Positions 1-64,000 of a DNA stretch of 64,000 nucleotides are shown here, piece by piece (the stretch's first letter is position 1; every line of letters starts with the position of its first letter). The translations under genes and the position numbers were made by a program. Source of the stretch: Burkholderiales bacterium (lineage in GTDB: Bacteria > Pseudomonadota > Gammaproteobacteria > Burkholderiales > Usitatibacteraceae); the NCBI GenBank assembly GCA_038227085.1, contig JBBRQA010000001.1:1090-65089 (forward strand). Direction: 5' to 3'. Below the pieces are notes generated by a model. The model saw only the letters and a program-made list of their open reading frames with translations, did not search any database and was not told where the DNA came from.

Positions 1-1
1 G

Positions 2-490
2 ATGCCGATCTACGGGACGTCGATCGGATTGAGCGCCTCGACCATCGGGCTCATCTTCGGGGCGTTCGCGGCCGCCACCTTCCTCGTGCGCCTCGCCCTG
101 CCGTGGCTGTCGCGGCGCATGCGCGAGTGGCGCATGATCACCGTCACATTCTGCATCGCGGGCGCCGCCTACGCGATTTTCCCGATGGCGCGCGAGGTCG
201 AGGTCCTGGCCTCGATTGCTTTCCTTCTCGGCCTGGGCCTGGGCGCCACGCAGCCGTCGATCATGTCGCTCATCTACGCCACCGCGCCCGTGGGTCGTGC
301 GGGCGAGGCGGTGGGCGTGCGCACCGTGGTGCTGAACGCGAGCCAGACGTTCCTGCCGCTCATGTTCGGCGGCCTCGGCGCGGCGGTGGGAATGTCGCCG
401 GTGTTCTGGAGCATGGCCTCGGCGCTCGCCACCGGGGGCTGGTTCGCGAACCGCCGCAGGCGTTTCCTGGAGCGCTCCGGGGGCGTTTGA
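2..490 (+). CDS. MFS-type transporter, C-terminal fragment (5' end outside window)
   Basis: ORF open at the window edge. The translation is a run of hydrophobic TM segments (GLIFGAFAAATFLVRL..., LLGLGLGATQPS...) typical of an MFS C-terminal half. Confidence 0.6.
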   Translation: MPIYGTSIGLSASTIGLIFGAFAAATFLVRLALPWLSRRMREWRMITVTFCIAGAAYAIFPMAREVEVLASIAFLLGLGLGATQPSIMSLIYATAPVGRAGEAVGVRTVVLNASQTFLPLMFGGLGAAVGMSPVFWSMASALATGGWFANRRRRFLERSGGV

Positions 491-559
491 TGGCGCACTG
501 CACAATTCGCCCAAGTGCTTGTGTTAAAATGCGATTTTGCTGATTTCGGAGAGCCCTGC

Positions 560-910
560 ATGCCCATCTACGAATATCGCTGCGCCGCCTGCGGACACCA
601 GCAGGAATTCCTGCAGAAGGTGAGCGATGCGCCGATGACGGTGTGCACGAAGTGCGGCAAGCCCGCCTTCGAGAAGATGGTCACCGCCGCCGGCTTCCAG
701 CTGAAGGGCAGCGGGTGGTACGCGACCGATTTCAAGAACAGCGGCTCGAAGCCGGCGCCGACGACCACGCCGGCGAAAGCGAAGACCGATTCGAAGCCGG
801 GCGATGCCACGACCCCGGGCGATGCAAAGCCCGCGAGTGAGACCAAGACGTCGAGCGACAGCTCGAGCACCCCTTCCACGCCGCCAGCCACGCCCGCCGC
901 ATCAAAATGA
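560..910 (+). CDS. FmdB/CxxC_CxxC_SSSS family zinc-ribbon protein with low-complexity tail
   Basis: MPIYEYRCAACGH...CTKCG gives two CxxC pairs. The C-terminus is Pro/Thr/Ser/Lys-rich. The internal ATG at 560 fits the family N-terminus. Confidence 0.85.
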   Translation: MPIYEYRCAACGHQQEFLQKVSDAPMTVCTKCGKPAFEKMVTAAGFQLKGSGWYATDFKNSGSKPAPTTTPAKAKTDSKPGDATTPGDAKPASETKTSSDSSSTPSTPPATPAASK

Positions 911-1551
911 TGGTGACGCTGCGGCGCTATTTCGTCGCCGGCCTCCTCGTCTGGATTCCGCTCGGCATAACGCTGTGGGTGCTGAAGCTCATCGTCGACG
1001 TGATGGACCTCTCCTTGCTGGCGGTGCCGGAGAATTTCCGCAGCGACAAGCTGTTCGGCTTCCACCTGCCCGGGCTCGGCATCATCCTCACGCTCGCCGT
1101 AGTCCTCGCCACGGGCGCGCTGGCCGCCAACTTCTTCGGCCGCAAGGTCCTGAAGCTCGGCGACTCGACGCTCTCGCGCATCCCGATCGTGCGCTCCATC
1201 TACGGCGGCGTGAAGCAGATCAGCGACACGCTCTTCTCGCCCGAAGGCAAGGCCTTCCGGCGCGCGGTGCTGGTGCGCTACCCGCACCAGGGCGCGTGGA
1301 CCGTCGCTCTCGTCACCGGTGCGCCCGAGCACGAGGTCGCCGCCAAGCTCGGCACCGAGCAGGTCTCGGTGTTCGTGCCCACCACGCCCAACATCACCTC
1401 GGGCTTCTTCCTCATCGTGCCGCGCACCGAGACCATCGAGCTCGACATGAGCGTCGACGCGGCCCTGAAGTACATCATCTCCATGGGAGTCGCCGAGCCG
1501 GCGGCGCGTGAGAAGAAGATCCAGGCCACGATAGCCACGCCGTCCCCGTGA
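907..1551 (+). CDS. DUF502 family membrane protein
   Basis: ATGA overlap with the upstream gene. N-terminal TM helices and conserved motifs ([27 protein letters not shown]). Confidence 0.8.
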
Positions 1552-1633
1552 CCGAGCCTGCCCCGGCAAGCATCGGCCCGGGGGGCACCCAATCCATTGG
1601 ATCCCCGCCTTCGCGGGGGTGACGAAACAGAAA

Positions 1634-3403
1634 ATGCGAACTGAATACTGCGGCAACACCGACGCCCGATTCCTCGGGCAGACCGTCACCCTCTTCGGCT
1701 GGGCGCACCGGCGCCGCGACCATGGCGGCGTGATCTTCATCGACATGCGCGACCGCGAGGGCCTGGTGCAAGTGGTCTGCGATCCGGATCGCGCGGACAC
1801 CTTCAAGGCCGCCGACAGCGTGCGCAACGAGTTCGTGCTGCGTGTGGTGGGCAAGGTGCGTCGGCGTCCCGAGGGCACGGTGAACGCGAACCTGAAGAGC
1901 GGCGAGATCGAGGTCCTGGCCCACGAGCTGGAGATCCTGAACCCCGCGGTGACGCCGCCCTTCATGATCGACGAGGAGCACGTGAGCGAGGAGGTGCGGC
2001 TCAAGTACCGCTACCTCGACCTGCGCCGCGAGCCGATGCAGAAGGCGCTGAAGATGCGCCACGCCACGTCGCGCGCGGTGCGCGGCTACCTCGACGACAA
2101 CGGCTTCATCGACGTCGAGACCCCGGTGCTCTACAAGTCCACGCCCGAAGGCGCGCGCGAGTTCCTGGTGCCCTCGCGCCTGCACGACGGCCAGTTCTAC
2201 GCGCTGCCGCAGTCGCCGCAGCTCTTCAAGCAGCTGCTCATGGTGTCGGGCTTCGATCGCTACTACCAGATCGTGAAGTGCTTCCGCGACGAGGACCTGC
2301 GCGCCGACCGCCAGCCCGAGTTCACGCAGGTCGACATCGAGACCTCCTTCCTCACCGAGCGCGAGATCCAGGACCTGATGGAAGGCCTGGTGCACCACGT
2401 GTTCAAGCAGGTGCTCGGCGTGGACCTGCCGCCCTTCCCGCGCCTGACCCACGCCGAGGCCACCTCGAAATACGGCAGCGACAAGCCCGACCTGCGCGTG
2501 AAGCTGGAGCTGACCGAGCTCACCGACATCGTGCGCGACGCGAGCTTCAAGGTGTTCAAGTCGGCCGCGGAGCTGAAGGACGGGCGCGTCGCCGCGCTGC
2601 GCATTCCCGGCGGCAACGAGCAGTTCACCCGCAAGGAGCTGGACGACCTCACGCCCTTCGTCGCGATCTACGGCGCCAAGGGCCTCGCCTACATCCGCGT
2701 GAACGACCCGGCGAAGCTGAACGAGGAGGGCCTGCAATCGCCGATCGTGAAATTCCTCTCGCCCGAGATCCTCGCGAAGATCCTCGAGCGCACCGGCGCG
2801 AAGGCGGGCGACCTCCTCTTCTTCGGCGCCGACCGCCGCAAGATCGTGAACGACGCGCTGGGCGCTCTGCGCATGAAGGTGGGCCACGACAAGGGCCACG
2901 CCGAGGCCGGCTGGCGTCCGCTGTGGGTCGTGGATTTTCCCGCGTACGAATACGACGAGGAAGGCAAGCGCTGGGCGGCCGCGCACCATCCATTCACCGC
3001 GCCCAAGGACGAGCACGTGCAGTTCATGGAGAGCGACCCGGGCAAGGTTCTCGCCAAGGCGTACGACATCGCGCTGAACGGCTGGGAGATCGGCGGCGGC
3101 TCGGTGAGGATTCATCGCGCGGAGGTGCAGGCCAAGCAATTCCAGGTGCTCGGCATCAGCGAGGAGGAGCAGCGCGCCAAGTTCGGCTTCCTGCTCGACG
3201 CGCTCGCCTACGGCGCGCCGCCCCACGGCGGCGTCGCGTTCGGCTTCGACCGCCTGGTGGCGATGATGGCGGGCGTGGACCAGATCCGCGACGTGATCGC
3301 GTTCCCGAAAACGCAGCGCGGGCAGGACCTGATGGTCGAGGCTCCCAGCTCGGTCACCGAGAAGCAGCTTCGCGAGTTGCACCTCAAGCTGCGTAACGCG
3401 TAG
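1634..3403 (+). CDS. aspS: [13 protein letters not shown] ligase
   Basis: The N-terminus MRTEYCG...[10 protein letters not shown] matches the bacterial AspS pattern. Full-length class II aaRS motifs are present ([24 protein letters not shown]). Confidence 0.97.
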
Positions 3404-4330
3404 ATGCCCATCGCCCTCATCGCCCACGGCGGCGCGGGCAGCTGGCGCCCCGGATCCGAAGAGGATGCCATCGTGGGCGCGAAGGCGGCGGTCGAGGCAG
3501 GGCGCTCCGTCCTGCGTGCGGGCGGCTCCGCCCTCGATGCCGTGTGCGCGACGGTGGTGCTGCTCGAGGACAACCCGATCTTCAACGCGGGCACGGGCGC
3601 CGTCCTCAACTTTGACGGCTTCTGCGAGCTCGACGCCTGCGTGATGGTGAGCCGCGGCGCCTGCACGGGCGCGGTGGCGGCGCTGCAGCGCGTCAAGAAC
3701 CCGATCCTCGTGGCGCGCAAGGTGATGGAGGAGACCGATCACGTGATGCTCGCGGGCGAGGGCGCGCAGCGCTTCGCCCGCGTGATGGGATTTCCCGACC
3801 ATGACCCGTCCACCGCCGCGCGGCGCGCCGACTGGCACGACAAGAAGCAGCGCCTCGCGGAAGTTTTCGGCGAGAACAGCCTCAAGACGCGCCGCTTCCT
3901 CCAGGACCATCCCGAGTACGCGGGCGGCACGGTCGGCGCGGCCGCCGTGGACGCGAACGGAATCCTCGCCGCCGCCACCTCCACGGGGGGAGTGACCATG
4001 AAGCTCGCCGGGCGCGTGGGCGACTCGCCGATAGTGGGCGCGGGCAACTACGCGTCGCGCCACGTCGCGGCCTCGGCCACCGGCACCGGCGAATACGTGA
4101 TGCGCTCGCTCGCGGCGCGCGCAGTCTCCGAAAAGGTCGCCCTCGGCGCGACGCTCGCTCATGCGATGAAGGAAGTCCTCGCTGAGCTGGCGAGTGACTA
4201 CCAGGCCGACGTCGGCATGATCGCCGTGGATGGCGCCGGCACTCCGGTCGCGCGGCACCTCACGCGCGACATGCCGCACGCCTTCTTCGCCGGCGAGGAT
4301 GCCGTCGTCTCGCGCATGCGCCTGGCGTGA
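3404..4330 (+). CDS. isoaspartyl peptidase / L-asparaginase (Ntn hydrolase family)
   Basis: HGGAG N-terminus, a GTVGAAAVD nucleophile-Thr motif and TSTGG. Starts immediately after the aspS stop. Confidence 0.85.
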   Translation: MPIALIAHGGAGSWRPGSEEDAIVGAKAAVEAGRSVLRAGGSALDAVCATVVLLEDNPIFNAGTGAVLNFDGFCELDACVMVSRGACTGAVAALQRVKNPILVARKVMEETDHVMLAGEGAQRFARVMGFPDHDPSTAARRADWHDKKQRLAEVFGENSLKTRRFLQDHPEYAGGTVGAAAVDANGILAAATSTGGVTMKLAGRVGDSPIVGAGNYASRHVAASATGTGEYVMRSLAARAVSEKVALGATLAHAMKEVLAELASDYQADVGMIAVDGAGTPVARHLTRDMPHAFFAGEDAVVSRMRLA

Positions 4331-4770
4331 CGCACAAGATCCCGGTCTCGACGCTCGTCGTGATCCATACGCCGGATCTCCAGGTGTTGCTGCTCGAGCG
4401 CGCCGACCATCCCGGCTACTGGCAGTCGGTCACCGGCGGCCAGCACGAGGGCGAGGCCCTGCGCGACACCGCGATTCGCGAGGTGGGCGAGGAAACCGGG
4501 CTGCCCGCGGCGAGCTTCCCGCTCGTGGAATGGAACTTGGTGAACGTCTTCGAAATCTATCCCGTGTGGCGCCACCGCTACGCGCCCGAGGTGACCCACA
4601 ATACCGAGCACGTGTTCGGCCTCGAGGTCCCCGGGCCGCTGCCGGTGAGGGTGGCGCCGCGGGAGCATCTCGCGGCCCAGTGGCTGCCGTGGACGGAAGC
4701 GGCCGAGCGCGTGTTTTCCTGGAGCAACCGAAAGGCGATCCTCATGCTTCCCGACAGAAAGCGCGGCTGA
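4327..4770 (+). CDS. nudB: Nudix hydrolase, dihydroneopterin triphosphate diphosphatase-like
   Basis: Nudix box GGQHEGEALRDTAIREVGEETGL. The aspS-nudB neighbourhood matches enterobacterial synteny. GTG start overlaps the upstream stop. Confidence 0.8.
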   Translation: MTHKIPVSTLVVIHTPDLQVLLLERADHPGYWQSVTGGQHEGEALRDTAIREVGEETGLPAASFPLVEWNLVNVFEIYPVWRHRYAPEVTHNTEHVFGLEVPGPLPVRVAPREHLAAQWLPWTEAAERVFSWSNRKAILMLPDRKRG

Positions 4771-4772
4771 AA

Positions 4773-6487
<1,715 letters not shown>

Positions 6488-6565
6488 CTAGGGCAAAAGC
6501 GGCAAGGCCCCGCGGGACGATTTCCGTCTCCGGAGCCTCGCCTGCCTGGGCCTCGCGCGCCGATT

Positions 6566-6874
6566 TCAGTTGATCTGGACCTTGCGCCCGGTCACTGGGG
6601 CCTTTTTCGGCAGCGTGAGCTCGAGCACCCCGCCGGCGAATTTCGCCCGGGTCTCGCGCTTGGATTCCGCGGAGATCGTCACCTCGTTCCCCTCGATCTC
6701 CACCGCGATGCCTTCCTTGCGCACGCCGGGGAGCTCGGCCTGCACGATGTACGCGCTGGCGTTCTCGCGTACGTCGACGCGAATCGGGAGCGGCTCGGGT
6801 TTGTTCTCCCATACCAGGGCGGGAAAGAACTCATCGAAGAGCCTGGGGTTGCGAAGCAGCTGGTTCATGGTCAT
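6566..6874 (-). CDS. Hsp20/alpha-crystallin family small heat-shock protein, abnormally short (102 aa)
   Basis: IRVDVRENASAYIVQAELPGV...VEIEGNEVTISAE then directly AKFAGGVLELTLPKK. The central part of the alpha-crystallin domain appears to be missing. Confidence 0.7.
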   Translation of the reverse strand: MTMNQLLRNPRLFDEFFPALVWENKPEPLPIRVDVRENASAYIVQAELPGVRKEGIAVEIEGNEVTISAESKRETRAKFAGGVLELTLPKKAPVTGRKVQIN

Positions 6875-6915
6875 CTCCGTAGGGTTGGAGGGGCCGCTGT
6901 CGCCCCGGTACCGGG

Positions 6916-6943
6916 AGATAAGGACCGCTGCAGGCCTTTCAAG
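6916..6943 (-). promoter_or_regulatory. putative sigma-32 (RpoH) type promoter for the Hsp20 gene
   Basis: The minus strand reads CTTGAAA-N13-CCTTATCT, about 40 nt upstream of the Hsp20 ATG. It resembles the CTTGAAA/CCCCATnT consensus. Confidence 0.45.
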
Positions 6944-6966
6944 ACCCGGCCCGCCACGGGTTGCGA

Positions 6967-6975
6967 TGGTAAAAT
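6967..6975 (+). promoter_or_regulatory. putative extended -10 element (TGgTAAAAT) for the ECF sigma gene
   Basis: TGGTAAAAT ends 10 nt before the ATG at 6986. No Shine-Dalgarno lies in between. Confidence 0.35.
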
Positions 6976-6985
6976 TTCCCCGCAA

Positions 6986-7585
6986 ATGGCACCCGCGCCC
7001 ACTACCGCCGACCCGCGTTTCGCCGAGATAGAAAGCCATCGGCCGTACCTCGTCCGCTACGCGCTGTCCCAGCTGCGCGACGCCCAGCTCGCCGAGGAGG
7101 CGGTCCAGGAATGCCTCCTGGCGGCCCTGGAGAGTGTTGCGGGCTTCGGCGGGCGTTCGTCCCTGCGTACTTGGCTCACTTCGATCCTGCGCTTCAAGGT
7201 GATCGACCTGCAGCGGCGCGCGGTGGCCGACAGGAGCCAGCTCGAGCCCACCGACTTCGCCGCGGAGTCCGGCGACGACGGCTGGCACGACCAGCTCTTC
7301 GACGAGACCGGCCATTGGCGCGAGGCGCCCCGCGCCTGGAGCGACCCGGAGGCCGCCTTCGAGCAGCGCCGCTTCTGGGAGGCTTTCGAGGGCTGCCTCG
7401 ACAAGCTGCCCGCGGCGGGCGGGCGCGTTTTCTTCAAACGCGAGATCGTCGGCGAAGAGACCGACGTGATCTGTAAGGAAGAGGGCATCACGGCGTCCAA
7501 CTGCTGGGTCATCCTCCATCGTGCGCGCATCGCGCTGCGCACCTGCCTCGAGAAGAACTGGTTTGGAAAAGAAGCCACCCGCTGA
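6986..7585 (+). CDS. ECF (sigma-70 family) RNA polymerase sigma factor
   Basis: Region 2 (RPYLVRYALSQLRD...AEEAVQECLL...TWLTSILRFKVIDLQRR) and region 4 (GRVFFKREIVGEETDVICKEEGITASNCWVILHRAR). Confidence 0.9.
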   Translation: MAPAPTTADPRFAEIESHRPYLVRYALSQLRDAQLAEEAVQECLLAALESVAGFGGRSSLRTWLTSILRFKVIDLQRRAVADRSQLEPTDFAAESGDDGWHDQLFDETGHWREAPRAWSDPEAAFEQRRFWEAFEGCLDKLPAAGGRVFFKREIVGEETDVICKEEGITASNCWVILHRARIALRTCLEKNWFGKEATR

Positions 7586-7766
7586 AAGCGTCGATTGCCG
7601 CGCGGCTTCGCGCCTGCTGTCGATCGCCTATGACCGCAAGCTCTCCGCGGGCGAGTCCGAATCGCTCACCTATCATCTCGACCGCTGCCTGATGTGCCGC
7701 AACTTTGACTCGCAGCTGAAGTTCCTGCACCGCGCGAGCGAGAAGTTCCGCTCCGGAAACGGATAG
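7563..7766 (+). CDS. zf-HC2 (ZAS-type) anti-sigma factor, short and without a TM segment
   Basis: H-x3-C-x2-C motif (HLDRCLMC) plus an upstream Cys (VDC). Overlaps the sigma gene 3' end. Start uncertain: TTG at 7563 or GTG at 7521. Confidence 0.7.
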
Positions 7767-7789
7767 AATTCCGGGTAGAAGGAGGATCC

Positions 7790-8089
7790 ATGTCCACCCG
7801 CAACAAGCTCATGCAGTCGGCTATCGCGAGCGTGCTCGCGATAGGTACGGTCCACGCGGCCGATGCCCAGGACACCAAGGGCGGCGCGAAGGAAAAGTGC
7901 TACGGAGTCGCCAAGGCGGGCCAGAACGATTGCGGCACCGCGCGCCACTCGTGCGCGGGCAAGGCCGCGCGCGACAACTTGCCGGAGGAATGGAAGTACG
8001 TGCCCAAGGGCACGTGCGAGAGCGTGGGCGGCAAGACCACCACGGGCGCCGCGGACACGTCCAAGGCTCCCAGGTTCATGGCGTACTAG
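7790..8089 (+). CDS. bufA: DUF2282 / BufA1-type bufferin RiPP precursor peptide
   Basis: Sec signal (…AIGTVHA|ADAQ) followed by [23 protein letters not shown]...[10 protein letters not shown] with 4 Cys. AGGAGG SD upstream. Confidence 0.85.
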
Positions 8090-8093
8090 CACG

Positions 8094-8942
8094 GTGCACC
8101 CTCCCGGGCTCGCGCCCGGCAGCGCCGGCATCGGGCTGCGCGCGCCGCACTACGCAGAGATCCTCGAGCGCCGTCCCGCGCTCGCTTTCCTAGAGGTCCA
8201 CAGCGAGAACTTCTTCGCCGCAGGCGGGGCCCCGCTCGACTGGCTCGAGCGCTTCCGCGCCTCCTATGCGCTCAGCCTTCACGGCGTGGGCCTGTCGCTG
8301 GGCTCGGCCGATCCGCTCGACCAGCGCCACCTCGCGAAGCTCGAGGCGTTGGTCGACCGCTTCGAGCCCGCGCTCGTCTCCGAGCACCTGTGCTGGTCGT
8401 CGATCGGCTCGCGCCACGCCAACGATCTCCTGCCGCTCCCGTACACCGAAGAGGCGCTCGACCACGTGGTCGAGCGCATCGAGCGCGTGCAGCAGCGCCT
8501 CGCGCGGCGGATCCTGGTGGAGAACGTGTCTTCCTATGTGCAGCTCGCGCACTCGACCATTCTCGAGTGGGACTTCGTCTGCGAGGTGGCGCGCCGCTCC
8601 GGGTGCGGCGTGCTGCTCGACGTGAACAACGTCTGGGTGAACTCGGTAAACCACGGCTTCGACGCGCGCCGCTACCTCGCCGCGATCGAGCCGTCGCTGG
8701 TGGGCGAAATCCATCTCGCCGGTTTCGAGCGCTCCGGCGAGCTGCTCATCGACACGCATGGCGCGCGCGTCGCCGCCGAAGTGTGGGGGCTCTACGCCGC
8801 CGCGCTGGCGCGCATCGGGCCGCGGCCCACGCTCATCGAGTGGGACACCGACATCCCGGCGCTCGACGTGTTGCTCGACGAGGCGCGCATCGCGCGCGCC
8901 CACCTCGCGGCGGCCGCGCCGGCGCGCGTGGAGATGGCGTGA
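8094..8942 (+). CDS. bufB: DUF692 / multinuclear non-heme iron oxidase (MNIO) family protein
   Basis: GIGLRAPHY...FLEVHSENF...LHGVGLSLGS...SEHLCW...LVENVSSY...EIHLAGF...LIDTHG...LIEWD. GTG start 5 nt after the bufA stop. Confidence 0.9.
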   Translation: MHPPGLAPGSAGIGLRAPHYAEILERRPALAFLEVHSENFFAAGGAPLDWLERFRASYALSLHGVGLSLGSADPLDQRHLAKLEALVDRFEPALVSEHLCWSSIGSRHANDLLPLPYTEEALDHVVERIERVQQRLARRILVENVSSYVQLAHSTILEWDFVCEVARRSGCGVLLDVNNVWVNSVNHGFDARRYLAAIEPSLVGEIHLAGFERSGELLIDTHGARVAAEVWGLYAAALARIGPRPTLIEWDTDIPALDVLLDEARIARAHLAAAAPARVEMA

Positions 8943-9688
8943 CGGGCTCGCTCGCTCGCGTGGAGGCCGATTTCCTCGACGCCATCCTCGATGCCCCCGG
9001 CGGCGTGCTGTCGCCTGGCATGGAGGTCTACCGGCGCAACGTGCGCGCCAACCTTGGTGGCGCGCTCGCCGCGGCCTATCCCGTCGTGCGCCGCCTCGTG
9101 GGCGCCGCCTTCTTCGACGAGGCGGCGCTGCGTTATGTGCGCGCCAACGCCTCGCGCAGCGGCGACCTGCACGAGTACGGCGGCGCTTTCGCATCGTTCC
9201 TGGAAGTCTACGAGCCGGCGCGCAAGCTCGCGTACCTCGCCGACGTCGCGCGCCTCGAGTGGGCCTGCCACGAGAGCCACTACGCGGCCGATGCGGAGCC
9301 CTTCGACATGGCGGCGCTCGCCCGGGTCACGGCCGAGTCCCTGGGCGAAGTACGCTTCCACCTCCACCCCGCCGCGCGCCTCATGCGCTCCGCTCATCCG
9401 ATCGCCGCGATCTGGGAAGCGAACCAGCGGCACCGGGATGGGACGCCCGCGAGGATCGACGGATCCGATCACGTCGTGGTCCGGCGCGAAGGCCTCGTCG
9501 TGCGGGTGCAGAGCGTGGACGCCGCCGAGTGGACGCTCCTCGCCGCCTTCGCCGCGGGCGCCGGCCTCGAGGCCGCGAGCGCCGCGCTCGCGCCCGGCGA
9601 CGCCCAGCGCATCCTCACCGAGTCGCTGGCGCGCTTCGTGCGCGACCAGGTCCTGTGCGGATTCACGCTTCCCGCTCCAGACGCATGA
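8939..9688 (+). CDS. bufC: DUF2063 domain protein (MNIO partner, BufC-like)
   Basis: Motifs YRRNVRANLGGAL...YPVVRRLVG...FF and DVARLEWA. GTGA overlap with the MNIO gene. Confidence 0.85.
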   Translation: MTGSLARVEADFLDAILDAPGGVLSPGMEVYRRNVRANLGGALAAAYPVVRRLVGAAFFDEAALRYVRANASRSGDLHEYGGAFASFLEVYEPARKLAYLADVARLEWACHESHYAADAEPFDMAALARVTAESLGEVRFHLHPAARLMRSAHPIAAIWEANQRHRDGTPARIDGSDHVVVRREGLVVRVQSVDAAEWTLLAAFAAGAGLEAASAALAPGDAQRILTESLARFVRDQVLCGFTLPAPDA

Positions 9689-10467
9689 GGCCTCACCGCG
9701 CCCTCGCGCGGGGCGTCGTTGTTCTCCTGTTGTACGCATGGGGGGCCCACGCGGCCGCCGACGTGCCGGTACGCGCCACCACGGCGCTGCGCCTCGCGAC
9801 GCTCGCCGAGCGCATCGCCAAGCTGCACGCCCAGGTCGGGCAGGGCGTGCTCGCCGATCGCAGCCGCCGCGCGCTCGGCGAATCGGCGCGCGAGTTCGAC
9901 GCCACGCTGAAGGAGATCGCGGCGCACGCACCCACGCCGGAGCTGCGCGACAACTACGCGCTCCTCACGCTCCTCTGGCAGGACTACCGGGAATGGGCGG
10001 CACGCACGCCCACGCGCGACAACGCACGCAAGCTGAGGAGCCGCACCGAGGAGGTGGTGTGGATCGCGGCGAAGGGCGCGAAGCTCATCCAGGAGAATGC
10101 GCGCTCGGCCACCAACGCATCGGCGGTGCGCGCGGAAACCGCCGCCATGCTGGCGCAACGCATCGCCAAGGTGCATCTGTGGATGCGCTGGGAGATCCGC
10201 GACGACGCCCTCGTCCAGGAGTTGCGCGAGGCCGATGACAACCTGCACCGCACGCTGGAGACGCTGCGCAAGTCGCCCGGCGAGACCGAAGAGGTCGCCG
10301 CGGAGCTGCAATCGGTCGAGAGCCAGATGCGCTTCATGGACGACGCCGGGCGCTCGCTCGAGCGGCACGAATCGGGCACGCGCGCGATCGAGTTCATCGC
10401 CAAGACCGGCGACCACGTGTACGAATCGATGGAGCGCCTCGCGCGCCTCTACGAGGGCGGCCCCTGA
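9685..10467 (+). CDS. secreted all-helical protein with two PilJ/NarX-like four-helix-bundle repeats (function unknown)
   Basis: ATGA overlap with bufC. Signal peptide (VVVLLLYAWGAHA|AD). Two repeats share the L(A)xRIAK(L/V)H motif. No TM or transmitter domain. Confidence 0.6.
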   Translation: MRPHRALARGVVVLLLYAWGAHAAADVPVRATTALRLATLAERIAKLHAQVGQGVLADRSRRALGESAREFDATLKEIAAHAPTPELRDNYALLTLLWQDYREWAARTPTRDNARKLRSRTEEVVWIAAKGAKLIQENARSATNASAVRAETAAMLAQRIAKVHLWMRWEIRDDALVQELREADDNLHRTLETLRKSPGETEEVAAELQSVESQMRFMDDAGRSLERHESGTRAIEFIAKTGDHVYESMERLARLYEGGP

Positions 10468-10468
10468 T

Positions 10469-11320
10469 TCAGCCCTTCGCCGGGTTGCCCACGTCCATCA
10501 CGATGCGCCACTGCCCGGCCTGCATGCGCCAGACGCGCAGGAAATAGCCGAGCGGCTTGCCGGGCTCCGAGAGCGACGCGTAGCTGCCGCGCGCGTAGCC
10601 GAAGTCGCGCGAGCGCGAGATCTCGGTGCGATCGATCACCCACGCATGCCTGGTCTCGGCCATCGCGGGCGAGGCGAGCGACGCGGCCTTGCCCACCGCC
10701 GGCGCGAAGCCGCTGCGGTAGAAGCGCATGCGCTCGGCGCCATGCTTCGCGTAGGCCGCGTGCGGCCCTTGGGCGTGCGCGTCGGAGACGAAGTCGAGCT
10801 CGGCGCCCTCGATGCCGCGCGCCGCGGGCCCGGCGCTTGCCGAGGGCGCGGAGGTGTCGAGCGGCGCATCCCAGAGCGCATTGCCGGAATGTTCGATACC
10901 CAGGTCCACCGCGACCTTCCAGGGGCCGGCGGCTTCGCGTCGCCACACCGACACGTACTGGCCGAACGCGGGTGGCGTCGCGGGCTTGTCCTTGCTGGTC
11001 ACTTTCCACGGGCCCGTGGACAGCCCCAATTCCCCGGAGGCGGCGACCTCGGCGTGCACCGGGCGCCAGTCGAGCACGATGGGCGGCGCCGGCTGGTTCC
11101 TGAGGAAATCATTGCTGACGGCCCAGCCGTTCCCCACGAACACCCCGTCGTCGGCGAAGTTGGCGAGGAACGCGGCGCGCATGTCCTCGCGCACCGAGAG
11201 GGCCGCGAAGGCGCTTTCCGCCGCGGCGAGCGAGGCGGCGTCGTCCATGGAGGCGGGAGGAGTGGGTTGCTGCGCGCAGCCCGTGACGGCGATCACGGCG
11301 ATCAGGAGGGCCTTTCGCAT
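10469..11320 (-). CDS. lipoprotein with tandem SnoaL/DUF4440-like (NTF2 fold) domains
   Basis: Lipobox AVTGC. Two repeats end in ...GQYVSVWRREAAGPWKVAVD and ...GYFLRVWRMQAGQWRIVMD. Confidence 0.65.
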   Translation of the reverse strand: MRKALLIAVIAVTGCAQQPTPPASMDDAASLAAAESAFAALSVREDMRAAFLANFADDGVFVGNGWAVSNDFLRNQPAPPIVLDWRPVHAEVAASGELGLSTGPWKVTSKDKPATPPAFGQYVSVWRREAAGPWKVAVDLGIEHSGNALWDAPLDTSAPSASAGPAARGIEGAELDFVSDAHAQGPHAAYAKHGAERMRFYRSGFAPAVGKAASLASPAMAETRHAWVIDRTEISRSRDFGYARGSYASLSEPGKPLGYFLRVWRMQAGQWRIVMDVGNPAKG

Positions 11321-11355
11321 GGGCTCATTCTAGGACCCGGCGCAAGGCCCGTTCG

Positions 11356-12714
11356 TTACAAAACGTACCGGGCCAGGTCTTCGCTCGCGGCGAGGTCGGC
11401 GAGGCGCCCGTCCACGTAGGCGGCGTCGATGGTCACGCGCCCGCTCGTGCGCCCGGCGTCGAAGGAGACTTCCTCGAGGAGCTTCTCCATGACGGTGTGG
11501 AGCCGGCGCGCGCCGATGTTCTCGGTGCGCTCGTTCACGGAGAAGGCGATTTCCGCCAGCCGGCGCACGCCCTCGGGGGTGTACACCAGCTCGACGCCCT
11601 CGGTGGCGAGGAGCGCCTGGTACTGGCGCGTGAGGCAGGCGTCGGTGGCGGTGAGGATGCGCTCGAAGTCTTCCACCGAGAGATTGGAGAGCTCGACGCG
11701 GATCGGCAGGCGCCCCTGCAGCTCGGGAATGAGGTCCGACGGCTTCGACAAATGAAATGCGCCGCTCGCGATGAAGAGGATGTGGTCGGTGCGGATCATT
11801 CCGTACTTGGTGGTCACCGCGGTGCCCTCGATCAGCGGCAGCAGGTCGCGCTGCACGCCCTGGCGCGAGACATCGGCGCCCTGCATCTCGCCGCGGCTCG
11901 CGATCTTGTCGATCTCGTCGATGAACACGATGCCGTCCTGCTCGACCGAGGTGAGCGCCTTGAAGCGGATCTCCTCCTCGTTCACGAGCTTGAACGCCTC
12001 CTCGTCGGTGACCAGCCGTAGCGCTTCCCTGATGCGCAAGGTGCGGCGCGTCCTGCGCGCGCCGCCCATGTTGGCGAACATGCCCTGGATCTGGCTGGTG
12101 AGCTCCTCCATGCCGGGAGGGGCGAGGATCTCCATGTTGCCCTGACCCTGCGCCACGTCGATCTCGATCTCCTTGTCGTCGAGCTTGCCCTCGCGCAGCA
12201 TCTTGCGGAAGCGCTGGCGGGTGGAGTTGGCATCGTGGTCGCTGGCCGCGGGCACGCCCGGCAGCAGCGCGTCGAGCACGCGGTCTTCCCCCGCGTCCTC
12301 GGCGCGGGGGCGCACCTTGCCCATCTCGCGCTCGCGCGTCGTCTTGATCGCGATCTCCACCAGGTCGCGCACGATGGAATCCACGTCGCGCCCCACGTAG
12401 CCCACCTCGGTGAACTTGGTCGCCTCGACCTTGATGAAGGGTGCCCCGGCGAGACGCGCAAGGCGCCGCGCGATCTCGGTCTTGCCCACGCCCGTGGGCC
12501 CGATCATGAGGATGTTCTTCGGCGTGATCTCGGTGCGCAGCGGTTCCGCTACCTGCGAGCGGCGCCAGCGGTTGCGCAGCGCGATCGCCACCGCGCGCTT
12601 GGCCTCGCCCTGGCCGACGATATGCTTGTCGAGCTCGTGCACGATCTCCTGCGGCGTCATCATCGACGCCCCCTCGGCGGGCGCGCTGCTCGGCATGGGC
12701 GTGACGTCGGCCAT
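11356..12714 (-). CDS. hslU: ATP-dependent protease ATPase subunit HslU
   Basis: [16 protein letters not shown], Walker [16 protein letters not shown] and DEIDKI. Start chosen at MADV, just downstream of the hslV stop. Confidence 0.95.
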
Positions 12715-12716
12715 CG

Positions 12717-13262
12717 TCACAGGGACTCGATCACGTGATTCTGGTTGGTGTAGATGCACAGCTCGCCCGCTATGGCGAGCGACTTCTTCACCACTTCCGC
12801 GGGCTCGAGCGCGGAATTCTCGAGGAGAGCCATCGCCGCGGCCTGCGCATAGCCCCCGCCGCTGCCGATCGCGAGCAGGCCATGCTCGGGCTCGAGCACG
12901 TCGCCGGTGCCGGTGATGATGAGGGACACCTCCTTGTCGGCGATCGCCAGCATCGCCTCCAGGCGGCGCAGCATCCGGTCGGTGCGCCAGTCCTTTGCGA
13001 GCTCCACCGCGGAGCGCAGCAGGTTGCCCTGGTGCTTCTCGAGCTTCGCCTCGAAGCGCTCGAAGAGGGTGAAGGCGTCGGCGGTGGCGCCGGCGAAACC
13101 GGCGAGGATGCGGTCGTGGTAGATGCGCCGCACCTTGCGCGCGGTAGCCTTCACGACGATGTTGCCGAGCGTGACCTGGCCGTCGCCGCCCATGGCGACG
13201 CGTTCGCCGCGGCGCACCGACAGGATGGTGGTGCCGTGGAATTGCGCGGGTTCGGAGCTCAT
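12717..13262 (-). CDS. hslV: ATP-dependent protease subunit HslV
   Basis: [10 protein letters not shown]...GGDGQVT with the N-terminal Thr nucleophile context. Full length, 181 aa. Confidence 0.97.
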
Positions 13263-13328
13263 CGGAATGGCTATATCAGGCGGAGCGGGGGCCCGCGCGG
13301 GGAAATCGAAAATAGGTGCCGGGGTATT

Positions 13329-14468
13329 TCAGGTGGACTTGCGGCGCACCAGGATCGCGTAACGATTGACACCCATCGCCTCGAGAAGTGCCGCGTTGAG
13401 CTCATTGAGATTCGCGAGGATCACGCGCTTGCCGGCCAGCTGGATCGCCTTCACCACGTCAAAGAACGCCGCGGTGTAGCCGAACTCCACGCGCAGCACC
13501 TTGGCCATGTCGACCACCACCTCGGTGCGCGTCGCCGCCACCGCGTTCAGCTCCGCGATCTGGTTGGCGCTGGACGGCGAGATCACGCCCTTCAGCTCGT
13601 AGCCTACTTCCGGCGGCATAGGTGCCGCGGCAGCGGTCTTGGCGGCGGAGGTCGCCTTGGCCGCGTCAGACGCGACCTTGTTCACGTAGACCTCCCAGTT
13701 GGGCGGCGACATCTCGAAGGCAACGGCGAATTCCAGGCCGAGCTCCTCGAACTCGTCCATCTTGCCGAGCAGGATGTAGATCTCGAAGAGGAGCAGCCAG
13801 TACGGGCGCTGCTCGGTCGACGGGCTCTCGTTGAAGGCGGCGCGCAGCACCTGCACCAGCCCCTCGAAGTTGTTGAACCACATGGACGTCTTCTTCTTGC
13901 GAAGTCGGCCCAGTGCGTTTGCGAGCAGCAATGCCTCGTCGTGGGAGATCGCCGTGACCTTCGCCACGTCGAGGCGCACCGTGCCCTGGCTCTCGGCCAC
14001 CGCGAGGAACTTCTCGATCTCCCCGGCGAGCTCGCCGCTGGGCGTGGCCTTCAGCGTGAAGAAATCCTTGCGGTCGCGGCTTTGGTTGCGGCGCGGGTCG
14101 TTGGCCGCGTCCCCGCCATCGGTCCACACCGGCGGCGACTGCTCGAACTTGACCGTGAAGAGCATCGACAGGGAGTCGAACTCCTGGCGGTCCTGCGCGA
14201 CCTGGTAGAGGTCGAACAACATCAGCCATGCCTGCTTGTTGTTGCGCCCGACCGCGTCCTTGATTTCCCAGCGCAGCAGAGCCGCGGCGGCCTCGACGTG
14301 GTTGGCGGAGTAGAGGATGGCGGCTTCCTGCGCGGTGGGCAGGACGCCGGAGTTGTATTCCTCGGAGCCGAGGCGGCCCGCGGGCCGCGCCGGGCGGATG
14401 GGGCTGGGGGAGTTGGCGCCGACCGCGGAAGTTGCCACCGTGGCCTTAGTGCGAAACCGCGTTGGCAT
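13329..14468 (-). CDS. tandem (helical module + STAS domain) x2 protein
   Basis: Internal duplication (…WLMLFDLYQV…FEQSPPVW / …WLLLFEIYIL…FEMSPPNW), each copy followed by a STAS-like segment. An alternative GTG start at 14438 would avoid the overlap with the upstream gene. Confidence 0.65.
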   Translation of the reverse strand: MPTRFRTKATVATSAVGANSPSPIRPARPAGRLGSEEYNSGVLPTAQEAAILYSANHVEAAAALLRWEIKDAVGRNNKQAWLMLFDLYQVAQDRQEFDSLSMLFTVKFEQSPPVWTDGGDAANDPRRNQSRDRKDFFTLKATPSGELAGEIEKFLAVAESQGTVRLDVAKVTAISHDEALLLANALGRLRKKKTSMWFNNFEGLVQVLRAAFNESPSTEQRPYWLLLFEIYILLGKMDEFEELGLEFAVAFEMSPPNWEVYVNKVASDAAKATSAAKTAAAAPMPPEVGYELKGVISPSSANQIAELNAVAATRTEVVVDMAKVLRVEFGYTAAFFDVVKAIQLAGKRVILANLNELNAALLEAMGVNRYAILVRRKST

Positions 14469-14946
14469 TGGTCAGGCGGTAGTACACGACGTCGTCGTCG
14501 AGCACCGCCATGCGGCCCGCGACCACGATCGGTTCGTAGGTGAACTCGACCGCGTTGTCCGCGACCACTTCCACCATCGATTCCGGCCCGCCCGGCATGC
14601 AGAACGGGCAGTGCGGGGGGAACGACGCGAGCAGGAAGCGCTTCTGCATGCGCGTCTGCTCGAGCGGCATCATGAAGCCGTAGATCTTCACCTGCTTCTT
14701 GTCGAGGCTGCGGATTTCGCGCGTGAACACCGGGCCGAACTTCTTGTCGGCGCGCTGCACGGTCTTGGCTTCCTGCAGGAGTTGCCACGGTACGGTGCCG
14801 GCGGGTTGCGCCTCGGTGCCGCCGCCCGGCACCTGCAGGCCCTTGGGCGCCTCGGGCGCTTGCGCGGCGGCGGGCAACGCGCCCACGCCGACGCCCAGCG
14901 CCAGCGCGCCGAGAAGGATTGCGAATGTGCGCAGCATTTTCTTCAT
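14446..14946 (-). CDS. DUF3299 domain periplasmic protein
   Basis: Signal peptide MKKMLRTFAILLGALALG.... Motifs VKIYGFMMPL and FPPHCPFCMPGG. Last gene of the ABC cluster. Confidence 0.75.
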   Translation of the reverse strand: MKKMLRTFAILLGALALGVGVGALPAAAQAPEAPKGLQVPGGGTEAQPAGTVPWQLLQEAKTVQRADKKFGPVFTREIRSLDKKQVKIYGFMMPLEQTRMQKRFLLASFPPHCPFCMPGGPESMVEVVADNAVEFTYEPIVVAGRMAVLDDDVVYYRLTNANAVSH

Positions 14947-14972
14947 CGCTTTTTGCCTTCGAGCGTCGCGGC

Positions 14973-16154
14973 TCATCGCTTCAGGAGGATCGCCGGATCG
15001 CGGCGGTACGCCTGGAAGGCCGGGATGAGGCAGGTGGCGGCGCCGGCGGCGAGCACCGCGAGCGCGATCCAGCCTTCCGCCGGTTGCCACGCGAAGCCGG
15101 TAATGCTCCAGGCGTTCGTGCGGGCGATCCAGCTTCCCAGGACCCCTGCGGCCACATGCCCGAGGACCAGACCCAGTATAACTCCCGTCCCCACGAGCGT
15201 CACGCCTTCCGCGGCCACCAGCGCGAAGAGCGCCGCAGGCCGGGCGCCCAGCGCGCGCAGCAGCGCGAGGTCATAGCGGCGCTCCTGCAGCGCCGCCATG
15301 AGCGCGGCGAACATCGAGATCGCGGCGGTCGCCATCAGCACCAGCGCGAAGATCCGCAACACGTCGACGCCGACGCCGACGAGGTTCATGAGGCGCGCCA
15401 TCTCGAAGGCGGGCGCGGCCGCCTGCATCGACGTGGTCGCGTTCACCTGGCGCGGCATGAGCGCCGCGGCAAGCGGCGTGCGGTATTTCACCAGGAGCGC
15501 CGTGATTTCGCGATCGTCGTTGCCCGCGGCTTGCGGCTCGCTATGCCCGGCGTGCACTTGCCAGACGCTTTCGAGCGGCGTGACCACGAGCCGGTCGATC
15601 ACCGCCCCCGTGGGCGCGAGGACGCCGACCACGCGATAGGCGTGGCCTTCGTGCGCGGTGCCGGCGTTGCCGAGCCCGTGCGAGCCGACCAGCTCGGCTC
15701 CGGTGCCGAGCGAAAAACGGCGCGCGACCTCGGCGCCGATGACCGCTTCCATGGGCGCTTCGAACACGCGGCCCTGCGCGACGCGCGCGCCGTAGAGCGC
15801 GAGGTAGCTCGCGTCGGTGCCGACGATGCGATGGCCGCGAAAGGTGTCCCCGATGGAGATCGGCGTGGCGGAGGCGACCATCGGATTGGCGGCGACCTTG
15901 CGCGCCTCGGCGAGCGGGATGTTGCCCGTGGGTACGTCGACCTGCAGAACCGAGGAGAGGATCAGTTGCAGGGGGCTGCCCTTGGCGCCGACGACGAGAT
16001 CCACCGGGCTCGCGTCCCGCGCGAGGCGCTCCTCGGCCTGCGTGGTGAAGAGGAGGAGGAGCACCACCGTGCCCACGCCGATCGCGAGGAGGAGCACGTT
16101 GAGCGCGGTAGCGAGCGGGCGCGCCGCGAGATAGGCCCATGCGAGGCGCAGCAT
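14973..16154 (-). CDS. ABC transporter permease, FtsX/MacB-like
   Basis: N-terminal TM helix, a large periplasmic domain and a C-terminal FtsX-type 3-TM bundle (…LRALGARPAALF…). Confidence 0.85.
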   Translation of the reverse strand: MLRLAWAYLAARPLATALNVLLLAIGVGTVVLLLLFTTQAEERLARDASPVDLVVGAKGSPLQLILSSVLQVDVPTGNIPLAEARKVAANPMVASATPISIGDTFRGHRIVGTDASYLALYGARVAQGRVFEAPMEAVIGAEVARRFSLGTGAELVGSHGLGNAGTAHEGHAYRVVGVLAPTGAVIDRLVVTPLESVWQVHAGHSEPQAAGNDDREITALLVKYRTPLAAALMPRQVNATTSMQAAAPAFEMARLMNLVGVGVDVLRIFALVLMATAAISMFAALMAALQERRYDLALLRALGARPAALFALVAAEGVTLVGTGVILGLVLGHVAAGVLGSWIARTNAWSITGFAWQPAEGWIALAVLAAGAATCLIPAFQAYRRDPAILLKR

Positions 16155-16156
16155 GC

Positions 16157-16783
16157 TCACAGCTCGAGCCTCCTCGGGAAGCGATCGCGGATGCGTTGGT
16201 CGTGCGTTGCGATGACCAGCGTCGCGCCGCACGCCGCGGCCTGGCCGGTGAGGAGCGCGAGCGCCTTTTCGCAATTGGCGTCGTCGAGCGCGGAGGTGGG
16301 TTCGTCGGCGAGGATCAGGCGTGGCCGGTTGACCACCGCGCGCGCGATCGCCACGCGCTGCGCTTCGCCCACGGAAAGGTCGCGGGCCTTGCTCCGCGCG
16401 AGCGAGGCGATGCCCAGGCTCGCGACGCACGCGTCGATCGCGCCGTCGTCACGCGCCAGCCCCGCGAGGCGCTGCGCGATGCGCAAGTTGTCGCGCACGC
16501 TCACCACGCCGATGAGATGCAGCGTCTGCGGCACGAGCCCGATGTGGCGCGCGCGAAAGGCGTCGCGATCGAGCGCGCCGAGCGCCGAGATCTCCTGACC
16601 CCCCACGCTGACGGCGCCGCCGCTCGCGGACACGAGGCCGGCGATGATGCCGATCAGCGTGCTCTTGCCGCTGCCCGACGGGCCGATGACGAGGCTCGCC
16701 TCCCCCTTCGGCACGCTCCACTCCTCGACCTGCAGGACGGTTCGCCCGGCATATTCGTGACGTAGCCCACGGATTTCCAACAC
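16157..16783 (-). CDS. ABC transporter ATP-binding protein
   Basis: Walker A GPSGSGKST, signature LSVGEAQRVAIARA, Walker B LILADEPTSALD. GTG (16783) or TTG (16780) start. Confidence 0.9.
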   Translation of the reverse strand: MLEIRGLRHEYAGRTVLQVEEWSVPKGEASLVIGPSGSGKSTLIGIIAGLVSASGGAVSVGGQEISALGALDRDAFRARHIGLVPQTLHLIGVVSVRDNLRIAQRLAGLARDDGAIDACVASLGIASLARSKARDLSVGEAQRVAIARAVVNRPRLILADEPTSALDDANCEKALALLTGQAAACGATLVIATHDQRIRDRFPRRLEL

Positions 16784-16806
16784 TGGTGCGTAGCCTTTGC
16801 AATCCT

Positions 16807-17802
16807 CTAAGCGACGCAGTAAGTCAGGCCTTCCTCGAAGAGCCGGCGCGGGAGCTTGCGGCCGATGAACACCATCACGCTCTCGCGCTTCTCGCCCGCT
16901 TCCCATGGCTTGCCGGGCGTACCGCCCATCAGCATGTGCACGCCCTGGAAGATCATGCGGCGCGGCTCGCCCTGGACGTTGAGGACTCCCTTGTAGCGCA
17001 GCAGCTCCTCGCCGTAGTTCTGCACCATGAGCGAGAGGAAGGTCTCGATCTTCTCCATGTTGAGCGGGCGCACGTCCTTCCACACGAACGACTTCACGTC
17101 GTCGTCGTGCACGTGGTCATCGCTCTCGAGGAAAGCGGGATCGACCTCCAGCACGGCATTGAGGTTGAACCCGCGGATGTCGAGGATCTCCTTGATGTCG
17201 GCTTCGCCCATGTGCACCTTGCTCTGGTGCGCGCGCGGGTTCATCTGGCGCAGGCGCTTCACCAGCTCTTCGACCTTGTCGTCTTCCACGAGGTCGGTCT
17301 TGGAGAGGAGGATGCGGTCGGCGAAGCCCACCTGGCGGCGCGCCTCGTCGTGGTCGTCGAGCGTCTTCTGCGCATGCTTTGCGTCCACCACGGTCACCAC
17401 GGCGTCGAGCAGGTACTGGTCGTGGATCGACTCGTCCATGAAGAACGTCTGCGCGACCGGGCCGGGATTGGCGAGCCCGGTGGTCTCGATGATGACGCGG
17501 TCGAACTTGAGCTTGCCCTCCCTCCTCTTCTTGCCCAGGTCGCCGAGGATGCGCACCAGGTCGCCGCGCACCGTGCAGCAGACGCACCCGTTGTTCATCT
17601 CGACGATCTGCTCCTGCTTGTCCTTCACCAGGATGTCGTTGTCGATGCCGGTCTCGCCGAACTCGTTCTCGATCACCGCGATCTTCTCGCCGTGCTGCTC
17701 GGTGAGGATGCGGTTCAGGAGGGTCGTCTTCCCCGCGCCCAGGAAGCCGGTGAGGATGGTGACGGGGATCAAGTCTTTGTCGGCGGGTGCGGCGGAAGCC
17801 AT
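16807..17802 (-). CDS. COG0523 (CobW/YjiA/ZigA-like) metallochaperone GTPase
   Basis: P-loop GFLGAGKTTLLN, CxCC motif GCVCCTV and an acidic/His linker ESDDHVHDDDV before the C-terminal domain. Confidence 0.9.
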   Translation of the reverse strand: MASAAPADKDLIPVTILTGFLGAGKTTLLNRILTEQHGEKIAVIENEFGETGIDNDILVKDKQEQIVEMNNGCVCCTVRGDLVRILGDLGKKRREGKLKFDRVIIETTGLANPGPVAQTFFMDESIHDQYLLDAVVTVVDAKHAQKTLDDHDEARRQVGFADRILLSKTDLVEDDKVEELVKRLRQMNPRAHQSKVHMGEADIKEILDIRGFNLNAVLEVDPAFLESDDHVHDDDVKSFVWKDVRPLNMEKIETFLSLMVQNYGEELLRYKGVLNVQGEPRRMIFQGVHMLMGGTPGKPWEAGEKRESVMVFIGRKLPRRLFEEGLTYCVA

Positions 17803-17806
17803 GGGT

Positions 17807-18823
17807 CTACCTCGGGATTGTCGCGGGATTGCTGGTGAAGGATTCCAGTATGCGGGCGACCGCCGCTTCTTCAAGGCCGCGCCCGATGAAAACGATGCGG
17901 GTCGACCGGTCGGCGTCGGGCCAGGCGGCGAGCCGAGCCGGAGGATACAACGCGTGCTGGACCGCGTGCACCGCCCTGGGGCCGGGCTCGCCGGCCACGT
18001 TCACCAGGCCCTTCACGCGCAGCACGCGGTCACCCAGGAGGTCCAGGAGCGTCTCCAACCCCCTTTCGAGGTCCTCCCACCCGAGCGGCTCCTCCGCGCG
18101 CCAGACGAAGCTGGAAATGGCGGGGTCGTGCGGAGGGTGCGGATCGCCCACGCGCCGGTACGCGCCCGCGGAAAGCCAGCCTGCCGCGTCCGCGATCCCG
18201 CCGGGGCGGAAGAGGCCCGCGTCGAAGAGGAGGGCGGGATCGATGTCGCCCAGCACCGCGCGGTGGATGCGGGCCCCCGGATTGAGGGCGGCGAGGCGCG
18301 CCTCGAGCGCGTCGACGCTGCTCGCGCGGTCGCTCTTGGTGATCACGATCCGGTCGGCGAGGGCGGCCTGTTTCACGGCCTCGGGCTGCGCGTCGAGCGT
18401 CGCCATGCCGTGCTCGGCGTCCACCGTGGTGACCACGCCCGCGAGGGAATAGCGGGCCGCGAGCAACGGCAGCTCGATAAGGGACGCGAGGATCGGCGTG
18501 GGATCGGCAAGGCCGGTGGTCTCGATGACGACGCGCTTGAAGTCGCCGACCGCGCCGGTAGAGCGCTGCAGATGCAATTCGCGCAACGCACGGATGAGAT
18601 CTCCCGACGCGCGGCAGCAGATGCATCCGCCGGGCAGGACCACGATGTCCTCCGTGGCGTTCCTCACCCGGAGATGGTCGATCGCGACGTCGCCGAACTC
18701 GTTCACGATCACCGCCGTGTCCGCGAAGCGCGGGTCGGCGAGCATGCGGTTCAGGAGCGTGGTCTTGCCGCTGCCGAGAAAGCCGGTGAGCACCGTGACC
18801 GGCGTGATGATGCTCGAGGCCAC
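17807..18823 (-). CDS. COG0523 family GTPase, second paralog
   Basis: GFLGSGKTTLLN and GCICCRA. It lacks the His/Asp-rich linker. GTG start 4 nt after the xerC stop. Confidence 0.85.
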   Translation of the reverse strand: MASSIITPVTVLTGFLGSGKTTLLNRMLADPRFADTAVIVNEFGDVAIDHLRVRNATEDIVVLPGGCICCRASGDLIRALRELHLQRSTGAVGDFKRVVIETTGLADPTPILASLIELPLLAARYSLAGVVTTVDAEHGMATLDAQPEAVKQAALADRIVITKSDRASSVDALEARLAALNPGARIHRAVLGDIDPALLFDAGLFRPGGIADAAGWLSAGAYRRVGDPHPPHDPAISSFVWRAEEPLGWEDLERGLETLLDLLGDRVLRVKGLVNVAGEPGPRAVHAVQHALYPPARLAAWPDADRSTRIVFIGRGLEEAAVARILESFTSNPATIPR

Positions 18824-18827
18824 GCTT

Positions 18828-19733
18828 TCAGGCCTTCTTCGCGGGCGCCTTGGCACGGCGTGCGCGCGGATGCGCCGCGTCGTACACCTTGGAGAGGTGC
18901 TGGAAATCGAGGTGGGTATAGACCTGCGTCGACGTGATGCTCGCATGGCCGAGCATCTCCTGCACCGCGCGCAGGTCGCCGGAGGATTGCAGCACGTGGG
19001 AGGCGAACGAGTGGCGCAGCATGTGCGGGTGCACGTCGACCTCGATCCCGGCGGCCGCGGCCCAGCGTTTGATGCGTCGCTGCACTTCGCGCGGGGCGAG
19101 GCGCCGCCCGGATCTGCCGAGGAAGAGCGCGTTCTCGCCGGGCTTGGCGAGCGCGGCGCGAACCGGCAGCCACGCCGCGATCGCCGTGAGCGCGTGCGCC
19201 CCCACCGGAACGATGCGCGTCTTGGATCCCTTGCCGGTCACGCGCACTTCGCCCGTCGCGGTGTCGATCGCGTTGAGGTCGATGCCGGTCAGCTCCGAGA
19301 CGCGCAGGCCGCAAGAGTAGGCGAGCTCGAACAGCGCGCGATCGCAATGCGCGAACGCGGAGTCGCCCAGCGTCACGAGCTGAACCGCTTCGTCCGGCGA
19401 CAGCGTGCGCGGCAGGGTGCGCGCTGCCTTCGGCCCCTTGACGCCGGAGCAGGGATTGGCCGCGATCTCGCGCTGGCGTTGCATCCATTCGAACAATCCG
19501 CGCCAGCTGGAAAGGATGCGCGCGAGCGAGCGCGGCGACTGGCCCTTCGAATGGAGCTGGGCGACGAAGCGGCGGATGTCGTGGCTGTCGAGCGCCTCTA
19601 GGGGGCGCTCGCCGCTCAATCCGAGGAGGAGCCGCCCGTCGCGCCCATAGGCGGCGAGGGTATTGGAGGCGAGCCGACGCCCGGTACGCAGACTGGAGAG
19701 GTAGCGCTCGAGGGCGCTAGGCGGCGTCGCCAC
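18828..19733 (-). CDS. xerC: tyrosine recombinase XerC
   Basis: Catalytic motifs ...GLRVSEL..., HMLRHSFASH and GHASITSTQVYTH. The dapF-DUF484-xerC synteny is present. Confidence 0.93.
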   Translation of the reverse strand: MATPPSALERYLSSLRTGRRLASNTLAAYGRDGRLLLGLSGERPLEALDSHDIRRFVAQLHSKGQSPRSLARILSSWRGLFEWMQRQREIAANPCSGVKGPKAARTLPRTLSPDEAVQLVTLGDSAFAHCDRALFELAYSCGLRVSELTGIDLNAIDTATGEVRVTGKGSKTRIVPVGAHALTAIAAWLPVRAALAKPGENALFLGRSGRRLAPREVQRRIKRWAAAAGIEVDVHPHMLRHSFASHVLQSSGDLRAVQEMLGHASITSTQVYTHLDFQHLSKVYDAAHPRARRAKAPAKKA

Positions 19734-20403
19734 GGAGCAGGGTCACGAAACGCCACAGCGCGTGGCTCACCAGCTCGCCGATGCGCGCGAGATAGAGCGT
19801 GCCCATCTCGGCATAGAAGCGCTGCGGATCCTCGGAGGCGAGCGCGACCACGCCGAACGCGACCTTGCCGCGCACCAACGGCACCAGCGCGAACGACTTC
19901 AGGTGCGACGCGGCCTCGCCGAACCACGCCTGGCTCTCGTACACCGCGTGCTGCCCGCAGTAGGGAGCCGTCATCTGCTCGACGAACTGGCGCATCTCGG
20001 CGGCGACCGATGCGAACTCCTTGGTCTCCGGGTTCTCCTCGGCGACGTTCCACAGGCGCACCGCGACGTGCGGCACCGCGAAATGGTCGAGGAGATCGAG
20101 GTACAGCGTGTCGAGCACGGCGTCGAGGCTGGGCGCCTCGATCAGGCGGCACGCGAGGCGGTGCACCTTCTCGCTCACCGCGTCGTTCTCCTCGCCGAAC
20201 TGGATCAGCTCGTGCAGCTTGTCCTCGAGGATCTTCGATTTCTCGCGCAGCGCGAGGAGCTGGCGCTCGCCGATCGACACCGCGCGCCCGCCGTGCGGAT
20301 GCGGGATCTGCAAATTGGTGAGGATGTCGACGTTCTGCTCGAAGAATCCCGGGTTGCGGGTGAGAAACTCCGCCACTTGCTCGGCTGTCAGCAACGCTTG
20401 CAT
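19717..20403 (-). CDS. DUF484 family protein
   Basis: Sits in the conserved position between dapF and xerC. N-terminus VAEFLTRNPGFF, followed by a GAF-like C-terminal half. Confidence 0.85.
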   Translation of the reverse strand: MQALLTAEQVAEFLTRNPGFFEQNVDILTNLQIPHPHGGRAVSIGERQLLALREKSKILEDKLHELIQFGEENDAVSEKVHRLACRLIEAPSLDAVLDTLYLDLLDHFAVPHVAVRLWNVAEENPETKEFASVAAEMRQFVEQMTAPYCGQHAVYESQAWFGEAASHLKSFALVPLVRGKVAFGVVALASEDPQRFYAEMGTLYLARIGELVSHALWRFVTLLRGDAA

Positions 20404-20425
20404 CTTTTCTTTTCCCGCCTTCGCG

Positions 20426-21262
20426 CTAGAGGTCGATCTCGCCGTCGAAGACTCTCACGGCGTCGCCCGTCATCATAACGGGGTGGCCCAGCCCCAGCCA
20501 GCGAATCTTGAGGTCGCCGCCGCGCGTGGTGACGGTCACTTCTTCGTCGAGGAGGCCACGGCGAATGCCCGCCACCACCGCGGCACAGGCGCCGGTGCCG
20601 CAGGCAAGCGTCTCGCCGGCGCCGCGCTCCCAGACGCGCAGCTTCACGTGCTTCTTCGAGAGCGGCTGCATGTAGCCCGCATTCACGCGCCGCGGGAACG
20701 CCGGGTGGTGCTCGATGAGCGGCCCCTGTGTCGCGACCGGCGCGCGCGCGACGTCCTCGACGACTTGCACGGCATGCGGGTTGCCCATCGACAGCACGCT
20801 CACCTCGATGGTCGCGCCAGCGACGGTGAGCGCATAGGCGAGCTTCGGCTCCGGGGCGTCGAACGGCACCTCGCGCGGATCGAAGCGCGGCGGGCCCATG
20901 TCCACCGTCACCTGTCCGGAGTCCTCGAGCTTCGGGGAAATCACGCCGCTCGCGGTCTCGACGCGGATCTCGCGCTTGGCGGTAAGCCCCTCGTCCACGA
21001 CGAAGCGCACGAAGCAGCGCGCGCCGTTGCCGCATTGCTCCACCTCGCCGCCGTCGGAGTTGTAGATGCGGTAGCGGAAGTCGGTGTCGGAGTTGCGCGC
21101 CTTCTCCACCACCAGGATCTGGTCGCAGCCCACGCCGAAATGGCGATCGGCGATGCGCCGCGCGAGCTCCGGCGTCAACGCGATCTCCTGCCGCACGGCG
21201 TCGATCACGACGAAATCGTTGCCTTGGCCCTGCATCTTGGCGAAACGGAGCTTGCGGGTCAT
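20426..21262 (-). CDS. dapF: diaminopimelate epimerase
   Basis: [15 protein letters not shown] with the two catalytic Cys contexts (GNGARCF, ACGTGA). Confidence 0.95.
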
Positions 21263-21435
21263 CGGCAGATTCTACCGATGCGCCCCGCTATGTAGGGAAG
21301 CGCACATCAGGCTCGGCGAAATGAGACAATCGCCCTTCCCCTGTAGTCCGATTCTTCGTCCCCGGCCGCGCCTTACCGCTGCGCTCCATTCACCGCAAGT
21401 CGCGCTCGAAATCGAGCGCCCGAAGGGATTCTCCG

Positions 21436-22290
21436 ATGACAGCCCAGGAAAAAGGCGGCCTCGCCGCCATCGTCCGCAACAACGAAGCCGACATCCTCGC
21501 CGAGTGGATTCGCGAGCAGAGCGCCGGCCAGAAGCGCAAGGACCCGATTCAGGAGGTCGAGGCACGGCGCGTTTCCAAGGAATTCCTCTCCGCGAGCGTG
21601 GAGGCGATGAATAGCGGCGCCTCCGTCGAGGGGCGCGAATGGGACCGGGTGCGCGAGATCCTGAGCGAGCTGTCGGCCTCGCGCGCCGCGCAGGGCTTTT
21701 CGCCGAGTGAGACCGCCAAGTTCGTGTTTTCGCTCAAGCAGCCGGTGTTCTCGCGGCTGCGCAACGAGCTCGAGAGCAGTCCGAAGGCCTTCGCCGAACA
21801 GACCTGGCTCGCGACGGTGATGATCGACCAGCTCGGGCTCTTCACCATGGAGGCCTACCAGAAGAGCCGCGAGGGCGTGATCCAGCGCCAGCAGCGCGAG
21901 CTCCTCGAGCTTTCCACTCCGGTGGTGCAGCTGTGGGACGACATCCTCGCGCTTCCCCTCATCGGTACGCTTGACAGCGGCCGCACCCAGGTGGTGATGG
22001 AAAGCCTCCTCGAGAAGATCGTCGAGACCGGCGCCTCGATAGCGATCATCGACATCACGGGGGTGCCGACCGTCGACACCCTGGTGGCGCAGCACTTGAT
22101 GAAGACCGTGGCGGCGGCGCGCCTCATGGGCGCCGACTGCATCATCAGCGGCATCCGCCCGCAGATCGCGCAGACCATCGTGCACTTGGGCGTGGATCTA
22201 TCCGCGGTCACCACCAAGGCGAGCCTCGGCGACGCCTTCGCGATCGCGTTGAAGCGCACCGGGCTCAAAGTCACGCGCGAGGGCGAGTGA
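21436..22290 (+). CDS. rsbR: RsbR-like stressosome sensor (N-terminal RsbR_N/globin-like domain + STAS)
   Basis: STAS region LPLIGTLDSGRTQ...IDITGVPTVDTLVAQHL matches the RsbR phospho-Thr contexts. Confidence 0.85.
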   Translation: MTAQEKGGLAAIVRNNEADILAEWIREQSAGQKRKDPIQEVEARRVSKEFLSASVEAMNSGASVEGREWDRVREILSELSASRAAQGFSPSETAKFVFSLKQPVFSRLRNELESSPKAFAEQTWLATVMIDQLGLFTMEAYQKSREGVIQRQQRELLELSTPVVQLWDDILALPLIGTLDSGRTQVVMESLLEKIVETGASIAIIDITGVPTVDTLVAQHLMKTVAAARLMGADCIISGIRPQIAQTIVHLGVDLSAVTTKASLGDAFAIALKRTGLKVTREGE

Positions 22291-22291
22291 C

Positions 22292-22645
22292 GTGGAGCGA
22301 ATCCCGATCCTGCGCATGGGCCCGTTCCTCCTGGTGACGATCCAGGTCGACATGCACGACCAGCTCGCCCTCACCCTCCAGGACGACCTCACCCAGCGCA
22401 TCGTGCGCGAGAAGGCGCGCGGAGTCCTCATGGACATCTCGGCGCTCGACGTCGTCGACTCCTTCATCGGCCGCATGATCAGCAACATCGCCGCTATGTC
22501 GCGGGTGCTCGACGCGCGCACCGTCGTGGTCGGCATGCAGCCCGCGGTCGCGATCACGCTGGTCGAGCTCGGCCTCGACCTGAAGGGTGTCAGCACCGCG
22601 CTCAACGTCGAAAAGGGGATGACGCTGCTGCAGGCGGCCGCCTGA
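22292..22645 (+). CDS. rsbS: RsbS-like stressosome scaffold (single STAS domain)
   Basis: IPILRMGPFLLVTIQ...DISALDVVDSFIGR (conserved Ser context)...GMQPAVAITLVELG. GTG start. Confidence 0.9.
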   Translation: MERIPILRMGPFLLVTIQVDMHDQLALTLQDDLTQRIVREKARGVLMDISALDVVDSFIGRMISNIAAMSRVLDARTVVVGMQPAVAITLVELGLDLKGVSTALNVEKGMTLLQAAA

Positions 22646-22731
22646 ATTCCACGAGGAGCTCGGGCTCGCCCGTCAATCGCGATGTCGCGCTCGAAGGAAC
22701 CGAGACCCTCCTCCTGAAGGACGGCGAGGAC

Positions 22732-23094
22732 GTGGTGCGCCTGCGCAAGAAGGTGCGCGAGCGCGCCGTGGCGCTGGGCTTCACGCTCGTCGAGCAGACC
22801 AAGATCATCACCGCGGCGAGCGAGCTTGGCCGCAACACCATCCAGTACGGCGGCGGCGGGCAGGCGCGCATCTCGGCGGCAACCAACGGCACGCGCCGCG
22901 GCCTCTTCCTCGAATTCGCCGACCAGGGCCCCGGCATCGCCGACCTCGAGCTCGCCCTCACCGACGGCTACACCACCGGCGGCGGCCTCGGGCTGGGCCT
23001 CAGCGGCGCGCGGCGGCTCTCCGACGAGTTCGACGTCGAGTCGCAGCCCGGCCAGGGCACGCGCGTCACTATCGTGCGCTGGAAGCCTTTCTGA
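22732..23094 (+). CDS. rsbT: RsbT-like serine kinase (HATPase_c_2); the true N-terminus is probably upstream (candidate CTG at 22642)
   Basis: ITAASELGRNTIQYGGGG...DQGPGI...GLGLGLSGARRL. The frame stays open upstream and encodes RsbT-like N-terminal residues, but has no ATG/GTG/TTG. Confidence 0.8.
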   Translation: MVRLRKKVRERAVALGFTLVEQTKIITAASELGRNTIQYGGGGQARISAATNGTRRGLFLEFADQGPGIADLELALTDGYTTGGGLGLGLSGARRLSDEFDVESQPGQGTRVTIVRWKPF

Positions 23095-23153
23095 GCGCCG
23101 ACCGCAACGTTTGCATCGAGCTCGCCGACGGCAGCCACGTCTCGGCCGCGCGC

Positions 23154-24104
23154 ATGGGCGTGCAGGCCCTCGCGCGCGACCTGGGCTTCGACGAGACCCG
23201 ATCCGGCCGCGCGGCGATCGCTGTGACCGAGGTCGCGACCAATCTCTTGCGCCATGGGGGCGGCGGCTCGCTCTTCGCCCGCGCGCTCGCGCGCGGGCAA
23301 TCCCTCGGCATCGAGGTGCTCGCGCTGGACAAGGGGCCGGGGATGGAGAATTTCGCGTGGAGCTCGTTAGACGGGGTTTCCACCGGGGGCACGCAGGGGA
23401 CGGGGCTGGGCGCGATCCAGCGCCAGTCCGACGAGTTCGACGTCTATACCGGGCGCGACCAGGGAACGGTGATGCGCCTGGTCTTCTGGGACCGGGACAC
23501 CGGCCCCGATACCGGATCTTACGAAGTGGGCGCGGTGTGCGTGCCGATGCCGGGAGAGACTCTCAGCGGCGACGCCTGGGGCGAGGAGTTCCACGACGAG
23601 GGCGCCACCTTCCTCGTCTCCGACGGACTCGGGCACGGGCCGGACGCATGCCGCGCCTCCGCGATGGCGGTGTCCGCGCTCAAGAGCCGCCCGCTCGATT
23701 CGGCGATCCGCATCCTGGACCTCGCGCATGGGCGCCTGCGGGCCACGCGCGGCGCCGCCGTCGCGGTGATGCGCCACGAGGCTGCAACGGGCGAGGTCGC
23801 GTTCGCCGGGGTCGGCAACATCGCGTCGTGCCTCTGGGAGGGCGCTGGGATTCCGCGCAGGATGATGGTCTCCCACAACGGCATCGTCGGGCACAACGTG
23901 CATCGCTCGCAGGAGTATCGTTATCCGTGGGAGTCGGGCGCGCTGTTGATCGCCCATTCGGACGGCCTGGAGTCGCGCTGGGACGTGGGATCCTATCCGG
24001 GCCTCGCCGCGTGCCACCCGTCGATCATCGCGGCGATGCTGTACCGCGAGCACTCACGCAAGCGCGACGACGTCGTAGTGCTCGTGGTACGCAAGAGGAA
24101 CTGA
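23154..24104 (+). CDS. RsbT-like HATPase_c_2 domain fused to a PP2C/SpoIIE phosphatase (RsbX-like); the N-terminus is probably upstream (candidate CTG at 23091)
   Basis: N-terminal half: AVTEVATNLLRHGGGG...DKGPGM...GTGLGAI. C-terminal half: GDAWG...LVSDGLGHG...LIAHSDGL. Confidence 0.8.
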   Translation: MGVQALARDLGFDETRSGRAAIAVTEVATNLLRHGGGGSLFARALARGQSLGIEVLALDKGPGMENFAWSSLDGVSTGGTQGTGLGAIQRQSDEFDVYTGRDQGTVMRLVFWDRDTGPDTGSYEVGAVCVPMPGETLSGDAWGEEFHDEGATFLVSDGLGHGPDACRASAMAVSALKSRPLDSAIRILDLAHGRLRATRGAAVAVMRHEAATGEVAFAGVGNIASCLWEGAGIPRRMMVSHNGIVGHNVHRSQEYRYPWESGALLIAHSDGLESRWDVGSYPGLAACHPSIIAAMLYREHSRKRDDVVVLVVRKRN

Positions 24105-24105
24105 C

Positions 24106-26244
24106 GTGGCCATCCGCCTGCTCACCTATGCGCTGAACGTCCAGTCCGACGTGGTGGGCGCTCGCCAGCGCGCGCGCGACGTGGCCGCGCTCCTCGGTTT
24201 CTCCGAGCGCGATCAGACGCGCATCTCGACATCGGTCTCGGAAATCGCGCGCAACGCCTTTCGCTACGCGGGCGGCGGCAAGGTGGAGTTCGAGCTCGAG
24301 GGCGACACTTCGCCGCAGCTGCTCATCGTTCACGTGTCTGACGAGGGCCCGGGAATCGCCAACCTCGAGCAGATCCTCGACGGCAACTATCGCTCGACCA
24401 CCGGGATGGGCATCGGGCTCATCGGCTCGCGCCGGCTGATGGACCGCTGGGAGATCCATTCGTCGGGGCAGGGGACGAAGGTGACGCTTGGCAAGATGCT
24501 GCCAGACGAGTCGCCGCTGATCACGCCGCTCACCGCCGGCAAGCTCCTGTCGAAGCTGGCGAACCTTCCGCACGGCAGCTCGCTTGCCGAGGTGCAGACG
24601 CAGAATGCCGAACTCCTCGCCGCGCTCGCCGAGCTGCAGGACAAGCAGGACAAGCTCCTCGAGCTGGCGCGTGAGCTCGAGGACACCAATCGCGGCGTGG
24701 TCGCTCTCTACGCCGAGCTGGACGAGAAAGCGGTTCACCTGCGCCGCGCCGACGAGATGAAGTCGCGCTTCCTCTCCAACATGAGCCACGAGTTCCGCAC
24801 GCCCTTGAATTCGATGCGTGCGTTGTGCGGCCTCCTCCTGTCGCACGCCGACGGGCCGCTGCACCCGGAGCAGGAGACGCAGGTCAAATTCGTCGCCAAG
24901 GCCGCGGAGGACCTGACCGAGCTGGTGAACGATCTTCTCGACCTGGCCAAGATCGAGGCCGGCAAGATCGAGGTGCGTCCCGTGCAATTCGAGATCGCGG
25001 AGCTGTTCAGCGCGCTGCGCGGCATGCTGCGCCCGCTCCTCGTCGCCGACACGGTCGAGCTCGAATTCGAGGTACCGGTCGGAGTGCCCACGCTTTTCAC
25101 CGACGAGAGCAAGGTATCGCAGATCCTGCGCAACTTCGTCTCCAACGCGCTCAAGTTCACCGAGCGCGGCTCGGTGGAGGTGGCCGCGCGCCTCGACGAG
25201 GACGGCGAGTCGGTAGTCTTCTCGGTGCGCGACTCGGGCATCGGCATCGCGCTCGAGGACATGGAGCTGGTATTCGAGGAGTTCGCGCAGATCCCCAATC
25301 CGTTGCAGCGGCGCGTGAAGGGCACCGGCCTCGGGCTTCCGCTGTGCCGCAAGCTCGCCACGATCCTCGGCGGCGACGTCTCCCTCGAGAGCACCCCGGG
25401 GCAGGGCTCGACCTTCTTCGCGCGGATCCCGGTGCGCTTTCGCGTGGAGGGAGCCGAGCCGTCGCGGGTCGACGCCGGGAGCGAAAGCCGGCGCGCGATC
25501 GACATGGCGGGGCGCTGGGTCCTGGTGATCGAGGACGATCCCGCGGCGCGTATGGTCTACGAGAAGTTCCTCAAGAGCACCGGTTTCGCGGTGATCGCGG
25601 TCGCTTCGTTGGGTGAAGCGCGCGAGATGCTCAAGCTCGCGCGCCCGAGCGCGGTGATCCTCGACATCCTGCTGCCGGGCGAGGAACAACATACCTGGCG
25701 CTGGCTCTCCGAGATGAAATCGCGCGACGACGCGCTGCCGGTGATCGTGGTGAGCAACGCCGAGGACGAGCGCAAGGCCTACTCGCTGGGCGCGGATGCG
25801 TACTTCGCGAAGCCGATCGCGCGCGATTCGCTCATTTCTGCCCTCGAGCGGGTCGCCGCGCGTGCCGGCGAGCGCCTCGCGCTCATCATCGACGACGACG
25901 AGGCCGCGCGCTACGTGATCCGCCGCTCGGTGCGCGCGCCGATGCGCTTCGAGGAGGCGCGCGACGGCGCGAGCGGCCTGGCCCTGGCGAGCCGTTGCCA
26001 GCCTGGCGTGATCTTCCTCGACCTGTCGATGCCCGGCATGCGCGGCGATGAAGTTCTCGAGCATTTGCGCGACGACCCCGCGACTTCCCATATCCCGGTG
26101 ATCGTGGTCACCTCCCACGAGATCGACCCCGCGCTGCGCGCGCGGCTGGAGAGCCACGCTCGCGCCATCCTGCACAAGAAGGACCTGTCGGTGGAGTCGC
26201 TGGCCGGCGCCCTCGAGATCGTGGACCGGCCGCGCGCGGCATGA
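24106..26244 (+). CDS. hybrid histidine kinase: RsbT-like HATPase_c_2 + coiled coil + HisKA/HATPase_c + two receiver domains
   Basis: SEIARNAFRYAGGG...DEGPGI; H-box SNMSHEFRTPLNS; G-boxes DSGIGI and GTGLGL; receiver Asp contexts VILDILLPG and IFLDLSMPG. Confidence 0.9.
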   Translation: MAIRLLTYALNVQSDVVGARQRARDVAALLGFSERDQTRISTSVSEIARNAFRYAGGGKVEFELEGDTSPQLLIVHVSDEGPGIANLEQILDGNYRSTTGMGIGLIGSRRLMDRWEIHSSGQGTKVTLGKMLPDESPLITPLTAGKLLSKLANLPHGSSLAEVQTQNAELLAALAELQDKQDKLLELARELEDTNRGVVALYAELDEKAVHLRRADEMKSRFLSNMSHEFRTPLNSMRALCGLLLSHADGPLHPEQETQVKFVAKAAEDLTELVNDLLDLAKIEAGKIEVRPVQFEIAELFSALRGMLRPLLVADTVELEFEVPVGVPTLFTDESKVSQILRNFVSNALKFTERGSVEVAARLDEDGESVVFSVRDSGIGIALEDMELVFEEFAQIPNPLQRRVKGTGLGLPLCRKLATILGGDVSLESTPGQGSTFFARIPVRFRVEGAEPSRVDAGSESRRAIDMAGRWVLVIEDDPAARMVYEKFLKSTGFAVIAVASLGEAREMLKLARPSAVILDILLPGEEQHTWRWLSEMKSRDDALPVIVVSNAEDERKAYSLGADAYFAKPIARDSLISALERVAARAGERLALIIDDDEAARYVIRRSVRAPMRFEEARDGASGLALASRCQPGVIFLDLSMPGMRGDEVLEHLRDDPATSHIPVIVVTSHEIDPALRARLESHARAILHKKDLSVESLAGALEIVDRPRAA

Positions 26245-27770
26245 TGGACACGGGCGCCGACGTGATCCTCAACGTCGACGACAACGACGCCGCGCGCTAT
26301 GTGAAGACGCGCGTGCTGCGCATGGCGGGCTTCGAGGTGCTAGAGGCCGCCAACGGGGCCGACGCGGTGGTCATGCTTCGGACTCGCAACCCCGAGCTGG
26401 TCCTCCTCGACGTGCGCCTGCCCGACATGGATGGACGCGAGCTCGCCGCCGCCATCAAGGCCGATCCGTCGCTCGCCCGCATCGTGGTGCTGCAGACTTC
26501 GGCCTCGCACATCGAGTCGAAGCATCGCATCGCCGCGCTCGACGCCGGCGCCGACGGCTACCTGGTCGAGCCCATCGAGCCCGAGGAGCTGTTGGCCAAC
26601 GTGCGCGCGCTGCTGCGCATGCGCCGCGCGGAGCGCGAGCGCCAGGCGGCGCTGGAGGCGCTTCAGGAAGCCGACCGCCGCAAGGACGAGTTCCTCGCCA
26701 TGCTCGCGCACGAGCTGCGCAATCCCCTGGCACCGATCCGCAACGCCGTGGAAATCCTGCGCCTGTCGGCCGATCGCCCGGTGCGCGAGCGCGCGCGGGA
26801 GCTGATCGGCAGGCAAGTGGTCCATCTCGCGCGCCTGGTCGACGACCTTCTCGACGTCTCGCGCATCACGCAGCGCAAGATCGTGCTGCAGCGAGCGGCC
26901 GTGAACCTGTCCGCCGTCCTCGATTCGGCGATCGAGCTCGCTGCGCCGCTCATCGCCGAGCGCGGCCAGCAATTCAAGCTGGCGCGCCCCGACGCCGACA
27001 TCTGGCTGAACGCCGACGGCGTGCGGCTCTCGCAGGTGGTCGGCAACCTCCTCCACAACGCGTCGAAATTCACCCCGCGCGGGGGGGCCGTGACGCTCGA
27101 TGTCGCCCGCGCCGGGGGCATGCTGCGCATCGCCGTCTCCGATACCGGCGAAGGTATCTCCCCGCAATTCCTTCCCGCGGTCTTCGAGCTCTTCTCGCAA
27201 GGCGACCGTTCGCTCGAGCGCGCCGGCGGCGGGCTCGGCATCGGGCTGTCGCTCGTGAAAGGACTCGTGGAGCTCCACGGCGGCACGGTGACCGCGCAAA
27301 GTGGCGGCGCGGGCGAAGGCAGCCGCTTCGTGATCGAGCTGCCGCTCGCGGGTCTCGAGATCGCGGAGCCGGCGACGCCGATCCAGCCCGAAGCCCTGCT
27401 GAAAGCCGCGCGACGCGTTCTCGTGGTGGAGGACAACATGGACGCGGCCGAGGCGATGGCGATCCTGCTGCGCGAGCTCGGCCACGAAGTCGTGGCGGTG
27501 AACGACGGGCGCGAGGCGGTGGACGCGGCGCGCGCCTTCCGCCCCGACATCATCCTGCTCGACATCGGCCTGCCGGGCATCGACGGCTTCGAGCTCGCGC
27601 GGCGCTTCCGCGAGCTTCCCGAGACGCGCGCCATCAAGGTGATCGCCGTGACCGGCTACGGGCAGGCCGCCGACCGCGCGCGCTCCAAGGCTTCCGGATT
27701 CGACCTGCACCTGGTGAAGCCGGTCGATCCCGACAAGCTCGCGCGCGCGCTTCTCGAGGCCGAGGCCTAG
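26241..27770 (+). CDS. hybrid histidine kinase: REC + HisKA/HATPase_c + REC
   Basis: LVLLDVRLPDMDG; H-box AMLAHELRNPLAP; DTGEGI and GGLGIGL; C-terminal IILLDIGLPGIDG. ATGA overlap with the upstream kinase. Confidence 0.9.
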   Translation: MMDTGADVILNVDDNDAARYVKTRVLRMAGFEVLEAANGADAVVMLRTRNPELVLLDVRLPDMDGRELAAAIKADPSLARIVVLQTSASHIESKHRIAALDAGADGYLVEPIEPEELLANVRALLRMRRAERERQAALEALQEADRRKDEFLAMLAHELRNPLAPIRNAVEILRLSADRPVRERARELIGRQVVHLARLVDDLLDVSRITQRKIVLQRAAVNLSAVLDSAIELAAPLIAERGQQFKLARPDADIWLNADGVRLSQVVGNLLHNASKFTPRGGAVTLDVARAGGMLRIAVSDTGEGISPQFLPAVFELFSQGDRSLERAGGGLGIGLSLVKGLVELHGGTVTAQSGGAGEGSRFVIELPLAGLEIAEPATPIQPEALLKAARRVLVVEDNMDAAEAMAILLRELGHEVVAVNDGREAVDAARAFRPDIILLDIGLPGIDGFELARRFRELPETRAIKVIAVTGYGQAADRARSKASGFDLHLVKPVDPDKLARALLEAEA

Positions 27771-28660
27771 CGCCTCTTGTAGGGCGACGGCTCCCCCGGC
27801 GGACGCGTCTTGAAGCGCTTGTGCGCCCAGAAGTACTGCTCCGGCATCTCCCGCACGCGCTCCTCGATGAAGGCGTTCATGCGCGCGACGTCCGCTTCCA
27901 CGTCGCCGGTGGGATAGTCCTCCCACGCAGAGTAGAAGCGCGCCACGTATCCGTTGCCCACCTGGCGCGTGATCACCGGGATCACCTTCGCGCCGGTGAG
28001 CTTCGCGAGACGCGGCAGCGCCGTGATGGTCGCGGTCGGCACGCCGAAGAAGGGCGAGAAGATCGCGTCGCGGATGCCGAAGTCCATGTCGGGCAGGAAG
28101 TAGAACGGCTTGCCGCTCTTGATGACGCGGATGACGCTCCTCAGCCCCTCCTGCCGGCTCACCAGGTGCGGGTTGCCGAAGCGTGTGCGCGCCTTGAGGA
28201 AGATGCGGTCGAGCACCGGGTTCTTCTGCTTGCTGTAGATGCTCGAGGTGCCCGGATACTCGTGCGCGACACGGATGCCGCCCATGTTCAGGCCGATGAA
28301 GTGCGGAGCCAGCGCGATCACCGGCCGGCCCCCTTCGGCCGCGGCCTTGAGATGCTCGAGGCCTTCCACCTGGATGAGCTCGAGGAGCTGCTTTTCGCTT
28401 CCCCACACCATCACCGAGAGCTCGACCGCGTTGCGCCCGAGCATGCGGAAATGCCGGAGGCCGAGATCGTGGCGCTCGCGCTCGCTCATCTCGGGGAAGC
28501 AGAGCGCGAGGTTCACGCGCGTCACGCGCCCGCGCCCGAAGCGGTAGAGGACCGAGCCCAGGGCCGCGCCGATCGCGCCGATCCACTGGAGGGGCAGGAA
28601 GTGCACGAGCCAGAGGACGAGCACCCCGCTCCACGTGCCGAGTTTTCTCAGGAGTTGCAT
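27767..28660 (-). CDS. lipid A biosynthesis lauroyl/myristoyl acyltransferase (LpxL/HtrB family)
   Basis: N-terminal TM helix, HFIGLNMGG (HX4D/E-type region) and C-terminal PEQYFWAHKRFK. Confidence 0.85.
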   Translation of the reverse strand: MQLLRKLGTWSGVLVLWLVHFLPLQWIGAIGAALGSVLYRFGRGRVTRVNLALCFPEMSERERHDLGLRHFRMLGRNAVELSVMVWGSEKQLLELIQVEGLEHLKAAAEGGRPVIALAPHFIGLNMGGIRVAHEYPGTSSIYSKQKNPVLDRIFLKARTRFGNPHLVSRQEGLRSVIRVIKSGKPFYFLPDMDFGIRDAIFSPFFGVPTATITALPRLAKLTGAKVIPVITRQVGNGYVARFYSAWEDYPTGDVEADVARMNAFIEERVREMPEQYFWAHKRFKTRPPGEPSPYKRR

Positions 28661-28682
28661 CGCGGCGATGGTAGCGCGTGTC

Positions 28683-29153
28683 TCACGAGGGCCGCGCGAC
28701 CATCAGCCAGAAGATCACGATCACGGCGAGGAAGGCCGGCCAGCCCAGCACGAACCAGCGGCGCGCCAGGCGGTGGAATTCCTCGGGCAGGGCGCTCGAT
28801 TCGCGCAGGCACTTCACGGCGAGGTCGCGCATGCGGATCTGGATGAAGACCACCGGAATCCAGCAAGCGCCCGCGGCGAGGTAAAGGATGGTCGAATAAA
28901 CGATCCACGGCGACCGGAGCGGGTAGCCCGCGCCGAGCGCGAGCCCGATGCCGGTCAGCGGCTGCAGGGCAACCGCGGGCAGCGTGAAGGCGAAGTCGGC
29001 GATCACCGTGGCGCGCCCCGCGGCAGCGATGACGGCCACGTTGGCCCCGCGCAATGCCAGCCAGAAATTGAACGCGATGCCCAGGCCCGTTCCGAAGAGG
29101 ATCGCCGCGCCCAGGATGTGAAGCCACTCGAGGAGGACGAAGTACTCGATCAT
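28683..29153 (-). CDS. DUF2269 family integral membrane protein
   Basis: 156 aa with four predicted TM helices (WLHILGAAILFGTGLG...). Internal ATG at 29153. Confidence 0.65.
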   Translation of the reverse strand: MIEYFVLLEWLHILGAAILFGTGLGIAFNFWLALRGANVAVIAAAGRATVIADFAFTLPAVALQPLTGIGLALGAGYPLRSPWIVYSTILYLAAGACWIPVVFIQIRMRDLAVKCLRESSALPEEFHRLARRWFVLGWPAFLAVIVIFWLMVARPS

Positions 29154-29155
29154 GT

Positions 29156-30439
29156 TCAGCGATCCTCCTCGATCGCGCCCAGCGCCAGCACCGCGGCGAC
29201 CACCGGGATGTTCTTCAGCAGGGGCCCGAGGGATTCGAGCCACAGCGAGGGCCACAGAATCGTCGCGATCGCCGTGTAGGCGAGGATCGTCGCGGCCTGG
29301 ATCGCCGCGAGCCTGCGCGGCCTCCAGCGGCGCACGAGGAGGCAAGCGAGCGCGATGTCGAAGACGCATGCCGCGATGAGCGCCGCGCCGGCCACCACGA
29401 AAGGCACGCCGAGCGTCGAGGCGAGGAGGGGCGTCCACTCGCGCAGGCCATCCAATCCCGCGAATCCCGACGCGATCCAAAGGAGGGCGAGCGATGCGCG
29501 GAGCAGCGGCCGCACGAAGTAGAGGCGCGCGTGCCACCGATCCTGCGCATGCGCGGGCTGGGCGGCGAGTGCGGCTTTCCAGGAGAGTGCCTCGATGCCG
29601 GTGGTGGCGCGAAACGCCTCGTAGTCGCCGGTGTTGCCGTGCTCCATCTGCGCGAGCGCGGTCGAGTTGAGCGGGCCGCCCAGGCGGTCCGCGAGGCGCG
29701 CCGCCGCCTTCACCAGCGGGCGCGGAATGTAAAGCAAGCGTGCCATGCCGAATCCCAGCCAGCGCCGGTAGTCCACGAGGATTTCGCTGAGCGTGATGGC
29801 GTCGGGGCCGACCGGGTCGATGGTCTTGCCGACCAGGCGATCGTCCTCGAGCGCGAGCGCGACAACGCGCGTGACGTCGTCCATGTGGATCGGCTGGAAG
29901 CGTTGGCGGCCTTCGGCCGGAACCGGGATCGCGAAGGGGAAAGCCGCGATCGCGCGCAACGCCGCCGTGCCGCCGTAAGCGCCGCGCGCGTGCACGAGGG
30001 AAGGGCGCACCACCACCCAGTCGAGAGCGCTCGCGCGCAAGTGATCGTCGGCGGCGAGCTTGCTGAGCGCGTACGCGGTGCCCGCCGAGCATTGCGCGCT
30101 GATCGCCGAAATCTGCACCATGCGCCGTACGCCGGCGCGCTCGCACGCGTCGAAGAGCGCGATCGGCGAGCGGCGGTGGATGGCGTCGATCGACTGTGCG
30201 CGCGTGCCCTGGAGCACGCCGGCGCAATTCACCACCGCGTCGATTCCGGCGAGTCGCGGCAGCCACGCCGCCGCGTCGACGTCGGCATTCATGTCGATCG
30301 CGATGGCGGGCTCGGCCGCGAAGGGCGGGGCGGCGGCCGGATCGCGCACCGCGGCGACCACGCGATGGCCGCGCGCGGTGAGCGCGGCGAAGATCTCGCG
30401 CCCGATGAAGCCGCCCGCGCCGAGGAGGAGCACGCGCAT
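29156..30439 (-). CDS. NAD(P)-binding (atypical SDR/NmrA-like) domain fused to a DoxX-like membrane domain
   Basis: Rossmann motif LLLGAGGFIGREI, and a C-terminal ~130 aa with 4 TM helices. Confidence 0.7.
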   Translation of the reverse strand: MRVLLLGAGGFIGREIFAALTARGHRVVAAVRDPAAAPPFAAEPAIAIDMNADVDAAAWLPRLAGIDAVVNCAGVLQGTRAQSIDAIHRRSPIALFDACERAGVRRMVQISAISAQCSAGTAYALSKLAADDHLRASALDWVVVRPSLVHARGAYGGTAALRAIAAFPFAIPVPAEGRQRFQPIHMDDVTRVVALALEDDRLVGKTIDPVGPDAITLSEILVDYRRWLGFGMARLLYIPRPLVKAAARLADRLGGPLNSTALAQMEHGNTGDYEAFRATTGIEALSWKAALAAQPAHAQDRWHARLYFVRPLLRASLALLWIASGFAGLDGLREWTPLLASTLGVPFVVAGAALIAACVFDIALACLLVRRWRPRRLAAIQAATILAYTAIATILWPSLWLESLGPLLKNIPVVAAVLALGAIEEDR

Positions 30440-30443
30440 CGAA

Positions 30444-31325
30444 TCAGGCCCCGGCGCCCGGCGGCGGCGGTGCGCCCGCGGGCCGCTTGTAGCGGTTGTA
30501 TCCCCACAGGTATTGCTCGGGGCACGAGCGCACCAGCTTCTCGACCATCGCGTTCACCAGCCGCGCGCTCTCGCGGCGATCGGCCGGCAATGCCTCCGCC
30601 AGCGCCTCCAGGTGCAGCGTGAAGCCCGCGGCGCCAGGGAGCCGCTGCGCGTAGCAGAAGACGAGCGCCGCATCGCTGGCTTCCCGCAGGCGGCCCACCA
30701 GCGTCATCGTGTACGCGGGACGCCCGAAGAAATCGACCCATTCCCCGTCTCCCAGCCCCGGCACCTGGTCGGGCAGGACGATGGTGCATCCGCCGCGCCG
30801 CAGGTGCTTCAGCACCATGCGCACCCCCGCGAGGGTCGCGGGCGCCACGTTGGAGCCGTCCGGAGCCGCGCCGCGGTCGCGCCCCTCGCGCATCATCTGG
30901 TCGAACCAGAAGACCTTGTGCGGCCGGTACATCGCGAGGATCGGCAGATGCGTCCAGAGATAGCGTCCCGCGACGTCATAGCCCCCCAGGTGCGGCGTGA
31001 CGAACACGATGGGCTTCCCCGCCGCGCGAAGCTTCTCGACCGCTTCCCAGCCCCTGCGCTCCTTCACCATTCCCGCCACCTGGTCGAGGGGCCGGAAGAG
31101 CGACCAGAGGAGCTCGGTCGCGCCCTTGCCGATCTCGGCGGCATTGAGCCATGCGAGGCGCTTCACGTCTTCCCGCGTGGCGCAAAGGCCGCTCGCCGAG
31201 AGGTTCTCGAGCACGCGCAGCCGGTAGCGCGGGGAGAGCGCGTAGACCAATCGGCCCAGGAACGCGCCCAGGGCATGGTTGACGCCGAGGGGCAGTCGGG
31301 CGAGCGGGCGGAGGAGAAGTTTCAA
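30444..31325 (-). CDS. lipid A biosynthesis acyltransferase, second LpxL/LpxM-family paralog
   Basis: TPHLGGYDVAG and C-terminal PEQYLWGYNRYK. Divergent from metK. Confidence 0.85.
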   Translation of the reverse strand: MKLLLRPLARLPLGVNHALGAFLGRLVYALSPRYRLRVLENLSASGLCATREDVKRLAWLNAAEIGKGATELLWSLFRPLDQVAGMVKERRGWEAVEKLRAAGKPIVFVTPHLGGYDVAGRYLWTHLPILAMYRPHKVFWFDQMMREGRDRGAAPDGSNVAPATLAGVRMVLKHLRRGGCTIVLPDQVPGLGDGEWVDFFGRPAYTMTLVGRLREASDAALVFCYAQRLPGAAGFTLHLEALAEALPADRRESARLVNAMVEKLVRSCPEQYLWGYNRYKRPAGAPPPPGAGA

Positions 31326-31389
31326 ATGAAGCCGGAGGGGGCGCGGTCTTTGCTAAAATAGCGCCTGTGCGACTGTGGGGTGACCCGAA

Positions 31390-32604
31390 ATGAAGAGTGA
31401 ATTCCTGTTTACGTCCGAGTCCGTCTCGGAAGGCCATCCGGACAAGGTTTCGGACCAGATTTCCGATGCGGTGCTGGACGCCATCTTAGCGCAGGACCCG
31501 CGCTCCCGAGTCGCGGCCGAGACCCTTTGCAACACCGGCCTGGTCGTGATGGCGGGTGAGATCACTACGCGCGCGAACGTGGACTACATCCAGGTCGCGC
31601 GCGAAACCATCAAGCGCATCGGCTACGACAATACCGACTACGGCATCGATTACCGCGGCTGCGCGGTGATGGTGTGCTACGACAAGCAAAGCCCCGATAT
31701 CGCTCAGGGCGTCGACAAGGCGTCCGACGACAATCTCGACCAGGGCGCCGGCGACCAGGGCCTCATGTTCGGCTACGCGTGCGACGAGACGCCGGTGCTC
31801 ATGCCCGCGCCGATCTATTACGCGCATCGCTTGGTCGAGCGCCAGGCGATGCTGCGCAAGGACGGGCGCCTGCCGTGGCTGCGTCCCGACGCGAAGAGCC
31901 AGGTAACGTTCAAGTACGTGGACGGCAAGCCCGCCGAGATCGACACGGTAGTCCTCTCCACGCAGCACTCGCCGGAGATGTCGGACGGCTTGCGAATGAA
32001 GCAGGAAGCCGTCGACGCGGTGATCGAGATGATCGTGAAGCCCGTGCTTCCGAAGGAGTGGTTGAAGAACACCAAGTACCTCGTGAATCCCACCGGGCGC
32101 TTCGTCGTCGGCGGGCCCCAGGGCGACTGCGGGCTCACCGGGCGCAAGATCATCGTCGACACGTACGGCGGCGCCTGCCCGCATGGCGGCGGCGCCTTCT
32201 CCGGCAAGGATCCGTCGAAGGTCGACCGTTCTGCCGCCTACGCCGCGCGCTACGTGGCGAAGAACATCGTCGCCGCGGGGCTCGCGCGCCAATGCGAGAT
32301 CCAGGTGAGCTACGCCATCGGCGTCGCGCGCCCGATCAACGTGACCGTCTACACCGAGGGCACGGGCGTGATCCCCGACGACAAGATCGCGCAGCTGATC
32401 CAGCAGCATTTCGACCTGCGCCCGAGGGGCATCGTGAAGATGCTGGATCTCCTCCGACCCATCTACGCCAAGACCGCCGCCTACGGGCACTTCGGCCGCG
32501 AGGAACCGGAGTTCACGTGGGAAGCGACCGACATGGCGTCGACGCTGCGCGACGCCGCGGGCATCAAGGGCGAGGCGAAGCGCGCCATGGCGGCGGCCGA
32601 CTGA
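31390..32604 (+). CDS. metK: S-adenosylmethionine synthase
   Basis: [48 protein letters not shown]. Confidence 0.97.
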
Positions 32605-32620
32605 CGTCATCCCCGCGGCG

Positions 32621-33247
32621 TTAGTTGAAGTGCTTGCTGAAAACGGCGGCCACCTTCGGGGTGGCCGCGGTCTTTTCGGCGATCGCGAATAGCTTCGGCG
32701 CGTGGGCCGCGAACCACTTCCGACCCGGCCTCCAGTAGGTCATCGCGGCGACATAGAGGTCGAGCCCGCTCATTTTCTCACCGAGGAACCACGGCCCCCC
32801 GGCCGCCGCTTCGACTTGCCGCCACAGGTTCTCGCGGTGGCGGTCTGTGCTCTCGCGCAGCTGCCTGGCGCCTTCCTCGTTCGCCACCCACTTCGCGGTG
32901 TCGTCGCCGTAGGTGAACGTGGGATACAGGGCGGCGACGACGAACACGGCCCAGCGGTAGAACTCCGCGCGTTTCGGATCTCCGCGCGGCGGGATGATGC
33001 CAGCCTGCGGCGCGAGGTCGTGCACGTAGTGCAGCATCGCGAGGCTTTCGGTCATCACCGTGCCGTCGGGCAGCACCAGAGCGGGCACCTGCCCGAGCGG
33101 ATTGACCGAGAGGAGGCGATCGCGCGTGGCGCTCCCCGGCGAGTAGTCCACCTCCTCGTAGTCGAACGGCACGCCGGCCAGCACCAGCGCGCTCTCCACG
33201 ATGACGTTCCCGCAACCCTTGCAGGCCAGCAGAAGCGCTTTCTCCAC
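32621..33247 (-). CDS. glutathione S-transferase family protein
   Basis: Thioredoxin-like N-terminus (NPLGQVPALVLPDGTVMTESLAMLHY) plus a helical C-terminal domain. Confidence 0.75.
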   Translation of the reverse strand: MEKALLLACKGCGNVIVESALVLAGVPFDYEEVDYSPGSATRDRLLSVNPLGQVPALVLPDGTVMTESLAMLHYVHDLAPQAGIIPPRGDPKRAEFYRWAVFVVAALYPTFTYGDDTAKWVANEEGARQLRESTDRHRENLWRQVEAAAGGPWFLGEKMSGLDLYVAAMTYWRPGRKWFAAHAPKLFAIAEKTAATPKVAAVFSKHFN

Positions 33248-33296
33248 AGGTCCCCCGGAATGATGGATTGGCCCAAATCATTTACAATAGCGGTCG

Positions 33297-33364
33297 TTCG
33301 AGGAGCGTTGCAACAGCCGGGTTGTTACCGGCTGCCAGGCTCGAACTTTCCAAAACCGCGCTCG
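33297..33364 (+). promoter_or_regulatory. SAH (S-adenosylhomocysteine) riboswitch in the ahcY leader
   Basis: UUCGAGGAGCGUUGCAAC-[AGCCGG GUUGUUA CCGGCU]-GCCAGGCUCGAAC...AACCGCGCUCG matches the conserved SAH-element core and pseudoknot. It lies about 90 nt upstream of ahcY. Confidence 0.8.
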
Positions 33365-33452
33365 TTATCCGTGACCCGATCACGGGAGACGAGACCGCTA
33401 CCCGCCGCCCCTCTCCCGCGTTCAGGCCACCTTTGACGAAAAGGGACCCACC

Positions 33453-34886
<1,434 letters not shown>

Positions 34887-34894
34887 AAGAGCTC

Positions 34895-35740
34895 GTGCAA
34901 TCCCAGCGCGCCCACCGGCGCGTCTTCAGCTTCGAGTTCTTCCCGCCCAAGTCGCCGGAAGGCGCCGAAAAACTGCGCGCGACGCGAAAGCAGCTCGCGC
35001 AGCTGAACCCGGCGTTCTTCTCGGTGACTTTCGGGGCGGGCGGGTCGACGCGCGAGGGCACGCTCTCCGCGGTGCTCGAGATTCGCCGCGATGGCCATCA
35101 CGCGGCGCCGCACCTTTCGTGCGTCGCCTCGACGCGCGCGAGCCTGCGCGAAGTGATCGCCCAGTACAAGGCGAACGACATCCGCCACATCGTGGCGCTG
35201 CGCGGCGACATGCCGTCGGGCATCGCGAGCGGCGGCGAGCTGCGCTACGCCTCGGATCTGGTGCGCTTCATCCGCGAGGAGACCGGCGACTGGTTCAATA
35301 TCGAGGTGGCGTGCTACCCCGAATACCACCCGCAGGCAAGGAAGCCGCAGCAGGACCTGATGGCGTTCAAGGCCAAGATCGACGCGGGGGCCAATGGCGC
35401 GATCACCCAGTACTTCTACAACGCCGATTCGTACTTCCATTTCGTCGAGGATTGCGAGGCCCTGGGCATCTCGGTGCCGATCGTGCCCGGCATCATGCCG
35501 ATCAACAATTTCTCGCAGCTGGCGCGCTTCTCCGACGCCTGCGGCGCGGAGATCCCGCGCTGGATTCGCCTGAAGCTCGAGGGTTACGGCGACGATTCCG
35601 CCTCGATCAAGGCCTTCGGCCTCGACGTGGTGACGGAGCTCTGCGACCGCCTGCTCGAGGGCGGCGCGCCGGGGCTGCATTTCTACACGATGAACATGGC
35701 CGGGCCCACCTCCACCATCTGGCAACGACTCGGTTTGTAA
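34895..35740 (+). CDS. metF: methylenetetrahydrofolate reductase
   Basis: FSFEFFPPK...FFSVTFGAGGSTR...HLSC...ALRGD...TQYFYN. GTG start 9 nt after the ahcY stop. Confidence 0.92.
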   Translation: MQSQRAHRRVFSFEFFPPKSPEGAEKLRATRKQLAQLNPAFFSVTFGAGGSTREGTLSAVLEIRRDGHHAAPHLSCVASTRASLREVIAQYKANDIRHIVALRGDMPSGIASGGELRYASDLVRFIREETGDWFNIEVACYPEYHPQARKPQQDLMAFKAKIDAGANGAITQYFYNADSYFHFVEDCEALGISVPIVPGIMPINNFSQLARFSDACGAEIPRWIRLKLEGYGDDSASIKAFGLDVVTELCDRLLEGGAPGLHFYTMNMAGPTSTIWQRLGL

Positions 35741-35784
35741 GGGCTGGCGCTACAATCCCGGCATAGACAGGCCAGGGAGCCCGC

Positions 35785-37020
35785 TTGAAAAAGACCGCCA
35801 GCAAGCCGAGCGTCGCAGTGCCCCAGGCGAGCTCCTCGCTTGCTTCCCAGATCCGCGCCCTGCCGCCCAACGAGGCCGCCGCCCTCGTCGAGCGCGCCGT
35901 GCCCGCCGAAGCGGTGGAGGCGCTGTTGCAGTTGAACCCCGCGATCGTGCAGGACATCCTGCGCGAGCTCGAGTCCGGCCCGCGCCGCTTCATCACCGCG
36001 TCGGCGCCTCCTGAAGTGGCCGAGCAGTGGAGGCGCAACACGAAATATCCGAAGGGCACCATCGGGCAGCTGATGGAGCCGCCGCTGTCGGTATTCAGCC
36101 CCGATATGACGGTGGGCGAGGCGATCGAGGCCCTGCGCCCGCTGGTGAGGAGCGCTTTCGTGACCTACGTCTACGTGGTCGACGCCGACGGCAGCCTGGG
36201 TGGCCTCGTCACCATGCGCGACCTCCTCTTCAACGACAGGAAGGCGCGCCTCGCCGATGTCATGCTCGCCAACCCGTTCTCGCTGAGCCCCGGCCTCACC
36301 CTCCAGGAGGCGATGAAGCTCACGGTCAACAAGCACTTCCCGCAATACCCGGTCAGCGATGCGGACGGGCGCCTGGTGGGGCTGGTGCGCGGCGCGGCGC
36401 TGTTCGAGCTCGAGGCGTTCGAGATCACCGCGCAGGCGGGCGCGATGGTCGGTGTGGAGAAGGAGGAACGCGTCTCCACCTCGATCGCGCAGAGCTTCAA
36501 GTATCGCAACCCGTGGCTCCTCATCAACCTCATCACCGCCTTCGCGGCGGGTGGCGTGGTCGCCGTCTTCCAGGGCACGCTCGACAAGCTCGTCATCCTC
36601 GCGACCTTCCTGCCGGTGCTCGCCGGGCAGTCGGGCAACACCGGCTGCCAGGCGCTCGCGGTCACGGTGCGCGGCATCACGCTGGGCGACATCAAGTCGG
36701 GCGGCGGCAAGCTCCTCATGACGAAGGAGGCGCTCCTCGGCCTCGCCAACGGCGCGGTCACCGGCGTGCTGTGCGGCATCGCCATGTACATCTACGCGTG
36801 GTCGCAGGATTCCCCGCATGCGCTGATGCTCGGCATCGTCGTCGTGATCGCGATGATCGGCAGCTGCGCGGTGAGCGGGATCTCCGGGGCGCTGGTGCCG
36901 CTCGCGCTGAAGCGCCTAGGCGCCGATCCCGCGACTGCATCGAGCATCATCGTGACCACGGCCACCGACGTGACCAGCATGGGCCTGCTGCTGGCGCTGG
37001 CTACCGTGATGGTTCGCTGA
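35785..37020 (+). CDS. mgtE: magnesium transporter MgtE
   Basis: CBS pair region followed by a C-terminal TM domain (LPVLAGQSGNTGCQALAV, IVTTATDVTSM). TTG start. Confidence 0.88.
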   Translation: MKKTASKPSVAVPQASSSLASQIRALPPNEAAALVERAVPAEAVEALLQLNPAIVQDILRELESGPRRFITASAPPEVAEQWRRNTKYPKGTIGQLMEPPLSVFSPDMTVGEAIEALRPLVRSAFVTYVYVVDADGSLGGLVTMRDLLFNDRKARLADVMLANPFSLSPGLTLQEAMKLTVNKHFPQYPVSDADGRLVGLVRGAALFELEAFEITAQAGAMVGVEKEERVSTSIAQSFKYRNPWLLINLITAFAAGGVVAVFQGTLDKLVILATFLPVLAGQSGNTGCQALAVTVRGITLGDIKSGGGKLLMTKEALLGLANGAVTGVLCGIAMYIYAWSQDSPHALMLGIVVVIAMIGSCAVSGISGALVPLALKRLGADPATASSIIVTTATDVTSMGLLLALATVMVR

Positions 37021-37029
37021 AGGACTATC

Positions 37030-37557
37030 ATGCCTGCCATGACACCTCGCGCCCTCGCGTTCGTCCTCGCCCTCCTGCTCGCGCCATTCGCGTGGGCCGA
37101 GGAGCAGGCGTTCACCAACCGCGCCACCGACCTGCGGGAGCGCGGCTCCAACGACGCGAGAGTGATCGCGACGCTTCCCGAGAAGACCGAGGTGAGAGTC
37201 CTGGCCCGCGGCGGCGGCTGGACCCAGGTGGATGCCGCCGGCAAGAGCGGCTGGGTGAACGTATTCCACCTGCGTTTCCCGACGACCGTCGACTCGAAGT
37301 CGTCCGGCGGCGGCAATCCTTTCTCCAGCGTGACGTCTTTCCTGGGTGGCGGGCGCCAGACCGAGAAGAAGGCCACCATCGCCACCACCGGGATCCGCGG
37401 GCTTTCGCCCGAGGACCTGAAGAACGCGGCGCCCGATGCCGCGGCGCTCGCGAAGGCGCACTCCTATCGAGCCGACAAGCCCACCGCGGAGCGCTTCGCG
37501 CGCGAAGGCAAGCTGAGCGCGGTGTCCGTGGACAATCCGCAAGGAGAACGTCGATGA
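37030..37557 (+). CDS. secreted SH3 domain protein
   Basis: Signal peptide ALLLAPFAWA|EE, and a bacterial SH3-like segment (ATLPEKTEVRVLARGGGWTQVDAAGKSGWV). Confidence 0.7.
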   Translation: MPAMTPRALAFVLALLLAPFAWAEEQAFTNRATDLRERGSNDARVIATLPEKTEVRVLARGGGWTQVDAAGKSGWVNVFHLRFPTTVDSKSSGGGNPFSSVTSFLGGGRQTEKKATIATTGIRGLSPEDLKNAAPDAAALAKAHSYRADKPTAERFAREGKLSAVSVDNPQGERR

Positions 37558-38438
37558 AGCGAATCGTCCTGATCGCCGTGCTTCTCGCGGCCCTGCCGCT
37601 TCACGCCCAGTTCGGCGGCTTCGACCTCGGCAAGGTGATCGACATCGGCAAGAAGGCGGTCGACCAGGGAAGCCCGATGGGCAAGGAGTTCTCGCAGGAA
37701 GACGAGATCGGACTGGGCGACGCGCTCACCGCGAGTTTCCTCGGCGCCTCGCCCCTGTCGCAGGACGCGAGCCTGCAGCGCTACGTGAACCGCGTCGGCA
37801 AGTGGATCGCGATGCACAGCGAGCGGGCCGACCTGCCGTGGACCTTCACCGTGATCGACACGGAGACGATCAACGCTTTCGCCATGCCCGGCGGATCGAT
37901 CATCGTCTCGAGCGGCCTCATCAAGCGGCTCGGGAGCGAATCGGAGCTCGCGGGCGTGCTCGCGCACGAGATCGCGCACGTCGTGAAGAGGCACCAGCTC
38001 GCGGCGATCCAATCGGGAATGAAGGCGGATTTCTGGAAGGGCGTCGGCACTTCCGTGGTGGCCGACCGCGTGAAGATCGGCGGCGGAGCCGTCGGCAGCG
38101 CGGTGGGCCAGATCGCCAAGCCCTACATCCTCGATGCGGCGGGCAACCTGATCAAGGATGGATTCTTCCTGCGCCCCCTTGATCGCGGGATGGAGTCCGA
38201 GGCCGACCAGTTGGCGATCGTCCTCGCGGTCCGCAGCGGCTACGACGCGTACGGACTCGTTTCCGCGCTGCAGATGCTCGCGCTGTACAAGGGAGATGCC
38301 GACGCGGCTTCCGTGTTCAGCACGCATCCGTCGGCGACCGACCGCATCGCGGACCTCGAGCCGTTCGTGCCCACGGTGGCGCAATACGCGAAGCAGCCGC
38401 AGCTCCTCGAGGCACGGTATAAGCAGAACGTCAGGTAA
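37554..38438 (+). CDS. M48 family metallopeptidase (periplasmic)
   Basis: Signal peptide, NAFAMPGG and HExxH (LAHEIAHVVKRH). ATGA overlap with the SH3 gene. Confidence 0.88.
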   Translation: MKRIVLIAVLLAALPLHAQFGGFDLGKVIDIGKKAVDQGSPMGKEFSQEDEIGLGDALTASFLGASPLSQDASLQRYVNRVGKWIAMHSERADLPWTFTVIDTETINAFAMPGGSIIVSSGLIKRLGSESELAGVLAHEIAHVVKRHQLAAIQSGMKADFWKGVGTSVVADRVKIGGGAVGSAVGQIAKPYILDAAGNLIKDGFFLRPLDRGMESEADQLAIVLAVRSGYDAYGLVSALQMLALYKGDADAASVFSTHPSATDRIADLEPFVPTVAQYAKQPQLLEARYKQNVR

Positions 38439-38450
38439 TTCTCGCCCGCG

Positions 38451-38611
38451 CCATCCATCGAGCCCGGGATGAATCTCGAGGCGGCGCGATCGTTCCTGGA
38501 TAGGTGAGGGAGCTCGCTGCAAAAATTGCGCTCGAATTGCCGGGTTCTTCTCTAGAGCCAGCGGAAGTGACGCGCGCCTCTCGAGCTTCATCCCAAGGGC
38601 TCGATGGATGG
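38451..38611. repeat. MITE-like palindrome-ended repeat unit A1 (outer arms CCATCCATCG...CGATGGATGG)
   Basis: ~160 bp unit with ~30 bp terminal inverted repeats. Its core GCGCGATCGTTCCTGG...CTGCAAAAATTGCGCTC...GGAAGTGACGCGCGCCTCTCGAGCTTCATCCC is shared with 3 other copies. Confidence 0.85.
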
Positions 38612-38765
38612 CTCTCCGCGCACGTTTCCCACCGTTCTCCAGCGTTAGACGGATTCGCCAAAAGGAACGGCGATGCGCGACGCGTCTCGATTTGCAGCCC
38701 CTGCCAAGGGGATGCCGAACCGAGCGGCGATGCGAGGAGCATCAGAGTGCCCCCCCGCCTTGAGA
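38612..38765. repeat. repeat segment B1 (spacer of the composite repeat)
   Basis: Shares blocks such as GGCGATGCGCGACGCG and GAGCGGCGATGCGAGGAGCATCA with the reverse complement of 48337-48546. Confidence 0.7.
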
Positions 38766-38930
38766 GCCTCATTGAAGTGTTGGGATGAAGCTCGAGAGGC
38801 GCGCGTCACTTCCGGTCGATCGGAAGAAGAAGCCGCCCATTGGAGCGCAATCTTTGCAGCGACTTCCCTCACCTATCCAGGAACGATCGCGCCGGGTCGA
38901 GCTTCATCCCCACTTCTAATGAGGCGATAG
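38766..38930. repeat. MITE-like repeat unit A2 (outer arms CGCCTCATTGAAGTG...), inverted relative to A1
   Basis: Reverse-oriented copy of the same core. Its terminal arms are GCCTCATTGAAGTGTTGGGATGAAGCTCGAG / GTCGAGCTTCATCCCCACTTCTAATGAGGCGATAG. Confidence 0.85.
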
Positions 38931-38934
38931 ACAA

Positions 38935-40188
38935 CTACGCGACAGCGATTTTCTTGCGCGCGTGCGCCGCGTCTGCCGCGTGCAGCGAGGCGTACGCCTG
39001 GTGCGCCGCCGCCTCCGCCTCGCCAACCTTGATCGGCAACCCCATGTCCATCAGCACCGAGCCCAGCGCCGACAGGCATAGCATCACGTTGTCGGGACGG
39101 CACGAGTAGCCCATCAGGCCGAAGCGCCAGATCTTGCCCTTGAGAGGGCCCAGGCCGGCGCCGATCTCGATGCTGAACTCATTCAAGAGCGTCTTCCTCA
39201 CCTGCTCTTCATCGACGCCCGACGGGCACAGCACCGCGTTCATCTGCGGCAGCTGGTACTGCTCGGCCACCAGGAACTTCAGCCCCATCGCCTCCAGGCC
39301 CGCCTTCAAGGCGAGGTGATGGCGGCGATGGCGCGCCCAGCAGGCCTCGAGGCCTTCTTCCTTGATGAGGAGGAGGGCCTCATGCAGCGCGAACAACGAA
39401 TTGGTCGGCGCGGTGTGGTGATAGGTGCGCGTGGTGGCGCCCCAGTAGCCCAGCAGCAGGTTCATGTCCATGAACCAGCTGTGGATCTTGTCCTTGCGCG
39501 CCTTCACGTGCTCGACCACCCGCTCCGAGAACGACACCGGCGACAGGCCCGGCGTGCACGACAGGCATTTCTGGCTTGCGGAGTAGACCGCGTCGATCCC
39601 CCAGTCGTCGACTCGCACCGGCGTGCCGGCCAGCGACGTCACCGCGTCCATGATGACGAGCGCCCCGTGCTTGTGGGCGATCTGCGCGAGGGCCTTGGCG
39701 TCGGACTGCGCGCCGGTGGAAGTCTCGGCGTGCACGAAGGCGAGGATCTTCGCGTCGGGATTCTTCTTGAAGGCGTCCTCGACCTTCTGCGGATCCACGG
39801 GCGCGCCCCAGTCGTCGTCGACCATCACCGCGGTGCCTCCGCAGCGCTCGACGTTCTCGAGCATGCGCCCGCCGAAGACGCCGTTCCTGCATACGGCCAC
39901 CTTGGTTCCGGGAGCCACCATGTTCACGAAGCAGTACTCCATCCCGACCGATCCCGGGCCCGACACCGGGAAGGTGAGCGGGTTGTCCGTCTGGTAGACG
40001 TAGCGCAGCAGCGACTTCAGCTCCTCCATCATCTCGACGAACACCGGGTCGAGGTAGCCGATGGCGGGCTGGCTCATCGTGGTGAGCACGCGCGGGTGGA
40101 TCTCGGTGGGGCCGGGGCCCATCAGCGTGCGCTGCGGCGGATGGAAGGACGTGATCTTCTTGGTGGCGTTGAGTTGCTTGAGAGTCAT
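38935..40188 (-). CDS. class V aminotransferase (alanine-glyoxylate / serine-pyruvate aminotransferase-like)
   Basis: MGPGPT...VSGPGS...; PLP-Lys context YSASQKCL; 417 aa. Confidence 0.85.
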
Positions 40189-41027
40189 TTCGAAATCCGG
40201 ATCGGTATGGTCGTTGGTGCTTCAGGAGTCACCTGCAGGTTCGCGAAGTCGTGCAGCACGCGATCGAGCAAATGGGACGGGGTGACGCTCGAAAGCGCGT
40301 TGAAGATCGACTCCACGCGGCCGGGGTGCAGCTTTTCCCAGTCGCGCAGCATCGCCTTCACCTGCTTTCGTTGCAGCTGCTCCTGGGAGCCGCACAGGTC
40401 GCACGGGATGATCGGGAAGGCGCGCGCCTCGGCGTATGCGGCGAGGTCGCTTTCCTCCACGTAGGCGAGCGGCCGGATCACGACGTGCCTGCCATCATCG
40501 GAGATGAGCTTGGGCGGCATGGTCTTCAGCTTGCCGCCGTGGAACAGGTTGAGGAAGAAAGTCTCGAGGATGTCGTCGCGGTGGTGGCCCAGGGCGATCT
40601 TGTTGACGCCCAGCTCGCCCGCGGCCTTGTAGAGCGCGCCGCGACGCAGCCGCGAGCACAGGCCGCACATGGTCTTCCCCTCGGGGATCACGCGCTTCAC
40701 GACGCTGTAGGTATCCTGCACCACGATGCGATAGGGCACGCCGGCCGCCTCGAGGTATTCGGGCAGCACGTGCTCCGGAAACCCCGGATGGCGCTGGTCG
40801 AGGTTCACCGCGACCAGCTCGAAGGGCACCGGCGACTTCTCGCGAAGGCGCATCAGCACGTCGAGCATCGCGTAGCTGTCCTTCCCCCCGGACAGGCACA
40901 CCATGACCTTGTCGCCCGCCTCGATCATCGAGAAATCCGCGATCGCCTGTCCCACCAGGCGGCGCAGGCGCTTGGCGAGCTTGGCGCCCTCGAAATCGGT
41001 CTTGCGGGTGTCGAGCGTCGTGCTCAC
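40185..41027 (-). CDS. ttcA: tRNA 2-thiocytidine(32) synthetase TtcA
   Basis: PP-loop [19 protein letters not shown] and C-terminal PCDLCGSQ. Confidence 0.93.
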
Positions 41028-41033
41028 GGGGGC

Positions 41034-41774
41034 CTAGAGGTGGATGCCGCGCCCCCCATCGACGGCGAGGATCTGGCCGGTGACGAAGGGGGCGTCGAAG
41101 AGGAGGTATTTTACCGCGCCCGCGACGTCCTCCGGGCTGCCGATGCGCCCGAGTGGGGTCTGCGCGGCGATGCGCCCCCGTTCCGAGGCGTCGAAGTGCG
41201 CGCCCCCGTCGGGCCACAGGATGGCGCCAGGGGACACGCCGTTCACGCGCACCTCGGGCCCCAGCTCGAGCGCGAGGGAGCGCGTGAGCCCTGCCAGCCC
41301 CGCCTTGGCGATCGAATACACGACGAAGTTCTTCAGCGGGCGCTCGGCGTGGATGTCCACCACGTTCACGATGGCGCCGCGCGACTCGCGCAGTCGGGGC
41401 GCGGCGGCCTGCGCGAGGAAGAGGGGCGCGCGCAGGTTGGTGCCGATCAGGTCGTCCCAGGCCTCCGCCCCTATGCTCCCGAAGGGCGTCGCGTGGAACG
41501 ACGAGGCGTTGTTCACCAGCGCGTCGAGCCGCCCGAAGGCGCTCGCCGCTTCCTCGACGATGCGGGGCAGGCCCGCCACGTCGAGGAGATCCCCCTGGAC
41601 CAAGGCGCAGGAGCCGGCGCGGATCGCGTTCAGCTCGGCGGCGAGGCTTTCGGCCTCGACGCGCGAGCGGTGGCAGTGCAGCGCCACGCGCGCGCCGGCG
41701 CCATGCAGCGCGCGCGCGATCGCCGCGCCGATGCGCCGCGCCGCTCCGGTGACGAGGACCGCGCTATCCTGCAT
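41034..41774 (-). CDS. short-chain dehydrogenase/reductase, pteridine reductase (FolM)-like
   Basis: TGAARRIG, NNAS and YSIAKAG catalytic motifs. 246 aa. Confidence 0.8.
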   Translation of the reverse strand: MQDSAVLVTGAARRIGAAIARALHGAGARVALHCHRSRVEAESLAAELNAIRAGSCALVQGDLLDVAGLPRIVEEAASAFGRLDALVNNASSFHATPFGSIGAEAWDDLIGTNLRAPLFLAQAAAPRLRESRGAIVNVVDIHAERPLKNFVVYSIAKAGLAGLTRSLALELGPEVRVNGVSPGAILWPDGGAHFDASERGRIAAQTPLGRIGSPEDVAGAVKYLLFDAPFVTGQILAVDGGRGIHL

Positions 41775-41827
41775 GCTATATTCCGCCGCACTCGAAAAAG
41801 AACCTCGAAGTGTAGCCCAAGGTCTCC

Positions 41828-42997
41828 ATGCCGCAGCCCTCCGAATCCGTCCTTCCCCCGTCCACGCCGGACGCTTCGGTCCACTCGCGGGAGCTCGCGG
41901 AGCACATCGCCAACACGATCGTGGGCGAAGGCGAGTGGATCCCGTTCTCGCGCTACATGGAGCTCGCGTTGTACGCGCCGGGCCTGGGCTACTATGCGGC
42001 GGGCGCGCGCAAGTTCGGCTCCGACGGCGACTTCGTCACCTCGCCCGAGATCTCGCCGATGTTCGCCAACTGCTTCGCGTTGCAGGCGGCCCAGGTGCTG
42101 GAGGCGGTGGGCGGGGACGTTCTCGAGCTGGGCCCGGGCTCGGGGGTCTTCGCCGCGGACCTCTTCAAGGCGTTGAAGGAGATGGGCTCGTTGCCGCAGC
42201 GCTACCTGCTCCTCGAAGTGAGCCCGGACCTGCGCGAGCGCCAGCGCGCCCTCCTCGCCGAGCGCTTTCCCGACGACATGGCGCGCTTCGCCTGGATCGA
42301 CCGCCTGCCGGACAAGTTGCGCGGCATCGTGATCGCCAACGAGGTGCTGGACGTGGTGCCGTGCTCCCTCGTGCATCGGGTCGGCGACAACTACTTCGAG
42401 ACGGGCGTGATCCTCACCGAGGCGGGCTTCGCCTTCGAGGACCAGCACCTTCGCGACGGCGAGCTGAAGCGCCGCGCCGAGAGCGCCTTCCCGCCCGGCG
42501 ACCACGACTATCTCTCGGAAGTGAATTTCGCCGCGGAGGCGCTGGTGCGCACCATCGCCGCCACGCTCGAGGCGGGGGTCGCGATCTTCGTCGACTACGG
42601 CTTTCCCGAGCGCGAGTACTACCATTCGCAGCGCTCCATGGGCACATTGCGCTGCCATTACCGCCATCGCGTGCATGGCGACCCGTTCTTCATGCCCGGC
42701 CTGCAGGACATCACCGCGCACGTCGACTTCAGCGCCATGGCTCGCGCCGCGGAGCAGGGCGGCGCGGAAGTCTACGGGTTCACGACCCAGGCCTACTTCC
42801 TCATCTCGTGCGGGCTCGCGGTGCTGGTGTCCGCGGGTGATCCCACCATGACTCTGTCCCGGTTGAAGGGCACGAGCGCCGTGCATCGCCTGATCGGCCC
42901 TTCCGAGATGGGCGAGCTGTTCAAGGTGCTTGGCTTCGGAAAGGGCATCGACGTTCCGATCCTCGGCTTCCAGTCGGCGCGCCACCTGCAACTCTAG
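41828..42997 (+). CDS. class I SAM-dependent methyltransferase, DUF185/NDUFAF7-like
   Basis: GDFVTSPEISPMF, ELGPGSG and ANEVLD motifs. Confidence 0.8.
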   Translation: MPQPSESVLPPSTPDASVHSRELAEHIANTIVGEGEWIPFSRYMELALYAPGLGYYAAGARKFGSDGDFVTSPEISPMFANCFALQAAQVLEAVGGDVLELGPGSGVFAADLFKALKEMGSLPQRYLLLEVSPDLRERQRALLAERFPDDMARFAWIDRLPDKLRGIVIANEVLDVVPCSLVHRVGDNYFETGVILTEAGFAFEDQHLRDGELKRRAESAFPPGDHDYLSEVNFAAEALVRTIAATLEAGVAIFVDYGFPEREYYHSQRSMGTLRCHYRHRVHGDPFFMPGLQDITAHVDFSAMARAAEQGGAEVYGFTTQAYFLISCGLAVLVSAGDPTMTLSRLKGTSAVHRLIGPSEMGELFKVLGFGKGIDVPILGFQSARHLQL

Positions 42998-43208
42998 CCC
43001 TTCATAGTCGTCCGTGGTCCCGCGTTGGGTGGACCGCGACGACATCCATAAACGCGGGCGAAACCGGCCCCGAAGCGAACGAGTCCGGCGGGCCCGCTCG
43101 CTCCCTCCCGCGCCGGCTTCGCGGGCCGAATCGGCGGTTTCGTCGCAATCCCTTCCGACGCCGCGCGAATTCTCTAAGTTGGGCTTCGTTGCGTCCAGAG
43201 AGAGACCG

Positions 43209-44012
43209 ATGAAAGCGACACTGAAGGCAATAGCCCTCCGCTCGGCTGCATGCATATTCCTGCTCCGGGTTTCCTCAATGCCGGCCGGTGCTGCGAACAC
43301 TTGGGGCATGGATGTCAGTGATATGTGGTGGAACCCATCCGAGAGCGGATGGGGCGCGAACATTGCGCACCAAGGCGAGATTGTCTTTCTATCCCTCTAT
43401 GTCTATGGCGTGGATAGCAAGGTCAAATGGTATGTTGGCCCGTCGCTCGCCTCGCAGGGAGGCAACAATGCATACACGTTCACGGGCTCCGTTTACGAGA
43501 CGACCGGGCCTTATCTGGGAGGGCCGTTCAATCCAACGAACGTCGGGATTCGACAGGTGGGGGCTGCCACGATCACCTTCGACGGAGTCAACCACGCGAA
43601 CTTGAATTACAGCGTTGACGGCGCGAACGTTTTCAAATCCCTTGAACGGCAAACGTTCAGGAGCAATAACCTTTCTGGTTCCTACTCGGGAGCAGAGCTC
43701 TATACGGAAACAGGATGCAGCGTCAATTCTGGAACGTATGCCAATTTCGCTCAATTCGTAATCAATCAGACAGGCTCAAACGTTTCCATTGCCGCTTCAG
43801 CAAGCTACGGCCCCCTGTGCACGTATTCTGGGACCTATGTGCAGGAGGGGCGAATGGGAAGCATTGTTGGCTTCTTCACTTGCGCGAGTGGCGCGGGCGG
43901 GACCTACCGGGCGTATGAGATCGAAGCCGGCCATCAAGGATTCGTCCTCAGATATACCGCTGACTATGGGGACGATTGTACCGAGGCAGGCCGCATGGGT
44001 GGAATCAAGTAA
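43209..44012 (+). CDS. secreted hypothetical protein, lower GC than its surroundings
   Basis: Signal peptide. The N-terminal half carries WWNPSESGWG...YETTGPYLGGPF. The C-terminal half has 4 Cys. A/T-ending codons are visibly enriched. Confidence 0.7.
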   Translation: MKATLKAIALRSAACIFLLRVSSMPAGAANTWGMDVSDMWWNPSESGWGANIAHQGEIVFLSLYVYGVDSKVKWYVGPSLASQGGNNAYTFTGSVYETTGPYLGGPFNPTNVGIRQVGAATITFDGVNHANLNYSVDGANVFKSLERQTFRSNNLSGSYSGAELYTETGCSVNSGTYANFAQFVINQTGSNVSIAASASYGPLCTYSGTYVQEGRMGSIVGFFTCASGAGGTYRAYEIEAGHQGFVLRYTADYGDDCTEAGRMGGIK

Positions 44013-44053
44013 CGGCAACTCGCCTCAGGCCAGGAGAGATCCATGGACGCGCC

Positions 44054-45472
44054 TCAACCCTTCAGGGCGGCGAGTACCTCGTCGAGCATCTTCTTCGCGT
44101 CGCCGAACAGCATCCGGTTGTTCTCCTTGTAGAAGAGCGGATTGTCCACGCCGGCGTAGCCCGAGGCCATGCTGCGCTTCATCACGATGGAGTTGCGCGC
44201 CTTCCACACTTCCAGCACCGGCATGCCGGCGATCGGGCTCGAGGGATCGTCCTGCGCACTCGGATTCACGATGTCGTTGGCTCCGATCACCATGGCGACG
44301 TCGGTGTCCGGGAAGTCGGCGTTGATCTCGTCCATCTCCATCACGATGTCGTACGGCACCTTCGCCTCGGCGAGCAGCACGTTCATGTGGCCCGGCATGC
44401 GGCCGGCGACCGGATGGATGCCGAAGCGCACCGTCTTGCCCATCTCACGCAGGCGCCTGGTGATTTCGAACACCGTGTGCTGCGCCTGCGCGACCGCCAT
44501 GCCGTAGCCGGGCACGATGATCACGCTCTTGGCTTCCTTGAGGAGGTCTGCGGTCTCCTGCGCGCTTACCGAGATCACTTCGCCCGCGGGTTGCGCCGCC
44601 GCCGCCGCACCTTTCGGGGCCGGTGCGCCGCCGCCGAATCCGCCCGCGATCACGCTGAGGAAGTTGCGGTTCATCGCGCGGCACATGATGTAGGAGAGGA
44701 TCGCGCCGGAGGAGCCCACCAGCGCCCCGGTGACGATCAGCAAATCGTTCGAGAGCATGAACCCTGTCGCGGCCGCCGCCCATCCCGAGTAGCTGTTGAG
44801 CATCGAGACGACCACCGGCATGTCCGCGCCGCCGATCGCCATCACCATGTGCACCCCGAAAAGGAGCGCGATCACGGTCATCACGACGAGCGGCATCATG
44901 CCCTGCTCGATGGAATGCGTCCGCAGGAACTGGTAGCCGAACCAAAGCACCACCAGGAGCCCGACGAGGTTGAGCCAGTGCCGCGCCGGCAGCAGCAGGG
45001 GCTTGCCTCCGATGCGCCCTGAAAGCTTGCCGAACGCGATCACCGATCCGGACAGCGTCACCGCGCCGATCAACACGCCGACGTAGATCTCGCCGTGGTG
45101 GATGGCGGCCTCCGCGGCCGACATGCCGGCTGCCGCCGAGGGATCGATGTAGCTCGCATATCCCACGATCACGGCGACCAGGCCCACGAGGCTGTGCATG
45201 AACGCGACCAGCTCGGGCATCTGCGTCATCTTCACGGTGCGCGCGAGATACAAACCGATCGCCCCGCCGATCACCAGCGCGATCGCGACCCAGGCGATGC
45301 CGCCCGAAGTGACGCGCGGGCCGAGCACGGTGGCGAGCACGGCGATCGCCATGCCGATCATCCCGTACAGGTTTCCACGCCGTGAAGACTCGGGATTGGA
45401 GAGCCCCCCGAGGCTCAGGATGAACAGGATGGTCGCGGCGATGTAGGAGACGGCAGCCAGGCTTGCGGACAT
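44054..45472 (-). CDS. pntB: NAD(P) transhydrogenase subunit beta
   Basis: N-terminal TM bundle and a C-terminal dIII domain ([13 protein letters not shown]...[18 protein letters not shown]...GANDIVNP). Confidence 0.95.
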
Positions 45473-45483
45473 GGTGTCGGCCC

Positions 45484-47085
45484 CTATTTGCGGAACATGG
45501 AAAGCATGCGCTGCGTGACCGCGAACCCGCCGAACATATTGATCGCGGTGAGCGCGATGCCCGCGACCGCGAGCCAGCGGATCAGCTCGTCGGGGCGGGC
45601 CGCCTCGCCCGCCATCGCTGCGCTCGCCGGAGGGGCGATCTGCACCAGCGCGCCGATGATGATGATGCTGCTGATGGCGTTGGTCACGCTCATGAGCGGT
45701 GTGTGCAGCGCGGGCGTCACGTTCCACACCACCATGTAGCCCACGAAGCACGCGAGCACGAACACGGTGAAATGCCCGAGGAAGGCGGGCGGCGCGTAGA
45801 GGCCGATCAACACGAAGAGGAGCGCCGCCGCGGCGAACAGCATCACCAGCGACTTCGCTGCCATCGGCTCGCCACTGCCGTGGCCATGCCCCTTCTTCCC
45901 GGCGGCGACGATGGCGGGCGCGGCGGGCGCCTTGGCCGCGGGCGCCGCGGAAAGTTTCGGCGCCGGTGGCGGCCACGTCACCGTGCCATCCTTGATCACG
46001 GTGGTGCCGCGAATGACTTCGTCGTCCATGTTGACGTCGTAGACGCCGTCCTTCGCCTTGGTGAGATCCTCGGAGAGGCGGAAGAGGTTGGTCGCGTAGA
46101 GCGTGCTCGACTGGGTCGCGAGCCGACTCGGCAGGTCCGTGTACCCGATGATGATGACGCCGTGCTTCGTCACGACCTTGCCCGGCTCGGTGAGCTCGCA
46201 GTTGCCGCCCTGCTCCGCGGCCATGTCGACGATGACGCTGCCCGGCTTCATCGACCGCACCATCTCCGCGGTGATGAGCTTGGGAGCGGGCTTGCCGGGG
46301 ATGAGGGCGGTCGTGATGATGATGTCGACTTCCTTCGCCTGCTTCGCGAAGGTCTCGCGCTGCGCCTTCTGAAAGCCCTCGCTCATCACCTTGGCGTAGC
46401 CGCCCACGCCGGTGCCTTCCTCCACGTAGTCGACGGGCACGTATTCGCCGCCGAGCGACTTGATCTGGTCCGCGACCTCGGGACGCGTGTCGTTGGCGCG
46501 CACGATGGCGCCCAGGCTCGAGGCCGCCCCGATCGCCGCGAGGCCCGCGACGCCCGCGCCGATCACGAATACCTTCGCCGGAGGCACCTTGCCGGCCGCC
46601 GTGATCTGGCCGGTGAAGAAGCGCCCGAACTCGTGCGCCGCCTCGATCACCGCGCGATATCCGCCGATGTTGGCCATCGACGAGAGGGCGTCCATCTTCT
46701 GGGCGCGCGACATGCGCGGCACGCTGTCCATCGCGAGGACCGTCACCTTCTTCGCGGCGAGGCTCTGCAGCAGCTCGGGGTTCTGCGCCGGCCAGATGAA
46801 GCTCACCAGGACTTGGCCCGCGCGCATGGCCGCCACCTCGTCGCGGCTCGGTGCGCGGACCTTGAAGACGATGTCGGCACCGGACCAGAGCGCCGCGGCG
46901 TCGGGGACCACGCGGGCGCCGGCATCGGTATAGGCCTGGTCGCCGATGCTCGCCGCGTCACCCGCGCCCGATTGCACGATGACGCTGAAGCCCAGCTTCG
47001 CGAGCTTGGGCACCACCTCGGGAACCGTCGCGACGCGCTTCTCCCCGGGGAAGGTCTCCTTGGGAACGCCGATCACCTGTGCCAT
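45484..47085 (-). CDS. pntA: NAD(P) transhydrogenase subunit alpha (dI + dII-alpha fused)
   Basis: IGVPKE...; NAD site [12 protein letters not shown]; Pro/Ala linker; C-terminal TM helices. Confidence 0.95.
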
Positions 47086-47187
47086 GCATGGCCTCGCTCG
47101 TTGAAGTCGGGACGATTCTACTTCCTTCGCCCCATCGGGTATTCTTGCGGCGACATCATCAAGAAAATCCCAGGGGAGAAATCGACC

Positions 47188-48153
47188 ATGAAGCGTTTCG
47201 CCACGGCGCTCGCCGCCGTCATCGCCGCATTCGGCCTCGCGACGGCCGGCGCCGAGGACAAGAAGCAGATCTCGATCGGCACCGGCGGCACCGGCGGTGT
47301 CTACTACATCCTCGGCGGCGGCTTCGCGGCGCTCCTATCCAAATACATTCCGGGCCTGGACGCGACCGCCGAAGTCACCGCGGGCTCGATCGCCAACCTG
47401 CAGCTGATCGGTGGCGGCAAGTCCGAAGTGGGCTTCACCATGGCCGACGCGGCGTGGGACGCGAACAACGGGCTCGACAAGTTCAAGGACCACAAGGTCG
47501 CGCTGCGCACGCTCGCCGTGTTCTATCCGAATCGCATGCACGTCGTCACGGTCGAGGGCAAGGGGATCAACACCTTCAAGGACCTGAAGGGCAAGCGCGT
47601 CTCCACCGGCGCGCCCGCGAGCGGCACCGAGATCACCGCGATGCGCCTGATCGAAGCCTTCGGCCTGGACCCCAACAAGGACATGACACGCGAGCGCCTC
47701 TCCGTGGCCGAGAGCGTGTCGGCGCTGAAGGACGGCAAGATCGACGCGCTCTTCTGGGTGGGCGGGGTGCCCACGCCGTCGATCTCAGACCTCGCCGCCA
47801 CGCCGGGCCAGAAGATCCGGCTCATCGACCACGGTGACGGCGTCGAGAACATGCGCAAGAAGTTCGGCCCGCTCTACGTGAAGAACCGCATCCTCGCCAA
47901 CGCCTATCCGGGCGAGACGCGCGAGACCACCAACCTCGACGTCTGGAACCTGCTGGTGGTCCCGGAGAACGCCGACGAGAAGCTGGTCTACGAGATCACC
48001 AAGGTCCTCTTCGAGAAGAAGGACGAGCTGGTGAGGGTGCACAAGGATGCCGGCTTCCTCGAGCTCGCCAACCAGGCGACCGGCGCCTCGCCGATCCCGT
48101 TCCACCCGGGGGCGGCGCGGTACCTCAAGGAGAAAGGCATCACGGTCAAGTAG
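47188..48153 (+). CDS. TAXI-family TRAP transporter solute-binding protein (no adjacent permease)
   Basis: Signal peptide, then [11 protein letters not shown]...[10 protein letters not shown]...[12 protein letters not shown]... Confidence 0.85.
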
Positions 48154-48171
48154 GCCTGACCCTTGTTCCGG

Positions 48172-48336
48172 CTATCGCCTCATTGAAGTGGGGGTGAAGC
48201 TCGGGCCGGCGCGATCGTTCCTGGAGACGGGAGGGAGGTCGCTGCAAAAATTGCGCTCCAACGGACGGCGTCTTCTCCCGATCGACCGGAAGGGAGGCGC
48301 GCCTCTCGAGCTTCACCCCTACACTTCAATGAGGCG
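48172..48336. repeat. MITE-like repeat unit A3 (CGCCTCATTGAAGTG-type arms)
   Basis: CTATCGCCTCATTGAAGTGGGGGTGAAGCTCG...CGAGCTTCACCCCTACACTTCAATGAGGCG. Reverse complement of unit A2. Confidence 0.85.
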
Positions 48337-48546
48337 TCCCAGGCCCGTTCCGGTGCCCCTGCAACCGTTTCCGTCGGCCGAGCACCTGGTCCTCTATGGG
48401 ATTCGGCTTGATGCTCCTCGCATCGCCGCTCTCTAGGCCACAGGCAGCCCCCTTACGCGGGCTGCACATCAATCGCGTCGCGCATCGCCGGTTCTCTGGC
48501 GAGTTCATTCGAAGCTTGGGGAGATAACCGCGAGGTGCGCGCAGAG
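48337..48546. repeat. repeat segment B2 (reverse orientation of B1, longer)
   Basis: Its reverse complement aligns in blocks with 38612-38765. Confidence 0.65.
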
Positions 48547-48706
48547 CCATCCATCGCGCTCTTGGGATGAAGTCGAGAGGCGCGCGTCACTTCCGGTCGA
48601 TCGGGAGAAGCTGCCAACAATTGGAGCGCAATTCTTGCAGCGACTTCCCTCCCGTCTCCAGGAACGATCGCGCCGACTCGATCTTCATCCCGAGCCCGAT
48701 GGATGG
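48547..48706. repeat. MITE-like repeat unit A4 (CCATCCATCG-type arms)
   Basis: The reverse complement aligns along its length with A1. It has a 1 nt deletion in the CTCGAGCTTCATCCC arm. Confidence 0.85.
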
Positions 48707-48754
48707 CCCAAGTCCTTGATGAGGCGGTTGTTTTCTGACGCGGGATATGCATGT

Positions 48755-48822
48755 TGCAGTGCAGCAAATAATCCTTGACTCTAGGGCTATTCAGCCTAAA
48801 ATGGTGATTGTGCAGTGCAGCA
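48755..48822 (+). promoter_or_regulatory. phasin promoter (TTGACT-N16-TAAAAT) flanked by two identical TGCAGTGCAGCA boxes (putative PhaR operators)
   Basis: 12-mers at 48755-48766 and 48811-48822. The -35 lies at 48775-48780 and the -10 at 48797-48802. Confidence 0.55.
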
Positions 48823-48855
48823 TTAGTAGCTCAACCAACCATAAGGATGCCCATC

Positions 48856-49401
48856 ATGTTCAAAATCGATCAGTTCAGCGCCGCCAATGAGGCAGCCATC
48901 AACCAGTTCTCGTACTTCGCGCAACTCTCCCTCGCCAACGTCGAGCGTTTCACCGAGCTTTCCCTGGGTGCCGCGCGCGACTCCGTGGAGCAGGTCGCCG
49001 CCCACGCGCAGCAACTCGCCGGCGCGAAAGACGTGCACGAAGTCATCGCCCTCAACTCCGCCGCCCTCGAGCCGGTCATGAAGCGCGCCTACGCGTACTC
49101 GCGCACCGCCTATGACACCGCCGCCGAGACCAACACCGAAGTCAAGCGCGTGTTCGAGAAGCAAGCGGCCGAGTACAACAAAGCCGCGGTCGCCGCCCTC
49201 GAAGAGGCCTTCAAGTACGCGCCGGCCGGTTCGGAGTCCGTAGTCGACAACGTGAAGACCGCGATCGCCGCCGCGCAGAGCGCCTACAACAACCTCGCCG
49301 CGATCAACAAGCAGGTCTATGACACCGTCGAGAAGTCGGTTGAGCAGAACATGGCGACCGTCAAGTCCGCGACCAGCAAGGCGAAGGCCAAGAAGCGCTA
49401 G
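48856..49401 (+). CDS. phaP: phasin family protein (PHA granule-associated)
   Basis: MFKIDQFSAANEAAINQ...: Ala-rich, all-helical, with a Lys-rich C-terminus. AAGGA SD lies 8 nt upstream. Confidence 0.85.
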   Translation: MFKIDQFSAANEAAINQFSYFAQLSLANVERFTELSLGAARDSVEQVAAHAQQLAGAKDVHEVIALNSAALEPVMKRAYAYSRTAYDTAAETNTEVKRVFEKQAAEYNKAAVAALEEAFKYAPAGSESVVDNVKTAIAAAQSAYNNLAAINKQVYDTVEKSVEQNMATVKSATSKAKAKKR

Positions 49402-49448
49402 GGAATGCCGGCCCACGGGCCGGAAGTCTTACCCCAGTTGGAATTGCG

Positions 49449-49473
49449 CCCCCGGATCCCGGGGGTTTTTTTT
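49449..49473 (+). terminator. Rho-independent terminator downstream of the phasin gene
   Basis: CCCCCGG-ATC-CCGGGGG hairpin followed by T8. Confidence 0.85.
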
Positions 49474-49492
49474 CGCCCCGCGCGGCGTGCGG

Positions 49493-50332
49493 TTAGGTGC
49501 GTCGACGCGACGCGCCGAGGATTGCGACGGCGATTCCGCCGAGGATCACGGCCGACGCGACCACCAGCCGAAGCGTGAGCTCCTCGCCCAGCAGGAGCAC
49601 TCCGCCCGCGGCGGCGATGGCGGGCACGCTCAGCTGGATCGTGGCCGCGGTGGCGGCGTGGAGGTGCTTCAGCGCCGCATACCAGAGGGCGTAGCCCACG
49701 CCCGAAGCGAGCGCGCCCGACGCGATGGCAAATGCGGCGCCGCGCGCGTCCACCGAAGCGGCGGGAAGCCACGCGAGCGAAAGCGCGGCGGCCAAGGGCA
49801 CCGCGCGCAGGAAGTTGCCTGCGGTGACGCGCGTCGGATCGCCCGCGCCGCGCCCGCGCAGGGAGTAGGCGCCCCAGGCGACGCCGGCCGCGATCATCAG
49901 GGTGGCGCCGAGCACGGGAGGCGCCGAGAGGCCGGGCAGGACAAGCCCCACGAGGCCCGCGAACGCCGCGAGCACTCCCGCGGCTTGCCACCGGTTCGGC
50001 CGATCGCCCTTCGCGACTCCCCAGCCGAACATCGTCACCTGCACCGAGCCGAAGAGCAGCAACGCGCCGGTCGCGGCGGTGAGCGAGAGATACGCGAAGG
50101 AGAACGCCGCCGCGTACGCGAACAGGGCGAGCGCCGAGAGCCAGTTGCCGCGCCCCGGCGCCGACCCGTTGCGCAGCCGCACGATGAGCCACAAGGCGAG
50201 CGCTCCCGAAACGAGGCGGATCGTGGTGAAGCTCGCCGGGTCGATGGCGCTGGTGCGCAGCGCCATGCGGCAGAGGAGCGAGTTGCCCGCGAAGGCGAGC
50301 ATCGCGAGAAGCGTGAACGCGAACGCTTGCAT
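49493..50332 (-). CDS. DMT superfamily (EamA-like) transporter
   Basis: About 10 TM helices in two EamA-type halves. Its start overlaps the cca stop by 1 nt (TGATG). Confidence 0.8.
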   Translation of the reverse strand: MQAFAFTLLAMLAFAGNSLLCRMALRTSAIDPASFTTIRLVSGALALWLIVRLRNGSAPGRGNWLSALALFAYAAAFSFAYLSLTAATGALLLFGSVQVTMFGWGVAKGDRPNRWQAAGVLAAFAGLVGLVLPGLSAPPVLGATLMIAAGVAWGAYSLRGRGAGDPTRVTAGNFLRAVPLAAALSLAWLPAASVDARGAAFAIASGALASGVGYALWYAALKHLHAATAATIQLSVPAIAAAGGVLLLGEELTLRLVVASAVILGGIAVAILGASRRRT

Positions 50333-51432
50333 CAGTTGCCGGTGGGAGGCTGCAGCTGCGCGATGGCCACCAGGCGCGCGCGCCGCAGCGCTCCGGGGAT
50401 GTCCGCGGGGTTGTCGCGCGCGATGACCCCGGCGTCGACCTTGCGCGCGGCTTGCAGCGCTCGCCGCAACGCCGCTCCCGCCCCGGAGTGCGTGGCGCAT
50501 TGCGCCACCTCGAGGAGCCGCTCGAGGCGCTCGGGACGGCGGAACGCGTCGGCGCGCTCCAGCACCTCCAGCGTCGAGTCGGCGTCGAGGTCGCGCGCGG
50601 CTATCGAGTCGCGCTCGCGAATGGCGAGGAGCGCCAGCTCGCGGCAATCGCTGGGCGCGTTGGCGCGCGCGGCGAGCTTCGCTGCGTCCCCGGCTTCGAG
50701 GTCGAGCACCAGGAGTGCGAAGCGCACCGCGAGCGCGTAGCCCTTGGCCGCGGCGAGGTCGATGCGCTGCGCGAGCGCGTCGGGCGCCTCGCCGCGGTCG
50801 ATGGAGCGGTCGAGCTCGGGAAGGATGCGCTCCAGGGCGCCGCATTCGCGCAAGACCGCGATCATGCGTGACGGCGCCTTCTCCATGAGGCCGCGCGCGA
50901 GCTCCTGCCACACGCGCTCGGGCACCAGGGCGTCGGCCTCGCCCGCCTCGACCATGCGCCGCATCAGCGCCATGGTCTCGGGAGCGATCGCGAAGCCGAA
51001 GCGCGCGGCGAAACGCGCCACCCGCAGGATACGCACGGGGTCTTCGGCGAACGCCTCGCTCACGTGGCGCAGGATCCCCGCGTGGAGGTCGCGCTCGCCG
51101 CCGTGCGGATCGATGAGCTCGCCCTCTTCGCCGCGCGCCATGGCGTTGATGGTGAGGTCGCGCCGGCGCAGGTCGTCCTCGAGGGAGACGCTCTCATCGG
51201 CGTGGAACACGAAGCCGCGGTAGCCGGGCGCCGTCTTCCTCTCGGTGCGGGCGAGAGCGTATTCCTCGTGCGTCTCGGGGTGCAGGAACACCGGAAAGTC
51301 GGCGCCCACCGGACGGAAACCGCGCTTCACCATTTCCGCGGGGTTCGAGCCCACCACGACGTGGTCGCGATCCTGCACCGCGAGCCCGAGCAGCTCGTCG
51401 CGCACCGAGCCACCGACGCGAAATGTCTTCAC
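50332..51432 (-). CDS. cca: CCA-adding tRNA nucleotidyltransferase (head domain intact, C-terminal HD motifs not evident)
   Basis: VGGSVRDELLG..DRD, RRDLTINA and ALARTERK closely follow the E. coli Cca N-terminal half. Confidence 0.88.
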   Translation of the reverse strand: MKTFRVGGSVRDELLGLAVQDRDHVVVGSNPAEMVKRGFRPVGADFPVFLHPETHEEYALARTERKTAPGYRGFVFHADESVSLEDDLRRRDLTINAMARGEEGELIDPHGGERDLHAGILRHVSEAFAEDPVRILRVARFAARFGFAIAPETMALMRRMVEAGEADALVPERVWQELARGLMEKAPSRMIAVLRECGALERILPELDRSIDRGEAPDALAQRIDLAAAKGYALAVRFALLVLDLEAGDAAKLAARANAPSDCRELALLAIRERDSIAARDLDADSTLEVLERADAFRRPERLERLLEVAQCATHSGAGAALRRALQAARKVDAGVIARDNPADIPGALRRARLVAIAQLQPPTGN

Positions 51433-52110
51433 CTACTGCGCGGGCGCGGTGGCCGCGTAGGGCTCGTCATCGGCGACGAACTCCATTTCCAGCAGCGCTT
51501 CTTCGATCCACGCACGCACGCCGGGCGCGGCGAGCATCGCCTCGCAGTAGCGCGCCGCCTGGGCGCCGAGCGCCACGCCGTAGGTCCTGAAGCGCATCAC
51601 CACCGGCGCGTACATCGCATCGGCGGCGCTGAACGCGCCGAACAGGAACGGGCCCGCGGCGCCGAAGCGCGTGCGCGCTTCACCCCACAGCCGCTCGATC
51701 CGCTCGATGTTCGCCTTCACCTCCGGCGTCATGCCCTTGCCGGGATGGGAAGCGCGGATGTTCATCGGCATGTGGATGCGCAGGTCGCGGAAGCCCGAGT
51801 GCATCTCGGAGGCGATCGAGCGGGCCAAGGCGCGCGCCACGGCGTCGCGCGGCCACACGTTCTTCTCCGGGTGCCACTCGTGCAGCGTCTCCATGATGGC
51901 GAGCGAATCCCACACCGACTGCTCGCCGCGCCACAGCACAGGCACCAGCTTCGAGGGCGACCAGCGCGCGATCTCGGCATCCCATTCGGTCGAGTTGAAG
52001 CGCAGCTTCTTCTCCTCGAACGCGATGCCGAGCTGCTTCATCAGCACCCACGGACGCATCGACCACGACGAGTAGTTCTTGTTGCCGATCACGAGGGTCA
52101 ATCTGGCCAT
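51433..52110 (-). CDS. glutathione S-transferase (YfcF-like)
   Basis: LVIGNKNYSSWSMRPW...KLVPVL...SLAIMETL. Confidence 0.8.
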   Translation of the reverse strand: MARLTLVIGNKNYSSWSMRPWVLMKQLGIAFEEKKLRFNSTEWDAEIARWSPSKLVPVLWRGEQSVWDSLAIMETLHEWHPEKNVWPRDAVARALARSIASEMHSGFRDLRIHMPMNIRASHPGKGMTPEVKANIERIERLWGEARTRFGAAGPFLFGAFSAADAMYAPVVMRFRTYGVALGAQAARYCEAMLAAPGVRAWIEEALLEMEFVADDEPYAATAPAQ

Positions 52111-52114
52111 CGAG

Positions 52115-53062
52115 TCACCTCCCCGCGTAATGGCGGAATCGCTGATAGCGCGCACGCGTGCCGGTTTGCCCCAGGTACTCGGGCGCGATCGCCTCCAGGG
52201 GCGAGGGCTCGAAGCCGAACACCTGCGGAAAGGGCCCCGCGCACACGTTGTCCACGCTCAGAGAGCGCAGGTTGTCGCGGGTGAGAAGCTTCCCCGGAAG
52301 GTGCTCGAAGACCGACGCCTGCAACGAGGCGAGCGCCGCGGGCAGCGCCATGACGCGGGGCGAGCGGCCCACCGCCGCCGCGGCGAAGCGCACCAGCTCC
52401 TCGAGCGTGTAGACGCGCGGGCCGCCCAGCTCGAAGGTCGATCCCAGCGCGCGCGGCTCGCCCAGCGAGGTGGCGATGGCGCGCGCTACGTCCTCGACCC
52501 AGACGGGTTGGAACTTCGCGTGCGCCGCGCCGAGCGGGATCACCGGGAAGATGCGCGCCATGCGCGCGAAAAGGTTGAGGAAGCGATCGTGCTCGCCGAA
52601 GATCACCGACGGCCGGAAGATGGTGAAGGGCAGCTCGGCGCCAACGGCGCGCACCGCCTCTTCCCCGGCGGCCTTCGAGCGCAAGTACTCGCTGGGGGCG
52701 GTCGGGGAGGCGCCGAGCGCGCTCATCTGAAGGAACTGGCGCACGCCCGCGGCGCGGCAGGCCCGCGCGATCTTGCGCGGCAGCTCGACGTGCGCGGAGG
52801 CGAAGCTCGCGCGCCCCGAAGGATGCAGGATGCCGACCAGATTCACCACCGCGTCCATGTTATCGAAGCAGCGCGCCAGCGCTTTTTCGTCGTTCGGGTC
52901 GGCCACCATGGTCTCCACCGTGGGCAGCACGAGGAGGCCGCGCGCCCGCGGCTCGCTCCTCGTCACGACGCGCACGCGCAGCCCGCGCGTGAAAGCCTGC
53001 TCCGCCACGGAGCGCCCGACGAAGCCGCTGCTGCCGATGATGCATACGCTGGAGATGTCCAT
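52115..53062 (-). CDS. NAD-dependent epimerase/dehydratase, NDUFA9-like complex I subunit family
   Basis: Rossmann motif IIGSSGFVGRS and YLRSKAAGE. 315 aa. Confidence 0.8.
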   Translation of the reverse strand: MDISSVCIIGSSGFVGRSVAEQAFTRGLRVRVVTRSEPRARGLLVLPTVETMVADPNDEKALARCFDNMDAVVNLVGILHPSGRASFASAHVELPRKIARACRAAGVRQFLQMSALGASPTAPSEYLRSKAAGEEAVRAVGAELPFTIFRPSVIFGEHDRFLNLFARMARIFPVIPLGAAHAKFQPVWVEDVARAIATSLGEPRALGSTFELGGPRVYTLEELVRFAAAAVGRSPRVMALPAALASLQASVFEHLPGKLLTRDNLRSLSVDNVCAGPFPQVFGFEPSPLEAIAPEYLGQTGTRARYQRFRHYAGR

Positions 53063-53070
53063 GGCGCCCT

Positions 53071-55023
53071 TCAGGGAATGTTGGATGCGACGGCGGGCTC
53101 GCCGCTTCGCCCCGGCACCGTGCCGAGCAGTTCGCGCATCGTGGCGGGCTTGCCGTTCAACCGGTGGCGGTAGTACCACGCGTTGGCGAAGACCTTCTTC
53201 ACGTAATCGCGCGTCTCGTTGAAGGGGATCGTCTCGGCGTAGATCGCGCCTTCGAGCGCGCGCTCGTCGCGCCAGCGGCGCGCGCGCCCCGGTCCCGCGT
53301 TGTACGCCGCGGTGGCGAGGATCGGGTGGCCGAGCTCGTTCAGCACGCGGCGGAAATAGTAGGCACCCATCTGCAGGTTCACGTCGGGGCGCACCAGCAT
53401 CTCCTGGCGGAACGGCGAGATCGAGATCTGGCGCGCGACCCAGCGCGCGGTGGCGGGCATCAGCTGCATGAGCCCGGTGGCGCCCACGGGTGAGCGCGCC
53501 TCGGGCATGAAACGGCTCTCCTGGCGCACGATCCCGTACACGATGGCCTCGTCCAGGTCCCATTGGCGCGCCGCCGCGGTGAGCGCGTCGCGGTGCGGGG
53601 TCGGAAAGCGCTGCGCGAAATCGTGGATGAGCACGGTGCGGTCCGCGGTGCCGATGGCGCGGTCGGTCTCGTTGGCGAGGCGGGCGAGCTCCGCCGCCGC
53701 GAGGAGACTGCGATCGTCGAGGCCGCGGATCGCCCAGAGCCACTCGCGCAGCGCCTCGCTGTCCAGCCCCAGGCGGTAGAGGGCAAGGGCGCGCCGGATG
53801 CCGCCGTTGGCGCGCAGGCGCTCGAGGTCGGCTGCCGCCGGGCGCCAGCCGTTCCATTGCGGCACCGTCGCGATGCCCAGGTCCTCGGCGGCGAGGAGCC
53901 CGTAGAAAGTCTGGCGGGGCGCCAGCTCCTTCAGGATCGCGTCGGCCGCCTCCGCGGAGCCGAGGTTCCTCAATGCGCGCGCGCGCCAGTACTGCCAGTT
54001 CGGCTCGCGCCTCTCCTCCGGCGACAGGGCCCGGACCGACGCCAGCACCTCTTTCCAGTCGCCCGCGCGAAGCGCCGCGCGTGCGCGCCACGCGATCTGG
54101 GGGTCGCCGAGGGTGGTGTTGCCCGCCAGCGCGTACCACTCCAGCGCCCGTGGGTGGTGGGCGAGCGCGGCCTGCCAGGCGACCTGTCCCCAGGCGAAGG
54201 CGGCCGCGTCGCCCGAAAGGCGCGGCGCCATGGTGGCGAGGCGATCGGCCGCCTCGTCGGGCTTGGAGCGCGCCAGGCGCTCGAGCGCGAAGAGCAGCGT
54301 CTCCTGCGAGGCGCGCGTGGGATGCTGGCCGAACTTCTCGCGCGAGAGAAACGCACCCGGCTCGCTGCCGATCCGCTCCAGAGTCTTCTCCACCAGGCTC
54401 AGGCGCATCGGCAGCAGCGCGTTGGCGCGCTTCGCCTCGCGCAGGTTGCCCGCCGCGAGGAGCCTGCGGATGCGATCCCACACCTCGGCTTCGCCGATGG
54501 TTCTCGCCGCGACCGCGGCTGCGAACACCGGATCGCACGCGGCGCCGGCCTCGCGCCTCGAGAAGAACAGGGCGCGCACCTCGCTGCCGGCTTCCGCATC
54601 GCCGCGCGCGAGGCGCTCCTGGAACGAATAGCAGGAGATCTCGACGTCCTCACCCAGCGCCAGCGGGTACTGCGCGCGGAACTGCTCCCACGAGCCGGCC
54701 GCCCCGAGCGCTTTCAGCCACTCGCGCCGCAAGCCTTCCGCGAGCGGTGAATCGGGATAGCGTGCGAGGAATGCCTGCACCTCGCGCGGGTCGCTGCGCT
54801 CGACGTTGCCGACGAGGAGCCAGTAGGCGGGATAGGGCTCCAGGAGGTCGCCGGCGAGCCTGGCCCGGTAGGTCTCGAGGACCTTCCACTGCCCGCGCAG
54901 CGCGGCTTCCTTCGCGGCGAGCAAGTCGGAATCGCCGGGCGCCTGCGCGCACGCAAGCCCTGCGCAAGCCACGCACGAGGCCGCCAGCGCGGACTTGATG
55001 AAGGTCAAGGCCATTCGGGTCAC
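53071..55023 (-). CDS. slt: soluble lytic murein transglycosylase (Slt70-like)
   Basis: Signal peptide, a long superhelical U-domain and a C-terminal SLT catalytic region (IVRQESRF...GLMQLMP...AAYNAGPGR). Confidence 0.92.
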   Translation of the reverse strand: MTRMALTFIKSALAASCVACAGLACAQAPGDSDLLAAKEAALRGQWKVLETYRARLAGDLLEPYPAYWLLVGNVERSDPREVQAFLARYPDSPLAEGLRREWLKALGAAGSWEQFRAQYPLALGEDVEISCYSFQERLARGDAEAGSEVRALFFSRREAGAACDPVFAAAVAARTIGEAEVWDRIRRLLAAGNLREAKRANALLPMRLSLVEKTLERIGSEPGAFLSREKFGQHPTRASQETLLFALERLARSKPDEAADRLATMAPRLSGDAAAFAWGQVAWQAALAHHPRALEWYALAGNTTLGDPQIAWRARAALRAGDWKEVLASVRALSPEERREPNWQYWRARALRNLGSAEAADAILKELAPRQTFYGLLAAEDLGIATVPQWNGWRPAAADLERLRANGGIRRALALYRLGLDSEALREWLWAIRGLDDRSLLAAAELARLANETDRAIGTADRTVLIHDFAQRFPTPHRDALTAAARQWDLDEAIVYGIVRQESRFMPEARSPVGATGLMQLMPATARWVARQISISPFRQEMLVRPDVNLQMGAYYFRRVLNELGHPILATAAYNAGPGRARRWRDERALEGAIYAETIPFNETRDYVKKVFANAWYYRHRLNGKPATMRELLGTVPGRSGEPAVASNIP

Positions 55024-55101
55024 CGCTCACTACCTTTCGCAATAGTGCTTTAGCGCTAAAATTATAGACTGTCGTTACGCGCATCCACCGGTCCTCCACC
55101 C

Positions 55102-55797
55102 ATGTCTATCGAAGATCCCCTGTTCTGGACGGCGCTGCTGAAGATCATCGGCGTCAACATCATCCTGTCCGGGGACAACGCGGTGGTGATCGCGCTCGCG
55201 GCGCGCTCGCTGCCCGCCAAGCAGCAGAAGCAGGCGATCTTCTGGGGCGCGGGCGCGGCCATCGCGCTGCGCATCGTCCTCACCCTGTTCGCCGTCGCCC
55301 TCCTTGCGCTCCCCTGGCTGAAGTTGGTCGGCTCGGTTCTCCTGCTCTGGATCGGCGTGAAGCTCCTCGTTCCCCAGGACGACGATCCGGGCATCACGGC
55401 GAGCGACAACCTGATGGCGGCCGTCCGCACCATCCTCATCGCCGACCTGGTCATGAGCCTTGACAACGTGATCGCGGTCGCGGCGGCGGCCGGCGGCAGC
55501 ACGGTCCTGCTCGTCGTCGGCCTCGCCATCTCCATCCCGCTCGTCATCTTCGGCGCGACGCTGCTGGTGAAGATCATGGACCGCTATCCGGTCATCGTGA
55601 CCATCGGCGCCGGCCTCATCGGCTTCGTCGCCGGCGAGATGGCGTGGGAAGACGGCGCGTTCGCCGCCTGGACCAGCGCCTATCCGGCCAGCATGAAGTA
55701 TGTTCCCGCGGTCATGTGCGCGATCTTCGTCATCGTTTTCGGCCAATGGCTCGGCAAGCGCGCCGTGGCGGCCCGGCAAGCCGCGGGAGGCGCCTAG
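55102..55797 (+). CDS. TerC/YjbE family integral membrane protein
   Basis: Repeated LSGDNAVVIA / MSLDNVIAVA motifs. Confidence 0.88.
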   Translation: MSIEDPLFWTALLKIIGVNIILSGDNAVVIALAARSLPAKQQKQAIFWGAGAAIALRIVLTLFAVALLALPWLKLVGSVLLLWIGVKLLVPQDDDPGITASDNLMAAVRTILIADLVMSLDNVIAVAAAAGGSTVLLVVGLAISIPLVIFGATLLVKIMDRYPVIVTIGAGLIGFVAGEMAWEDGAFAAWTSAYPASMKYVPAVMCAIFVIVFGQWLGKRAVAARQAAGGA

Positions 55798-55918
55798 GAA
55801 CCCCATTTCGCAGTCCATCGCCCGCGAGGAACAGCGGGCGCCCGCGCCCTGTCGATGCGTCAGGCGCGAGGCACAAGTTCCGACGAATCGAACATTCGAC
55901 AATCTCGAGGAGAATCAG

Positions 55919-56929
55919 ATGAAGCAATCGCTTCTTAGCCGTAGCCGCATCGCCGCGCTGGTGGGCGCGGCACTCACTGTGCTCGCTCCCGTGCTCGCGT
56001 GGGAGCCCAACAAGACCGTGGAATTCATCGTGCCCGCCGGCCCGGGTGGAGGCGCCGACCAGATGGCGCGCTTCATCCAGGGAATGGTGGCGAAGCACAA
56101 CCTGATGAAGCAGCCGATGGTGGTCGTGAACAAGCCGGGCGGCGCCGGCGCCGAGGGCTTCCTCGACGTGAAGGACGCGAAGGGCGATGCCCACAAGATC
56201 ATCATCACGCTCTCCAACCTCTTCACGACGCCGCTCGCGACCGGGGTCCCGTTCAGCTGGAAGGACCTGACGCCGGTGCAGATGATGGCGCTCGACCAGT
56301 TCGTCCTCTGGGTGAATTCCGACACGCCGTACAAGACCCCGGCGGAATACATCGACGCGATCAAGAAGGCGGGCCCCAACAAGTTCAAGATGGGCGGCAC
56401 CGGCTCCAAGCAGGAGGACCAGATCGTCACCGTTTCCATCGAGAAGAAGACTGGCGCCAAGTTCACCTACATCCCCTACAAGGGCGGTGGCGAGATCGCC
56501 GTGCAGCTCGTGGGCAAGCACATCGATTCATCGGTGAACAATCCGATCGAGGCGGTCGAGCAGTGGCGCGCCGGGCAGGTTCGCCCGCTGTGCGTGTTCG
56601 ACAGCCAGCCGATGCCCTACAAGGCCAAGGTAACCAAGGACATGTCGTGGGGCGACATCCCGACCTGCAAGAAGATGGGGCTCGACGTCGAGTACCAGAT
56701 GCTGCGCGGGATCTTCATGCCCCCCGGCGTGAGTAAGGAGCAGGTGGACTTCTACGTGGCCCTGCTGAAGAAGATCCGCGAGACCCCGGAATGGAAGGAG
56801 TTCATGGAGAAGGGCGCCTTCAACCAGACGGCTTTGAGCGGCAACGAGTACAAGGAGTGGGTGGCGAAGGAAGAGAAACGCCACTACGACCTGATGAAGG
56901 AAGCCGGCTTCCTGGCGAAGGACAAGTGA
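55919..56929 (+). CDS. tctC: tripartite tricarboxylate transporter substrate-binding protein (TctC/Bug family)
   Basis: Signal peptide, then IVPAGPGGGADQMAR and YIPYKGGGE. Confidence 0.9.
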   Translation: MKQSLLSRSRIAALVGAALTVLAPVLAWEPNKTVEFIVPAGPGGGADQMARFIQGMVAKHNLMKQPMVVVNKPGGAGAEGFLDVKDAKGDAHKIIITLSNLFTTPLATGVPFSWKDLTPVQMMALDQFVLWVNSDTPYKTPAEYIDAIKKAGPNKFKMGGTGSKQEDQIVTVSIEKKTGAKFTYIPYKGGGEIAVQLVGKHIDSSVNNPIEAVEQWRAGQVRPLCVFDSQPMPYKAKVTKDMSWGDIPTCKKMGLDVEYQMLRGIFMPPGVSKEQVDFYVALLKKIRETPEWKEFMEKGAFNQTALSGNEYKEWVAKEEKRHYDLMKEAGFLAKDK

Positions 56930-57000
56930 ATCGCGCAACGGGCCTCGCCGCGCGGGGCCCGTAGCACTTTCCGCTCGAAATATCCCGAAGAGGAGCGTCA

Positions 57001-57504
57001 ATGGAGGAGTCGCAGGATAAGCCCGCCGTCAGCATGAAGGCGATGGAGGTCGCGGTCGCGCTCTTCTTCGTGCTCTTCGGGGCCGTGGTCTGCTGGGACA
57101 GCTACCGGCTCGGCGCGAAGTGGGGTTCGGACGGGCCCGAAGCCGGCTATTTCCCCTTCTACATCGGCATCATCATCATTTTCTGCAGCGCGGTCACCCT
57201 GCTCAAGGTGATGGCCATGAAGGCCGCCGACACTTCGCCTTTCGTGCTGCGCGGGCAGCTGAAGATGGTCACGCTGATCATGGTGCCGACCGTCGTCTAC
57301 GTCGCGCTGATCGAATCGCTCGGGATCTACGTCGCCTCCACGATCTACATCGCGGTCTTCATGTGGTGGCTGGGCAAGTATTCGTGGATCAGGTTCGTGC
57401 CCGTCAGCGTGGGCGTGAGCGTCGCGTTCTTCCTGATGTTCGAGATCTGGTTCAAGGTGCCGCTGCCCAAAGGGCCCCTCGAAGCCGCCTTTGGCCTGAA
57501 CTGA
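57001..57504 (+). CDS. tctB: tripartite tricarboxylate transporter small membrane subunit TctB
   Basis: 167 aa with 4 TM helices, positioned between tctC and tctA. Confidence 0.85.
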   Translation: MEESQDKPAVSMKAMEVAVALFFVLFGAVVCWDSYRLGAKWGSDGPEAGYFPFYIGIIIIFCSAVTLLKVMAMKAADTSPFVLRGQLKMVTLIMVPTVVYVALIESLGIYVASTIYIAVFMWWLGKYSWIRFVPVSVGVSVAFFLMFEIWFKVPLPKGPLEAAFGLN

Positions 57505-57513
57505 ACGCGAGTC

Positions 57514-59031
57514 ATGGAAGAAATCAACGCTCTGCTGCAAGGCTTCTCGGTCGCGCTCACGCCGTACAACCTGCTGTTGATGATGGTCGGGATCACGCTC
57601 GGCGTCATCATCGGCGTCCTGCCGGGGCTGGGCGGGGCCAATGGCGTGGCGATCCTGCTGCCCCTCACCTTCTCGATGAACCCGACCTCGGCGATCATCA
57701 TGCTTTCCTGCATCTACTGGGGGGCGTTGTTCGGCGGGGCCATCACTTCCATCCTGTTCAACATTCCCGGCGAGCCCTGGTCGGTGGCGACGACCTTCGA
57801 CGGCTATCCGCTGGCACAGAAGGGCAAGGCGGGCCAGGCGCTCACCGCGGCGTTCACCTCGTCGTTCGTCGGCGCGCTGGTGGGCGTCCTCCTCATCACC
57901 TTCCTGTCGCCGGTGATCGCGAGGTTCGCGCTGAAGTTCGGCCCGCCGGAGTATTTCGCCGTCTACCTCCTCACGTTTTGCGCATTCGTCGGCATGGCGA
58001 AGGGATCGCCCTTCAAGACCATCATGTCGATGATGATGGGATTCGCCCTGGCGGCGGTCGGCCTCGATACCGTCACCGGCCAGTTGCGCATGACGTTCGG
58101 CTTCACCTCTTTGCTCAAGGGGTTCGATTTCCTCATCGCCGTGATCGGCCTCTTCGGCATCGGCGAGATCCTGCTCACCATCGAGGAGGGCCTCGCGTTC
58201 CAGGGCGCCAAGGCGAAGCTGAACATGAAGGTGGTGCTCGAAACCTGGAAGGAGCTGCCGAAGTACTGGAAGACGTCGTTGCGCAGCGCCCTGGTGGGAT
58301 GCTTCATGGGAATCGTGCCCGGGGGCGCCACCCCGGCCTCCTTCATGAGCTACGGGATCGCCAAGAAGATGTCGCGGGACGGGGCCAAGTTCGGCACCGG
58401 GCAGCTGGAGGGCGTGGTCGCGCCGGAAACCGCGGCCCACGCCGCGGGCACCAGCGCGTTGCTGCCGATGCTCACGCTGGGCGTTCCCGGCTCGCCCACG
58501 GCGGCGGTCCTCCTGGGCGGGCTCCTCATCTGGGGGCTGCAGCCCGGTCCCATGCTGTTCGCGGAAAAGCCCGATTTCGTCTGGGGCCTCATCGCCAGCA
58601 TGTACCTTGGCAACATCGCGGGGCTCATCGTCGTGCTCACCTGCGTGCCGCTCTTCGCGGCCATCCTGCGCATTCCCTTCGCCATCATCGCGCCGGTCAT
58701 CATGGTGATCTGCGCGATCGGCGCGTACACCGTGCACAGCTCGATGTTCGACGTGTACCTGATGGTTATTTTCGGCGTCGTGGGCTACGTCTTCAAGAAG
58801 CTGGACTATCCGCTCGCGCCCCTGGTGCTGGCGCTGGTGCTGGGGGACCGCGCCGAAGATGCGTTCCGCCAATCGATGCTTGCGTCCCAGGGTGACATGC
58901 GCATCCTCTACTCCAACACGCTGGTGGGCTCGATCACGACGCTCGCGTTGTTGCTGTTGTTCTGGCCGTTGATCTCGAAGGCCCTCGACCTGCTTCGGGG
59001 CAGGAATTCGGCTGCGCCGTCCGTGGAGTGA
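57514..59031 (+). CDS. tctA: tripartite tricarboxylate transporter large permease TctA
   Basis: 505 aa polytopic protein. GVLPGLGG and GIVPGGATPASF motifs. Confidence 0.92.
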   Translation: MEEINALLQGFSVALTPYNLLLMMVGITLGVIIGVLPGLGGANGVAILLPLTFSMNPTSAIIMLSCIYWGALFGGAITSILFNIPGEPWSVATTFDGYPLAQKGKAGQALTAAFTSSFVGALVGVLLITFLSPVIARFALKFGPPEYFAVYLLTFCAFVGMAKGSPFKTIMSMMMGFALAAVGLDTVTGQLRMTFGFTSLLKGFDFLIAVIGLFGIGEILLTIEEGLAFQGAKAKLNMKVVLETWKELPKYWKTSLRSALVGCFMGIVPGGATPASFMSYGIAKKMSRDGAKFGTGQLEGVVAPETAAHAAGTSALLPMLTLGVPGSPTAAVLLGGLLIWGLQPGPMLFAEKPDFVWGLIASMYLGNIAGLIVVLTCVPLFAAILRIPFAIIAPVIMVICAIGAYTVHSSMFDVYLMVIFGVVGYVFKKLDYPLAPLVLALVLGDRAEDAFRQSMLASQGDMRILYSNTLVGSITTLALLLLFWPLISKALDLLRGRNSAAPSVE

Positions 59032-59035
59032 TGCC

Positions 59036-59881
59036 ATGACAGTGATCGCGATGACACAGGAGATGGCGAGCCTGGGCAAGGACGTGGCCCTCGGCGTAGC
59101 CGAGTCCCTCGGCCTGCAGCTGGTGCGCCATGAGGTCGGCGACATGGTCGCCGGGCGCATGCAGGTGAAGAAGAGCCTGATCCGCCGCATCCGCGAAGGC
59201 AAGGCGGGCAAGATCGAGAAGTGGGGCGCCGACGAGAAGACCATCTCGATCTTCACCGCGCAGGAGGTGTTCGACCTCGCGGTGAAGGGCAACGTCCTCA
59301 TCCGCGGATGGGGTGCCACGCTGCTGCTTCGCTCCGTGCCGCACATCGCGTGCGTGCGCGTGTGCGCGCCCACGGAGTTGCGCTTGAAGCGCCTCATGGA
59401 GCGCCTCGAGACCGACGACGAGTCCCTCGCGCGCCGCGAGATCGAGGTGGACGACGCGGCGCGCTCGCAGCGAATGGGCGAGCACTTCAACGTGACCTGG
59501 GGCGACGCGACGCTCTACGACCTCACGCTCAATACCGAGCGCATCTCGATCCCATCGTGCGTCGACCAGGTGGTCGCGCTCACGCGCCGCGCGGAATTCC
59601 GGGAGACGCCGCAGTCGCACCAGCTGCTCTCCGATCTCGCGCTGCAGGCGCGCGCCCTCGGCGCCCTCAGGGCCGACACCCGCACTTCGGCCATCGACAT
59701 CGCGATCGAGGCGAGCAACGCGCGCCTGCGCATGCGCGGCATCGTGGTGGACGACAACGAGAAGTCGCTGGTGAAGGAGGTGGTCTCCCGCATCGCCGGC
59801 GTGATCGGCGTGGAAGACGAGCTGCGCACGATGGCCGGCGGCCTCTACCGCTTTCCGTCGCAGGTGAAGGACAAGGGCTGA
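59036..59881 (+). CDS. cytidylate-kinase-like (AAA_33/CMPK-like) domain + C-terminal BON domain protein
   Basis: N-terminal IAMTQEMASLGKDVA... resembles the cytidylate kinase-like family. The C-terminal IVVDDNEKSLVKEVVSRIAGVIGVEDEL is BON-like. Starts 4 nt after tctA. Confidence 0.6.
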   Translation: MTVIAMTQEMASLGKDVALGVAESLGLQLVRHEVGDMVAGRMQVKKSLIRRIREGKAGKIEKWGADEKTISIFTAQEVFDLAVKGNVLIRGWGATLLLRSVPHIACVRVCAPTELRLKRLMERLETDDESLARREIEVDDAARSQRMGEHFNVTWGDATLYDLTLNTERISIPSCVDQVVALTRRAEFRETPQSHQLLSDLALQARALGALRADTRTSAIDIAIEASNARLRMRGIVVDDNEKSLVKEVVSRIAGVIGVEDELRTMAGGLYRFPSQVKDKG

Positions 59882-60561
59882 GCCGTCGTCGGCCTCTGGG
59901 CTTCCTGATCGATGCCGTCGGCCAGGCGCGCGTTGGTGCGGCGCAGCCGCTCGTTGGAGCGTGCTAGCTCCATGGCGTTGTCGACCGCGGCCTTCTGCGA
60001 TTCCAGCAGGCAGTACGCGGCAGACGCGAAGTTGGCGACCTGCCCCATGATCCTCAGGTCCTCGCCGTCGAAGTGCTTGGACTCGTCGTGCGACAGGAGC
60101 CACACGGTACCGACCGCCTCGCCCAGCAGGTAGAAGGGGATCAGCAGGACTTCGTGGATGCGGGGCTCGGCGCCGGCGATGTTGGTGAAATACCGCTCCG
60201 GGTTAGCCATGAGCTGCGCCGCGTTCGAGTCGAGCACGATGCCGCAGGGACTCTGGCTGCGCGGGAGGCACCCGCCCTCGTATCCCGCCCACGCTCCCGA
60301 GATCGCATGCCAGCGGAACACGGGCTGGCCGGCGTCCGTCTCGAGGATGCTGATTCCGGCCGAGTGCGCGGAGCAAGCTTCGAGTGCCGCGTCGGTGAGC
60401 ACCTTGAGGACGTTGCCGCCCGGGCGCGCCATCTCCGCGGCGATGGCCGTCATTGCGGCGTTGGCCGCGGCATGGTCGGAGGGGCGCGATGGGCGGCGCT
60501 CCAGCTCCGGGTTGAGCAGGATGCTTTCGATGGGGAATAGGGCGTCGCTGGCTGCGCTCAT
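59845..60561 (-). CDS. GAF domain protein with a C-terminal coiled-coil tail
   Basis: GAF-like core (…ACSAHSAGISILE…PCGIVLD…LLIPFYLLGEAVGTVWLLSHD…). Its 3' end overlaps the convergent gene by ~37 nt. Confidence 0.7.
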   Translation of the reverse strand: MSAASDALFPIESILLNPELERRPSRPSDHAAANAAMTAIAAEMARPGGNVLKVLTDAALEACSAHSAGISILETDAGQPVFRWHAISGAWAGYEGGCLPRSQSPCGIVLDSNAAQLMANPERYFTNIAGAEPRIHEVLLIPFYLLGEAVGTVWLLSHDESKHFDGEDLRIMGQVANFASAAYCLLESQKAAVDNAMELARSNERLRRTNARLADGIDQEAQRPTTAQPLSFTCDGKR

Positions 60562-60620
60562 CGCGGGCTCCTGATTGCCGTTGCGGCTCAAATTTTAGTA
60601 TACGCCGGGGGAGCGCGCGG

Positions 60621-61229
60621 TCAGATCTTTCCGGCGTGCTTGAGCCGCGAAAGCGTCTCGGCCGAAAGGTTGAGATAGGAGGCGAGCTCCTTCTTTGGCA
60701 CCCGCTCGGCGAGGTCGGCATGCTTGCGCACGAAGCGGTGCACGCGCCCCGGCGCGTCAAGGAGGTGGAGGGTGATGGTGTGCGCCATCACCTCGCTCAT
60801 CAGGAACATGACCTCGTACTCGAAGTCTTCCTTGAGGTCCGGGTGCGAGTCGAGGAACTCTACCCATTGCGGCAGCGCCATCTTGGCCACGCGCGCCTTG
60901 GTGACGCAGCGGATCGAGTACGGCGCGGGCGTGCGCAGCTTCCACGCCGCGTAGCTCGTGTCCATGTCGTCTTCCTTGGCGAAGCGCAGGATCATCTCCT
61001 TGCCTTCGGGGCTCGCGACCACGCGCTTCAGGATGCCGTCGAGGACGAAGTATTGCTCCATGTCGTGCGCCCCCTGCGAGAGGAGCACGTCGCCCTTGCG
61101 GTAGTCCATCACCGCGAGCGCGGTCTCGAGCTCGTCGAAGGCCTTCGCGTTCAGGCGGCGCAGGACGATGTTCTGCTGCAGGCGCTCGCGGATCTCGGAG
61201 CGCTGCGGGTGGTTTGCGAGGAGAGTCAT
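60621..61229 (-). CDS. Crp/Fnr family transcriptional regulator (no Fnr-type N-terminal Cys cluster)
   Basis: cNMP-binding-like barrel (YRKGDVLLSQG...FVLDGILK) and a C-terminal HTH (KKELASYLNLSAETLSRLKH). Confidence 0.85.
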   Translation of the reverse strand: MTLLANHPQRSEIRERLQQNIVLRRLNAKAFDELETALAVMDYRKGDVLLSQGAHDMEQYFVLDGILKRVVASPEGKEMILRFAKEDDMDTSYAAWKLRTPAPYSIRCVTKARVAKMALPQWVEFLDSHPDLKEDFEYEVMFLMSEVMAHTITLHLLDAPGRVHRFVRKHADLAERVPKKELASYLNLSAETLSRLKHAGKI

Positions 61230-61273
61230 CTGGCGCGGCGTGAGGAGCCAAGTTTCGACGGGAATGCCGAAAA

Positions 61274-61287
61274 TTGACCCGTATCAA
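61274..61287. promoter_or_regulatory. Crp/Fnr-type palindrome TTGAC-CCGT-ATCAA in the crp-like/oxc divergent intergenic region
   Basis: Near match to TTGAT-N4-ATCAA. Its centre lies ~33 nt upstream of a TAACAT hexamer (61311-61316), compatible with a class II (-41.5) geometry towards oxc. Confidence 0.5.
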
Positions 61288-61391
61288 GGTGGCCTTGACG
61301 GCCATTTTCTTAACATTGTAACCGATTCGTAAGTCCGATTTCCCCGCGGGCCGCCCTTCGAGGCCTTCGGCTATCCCCTGAGGAGTCCCAC

Positions 61392-63185
61392 ATGGCCACT
61401 GTCACCCCACCCGCTACCGCCCCTGCCTCCGCGCCGGCCGCGCCCCAGGTGAGTCAGGGCGCAGCCAACGCGCAAGCGCAGGAAACGATCGATGGTTTCC
61501 ACCTGCTCATCGAGGCGCTCAAGCTGAACGGCATCGACACGATCTTCGGGCTGCCCGGCATCCCGATCACCGATCTCACCCGGATGCTCCAGGCCGAGGG
61601 GCTGCGCGTGATCTCGTTCCGCCATGAGCAGAACGCCGGCAACGCAGCCGCCATCGCCGGCTTCATGACGCAGAAGCCCGGCATCTGCCTCACGGTGTCC
61701 GCGCCGGGCTTCCTCAACGGCCTGGTGGCGCTCACCAACGCCACCACCAATTGCTTTCCGATGATCCTCATCAGCGGCTCCTCGGAGCGCGAGATCGTGG
61801 ATCTTCAACAGGGCGACTACGAGGAGATGGACCAGCTCGCCATCGCCAAGCCGCTGTGCAAGGCCGCCTTTCGCGTGCTGAACGCCGAGGACATCGGCGT
61901 GGGCATCGCGCGCGCCATTCGCGCCGCGGTCTCCGGGCGCCCGGGCGGCGTCTACCTCGACCTTCCCGCAAAGCTCTTCCCGCAGAGCGTGGACGCGGAA
62001 GCTGGCAGGAAGTCGCTCATCAAGGTGGTCGATCCAGCCCCGCGCCAGATCCCGGGCGACGATGCCGTGCAGCGCGCGCTCGACCTGCTGAAGGGCGCGA
62101 AGAAACCCCTCATCGTCCTCGGCAAGGGAGCGGCCTATGCGCAGGCCGACGCGGAAATTCGCGCGCTGGTGGAGAAGACCGGCATTCCTTACCTGCCGAT
62201 GTCGATGGCCAAGGGACTGCTGCCCGACACGCACGAGCAATCCGCCTCGGCCGCGCGCTCCTACGTGCTGCCCGAAGCCGACGTCGTGATGCTGGTGGGC
62301 GCGCGCCTCAACTGGCTCCTCTCGCACGGCAAGGGCAAGACCTGGGGTGGCAAGGACCACAAGAACTGGGGCGGGCAGAAGTTCATCCAGGTGGACATCT
62401 CCCCACAGGAGGCGGACAGCAACGTGCGCATCGACGCCCCCGTCGTGGGCGACATCGGTTCATGCGTGTCGGCTCTCCTCGCCGGCATGGGCTCCAGCTG
62501 GGCCAAGCCGCCGGCCGAATGGACGGGCGCCGTCGCCGAGCGCAAGAACAAGAACATCGCCAAGATGGCCGAGACGCTCGCCAAGAACCCGTCGCCGATG
62601 AATTTCCACAGCGCGTTGAACGTGGTGCGCGACATCGTCAAGGCCAATCCCGACGCGATCATGGTGAACGAAGGCGCCAACGCGCTCGACTTCACGCGCA
62701 GCATCGTCGACATGTACAAGCCGCGCAAGCGCCTGGACGTGGGCACTTGGGGCGTGATGGGGATCGGCATGGGCTTCGCCGTCGCCGCCGCGGTGGTGAG
62801 CGGCGAGCAGGTGATCGCGATCGAGGGCGACAGCGCCTTCGGCTTCTCCGGCATGGAAGTCGAGACCATCTGCCGCTACAACCTGCCGGTGTGCATCGTC
62901 ATCATGAACAACAACGGTGTCTATCGCGGCAGCGAGACGAACCCGACCGGCGGATCCGATCCCTCGCCGCTGGTGTTCGTGAAGGACGCGCGCTATGAGA
63001 TGCTGATGCAGGCCTTCGGCGGCGTCGGCGTGCATGTGACGACCCCCGCGGAGCTGCGCAAGGCGATGGAAGAAGCGGTGCGCTCGCGCAGGCCCACGCT
63101 CATCAATGCCGTCATCGACGAGAACGCCGGCACCGAAAGCGGCCGCATCACGAGCCTCAATCCGACCGCCTCGAAGAAGAAGTAA
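61392..63185 (+). CDS. oxc: oxalyl-CoA decarboxylase (ThDP-dependent)
   Basis: [20 protein letters not shown]...SFRHEQNAG...[22 protein letters not shown] closely follows Oxc of Oxalobacter. GAGGAG SD upstream. Confidence 0.93.
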
Positions 63186-63197
63186 CAGGAGAAACAC

Positions 63198-64000
63198 ATG
63201 GAAGCACTCAAAGGCGTACGCATCCTCGACATGACCCACGTGCAGGCGGGTCCCACGTGCTCGCAGCTCCTCGCATGGATGGGCGCGGACGTAATCAAGT
63301 TCGAGCCGCCGCAGGGCGACGCCACGCGCGGGCAGCTGCGCGACGTGCCCAATGCCGACTCGCTGTACTTCACCATGCTGAACTGCAACAAGCGCTCGAT
63401 CACCGTCAACATGAAGAGCGCCGAGGGCAAGCAGGTGTTCGTGGACCTGCTGAAGAAGTGCGACATCATGATGGAGAACTTCGGGCCGGGCGTCCTCGAG
63501 CGGCTGGGCTTCACCTGGGAGAAGATCCACGGGATCAACCCGAAGATCGTGGTGGGCTCGATCAAGGGCTTCGGGTCGAGCGGCCCCTACTCGGATTTCA
63601 AGGCCTACGAGAACGTGGCGCAGGCCATGGGCGGCGCGATGAGCACCACGGGCGTCCCCGACGGGCCACCCTTCGTCACCGGCGCGCAGATCGGCGATTC
63701 GGGCACGGGACTGCACCTGGCCATCGGCCTTCTTGCCGCACTGCACCAGGCCAATCGCACCGGCGAGGGCCAGTACGTAGAGGTTGCGATGATGGACGGG
63801 GTGATGAACCTCTGCCGGGTCAAATTCCGCGACCACCAGCGCCTCACGCGCCAGGCGCTCGCCGAATACTCCGTGCCGACCTACCAGAACATGGGCGACG
63901 TGCCGCGCGCGGGCAACGATTCCGGCGGCGGCCAGCTCGGCAACGCCATCCACTGCAAGCCGCACGGCGCGAATGATTGGCTGTACGTCGTCGTGCAGGA
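63198..64000 (+). CDS. frc: formyl-CoA transferase (class III CoA-transferase), 3' end outside window
   Basis: Own translation: [38 protein letters not shown]...[13 protein letters not shown]...[18 protein letters not shown] parallels E. coli and O. formigenes Frc. Not in the ORF track because there is no stop in the window. Confidence 0.93.

Follow-up and report, generated by a model that had tools for sequence, protein, structure and literature searches.

A tight six-gene operon on the forward strand, at 21436–27770 of the 64-kb stretch of DNA analysed here (the window), bears on how a stressosome passes on its signal where a bacterium has neither sigma B nor RsbU. In the best-studied Gram-negative case, a route from RsbT to the neighbouring kinase could not be shown (PMC9237108). 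The architecture of the present cassette suggests an answer, as the enzymes downstream of the stressosome genes bear their own copy of RsbT. ORF calls and Pfam place six genes in the order RsbR, RsbS, RsbT, P4 (an RsbT-like module, T', fused to a PP2C phosphatase), P5 (a second RsbT-like module, T'', in the arrangement T''-helix-HisKA-HATPase-REC-REC), and P6 (REC-HisKA-HATPase-REC). RsbR and RsbS are spaced by 1 nt, as are P4 and P5, and P5 and P6 overlap by ATGA. An earlier sequence-only reading of the locus had assigned these domains and this overlap correctly. It had also stated that Gram-negative stressosomes are often linked to two-component proteins; such linkage is documented (PMC9237108, PMC10014275). 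Searches with Pfam and NCBIfam found no DNA-binding, GGDEF, HPt, or sigma domain in the six proteins, in agreement with its claim that the operon lacks an output domain, and no match to RsbU_N in any of them at E ≤ 0.01. We propose that the operon represents a conserved stressosome cassette in which RsbT paralogues fused in cis to partner enzymes would replace the contact between RsbT and RsbU_N, a proposal that we regard as evenly poised between right and wrong. The best reading of the domain content is that the kinase, the phosphatase, and the histidine-kinase output all bear putative docking modules of the RsbT type.

The first three genes encode a recognisable stressosome core. The product of rsbR (21436–22290, +) consists of a non-haem RsbRD_N sensor domain (nt 21460–21762, Pfam 2.8e-25) and a STAS domain (nt 21925–22236, Pfam 1.7e-13). 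A motif search located two phosphorylatable sites in RsbR, S181 (21976–21978, GTLDSGR) and T215 (22078–22080, PTVDTLVA), which we take to be the positions of T171 and T205 of B. subtilis RsbR. RsbS (22292–22645, +) is a single STAS domain of 117 aa (Pfam STAS 3.1e-8) with a conserved Ser57 (nt 22460–22462) in the DSF motif within VVDSFIGR. Directly after it, rsbT (22732–23094, +) encodes a stand-alone GHKL serine kinase of the RsbT type (Pfam HATPase_c 2.6e-13, HATPase_c_2 1.5e-7), with N35 in the N-box, a G1 box of DQGPG (aa 64–68), and a G2 box of GLGLGL (aa 85–90). It is 43.6% identical (97 bits) to B. subtilis RsbT. Start-codon analysis gives a protein of 120 aa from GTG 22732 against 135–141 aa for homologues elsewhere, and the N-terminus as called may be about 15 aa short. 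An out-of-frame ATG at 22682 was considered as a frameshifted rsbT start and rejected, as it is not conserved in relatives. Read from their canonical start codons, both RsbT and P4 are N-terminally shorter than most homologues; if these starts are true, both proteins lack the first β-strand of the fold.

P4 and P5 each open with a paralogue of RsbT. The three GHKL modules are 32–40% identical pairwise, with T' matching RsbT at 35.5% over 110 aa (E 2e-20) and T' matching T'' at 32% (E 1e-10), whereas comparison with the ATPase domains of the operon's own kinases gives E-values of only about 1e-5. T'' is 39.5% identical to RsbT over 119 aa (E 6e-29) versus 27% (E 7e-6) to the CA domain of its own protein, and an origin of T'' as a duplicated CA domain was rejected on these values. 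All three modules have a short ATP lid and the motifs Y(G/A)GGG and DxGPG. In an alignment, all three also keep an Arg at the position of R20 in SpoIIAB, a residue to which we assign, under this numbering, a role in STAS contact. The ATP-binding motifs are near-invariant, with the N-box of T' kept in 118/119 homologues and its G1 box in 119/119, and those of T'' kept in 113/113, 113/113, and 112/113 proteobacterial homologues. Across phyla, T, T', and T'' fall into three orthologous groups, with an identity of 0.43–0.59 within and 0.25–0.37 between groups. A classification of T' and T'' as anti-sigma kinases of the RsbW/SpoIIAB type is disfavoured, as they score 62–97 bits to RsbT versus ≤42 and carry the short lid of the RsbT type. 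The earlier description of the modules as RsbT-like is thus borne out, since RsbT is a nearer relative of them than RsbW, SpoIIAB, or the ATPase domains of P5 and P6. The PDB sequence search retrieved no RsbT chain, and the cryo-EM papers PMC9237128 and PMC12154155 do not give the residues of the RsbT-STAS contact.

P4 (23091–24104, +) joins T' (nt 23160–23483; Pfam HATPase_c_2 aa 3–110, 1.7e-8) to a PP2C domain (nt 23523–24092; Pfam SpoIIE/PP2C aa 150–313, 1.1e-9). The first canonical start is ATG 23154, giving 316 aa, yet 110/119 homologues are longer than this and most have 326–343 aa. The true start is probably CTG 23091, which overlaps the rsbT stop and gives 337 aa; two related loci (L002 and L004) have TTG at this position, and in the AlphaFold model (pLDDT 88.7, pTM 0.90) strand β1 (aa 7–11) and helix α1 (aa 15–30) span the ATG. 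The pTM of 0.90 predicts that T' and PP2C form one rigid body. They are joined by a linker of ~13 residues with no receiver between them, as T' ends at aa 110 and PP2C starts at aa 124 in the ATG numbering.

The PP2C domain has the minimal ~190 aa fold of RsbX and MtX. A PDB sequence search matched it to MtX of Moorella thermoacetica (3zt9, E 1.8e-18) and to RsbX (3w40, E 3.5e-6), and Foldseek gave TM scores of 0.90 for 3zt9 (rmsd 2.4 Å), 0.82 for 3w40, and 0.73 for SpoIIAB, with 3ke6 among the matches. The MtX structure was reportedly described by Quin et al. in 2012. The motifs GDAW, DGLGHG, SDG, and DD are present and all metal-binding motifs are kept. P4 occupies the 'X' position after rsbT, both in the window and in every related locus. 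This is the RSTX arrangement defined for non-Bacillus stressosome loci (PMC9237108). P4 departs from the single-domain form of RsbX in its N-terminal RsbT-like GHKL module, which is predicted to pack rigidly against the PP2C domain. The sequence-only reading had taken the phosphatase as a parallel target of partner switching, which does not fit the type and position of this PP2C. It is most likely a tethered stressosome reset phosphatase and not a parallel output branch. An RsbU-like output phosphatase was rejected, as MtX and RsbX rank highest both by sequence and by fold, and P4 lacks both RsbU_N and a helical regulatory linker.

P5 (24106–26244, +) is a hybrid kinase, as assigned by Pfam, AlphaFold, and Foldseek. 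Pfam finds HATPase_c_2 at aa 15–129 (3e-18), HisKA at 218–286, HATPase_c at 333–443, and two Response_reg stretches. On the DNA these correspond to T'' (nt 24106–24498), a continuous helix (nt 24580–24840), the phospho-histidine His228 (nt 24787–24789), the CA domain (nt 25102–25434), REC1 (nt 25519–25845, D520), and REC2 (nt 25873–26226, D639). What had been read as a coiled coil is, in the AlphaFold model (mean pLDDT 85.5), an unbroken helix of 87 residues (aa 159–245) that runs from T'' into the DHp domain. The best Foldseek match is ShkA (6qrj), with GacS and HK853 also among the fold matches. Invariant columns determined across 59 homologues include the motif ELEDTNRGVVALYAELDE (nt 24673–24726), an 18-residue linker before the phospho-histidine. 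All lineages examined keep it, with the consensus ELE(D/E)TN(R/Q)GV(V/L)ALYAELD. Oerskovia, where T'' is degenerate and has lost the N-box Asn and the G1 box, has the motif in duplicate, and the metagenome-assembled genome L010 has it although the kinase there has no T''. The T''-helix family comprises at least 416 clusters at 50% identity (counted at E ≤ 1e-30), and HisKA was found in 10/10 sampled members.

P6 (26241–27770, +; Pfam HisKA aa 148–211, HATPase_c aa 259–370) is a second hybrid kinase, with REC1 (nt 26262–26615, D57), His157 (nt 26709–26711), a CA domain (nt 27015–27350), and REC2 (nt 27417–27752, D441). Its best PDB sequence match is ShkA (6qrj, 4.6e-35). Both P5 and P6 have an H-box His, a CA domain, and receivers with an acceptor Asp, and the two His and four Asp sites counted previously are present as H228, D520, and D639 in P5 and H157, D57, and D441 in P6. 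P6 REC1 is not a canonical receiver. In a receiver alignment the equivalents of D12, D13, D57, and S87 are kept, and E110 stands at the position of the canonical Lys, K109 of CheY. None of the 11 orthologues has Lys there, the residue being E, A, G, H, or T, and this receiver may behave unlike a normal phospho-switch. The same receiver subtype always opens the sixth gene across orthologous loci.

The description of P5 and P6 as a multi-step His-Asp relay is not supported by the sequence. Pfam and NCBIfam found no HPt in the six proteins or in 45 other predicted proteins scanned in the window, and without an HPt, Asp-to-Asp steps are chemically impossible within the operon. On sequence grounds P5 and P6 are instead two hybrid kinases in series. 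The same searches found no response regulators among those 45 proteins, and phmmer with the four receivers as queries found no other receiver ORFs in the window.

The presumed promoter region of the operon is the intergenic stretch between the divergent dapF gene and rsbR (21263–21435, +). It is placed by position only, as a promoter scan found no sigma-70 consensus match there; promoter and terminator scans gave nothing above chance. The flanks are housekeeping genes on the opposite strand, with dapF, DUF484, and xerC upstream and a lipid A acyltransferase gene downstream. Identical gene order was found in Beta-, Gamma-, and Alphaproteobacteria, Acidobacteria, and Actinobacteria, in unrelated genomic contexts; the carriers are Usitatibacter/Burkholderiales, Steroidobacteraceae, an alphaproteobacterium, Bryobacteraceae, and Oerskovia. 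The Oerskovia cassette ends in a gene for REC-PP2C as its sixth, a recognisable output type of partner switching. The orthologous loci of these five lineages were also inspected for an adjoining dedicated output regulator, the finding that would have counted against the sequence-only reading, and none with DNA-binding, GGDEF, or HPt domains was present. The idea that such a regulator was simply lost from the window locus was rejected, as the orthologous loci lack an adjacent one too. No curated family model covers the cassette, and database names are generic ('ATP-binding protein').

The proposed mechanism builds on the directly established gene order, domain architecture, GHKL paralogy, catalytic motifs, and conservation across phyla. 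RsbR and RsbS would build a STAS scaffold on which stand-alone RsbT acts as the 'writer', phosphorylating RsbS Ser57 and RsbR S181/T215. P4 would be the 'eraser', an RsbX-type PP2C held at the same STAS surface through its rigidly attached T'. P5 would be the 'reader', its T'' lying on or off the STAS lattice according to the phosphorylation or stress state, with the event travelling along the 87-residue helix and its invariant ELEDTNRGVVALYAELDE motif to His228 in the DHp domain. Phosphorylated P5 would then donate to P6, at Asp57 in the atypical receiver that opens this protein and is the sole downstream element conserved in every lineage. That receiver would govern the effector part of P6, a second HisKA kinase and receiver here and a PP2C in Oerskovia, while the C-terminal receivers of P5 could serve as sinks or auto-inhibitors. 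The final output would be encoded elsewhere in the genome and could be an HPt, a response regulator, or some protein to which a phospho-receiver binds. The more specific idea, that the STAS lattice is a shared docking platform for the free kinase, the tethered phosphatase, and the histidine kinase through their GHKL modules, is put forward tentatively, as somewhat less probable than not. If true, the activity of the histidine kinase would depend on whether a STAS complex of megadalton size holds it or lets it go. Such control would be a new mode of histidine-kinase regulation and would link partner switching directly to His-Asp signalling, with the ELEDTNRGVVALYAELDE helix as the transmission element.

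The conservation of the linker motif bears on how P5 is coupled. As Oerskovia and L010 keep the motif with T'' degenerate or absent, docking via T'' is not a universal coupling step. Free RsbT, released as in B. subtilis, could instead bind the linker motif and/or T'' of P5 in trans and order the helix, thereby switching the kinase. In that case T'' would serve as a partner or decoy and not as a stressosome dock, and the T' module of P4 would also be a receiver of RsbT and not of the STAS lattice. We consider this rather unlikely, though the presence of the motif in every lineage, its doubling in Oerskovia, its retention in L010, and the degenerate Oerskovia T'' all favour it. RsbT activates RsbU by contacting and rigidifying a coiled-coil linker, and the same has been proposed for histidine kinases (PMC12143880). 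In addition, stand-alone RsbT otherwise has no obvious target in the operon, as there is no RsbU_N domain. That same lack leaves no RsbU_N-like four-helix domain to hold RsbT, and the near-invariant ATP-binding motifs of proteobacterial T'' are hard to square with a passive decoy. To our knowledge, no heterodimer of RsbT-type kinases has been documented. The earlier suggestion that partner-switching input is delivered in parallel to a phosphatase and a kinase therefore stands as to the three RsbT-like modules, while parallel docking is one of two live models and T'' is degenerate or absent in some lineages.

Improbable, and partly overlapping with cis-docking on the STAS lattice rather than exclusive of it, is a reading in which T' and T'' are mainly active Ser/Thr kinases with substrates of their own. 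P4 would combine kinase and phosphatase activity in the manner of SypE and so set the phosphorylation of RsbS or RsbR, and P5 would be a kinase for Ser/Thr as well as for His. The paralogues would differ in the site that they write (RsbS S57, RsbR S181, RsbR T215), with no competition for docking. The N, G1, and G2 boxes conserved in the three modules and the three phosphorylatable STAS sites are consistent with this, and SypE provides a precedent, as it begins with an RsbW-like kinase, ends with a PP2C, and acts through them on SypA, a STAS protein (PMC3610818). However, a kinase rigidly fused to a phosphatase for the same residue would run a futile cycle unless regulated, and P4 lacks a receiver or other switch, unlike SypE. 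The Oerskovia T'', with its lost N-box Asn and G1 box, is also predicted not to bind ATP. That the two hybrid kinases just happen to lie beside the stressosome genes and act independently of them is strongly disfavoured and highly improbable, for although V. vulnificus shows that such a link is hard to demonstrate (PMC9237108), the order R-S-T-T'X-T''HK-REC is kept in five distant lineages with differing flanking genes, the genes lie 1 nt apart or overlap, and the downstream proteins bear paralogues of the stressosome's own kinase.

Cis-fusion of RsbT paralogues sets the cassette apart from the stressosomes compared here. As in Bacillus subtilis and Listeria, there is an RsbRD_N-type RsbR, a STAS-only RsbS with the DSF serine, and RsbT in the same order, and a minimal PP2C of the RsbX type. 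Unlike in those species, RsbU, RsbV, RsbW, and sigma B are absent, as is an RsbU_N to receive RsbT, and the RsbX-type phosphatase and the histidine-kinase output each carry an RsbT paralogue. A Gram-negative counterpart is RSTX-VvD1/VvD2 of Vibrio vulnificus, in which a phosphatase in the X position is likewise followed by a hybrid sensor kinase whose link is unexplained, with no RsbU_N domain (PMC9237108, PMC10014275). There, RsbR is a haem globin-coupled sensor rather than RsbRD_N, RsbX is described as a single-domain PP2C rather than a fusion, D1 has PAS domains where the N-terminus of P5 is RsbT-like, and the output is D2, predicted to be a c-di-GMP phosphodiesterase, where the present operon has no output domain. 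No RsbT-D1 interaction was detectable for that different stressosome-linked kinase (PMC9237108), hence genomic linkage is no guarantee of simple binding.

The Moorella thermoacetica system MtR-MtS-MtT-MtX-MtG includes MtX (3zt9), the protein of solved structure that is most closely related to the phosphatase domain of P4. As cited in PMC4976288 and PMC12143880, it is a stressosome with a non-sigma output, as here; unlike here, MtX is single-domain and the output is MtG, a GGDEF cyclase whose RsbU_N domain receives MtT. In some proteobacterial stressosome operons, histidine kinases with RsbU_N are coupled via an N-terminal module and a helical linker (PMC9237108, PMC12143880), as in P5. They carry the receptor for RsbT, whereas P5 carries a copy of RsbT itself. 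Our literature search found no description of RsbT fusions wiring a stressosome to two-component signalling, though earlier stressosome surveys might mention RsbT-like fusions. The cassette is widespread in soil bacteria of several phyla and offers a compact system for the study of partner switching joined to two-component signalling. Entry points are its final output, the P6 receiver without the canonical Lys, and the invariant motif in the P5 linker.

Other systems share single features with P4, P5, and P6. Like P4, SypE of Vibrio fischeri (PMC3610818) and Rv1364c of M. tuberculosis (PDB 3ke6) join a kinase of the RsbW/RsbT class to a PP2C, and both act on a STAS protein. SypE has a central receiver between kinase and PP2C that P4 lacks, and in Rv1364c the two domains stand the other way round (PAS-PP2C-kinase-STAS); a STAS domain is absent from P4, and its PP2C is of the RsbX type. 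RsbK-RsbY of Bacillus cereus (PMC4574943) resembles the end of the cassette in that a hybrid kinase is followed by a receiver-led effector. Unlike P5, RsbK senses via CHASE3/GAF without a stressosome, and the effector in the window is another kinase and not a PP2C. A hybrid kinase followed by REC-PP2C, as in RsbY, was found only in the orthologous loci of Oerskovia. Caulobacter ShkA, the best structural match of P5 and sequence match of P6, has the arrangement DHp-CA-REC1-REC2 with its HPt encoded elsewhere; unlike P5 and P6, it is switched by c-di-GMP.

The stressosome operon (21436-27770, + strand) comprises six genes with spacing near zero: rsbR, rsbS, rsbT and the genes of three multidomain proteins, termed P4, P5 and P6. 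A gap of 1 nt separates rsbR from rsbS and P4 from P5, and P5 and P6 overlap by ATGA. The operon is flanked by a divergent dapF-DUF484-xerC group on one side and a lipid A acyltransferase gene in convergent orientation on the other, in a window of ~68% G+C whose closest relatives are Usitatibacter/Burkholderiales MAGs. Pfam assigns RsbRD_N and STAS to RsbR, STAS only to RsbS, HATPase_c and HATPase_c_2 to RsbT, HATPase_c_2 and SpoIIE/PP2C to P4, HATPase_c_2, HisKA, HATPase_c and two receivers to P5, and REC-HisKA-HATPase_c-REC to P6, recovering every domain named for these proteins in the sequence-only reading. NCBIfam offers a specific model for none of the six, all matches lying far under the curated cut-offs. 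Phospho-sites are found at Ser57 of RsbS, within a DSF motif, and at S181 and T215 of RsbR, at the two conserved STAS sites. The phospho-His residues are His228 in P5 and His157 in P6, and the receivers of P5 have their Asp at D520 and D639, those of P6 at D57 and D441.

The N-termini of P4 and P5 each form a GHKL module, T' and T'' respectively, in addition to the stand-alone RsbT (T). Within the window, the P5 N-terminus shares 39.5% identity with RsbT over 119 residues (E 6e-29) and that of P4 shares 35.5% (E 2e-20), with 32% between the two N-termini, whereas the genuine kinase ATPase domains are an order less similar to the RsbT-like modules. All three score 62–97 bits against B. subtilis RsbT and at most 42 against RsbW and SpoIIAB, all three reference sequences being approximate. 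When aligned with orthologues from seven other loci, T, T' and T'' fall into three orthologous groups, each kept across phyla, which share the RsbT-type short ATP lid, N-box Asn, DxGPG and G2 box. The ATP-binding motifs of T' and T'' are nearly always retained in proteobacterial homologues. The identities and the alignment bear out the earlier proposal that, judged by sequence, the extra GHKL modules of P4 and P5 are RsbT-like.

Linkage of stressosomes to two-component genes has been known since a 2005 survey, as cited in PMC9237108 and PMC10014275, and histidine kinases with RsbU_N domains have already been noted in stressosome operons (PMC12143880). No account of RsbT paralogues on kinases or RsbX-type phosphatases was found in the open literature searched, which did not include the 2005 survey or a 2017 review, or in curated family libraries. 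The RsbT-paralogue cassette is widespread and conserved, yet uncharacterised.

The starts of rsbT and P4 affect the extent of these modules. No canonical start codon lies 5' of GTG 22732 in rsbT, and the resulting 120-aa product compares with 135–141 aa elsewhere, being ~15–20 aa shorter than homologues from other lineages. The codons upstream of this GTG (22646-22731) carry a weak coding signal in close relatives. P4 probably starts at CTG 23091, which overlaps the rsbT stop and yields 337 aa, rather than at ATG 23154. This is because 110 of 119 P4 homologues exceed 316 aa, the majority being 326–343 aa, because two relatives (L002 and L004) have TTG at the same position, and because the AlphaFold model places the first strand of the fold and half of helix 1 in the 21 additional residues (23091-23153). 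The ATG start is disfavoured since it would cut these elements.

The PP2C half of P4 is predicted to be a stressosome reset phosphatase. Among solved structures, Moorella MtX (3zt9, E 1.8e-18) is closest to it in sequence, with B. subtilis RsbX next. The AlphaFold model (pLDDT 88.7, pTM 0.90) matches MtX with a TM of 0.90 and an rmsd of 2.4 Å and RsbX with a TM of 0.82, while its N-terminal half matches SpoIIAB with a TM of 0.73. A pTM this high points to T' and the PP2C forming a single rigid body. An RSTX module has been described for non-Bacillus stressosomes (PMC9237108). Given a reset-type PP2C and the lack of a Pfam RsbU_N domain in any of the six proteins, P4 holds the 'X' position of this module, although it is not single-domain.

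In the P5 model (pLDDT 85.5), a well-folded T'' (residues 1–131) precedes a single 87-residue helix (159–245) that continues into the DHp helix bearing His228, followed by the second DHp helix, the CA domain and the two receivers. Full-length ShkA, a DHp-CA-REC1-REC2 protein, matches this structure best and is likewise the top PDB sequence match of P6. Just N-terminal to the DHp, the long helix contains the 18-residue motif ELEDTNRGVVALYAELDE (E190–E207, 24673-24726), which is invariant in 59 homologues. In P6, the first receiver (26262-26615) has E110 where the canonical Lys is expected (CheY K109). This Lys is replaced in 11/11 orthologues by E, A, G, H or T, with the acidic (Asp) pocket and Ser retained. 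By these residues, the receiver that opens the sixth gene belongs to a subtype of its own, tied to the cassette.

Architecture, paralogy, motif conservation and synteny are observed directly, and from them we infer a mechanism. The preferred reading, held with evenly balanced confidence, places a writer, an eraser and a reader on one STAS lattice. Free RsbT would act as the writer by phosphorylating RsbS and RsbR, and T' would tether an RsbX-type phosphatase to the lattice as the eraser. P5 would be the reader, sensing the lattice via T'' and signalling through the long helix to His228. It would then phosphorylate Asp57 of P6, which may in turn control a lineage-specific effector. The main rival, considered rather unlikely, follows the logic of Bacillus, in which the linker of RsbU is the target of RsbT (PMC12143880); here released RsbT would act in trans on the invariant P5 linker or on T''. 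In its favour, T'' is degenerate in Oerskovia, and ELEDTNRGVVALYAELDE is retained in all lineages examined, being duplicated in Oerskovia and present in the kinase of MAG L010, which lacks T''. However, the invariance of the T'' ATP-binding motifs in Proteobacteria points to an active role for T''. A third view, by analogy and not exclusive of the others, is that T' and T'' could be additional Ser/Thr kinases with P4 being SypE-like (PMC3610818), which seems distinctly improbable.

The earlier reading saw no output in the operon. It withstands its own test against orthologous loci, as a DNA-binding, GGDEF or HPt gene adjoins the cassette in none of them. Searching with the four receivers by phmmer found no further receiver ORF within 64 kb, and Pfam or NCBIfam scans of 45 other predicted window proteins gave housekeeping genes and one STAS_2, one GAF and one cNMP-binding protein, with no HPt or response regulator among them. 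The 'multi-step relay' of the same reading fares less well. With no HPt in the operon or among the scanned proteins, phosphate cannot move between receivers inside the operon, where His to Asp is the sole chemically possible step. P5 and P6 are thus more safely described as two hybrid kinases in series.

P4 or P5 has relatives in Usitatibacter/Burkholderiales, Steroidobacteraceae, an alphaproteobacterial MAG, Bryobacteraceae (Acidobacteria), four Oerskovia genomes (Actinobacteria), MAG L010 and a Logan contig (L014). Both Oerskovia and Usitatibacter include cultured members. The gene order R, S, T, T'-PP2C, (T'')-helix-kinase and receiver-led gene is present in every locus with sufficient flank. 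The flanks differ between lineages (dapF/lpxL in the window, cytochrome oxidase assembly genes in Steroidobacteraceae, glnA in Oerskovia), and the cassette therefore moves as a unit. After its first receiver, the sixth gene continues as HisKA-HATPase-REC in the window, PAS-HisKA-HATPase-REC in several Proteobacteria, HisKA-HATPase only in Bryobacteraceae and PP2C in Oerskovia. The T''-helix architecture is common: a library clustered at 50% identity yields 416 representatives at E≤1e-30. Sampled members contain HisKA in 10/10 cases and an inserted GAF domain in 2/10.

Individual loci show further variation. In L010, a proteobacterial MAG, gene five (11267-12145; 293 codons stop-to-stop) encodes only the linker motif and HisKA-HATPase, with no RsbT-like module or receiver, which may reflect a natural minimal variant or an error of assembly. 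In the Steroidobacteraceae MAG (L013, 379-15072), the cassette lies between genes for cytochrome c oxidase subunits and assembly factors (COX1-3, CtaG, SURF1, COX15-CtaA) and a UbiA-family gene; a link to respiration from this single case is speculative. In one Oerskovia locus (L008), an Asp23-family gene (15892-16410, −) and an ECF-type sigma factor gene (17719-18330, +) lie ≤3.6 kb downstream of a cassette ending in REC-PP2C, a possible hint of sigma-factor output in Actinobacteria.

Elsewhere in the window, the STAS_2 domain (1.6e-8) is C-terminal in an internally duplicated 379-aa protein (13329-14468, −), which has no NCBIfam match and no evident phospho-serine at the usual site. Its gene is upstream of hslV/hslU (12717-13262, 11356-12759) and ~7 kb from the operon. 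A 636-aa ORF (17027-18937, +) has no Pfam or NCBIfam match and an atypical codon-position G+C of 0.64/0.58/0.79, and is possibly not a genuine gene; the 16.4–18.8 kb stretch around it otherwise has no assigned gene. The only further signalling-type genes seen are a side-by-side pair (59845-61229, −) for small proteins, one with a GAF domain (59845-60591) and one that binds cyclic nucleotides (60621-61229). Finally, a gene at 7863-8942 (+) belongs to the MbnB/TglH/ChrH family of RiPP-precursor modification enzymes (2.4e-108), hinting at a putative small peptide-modification locus.
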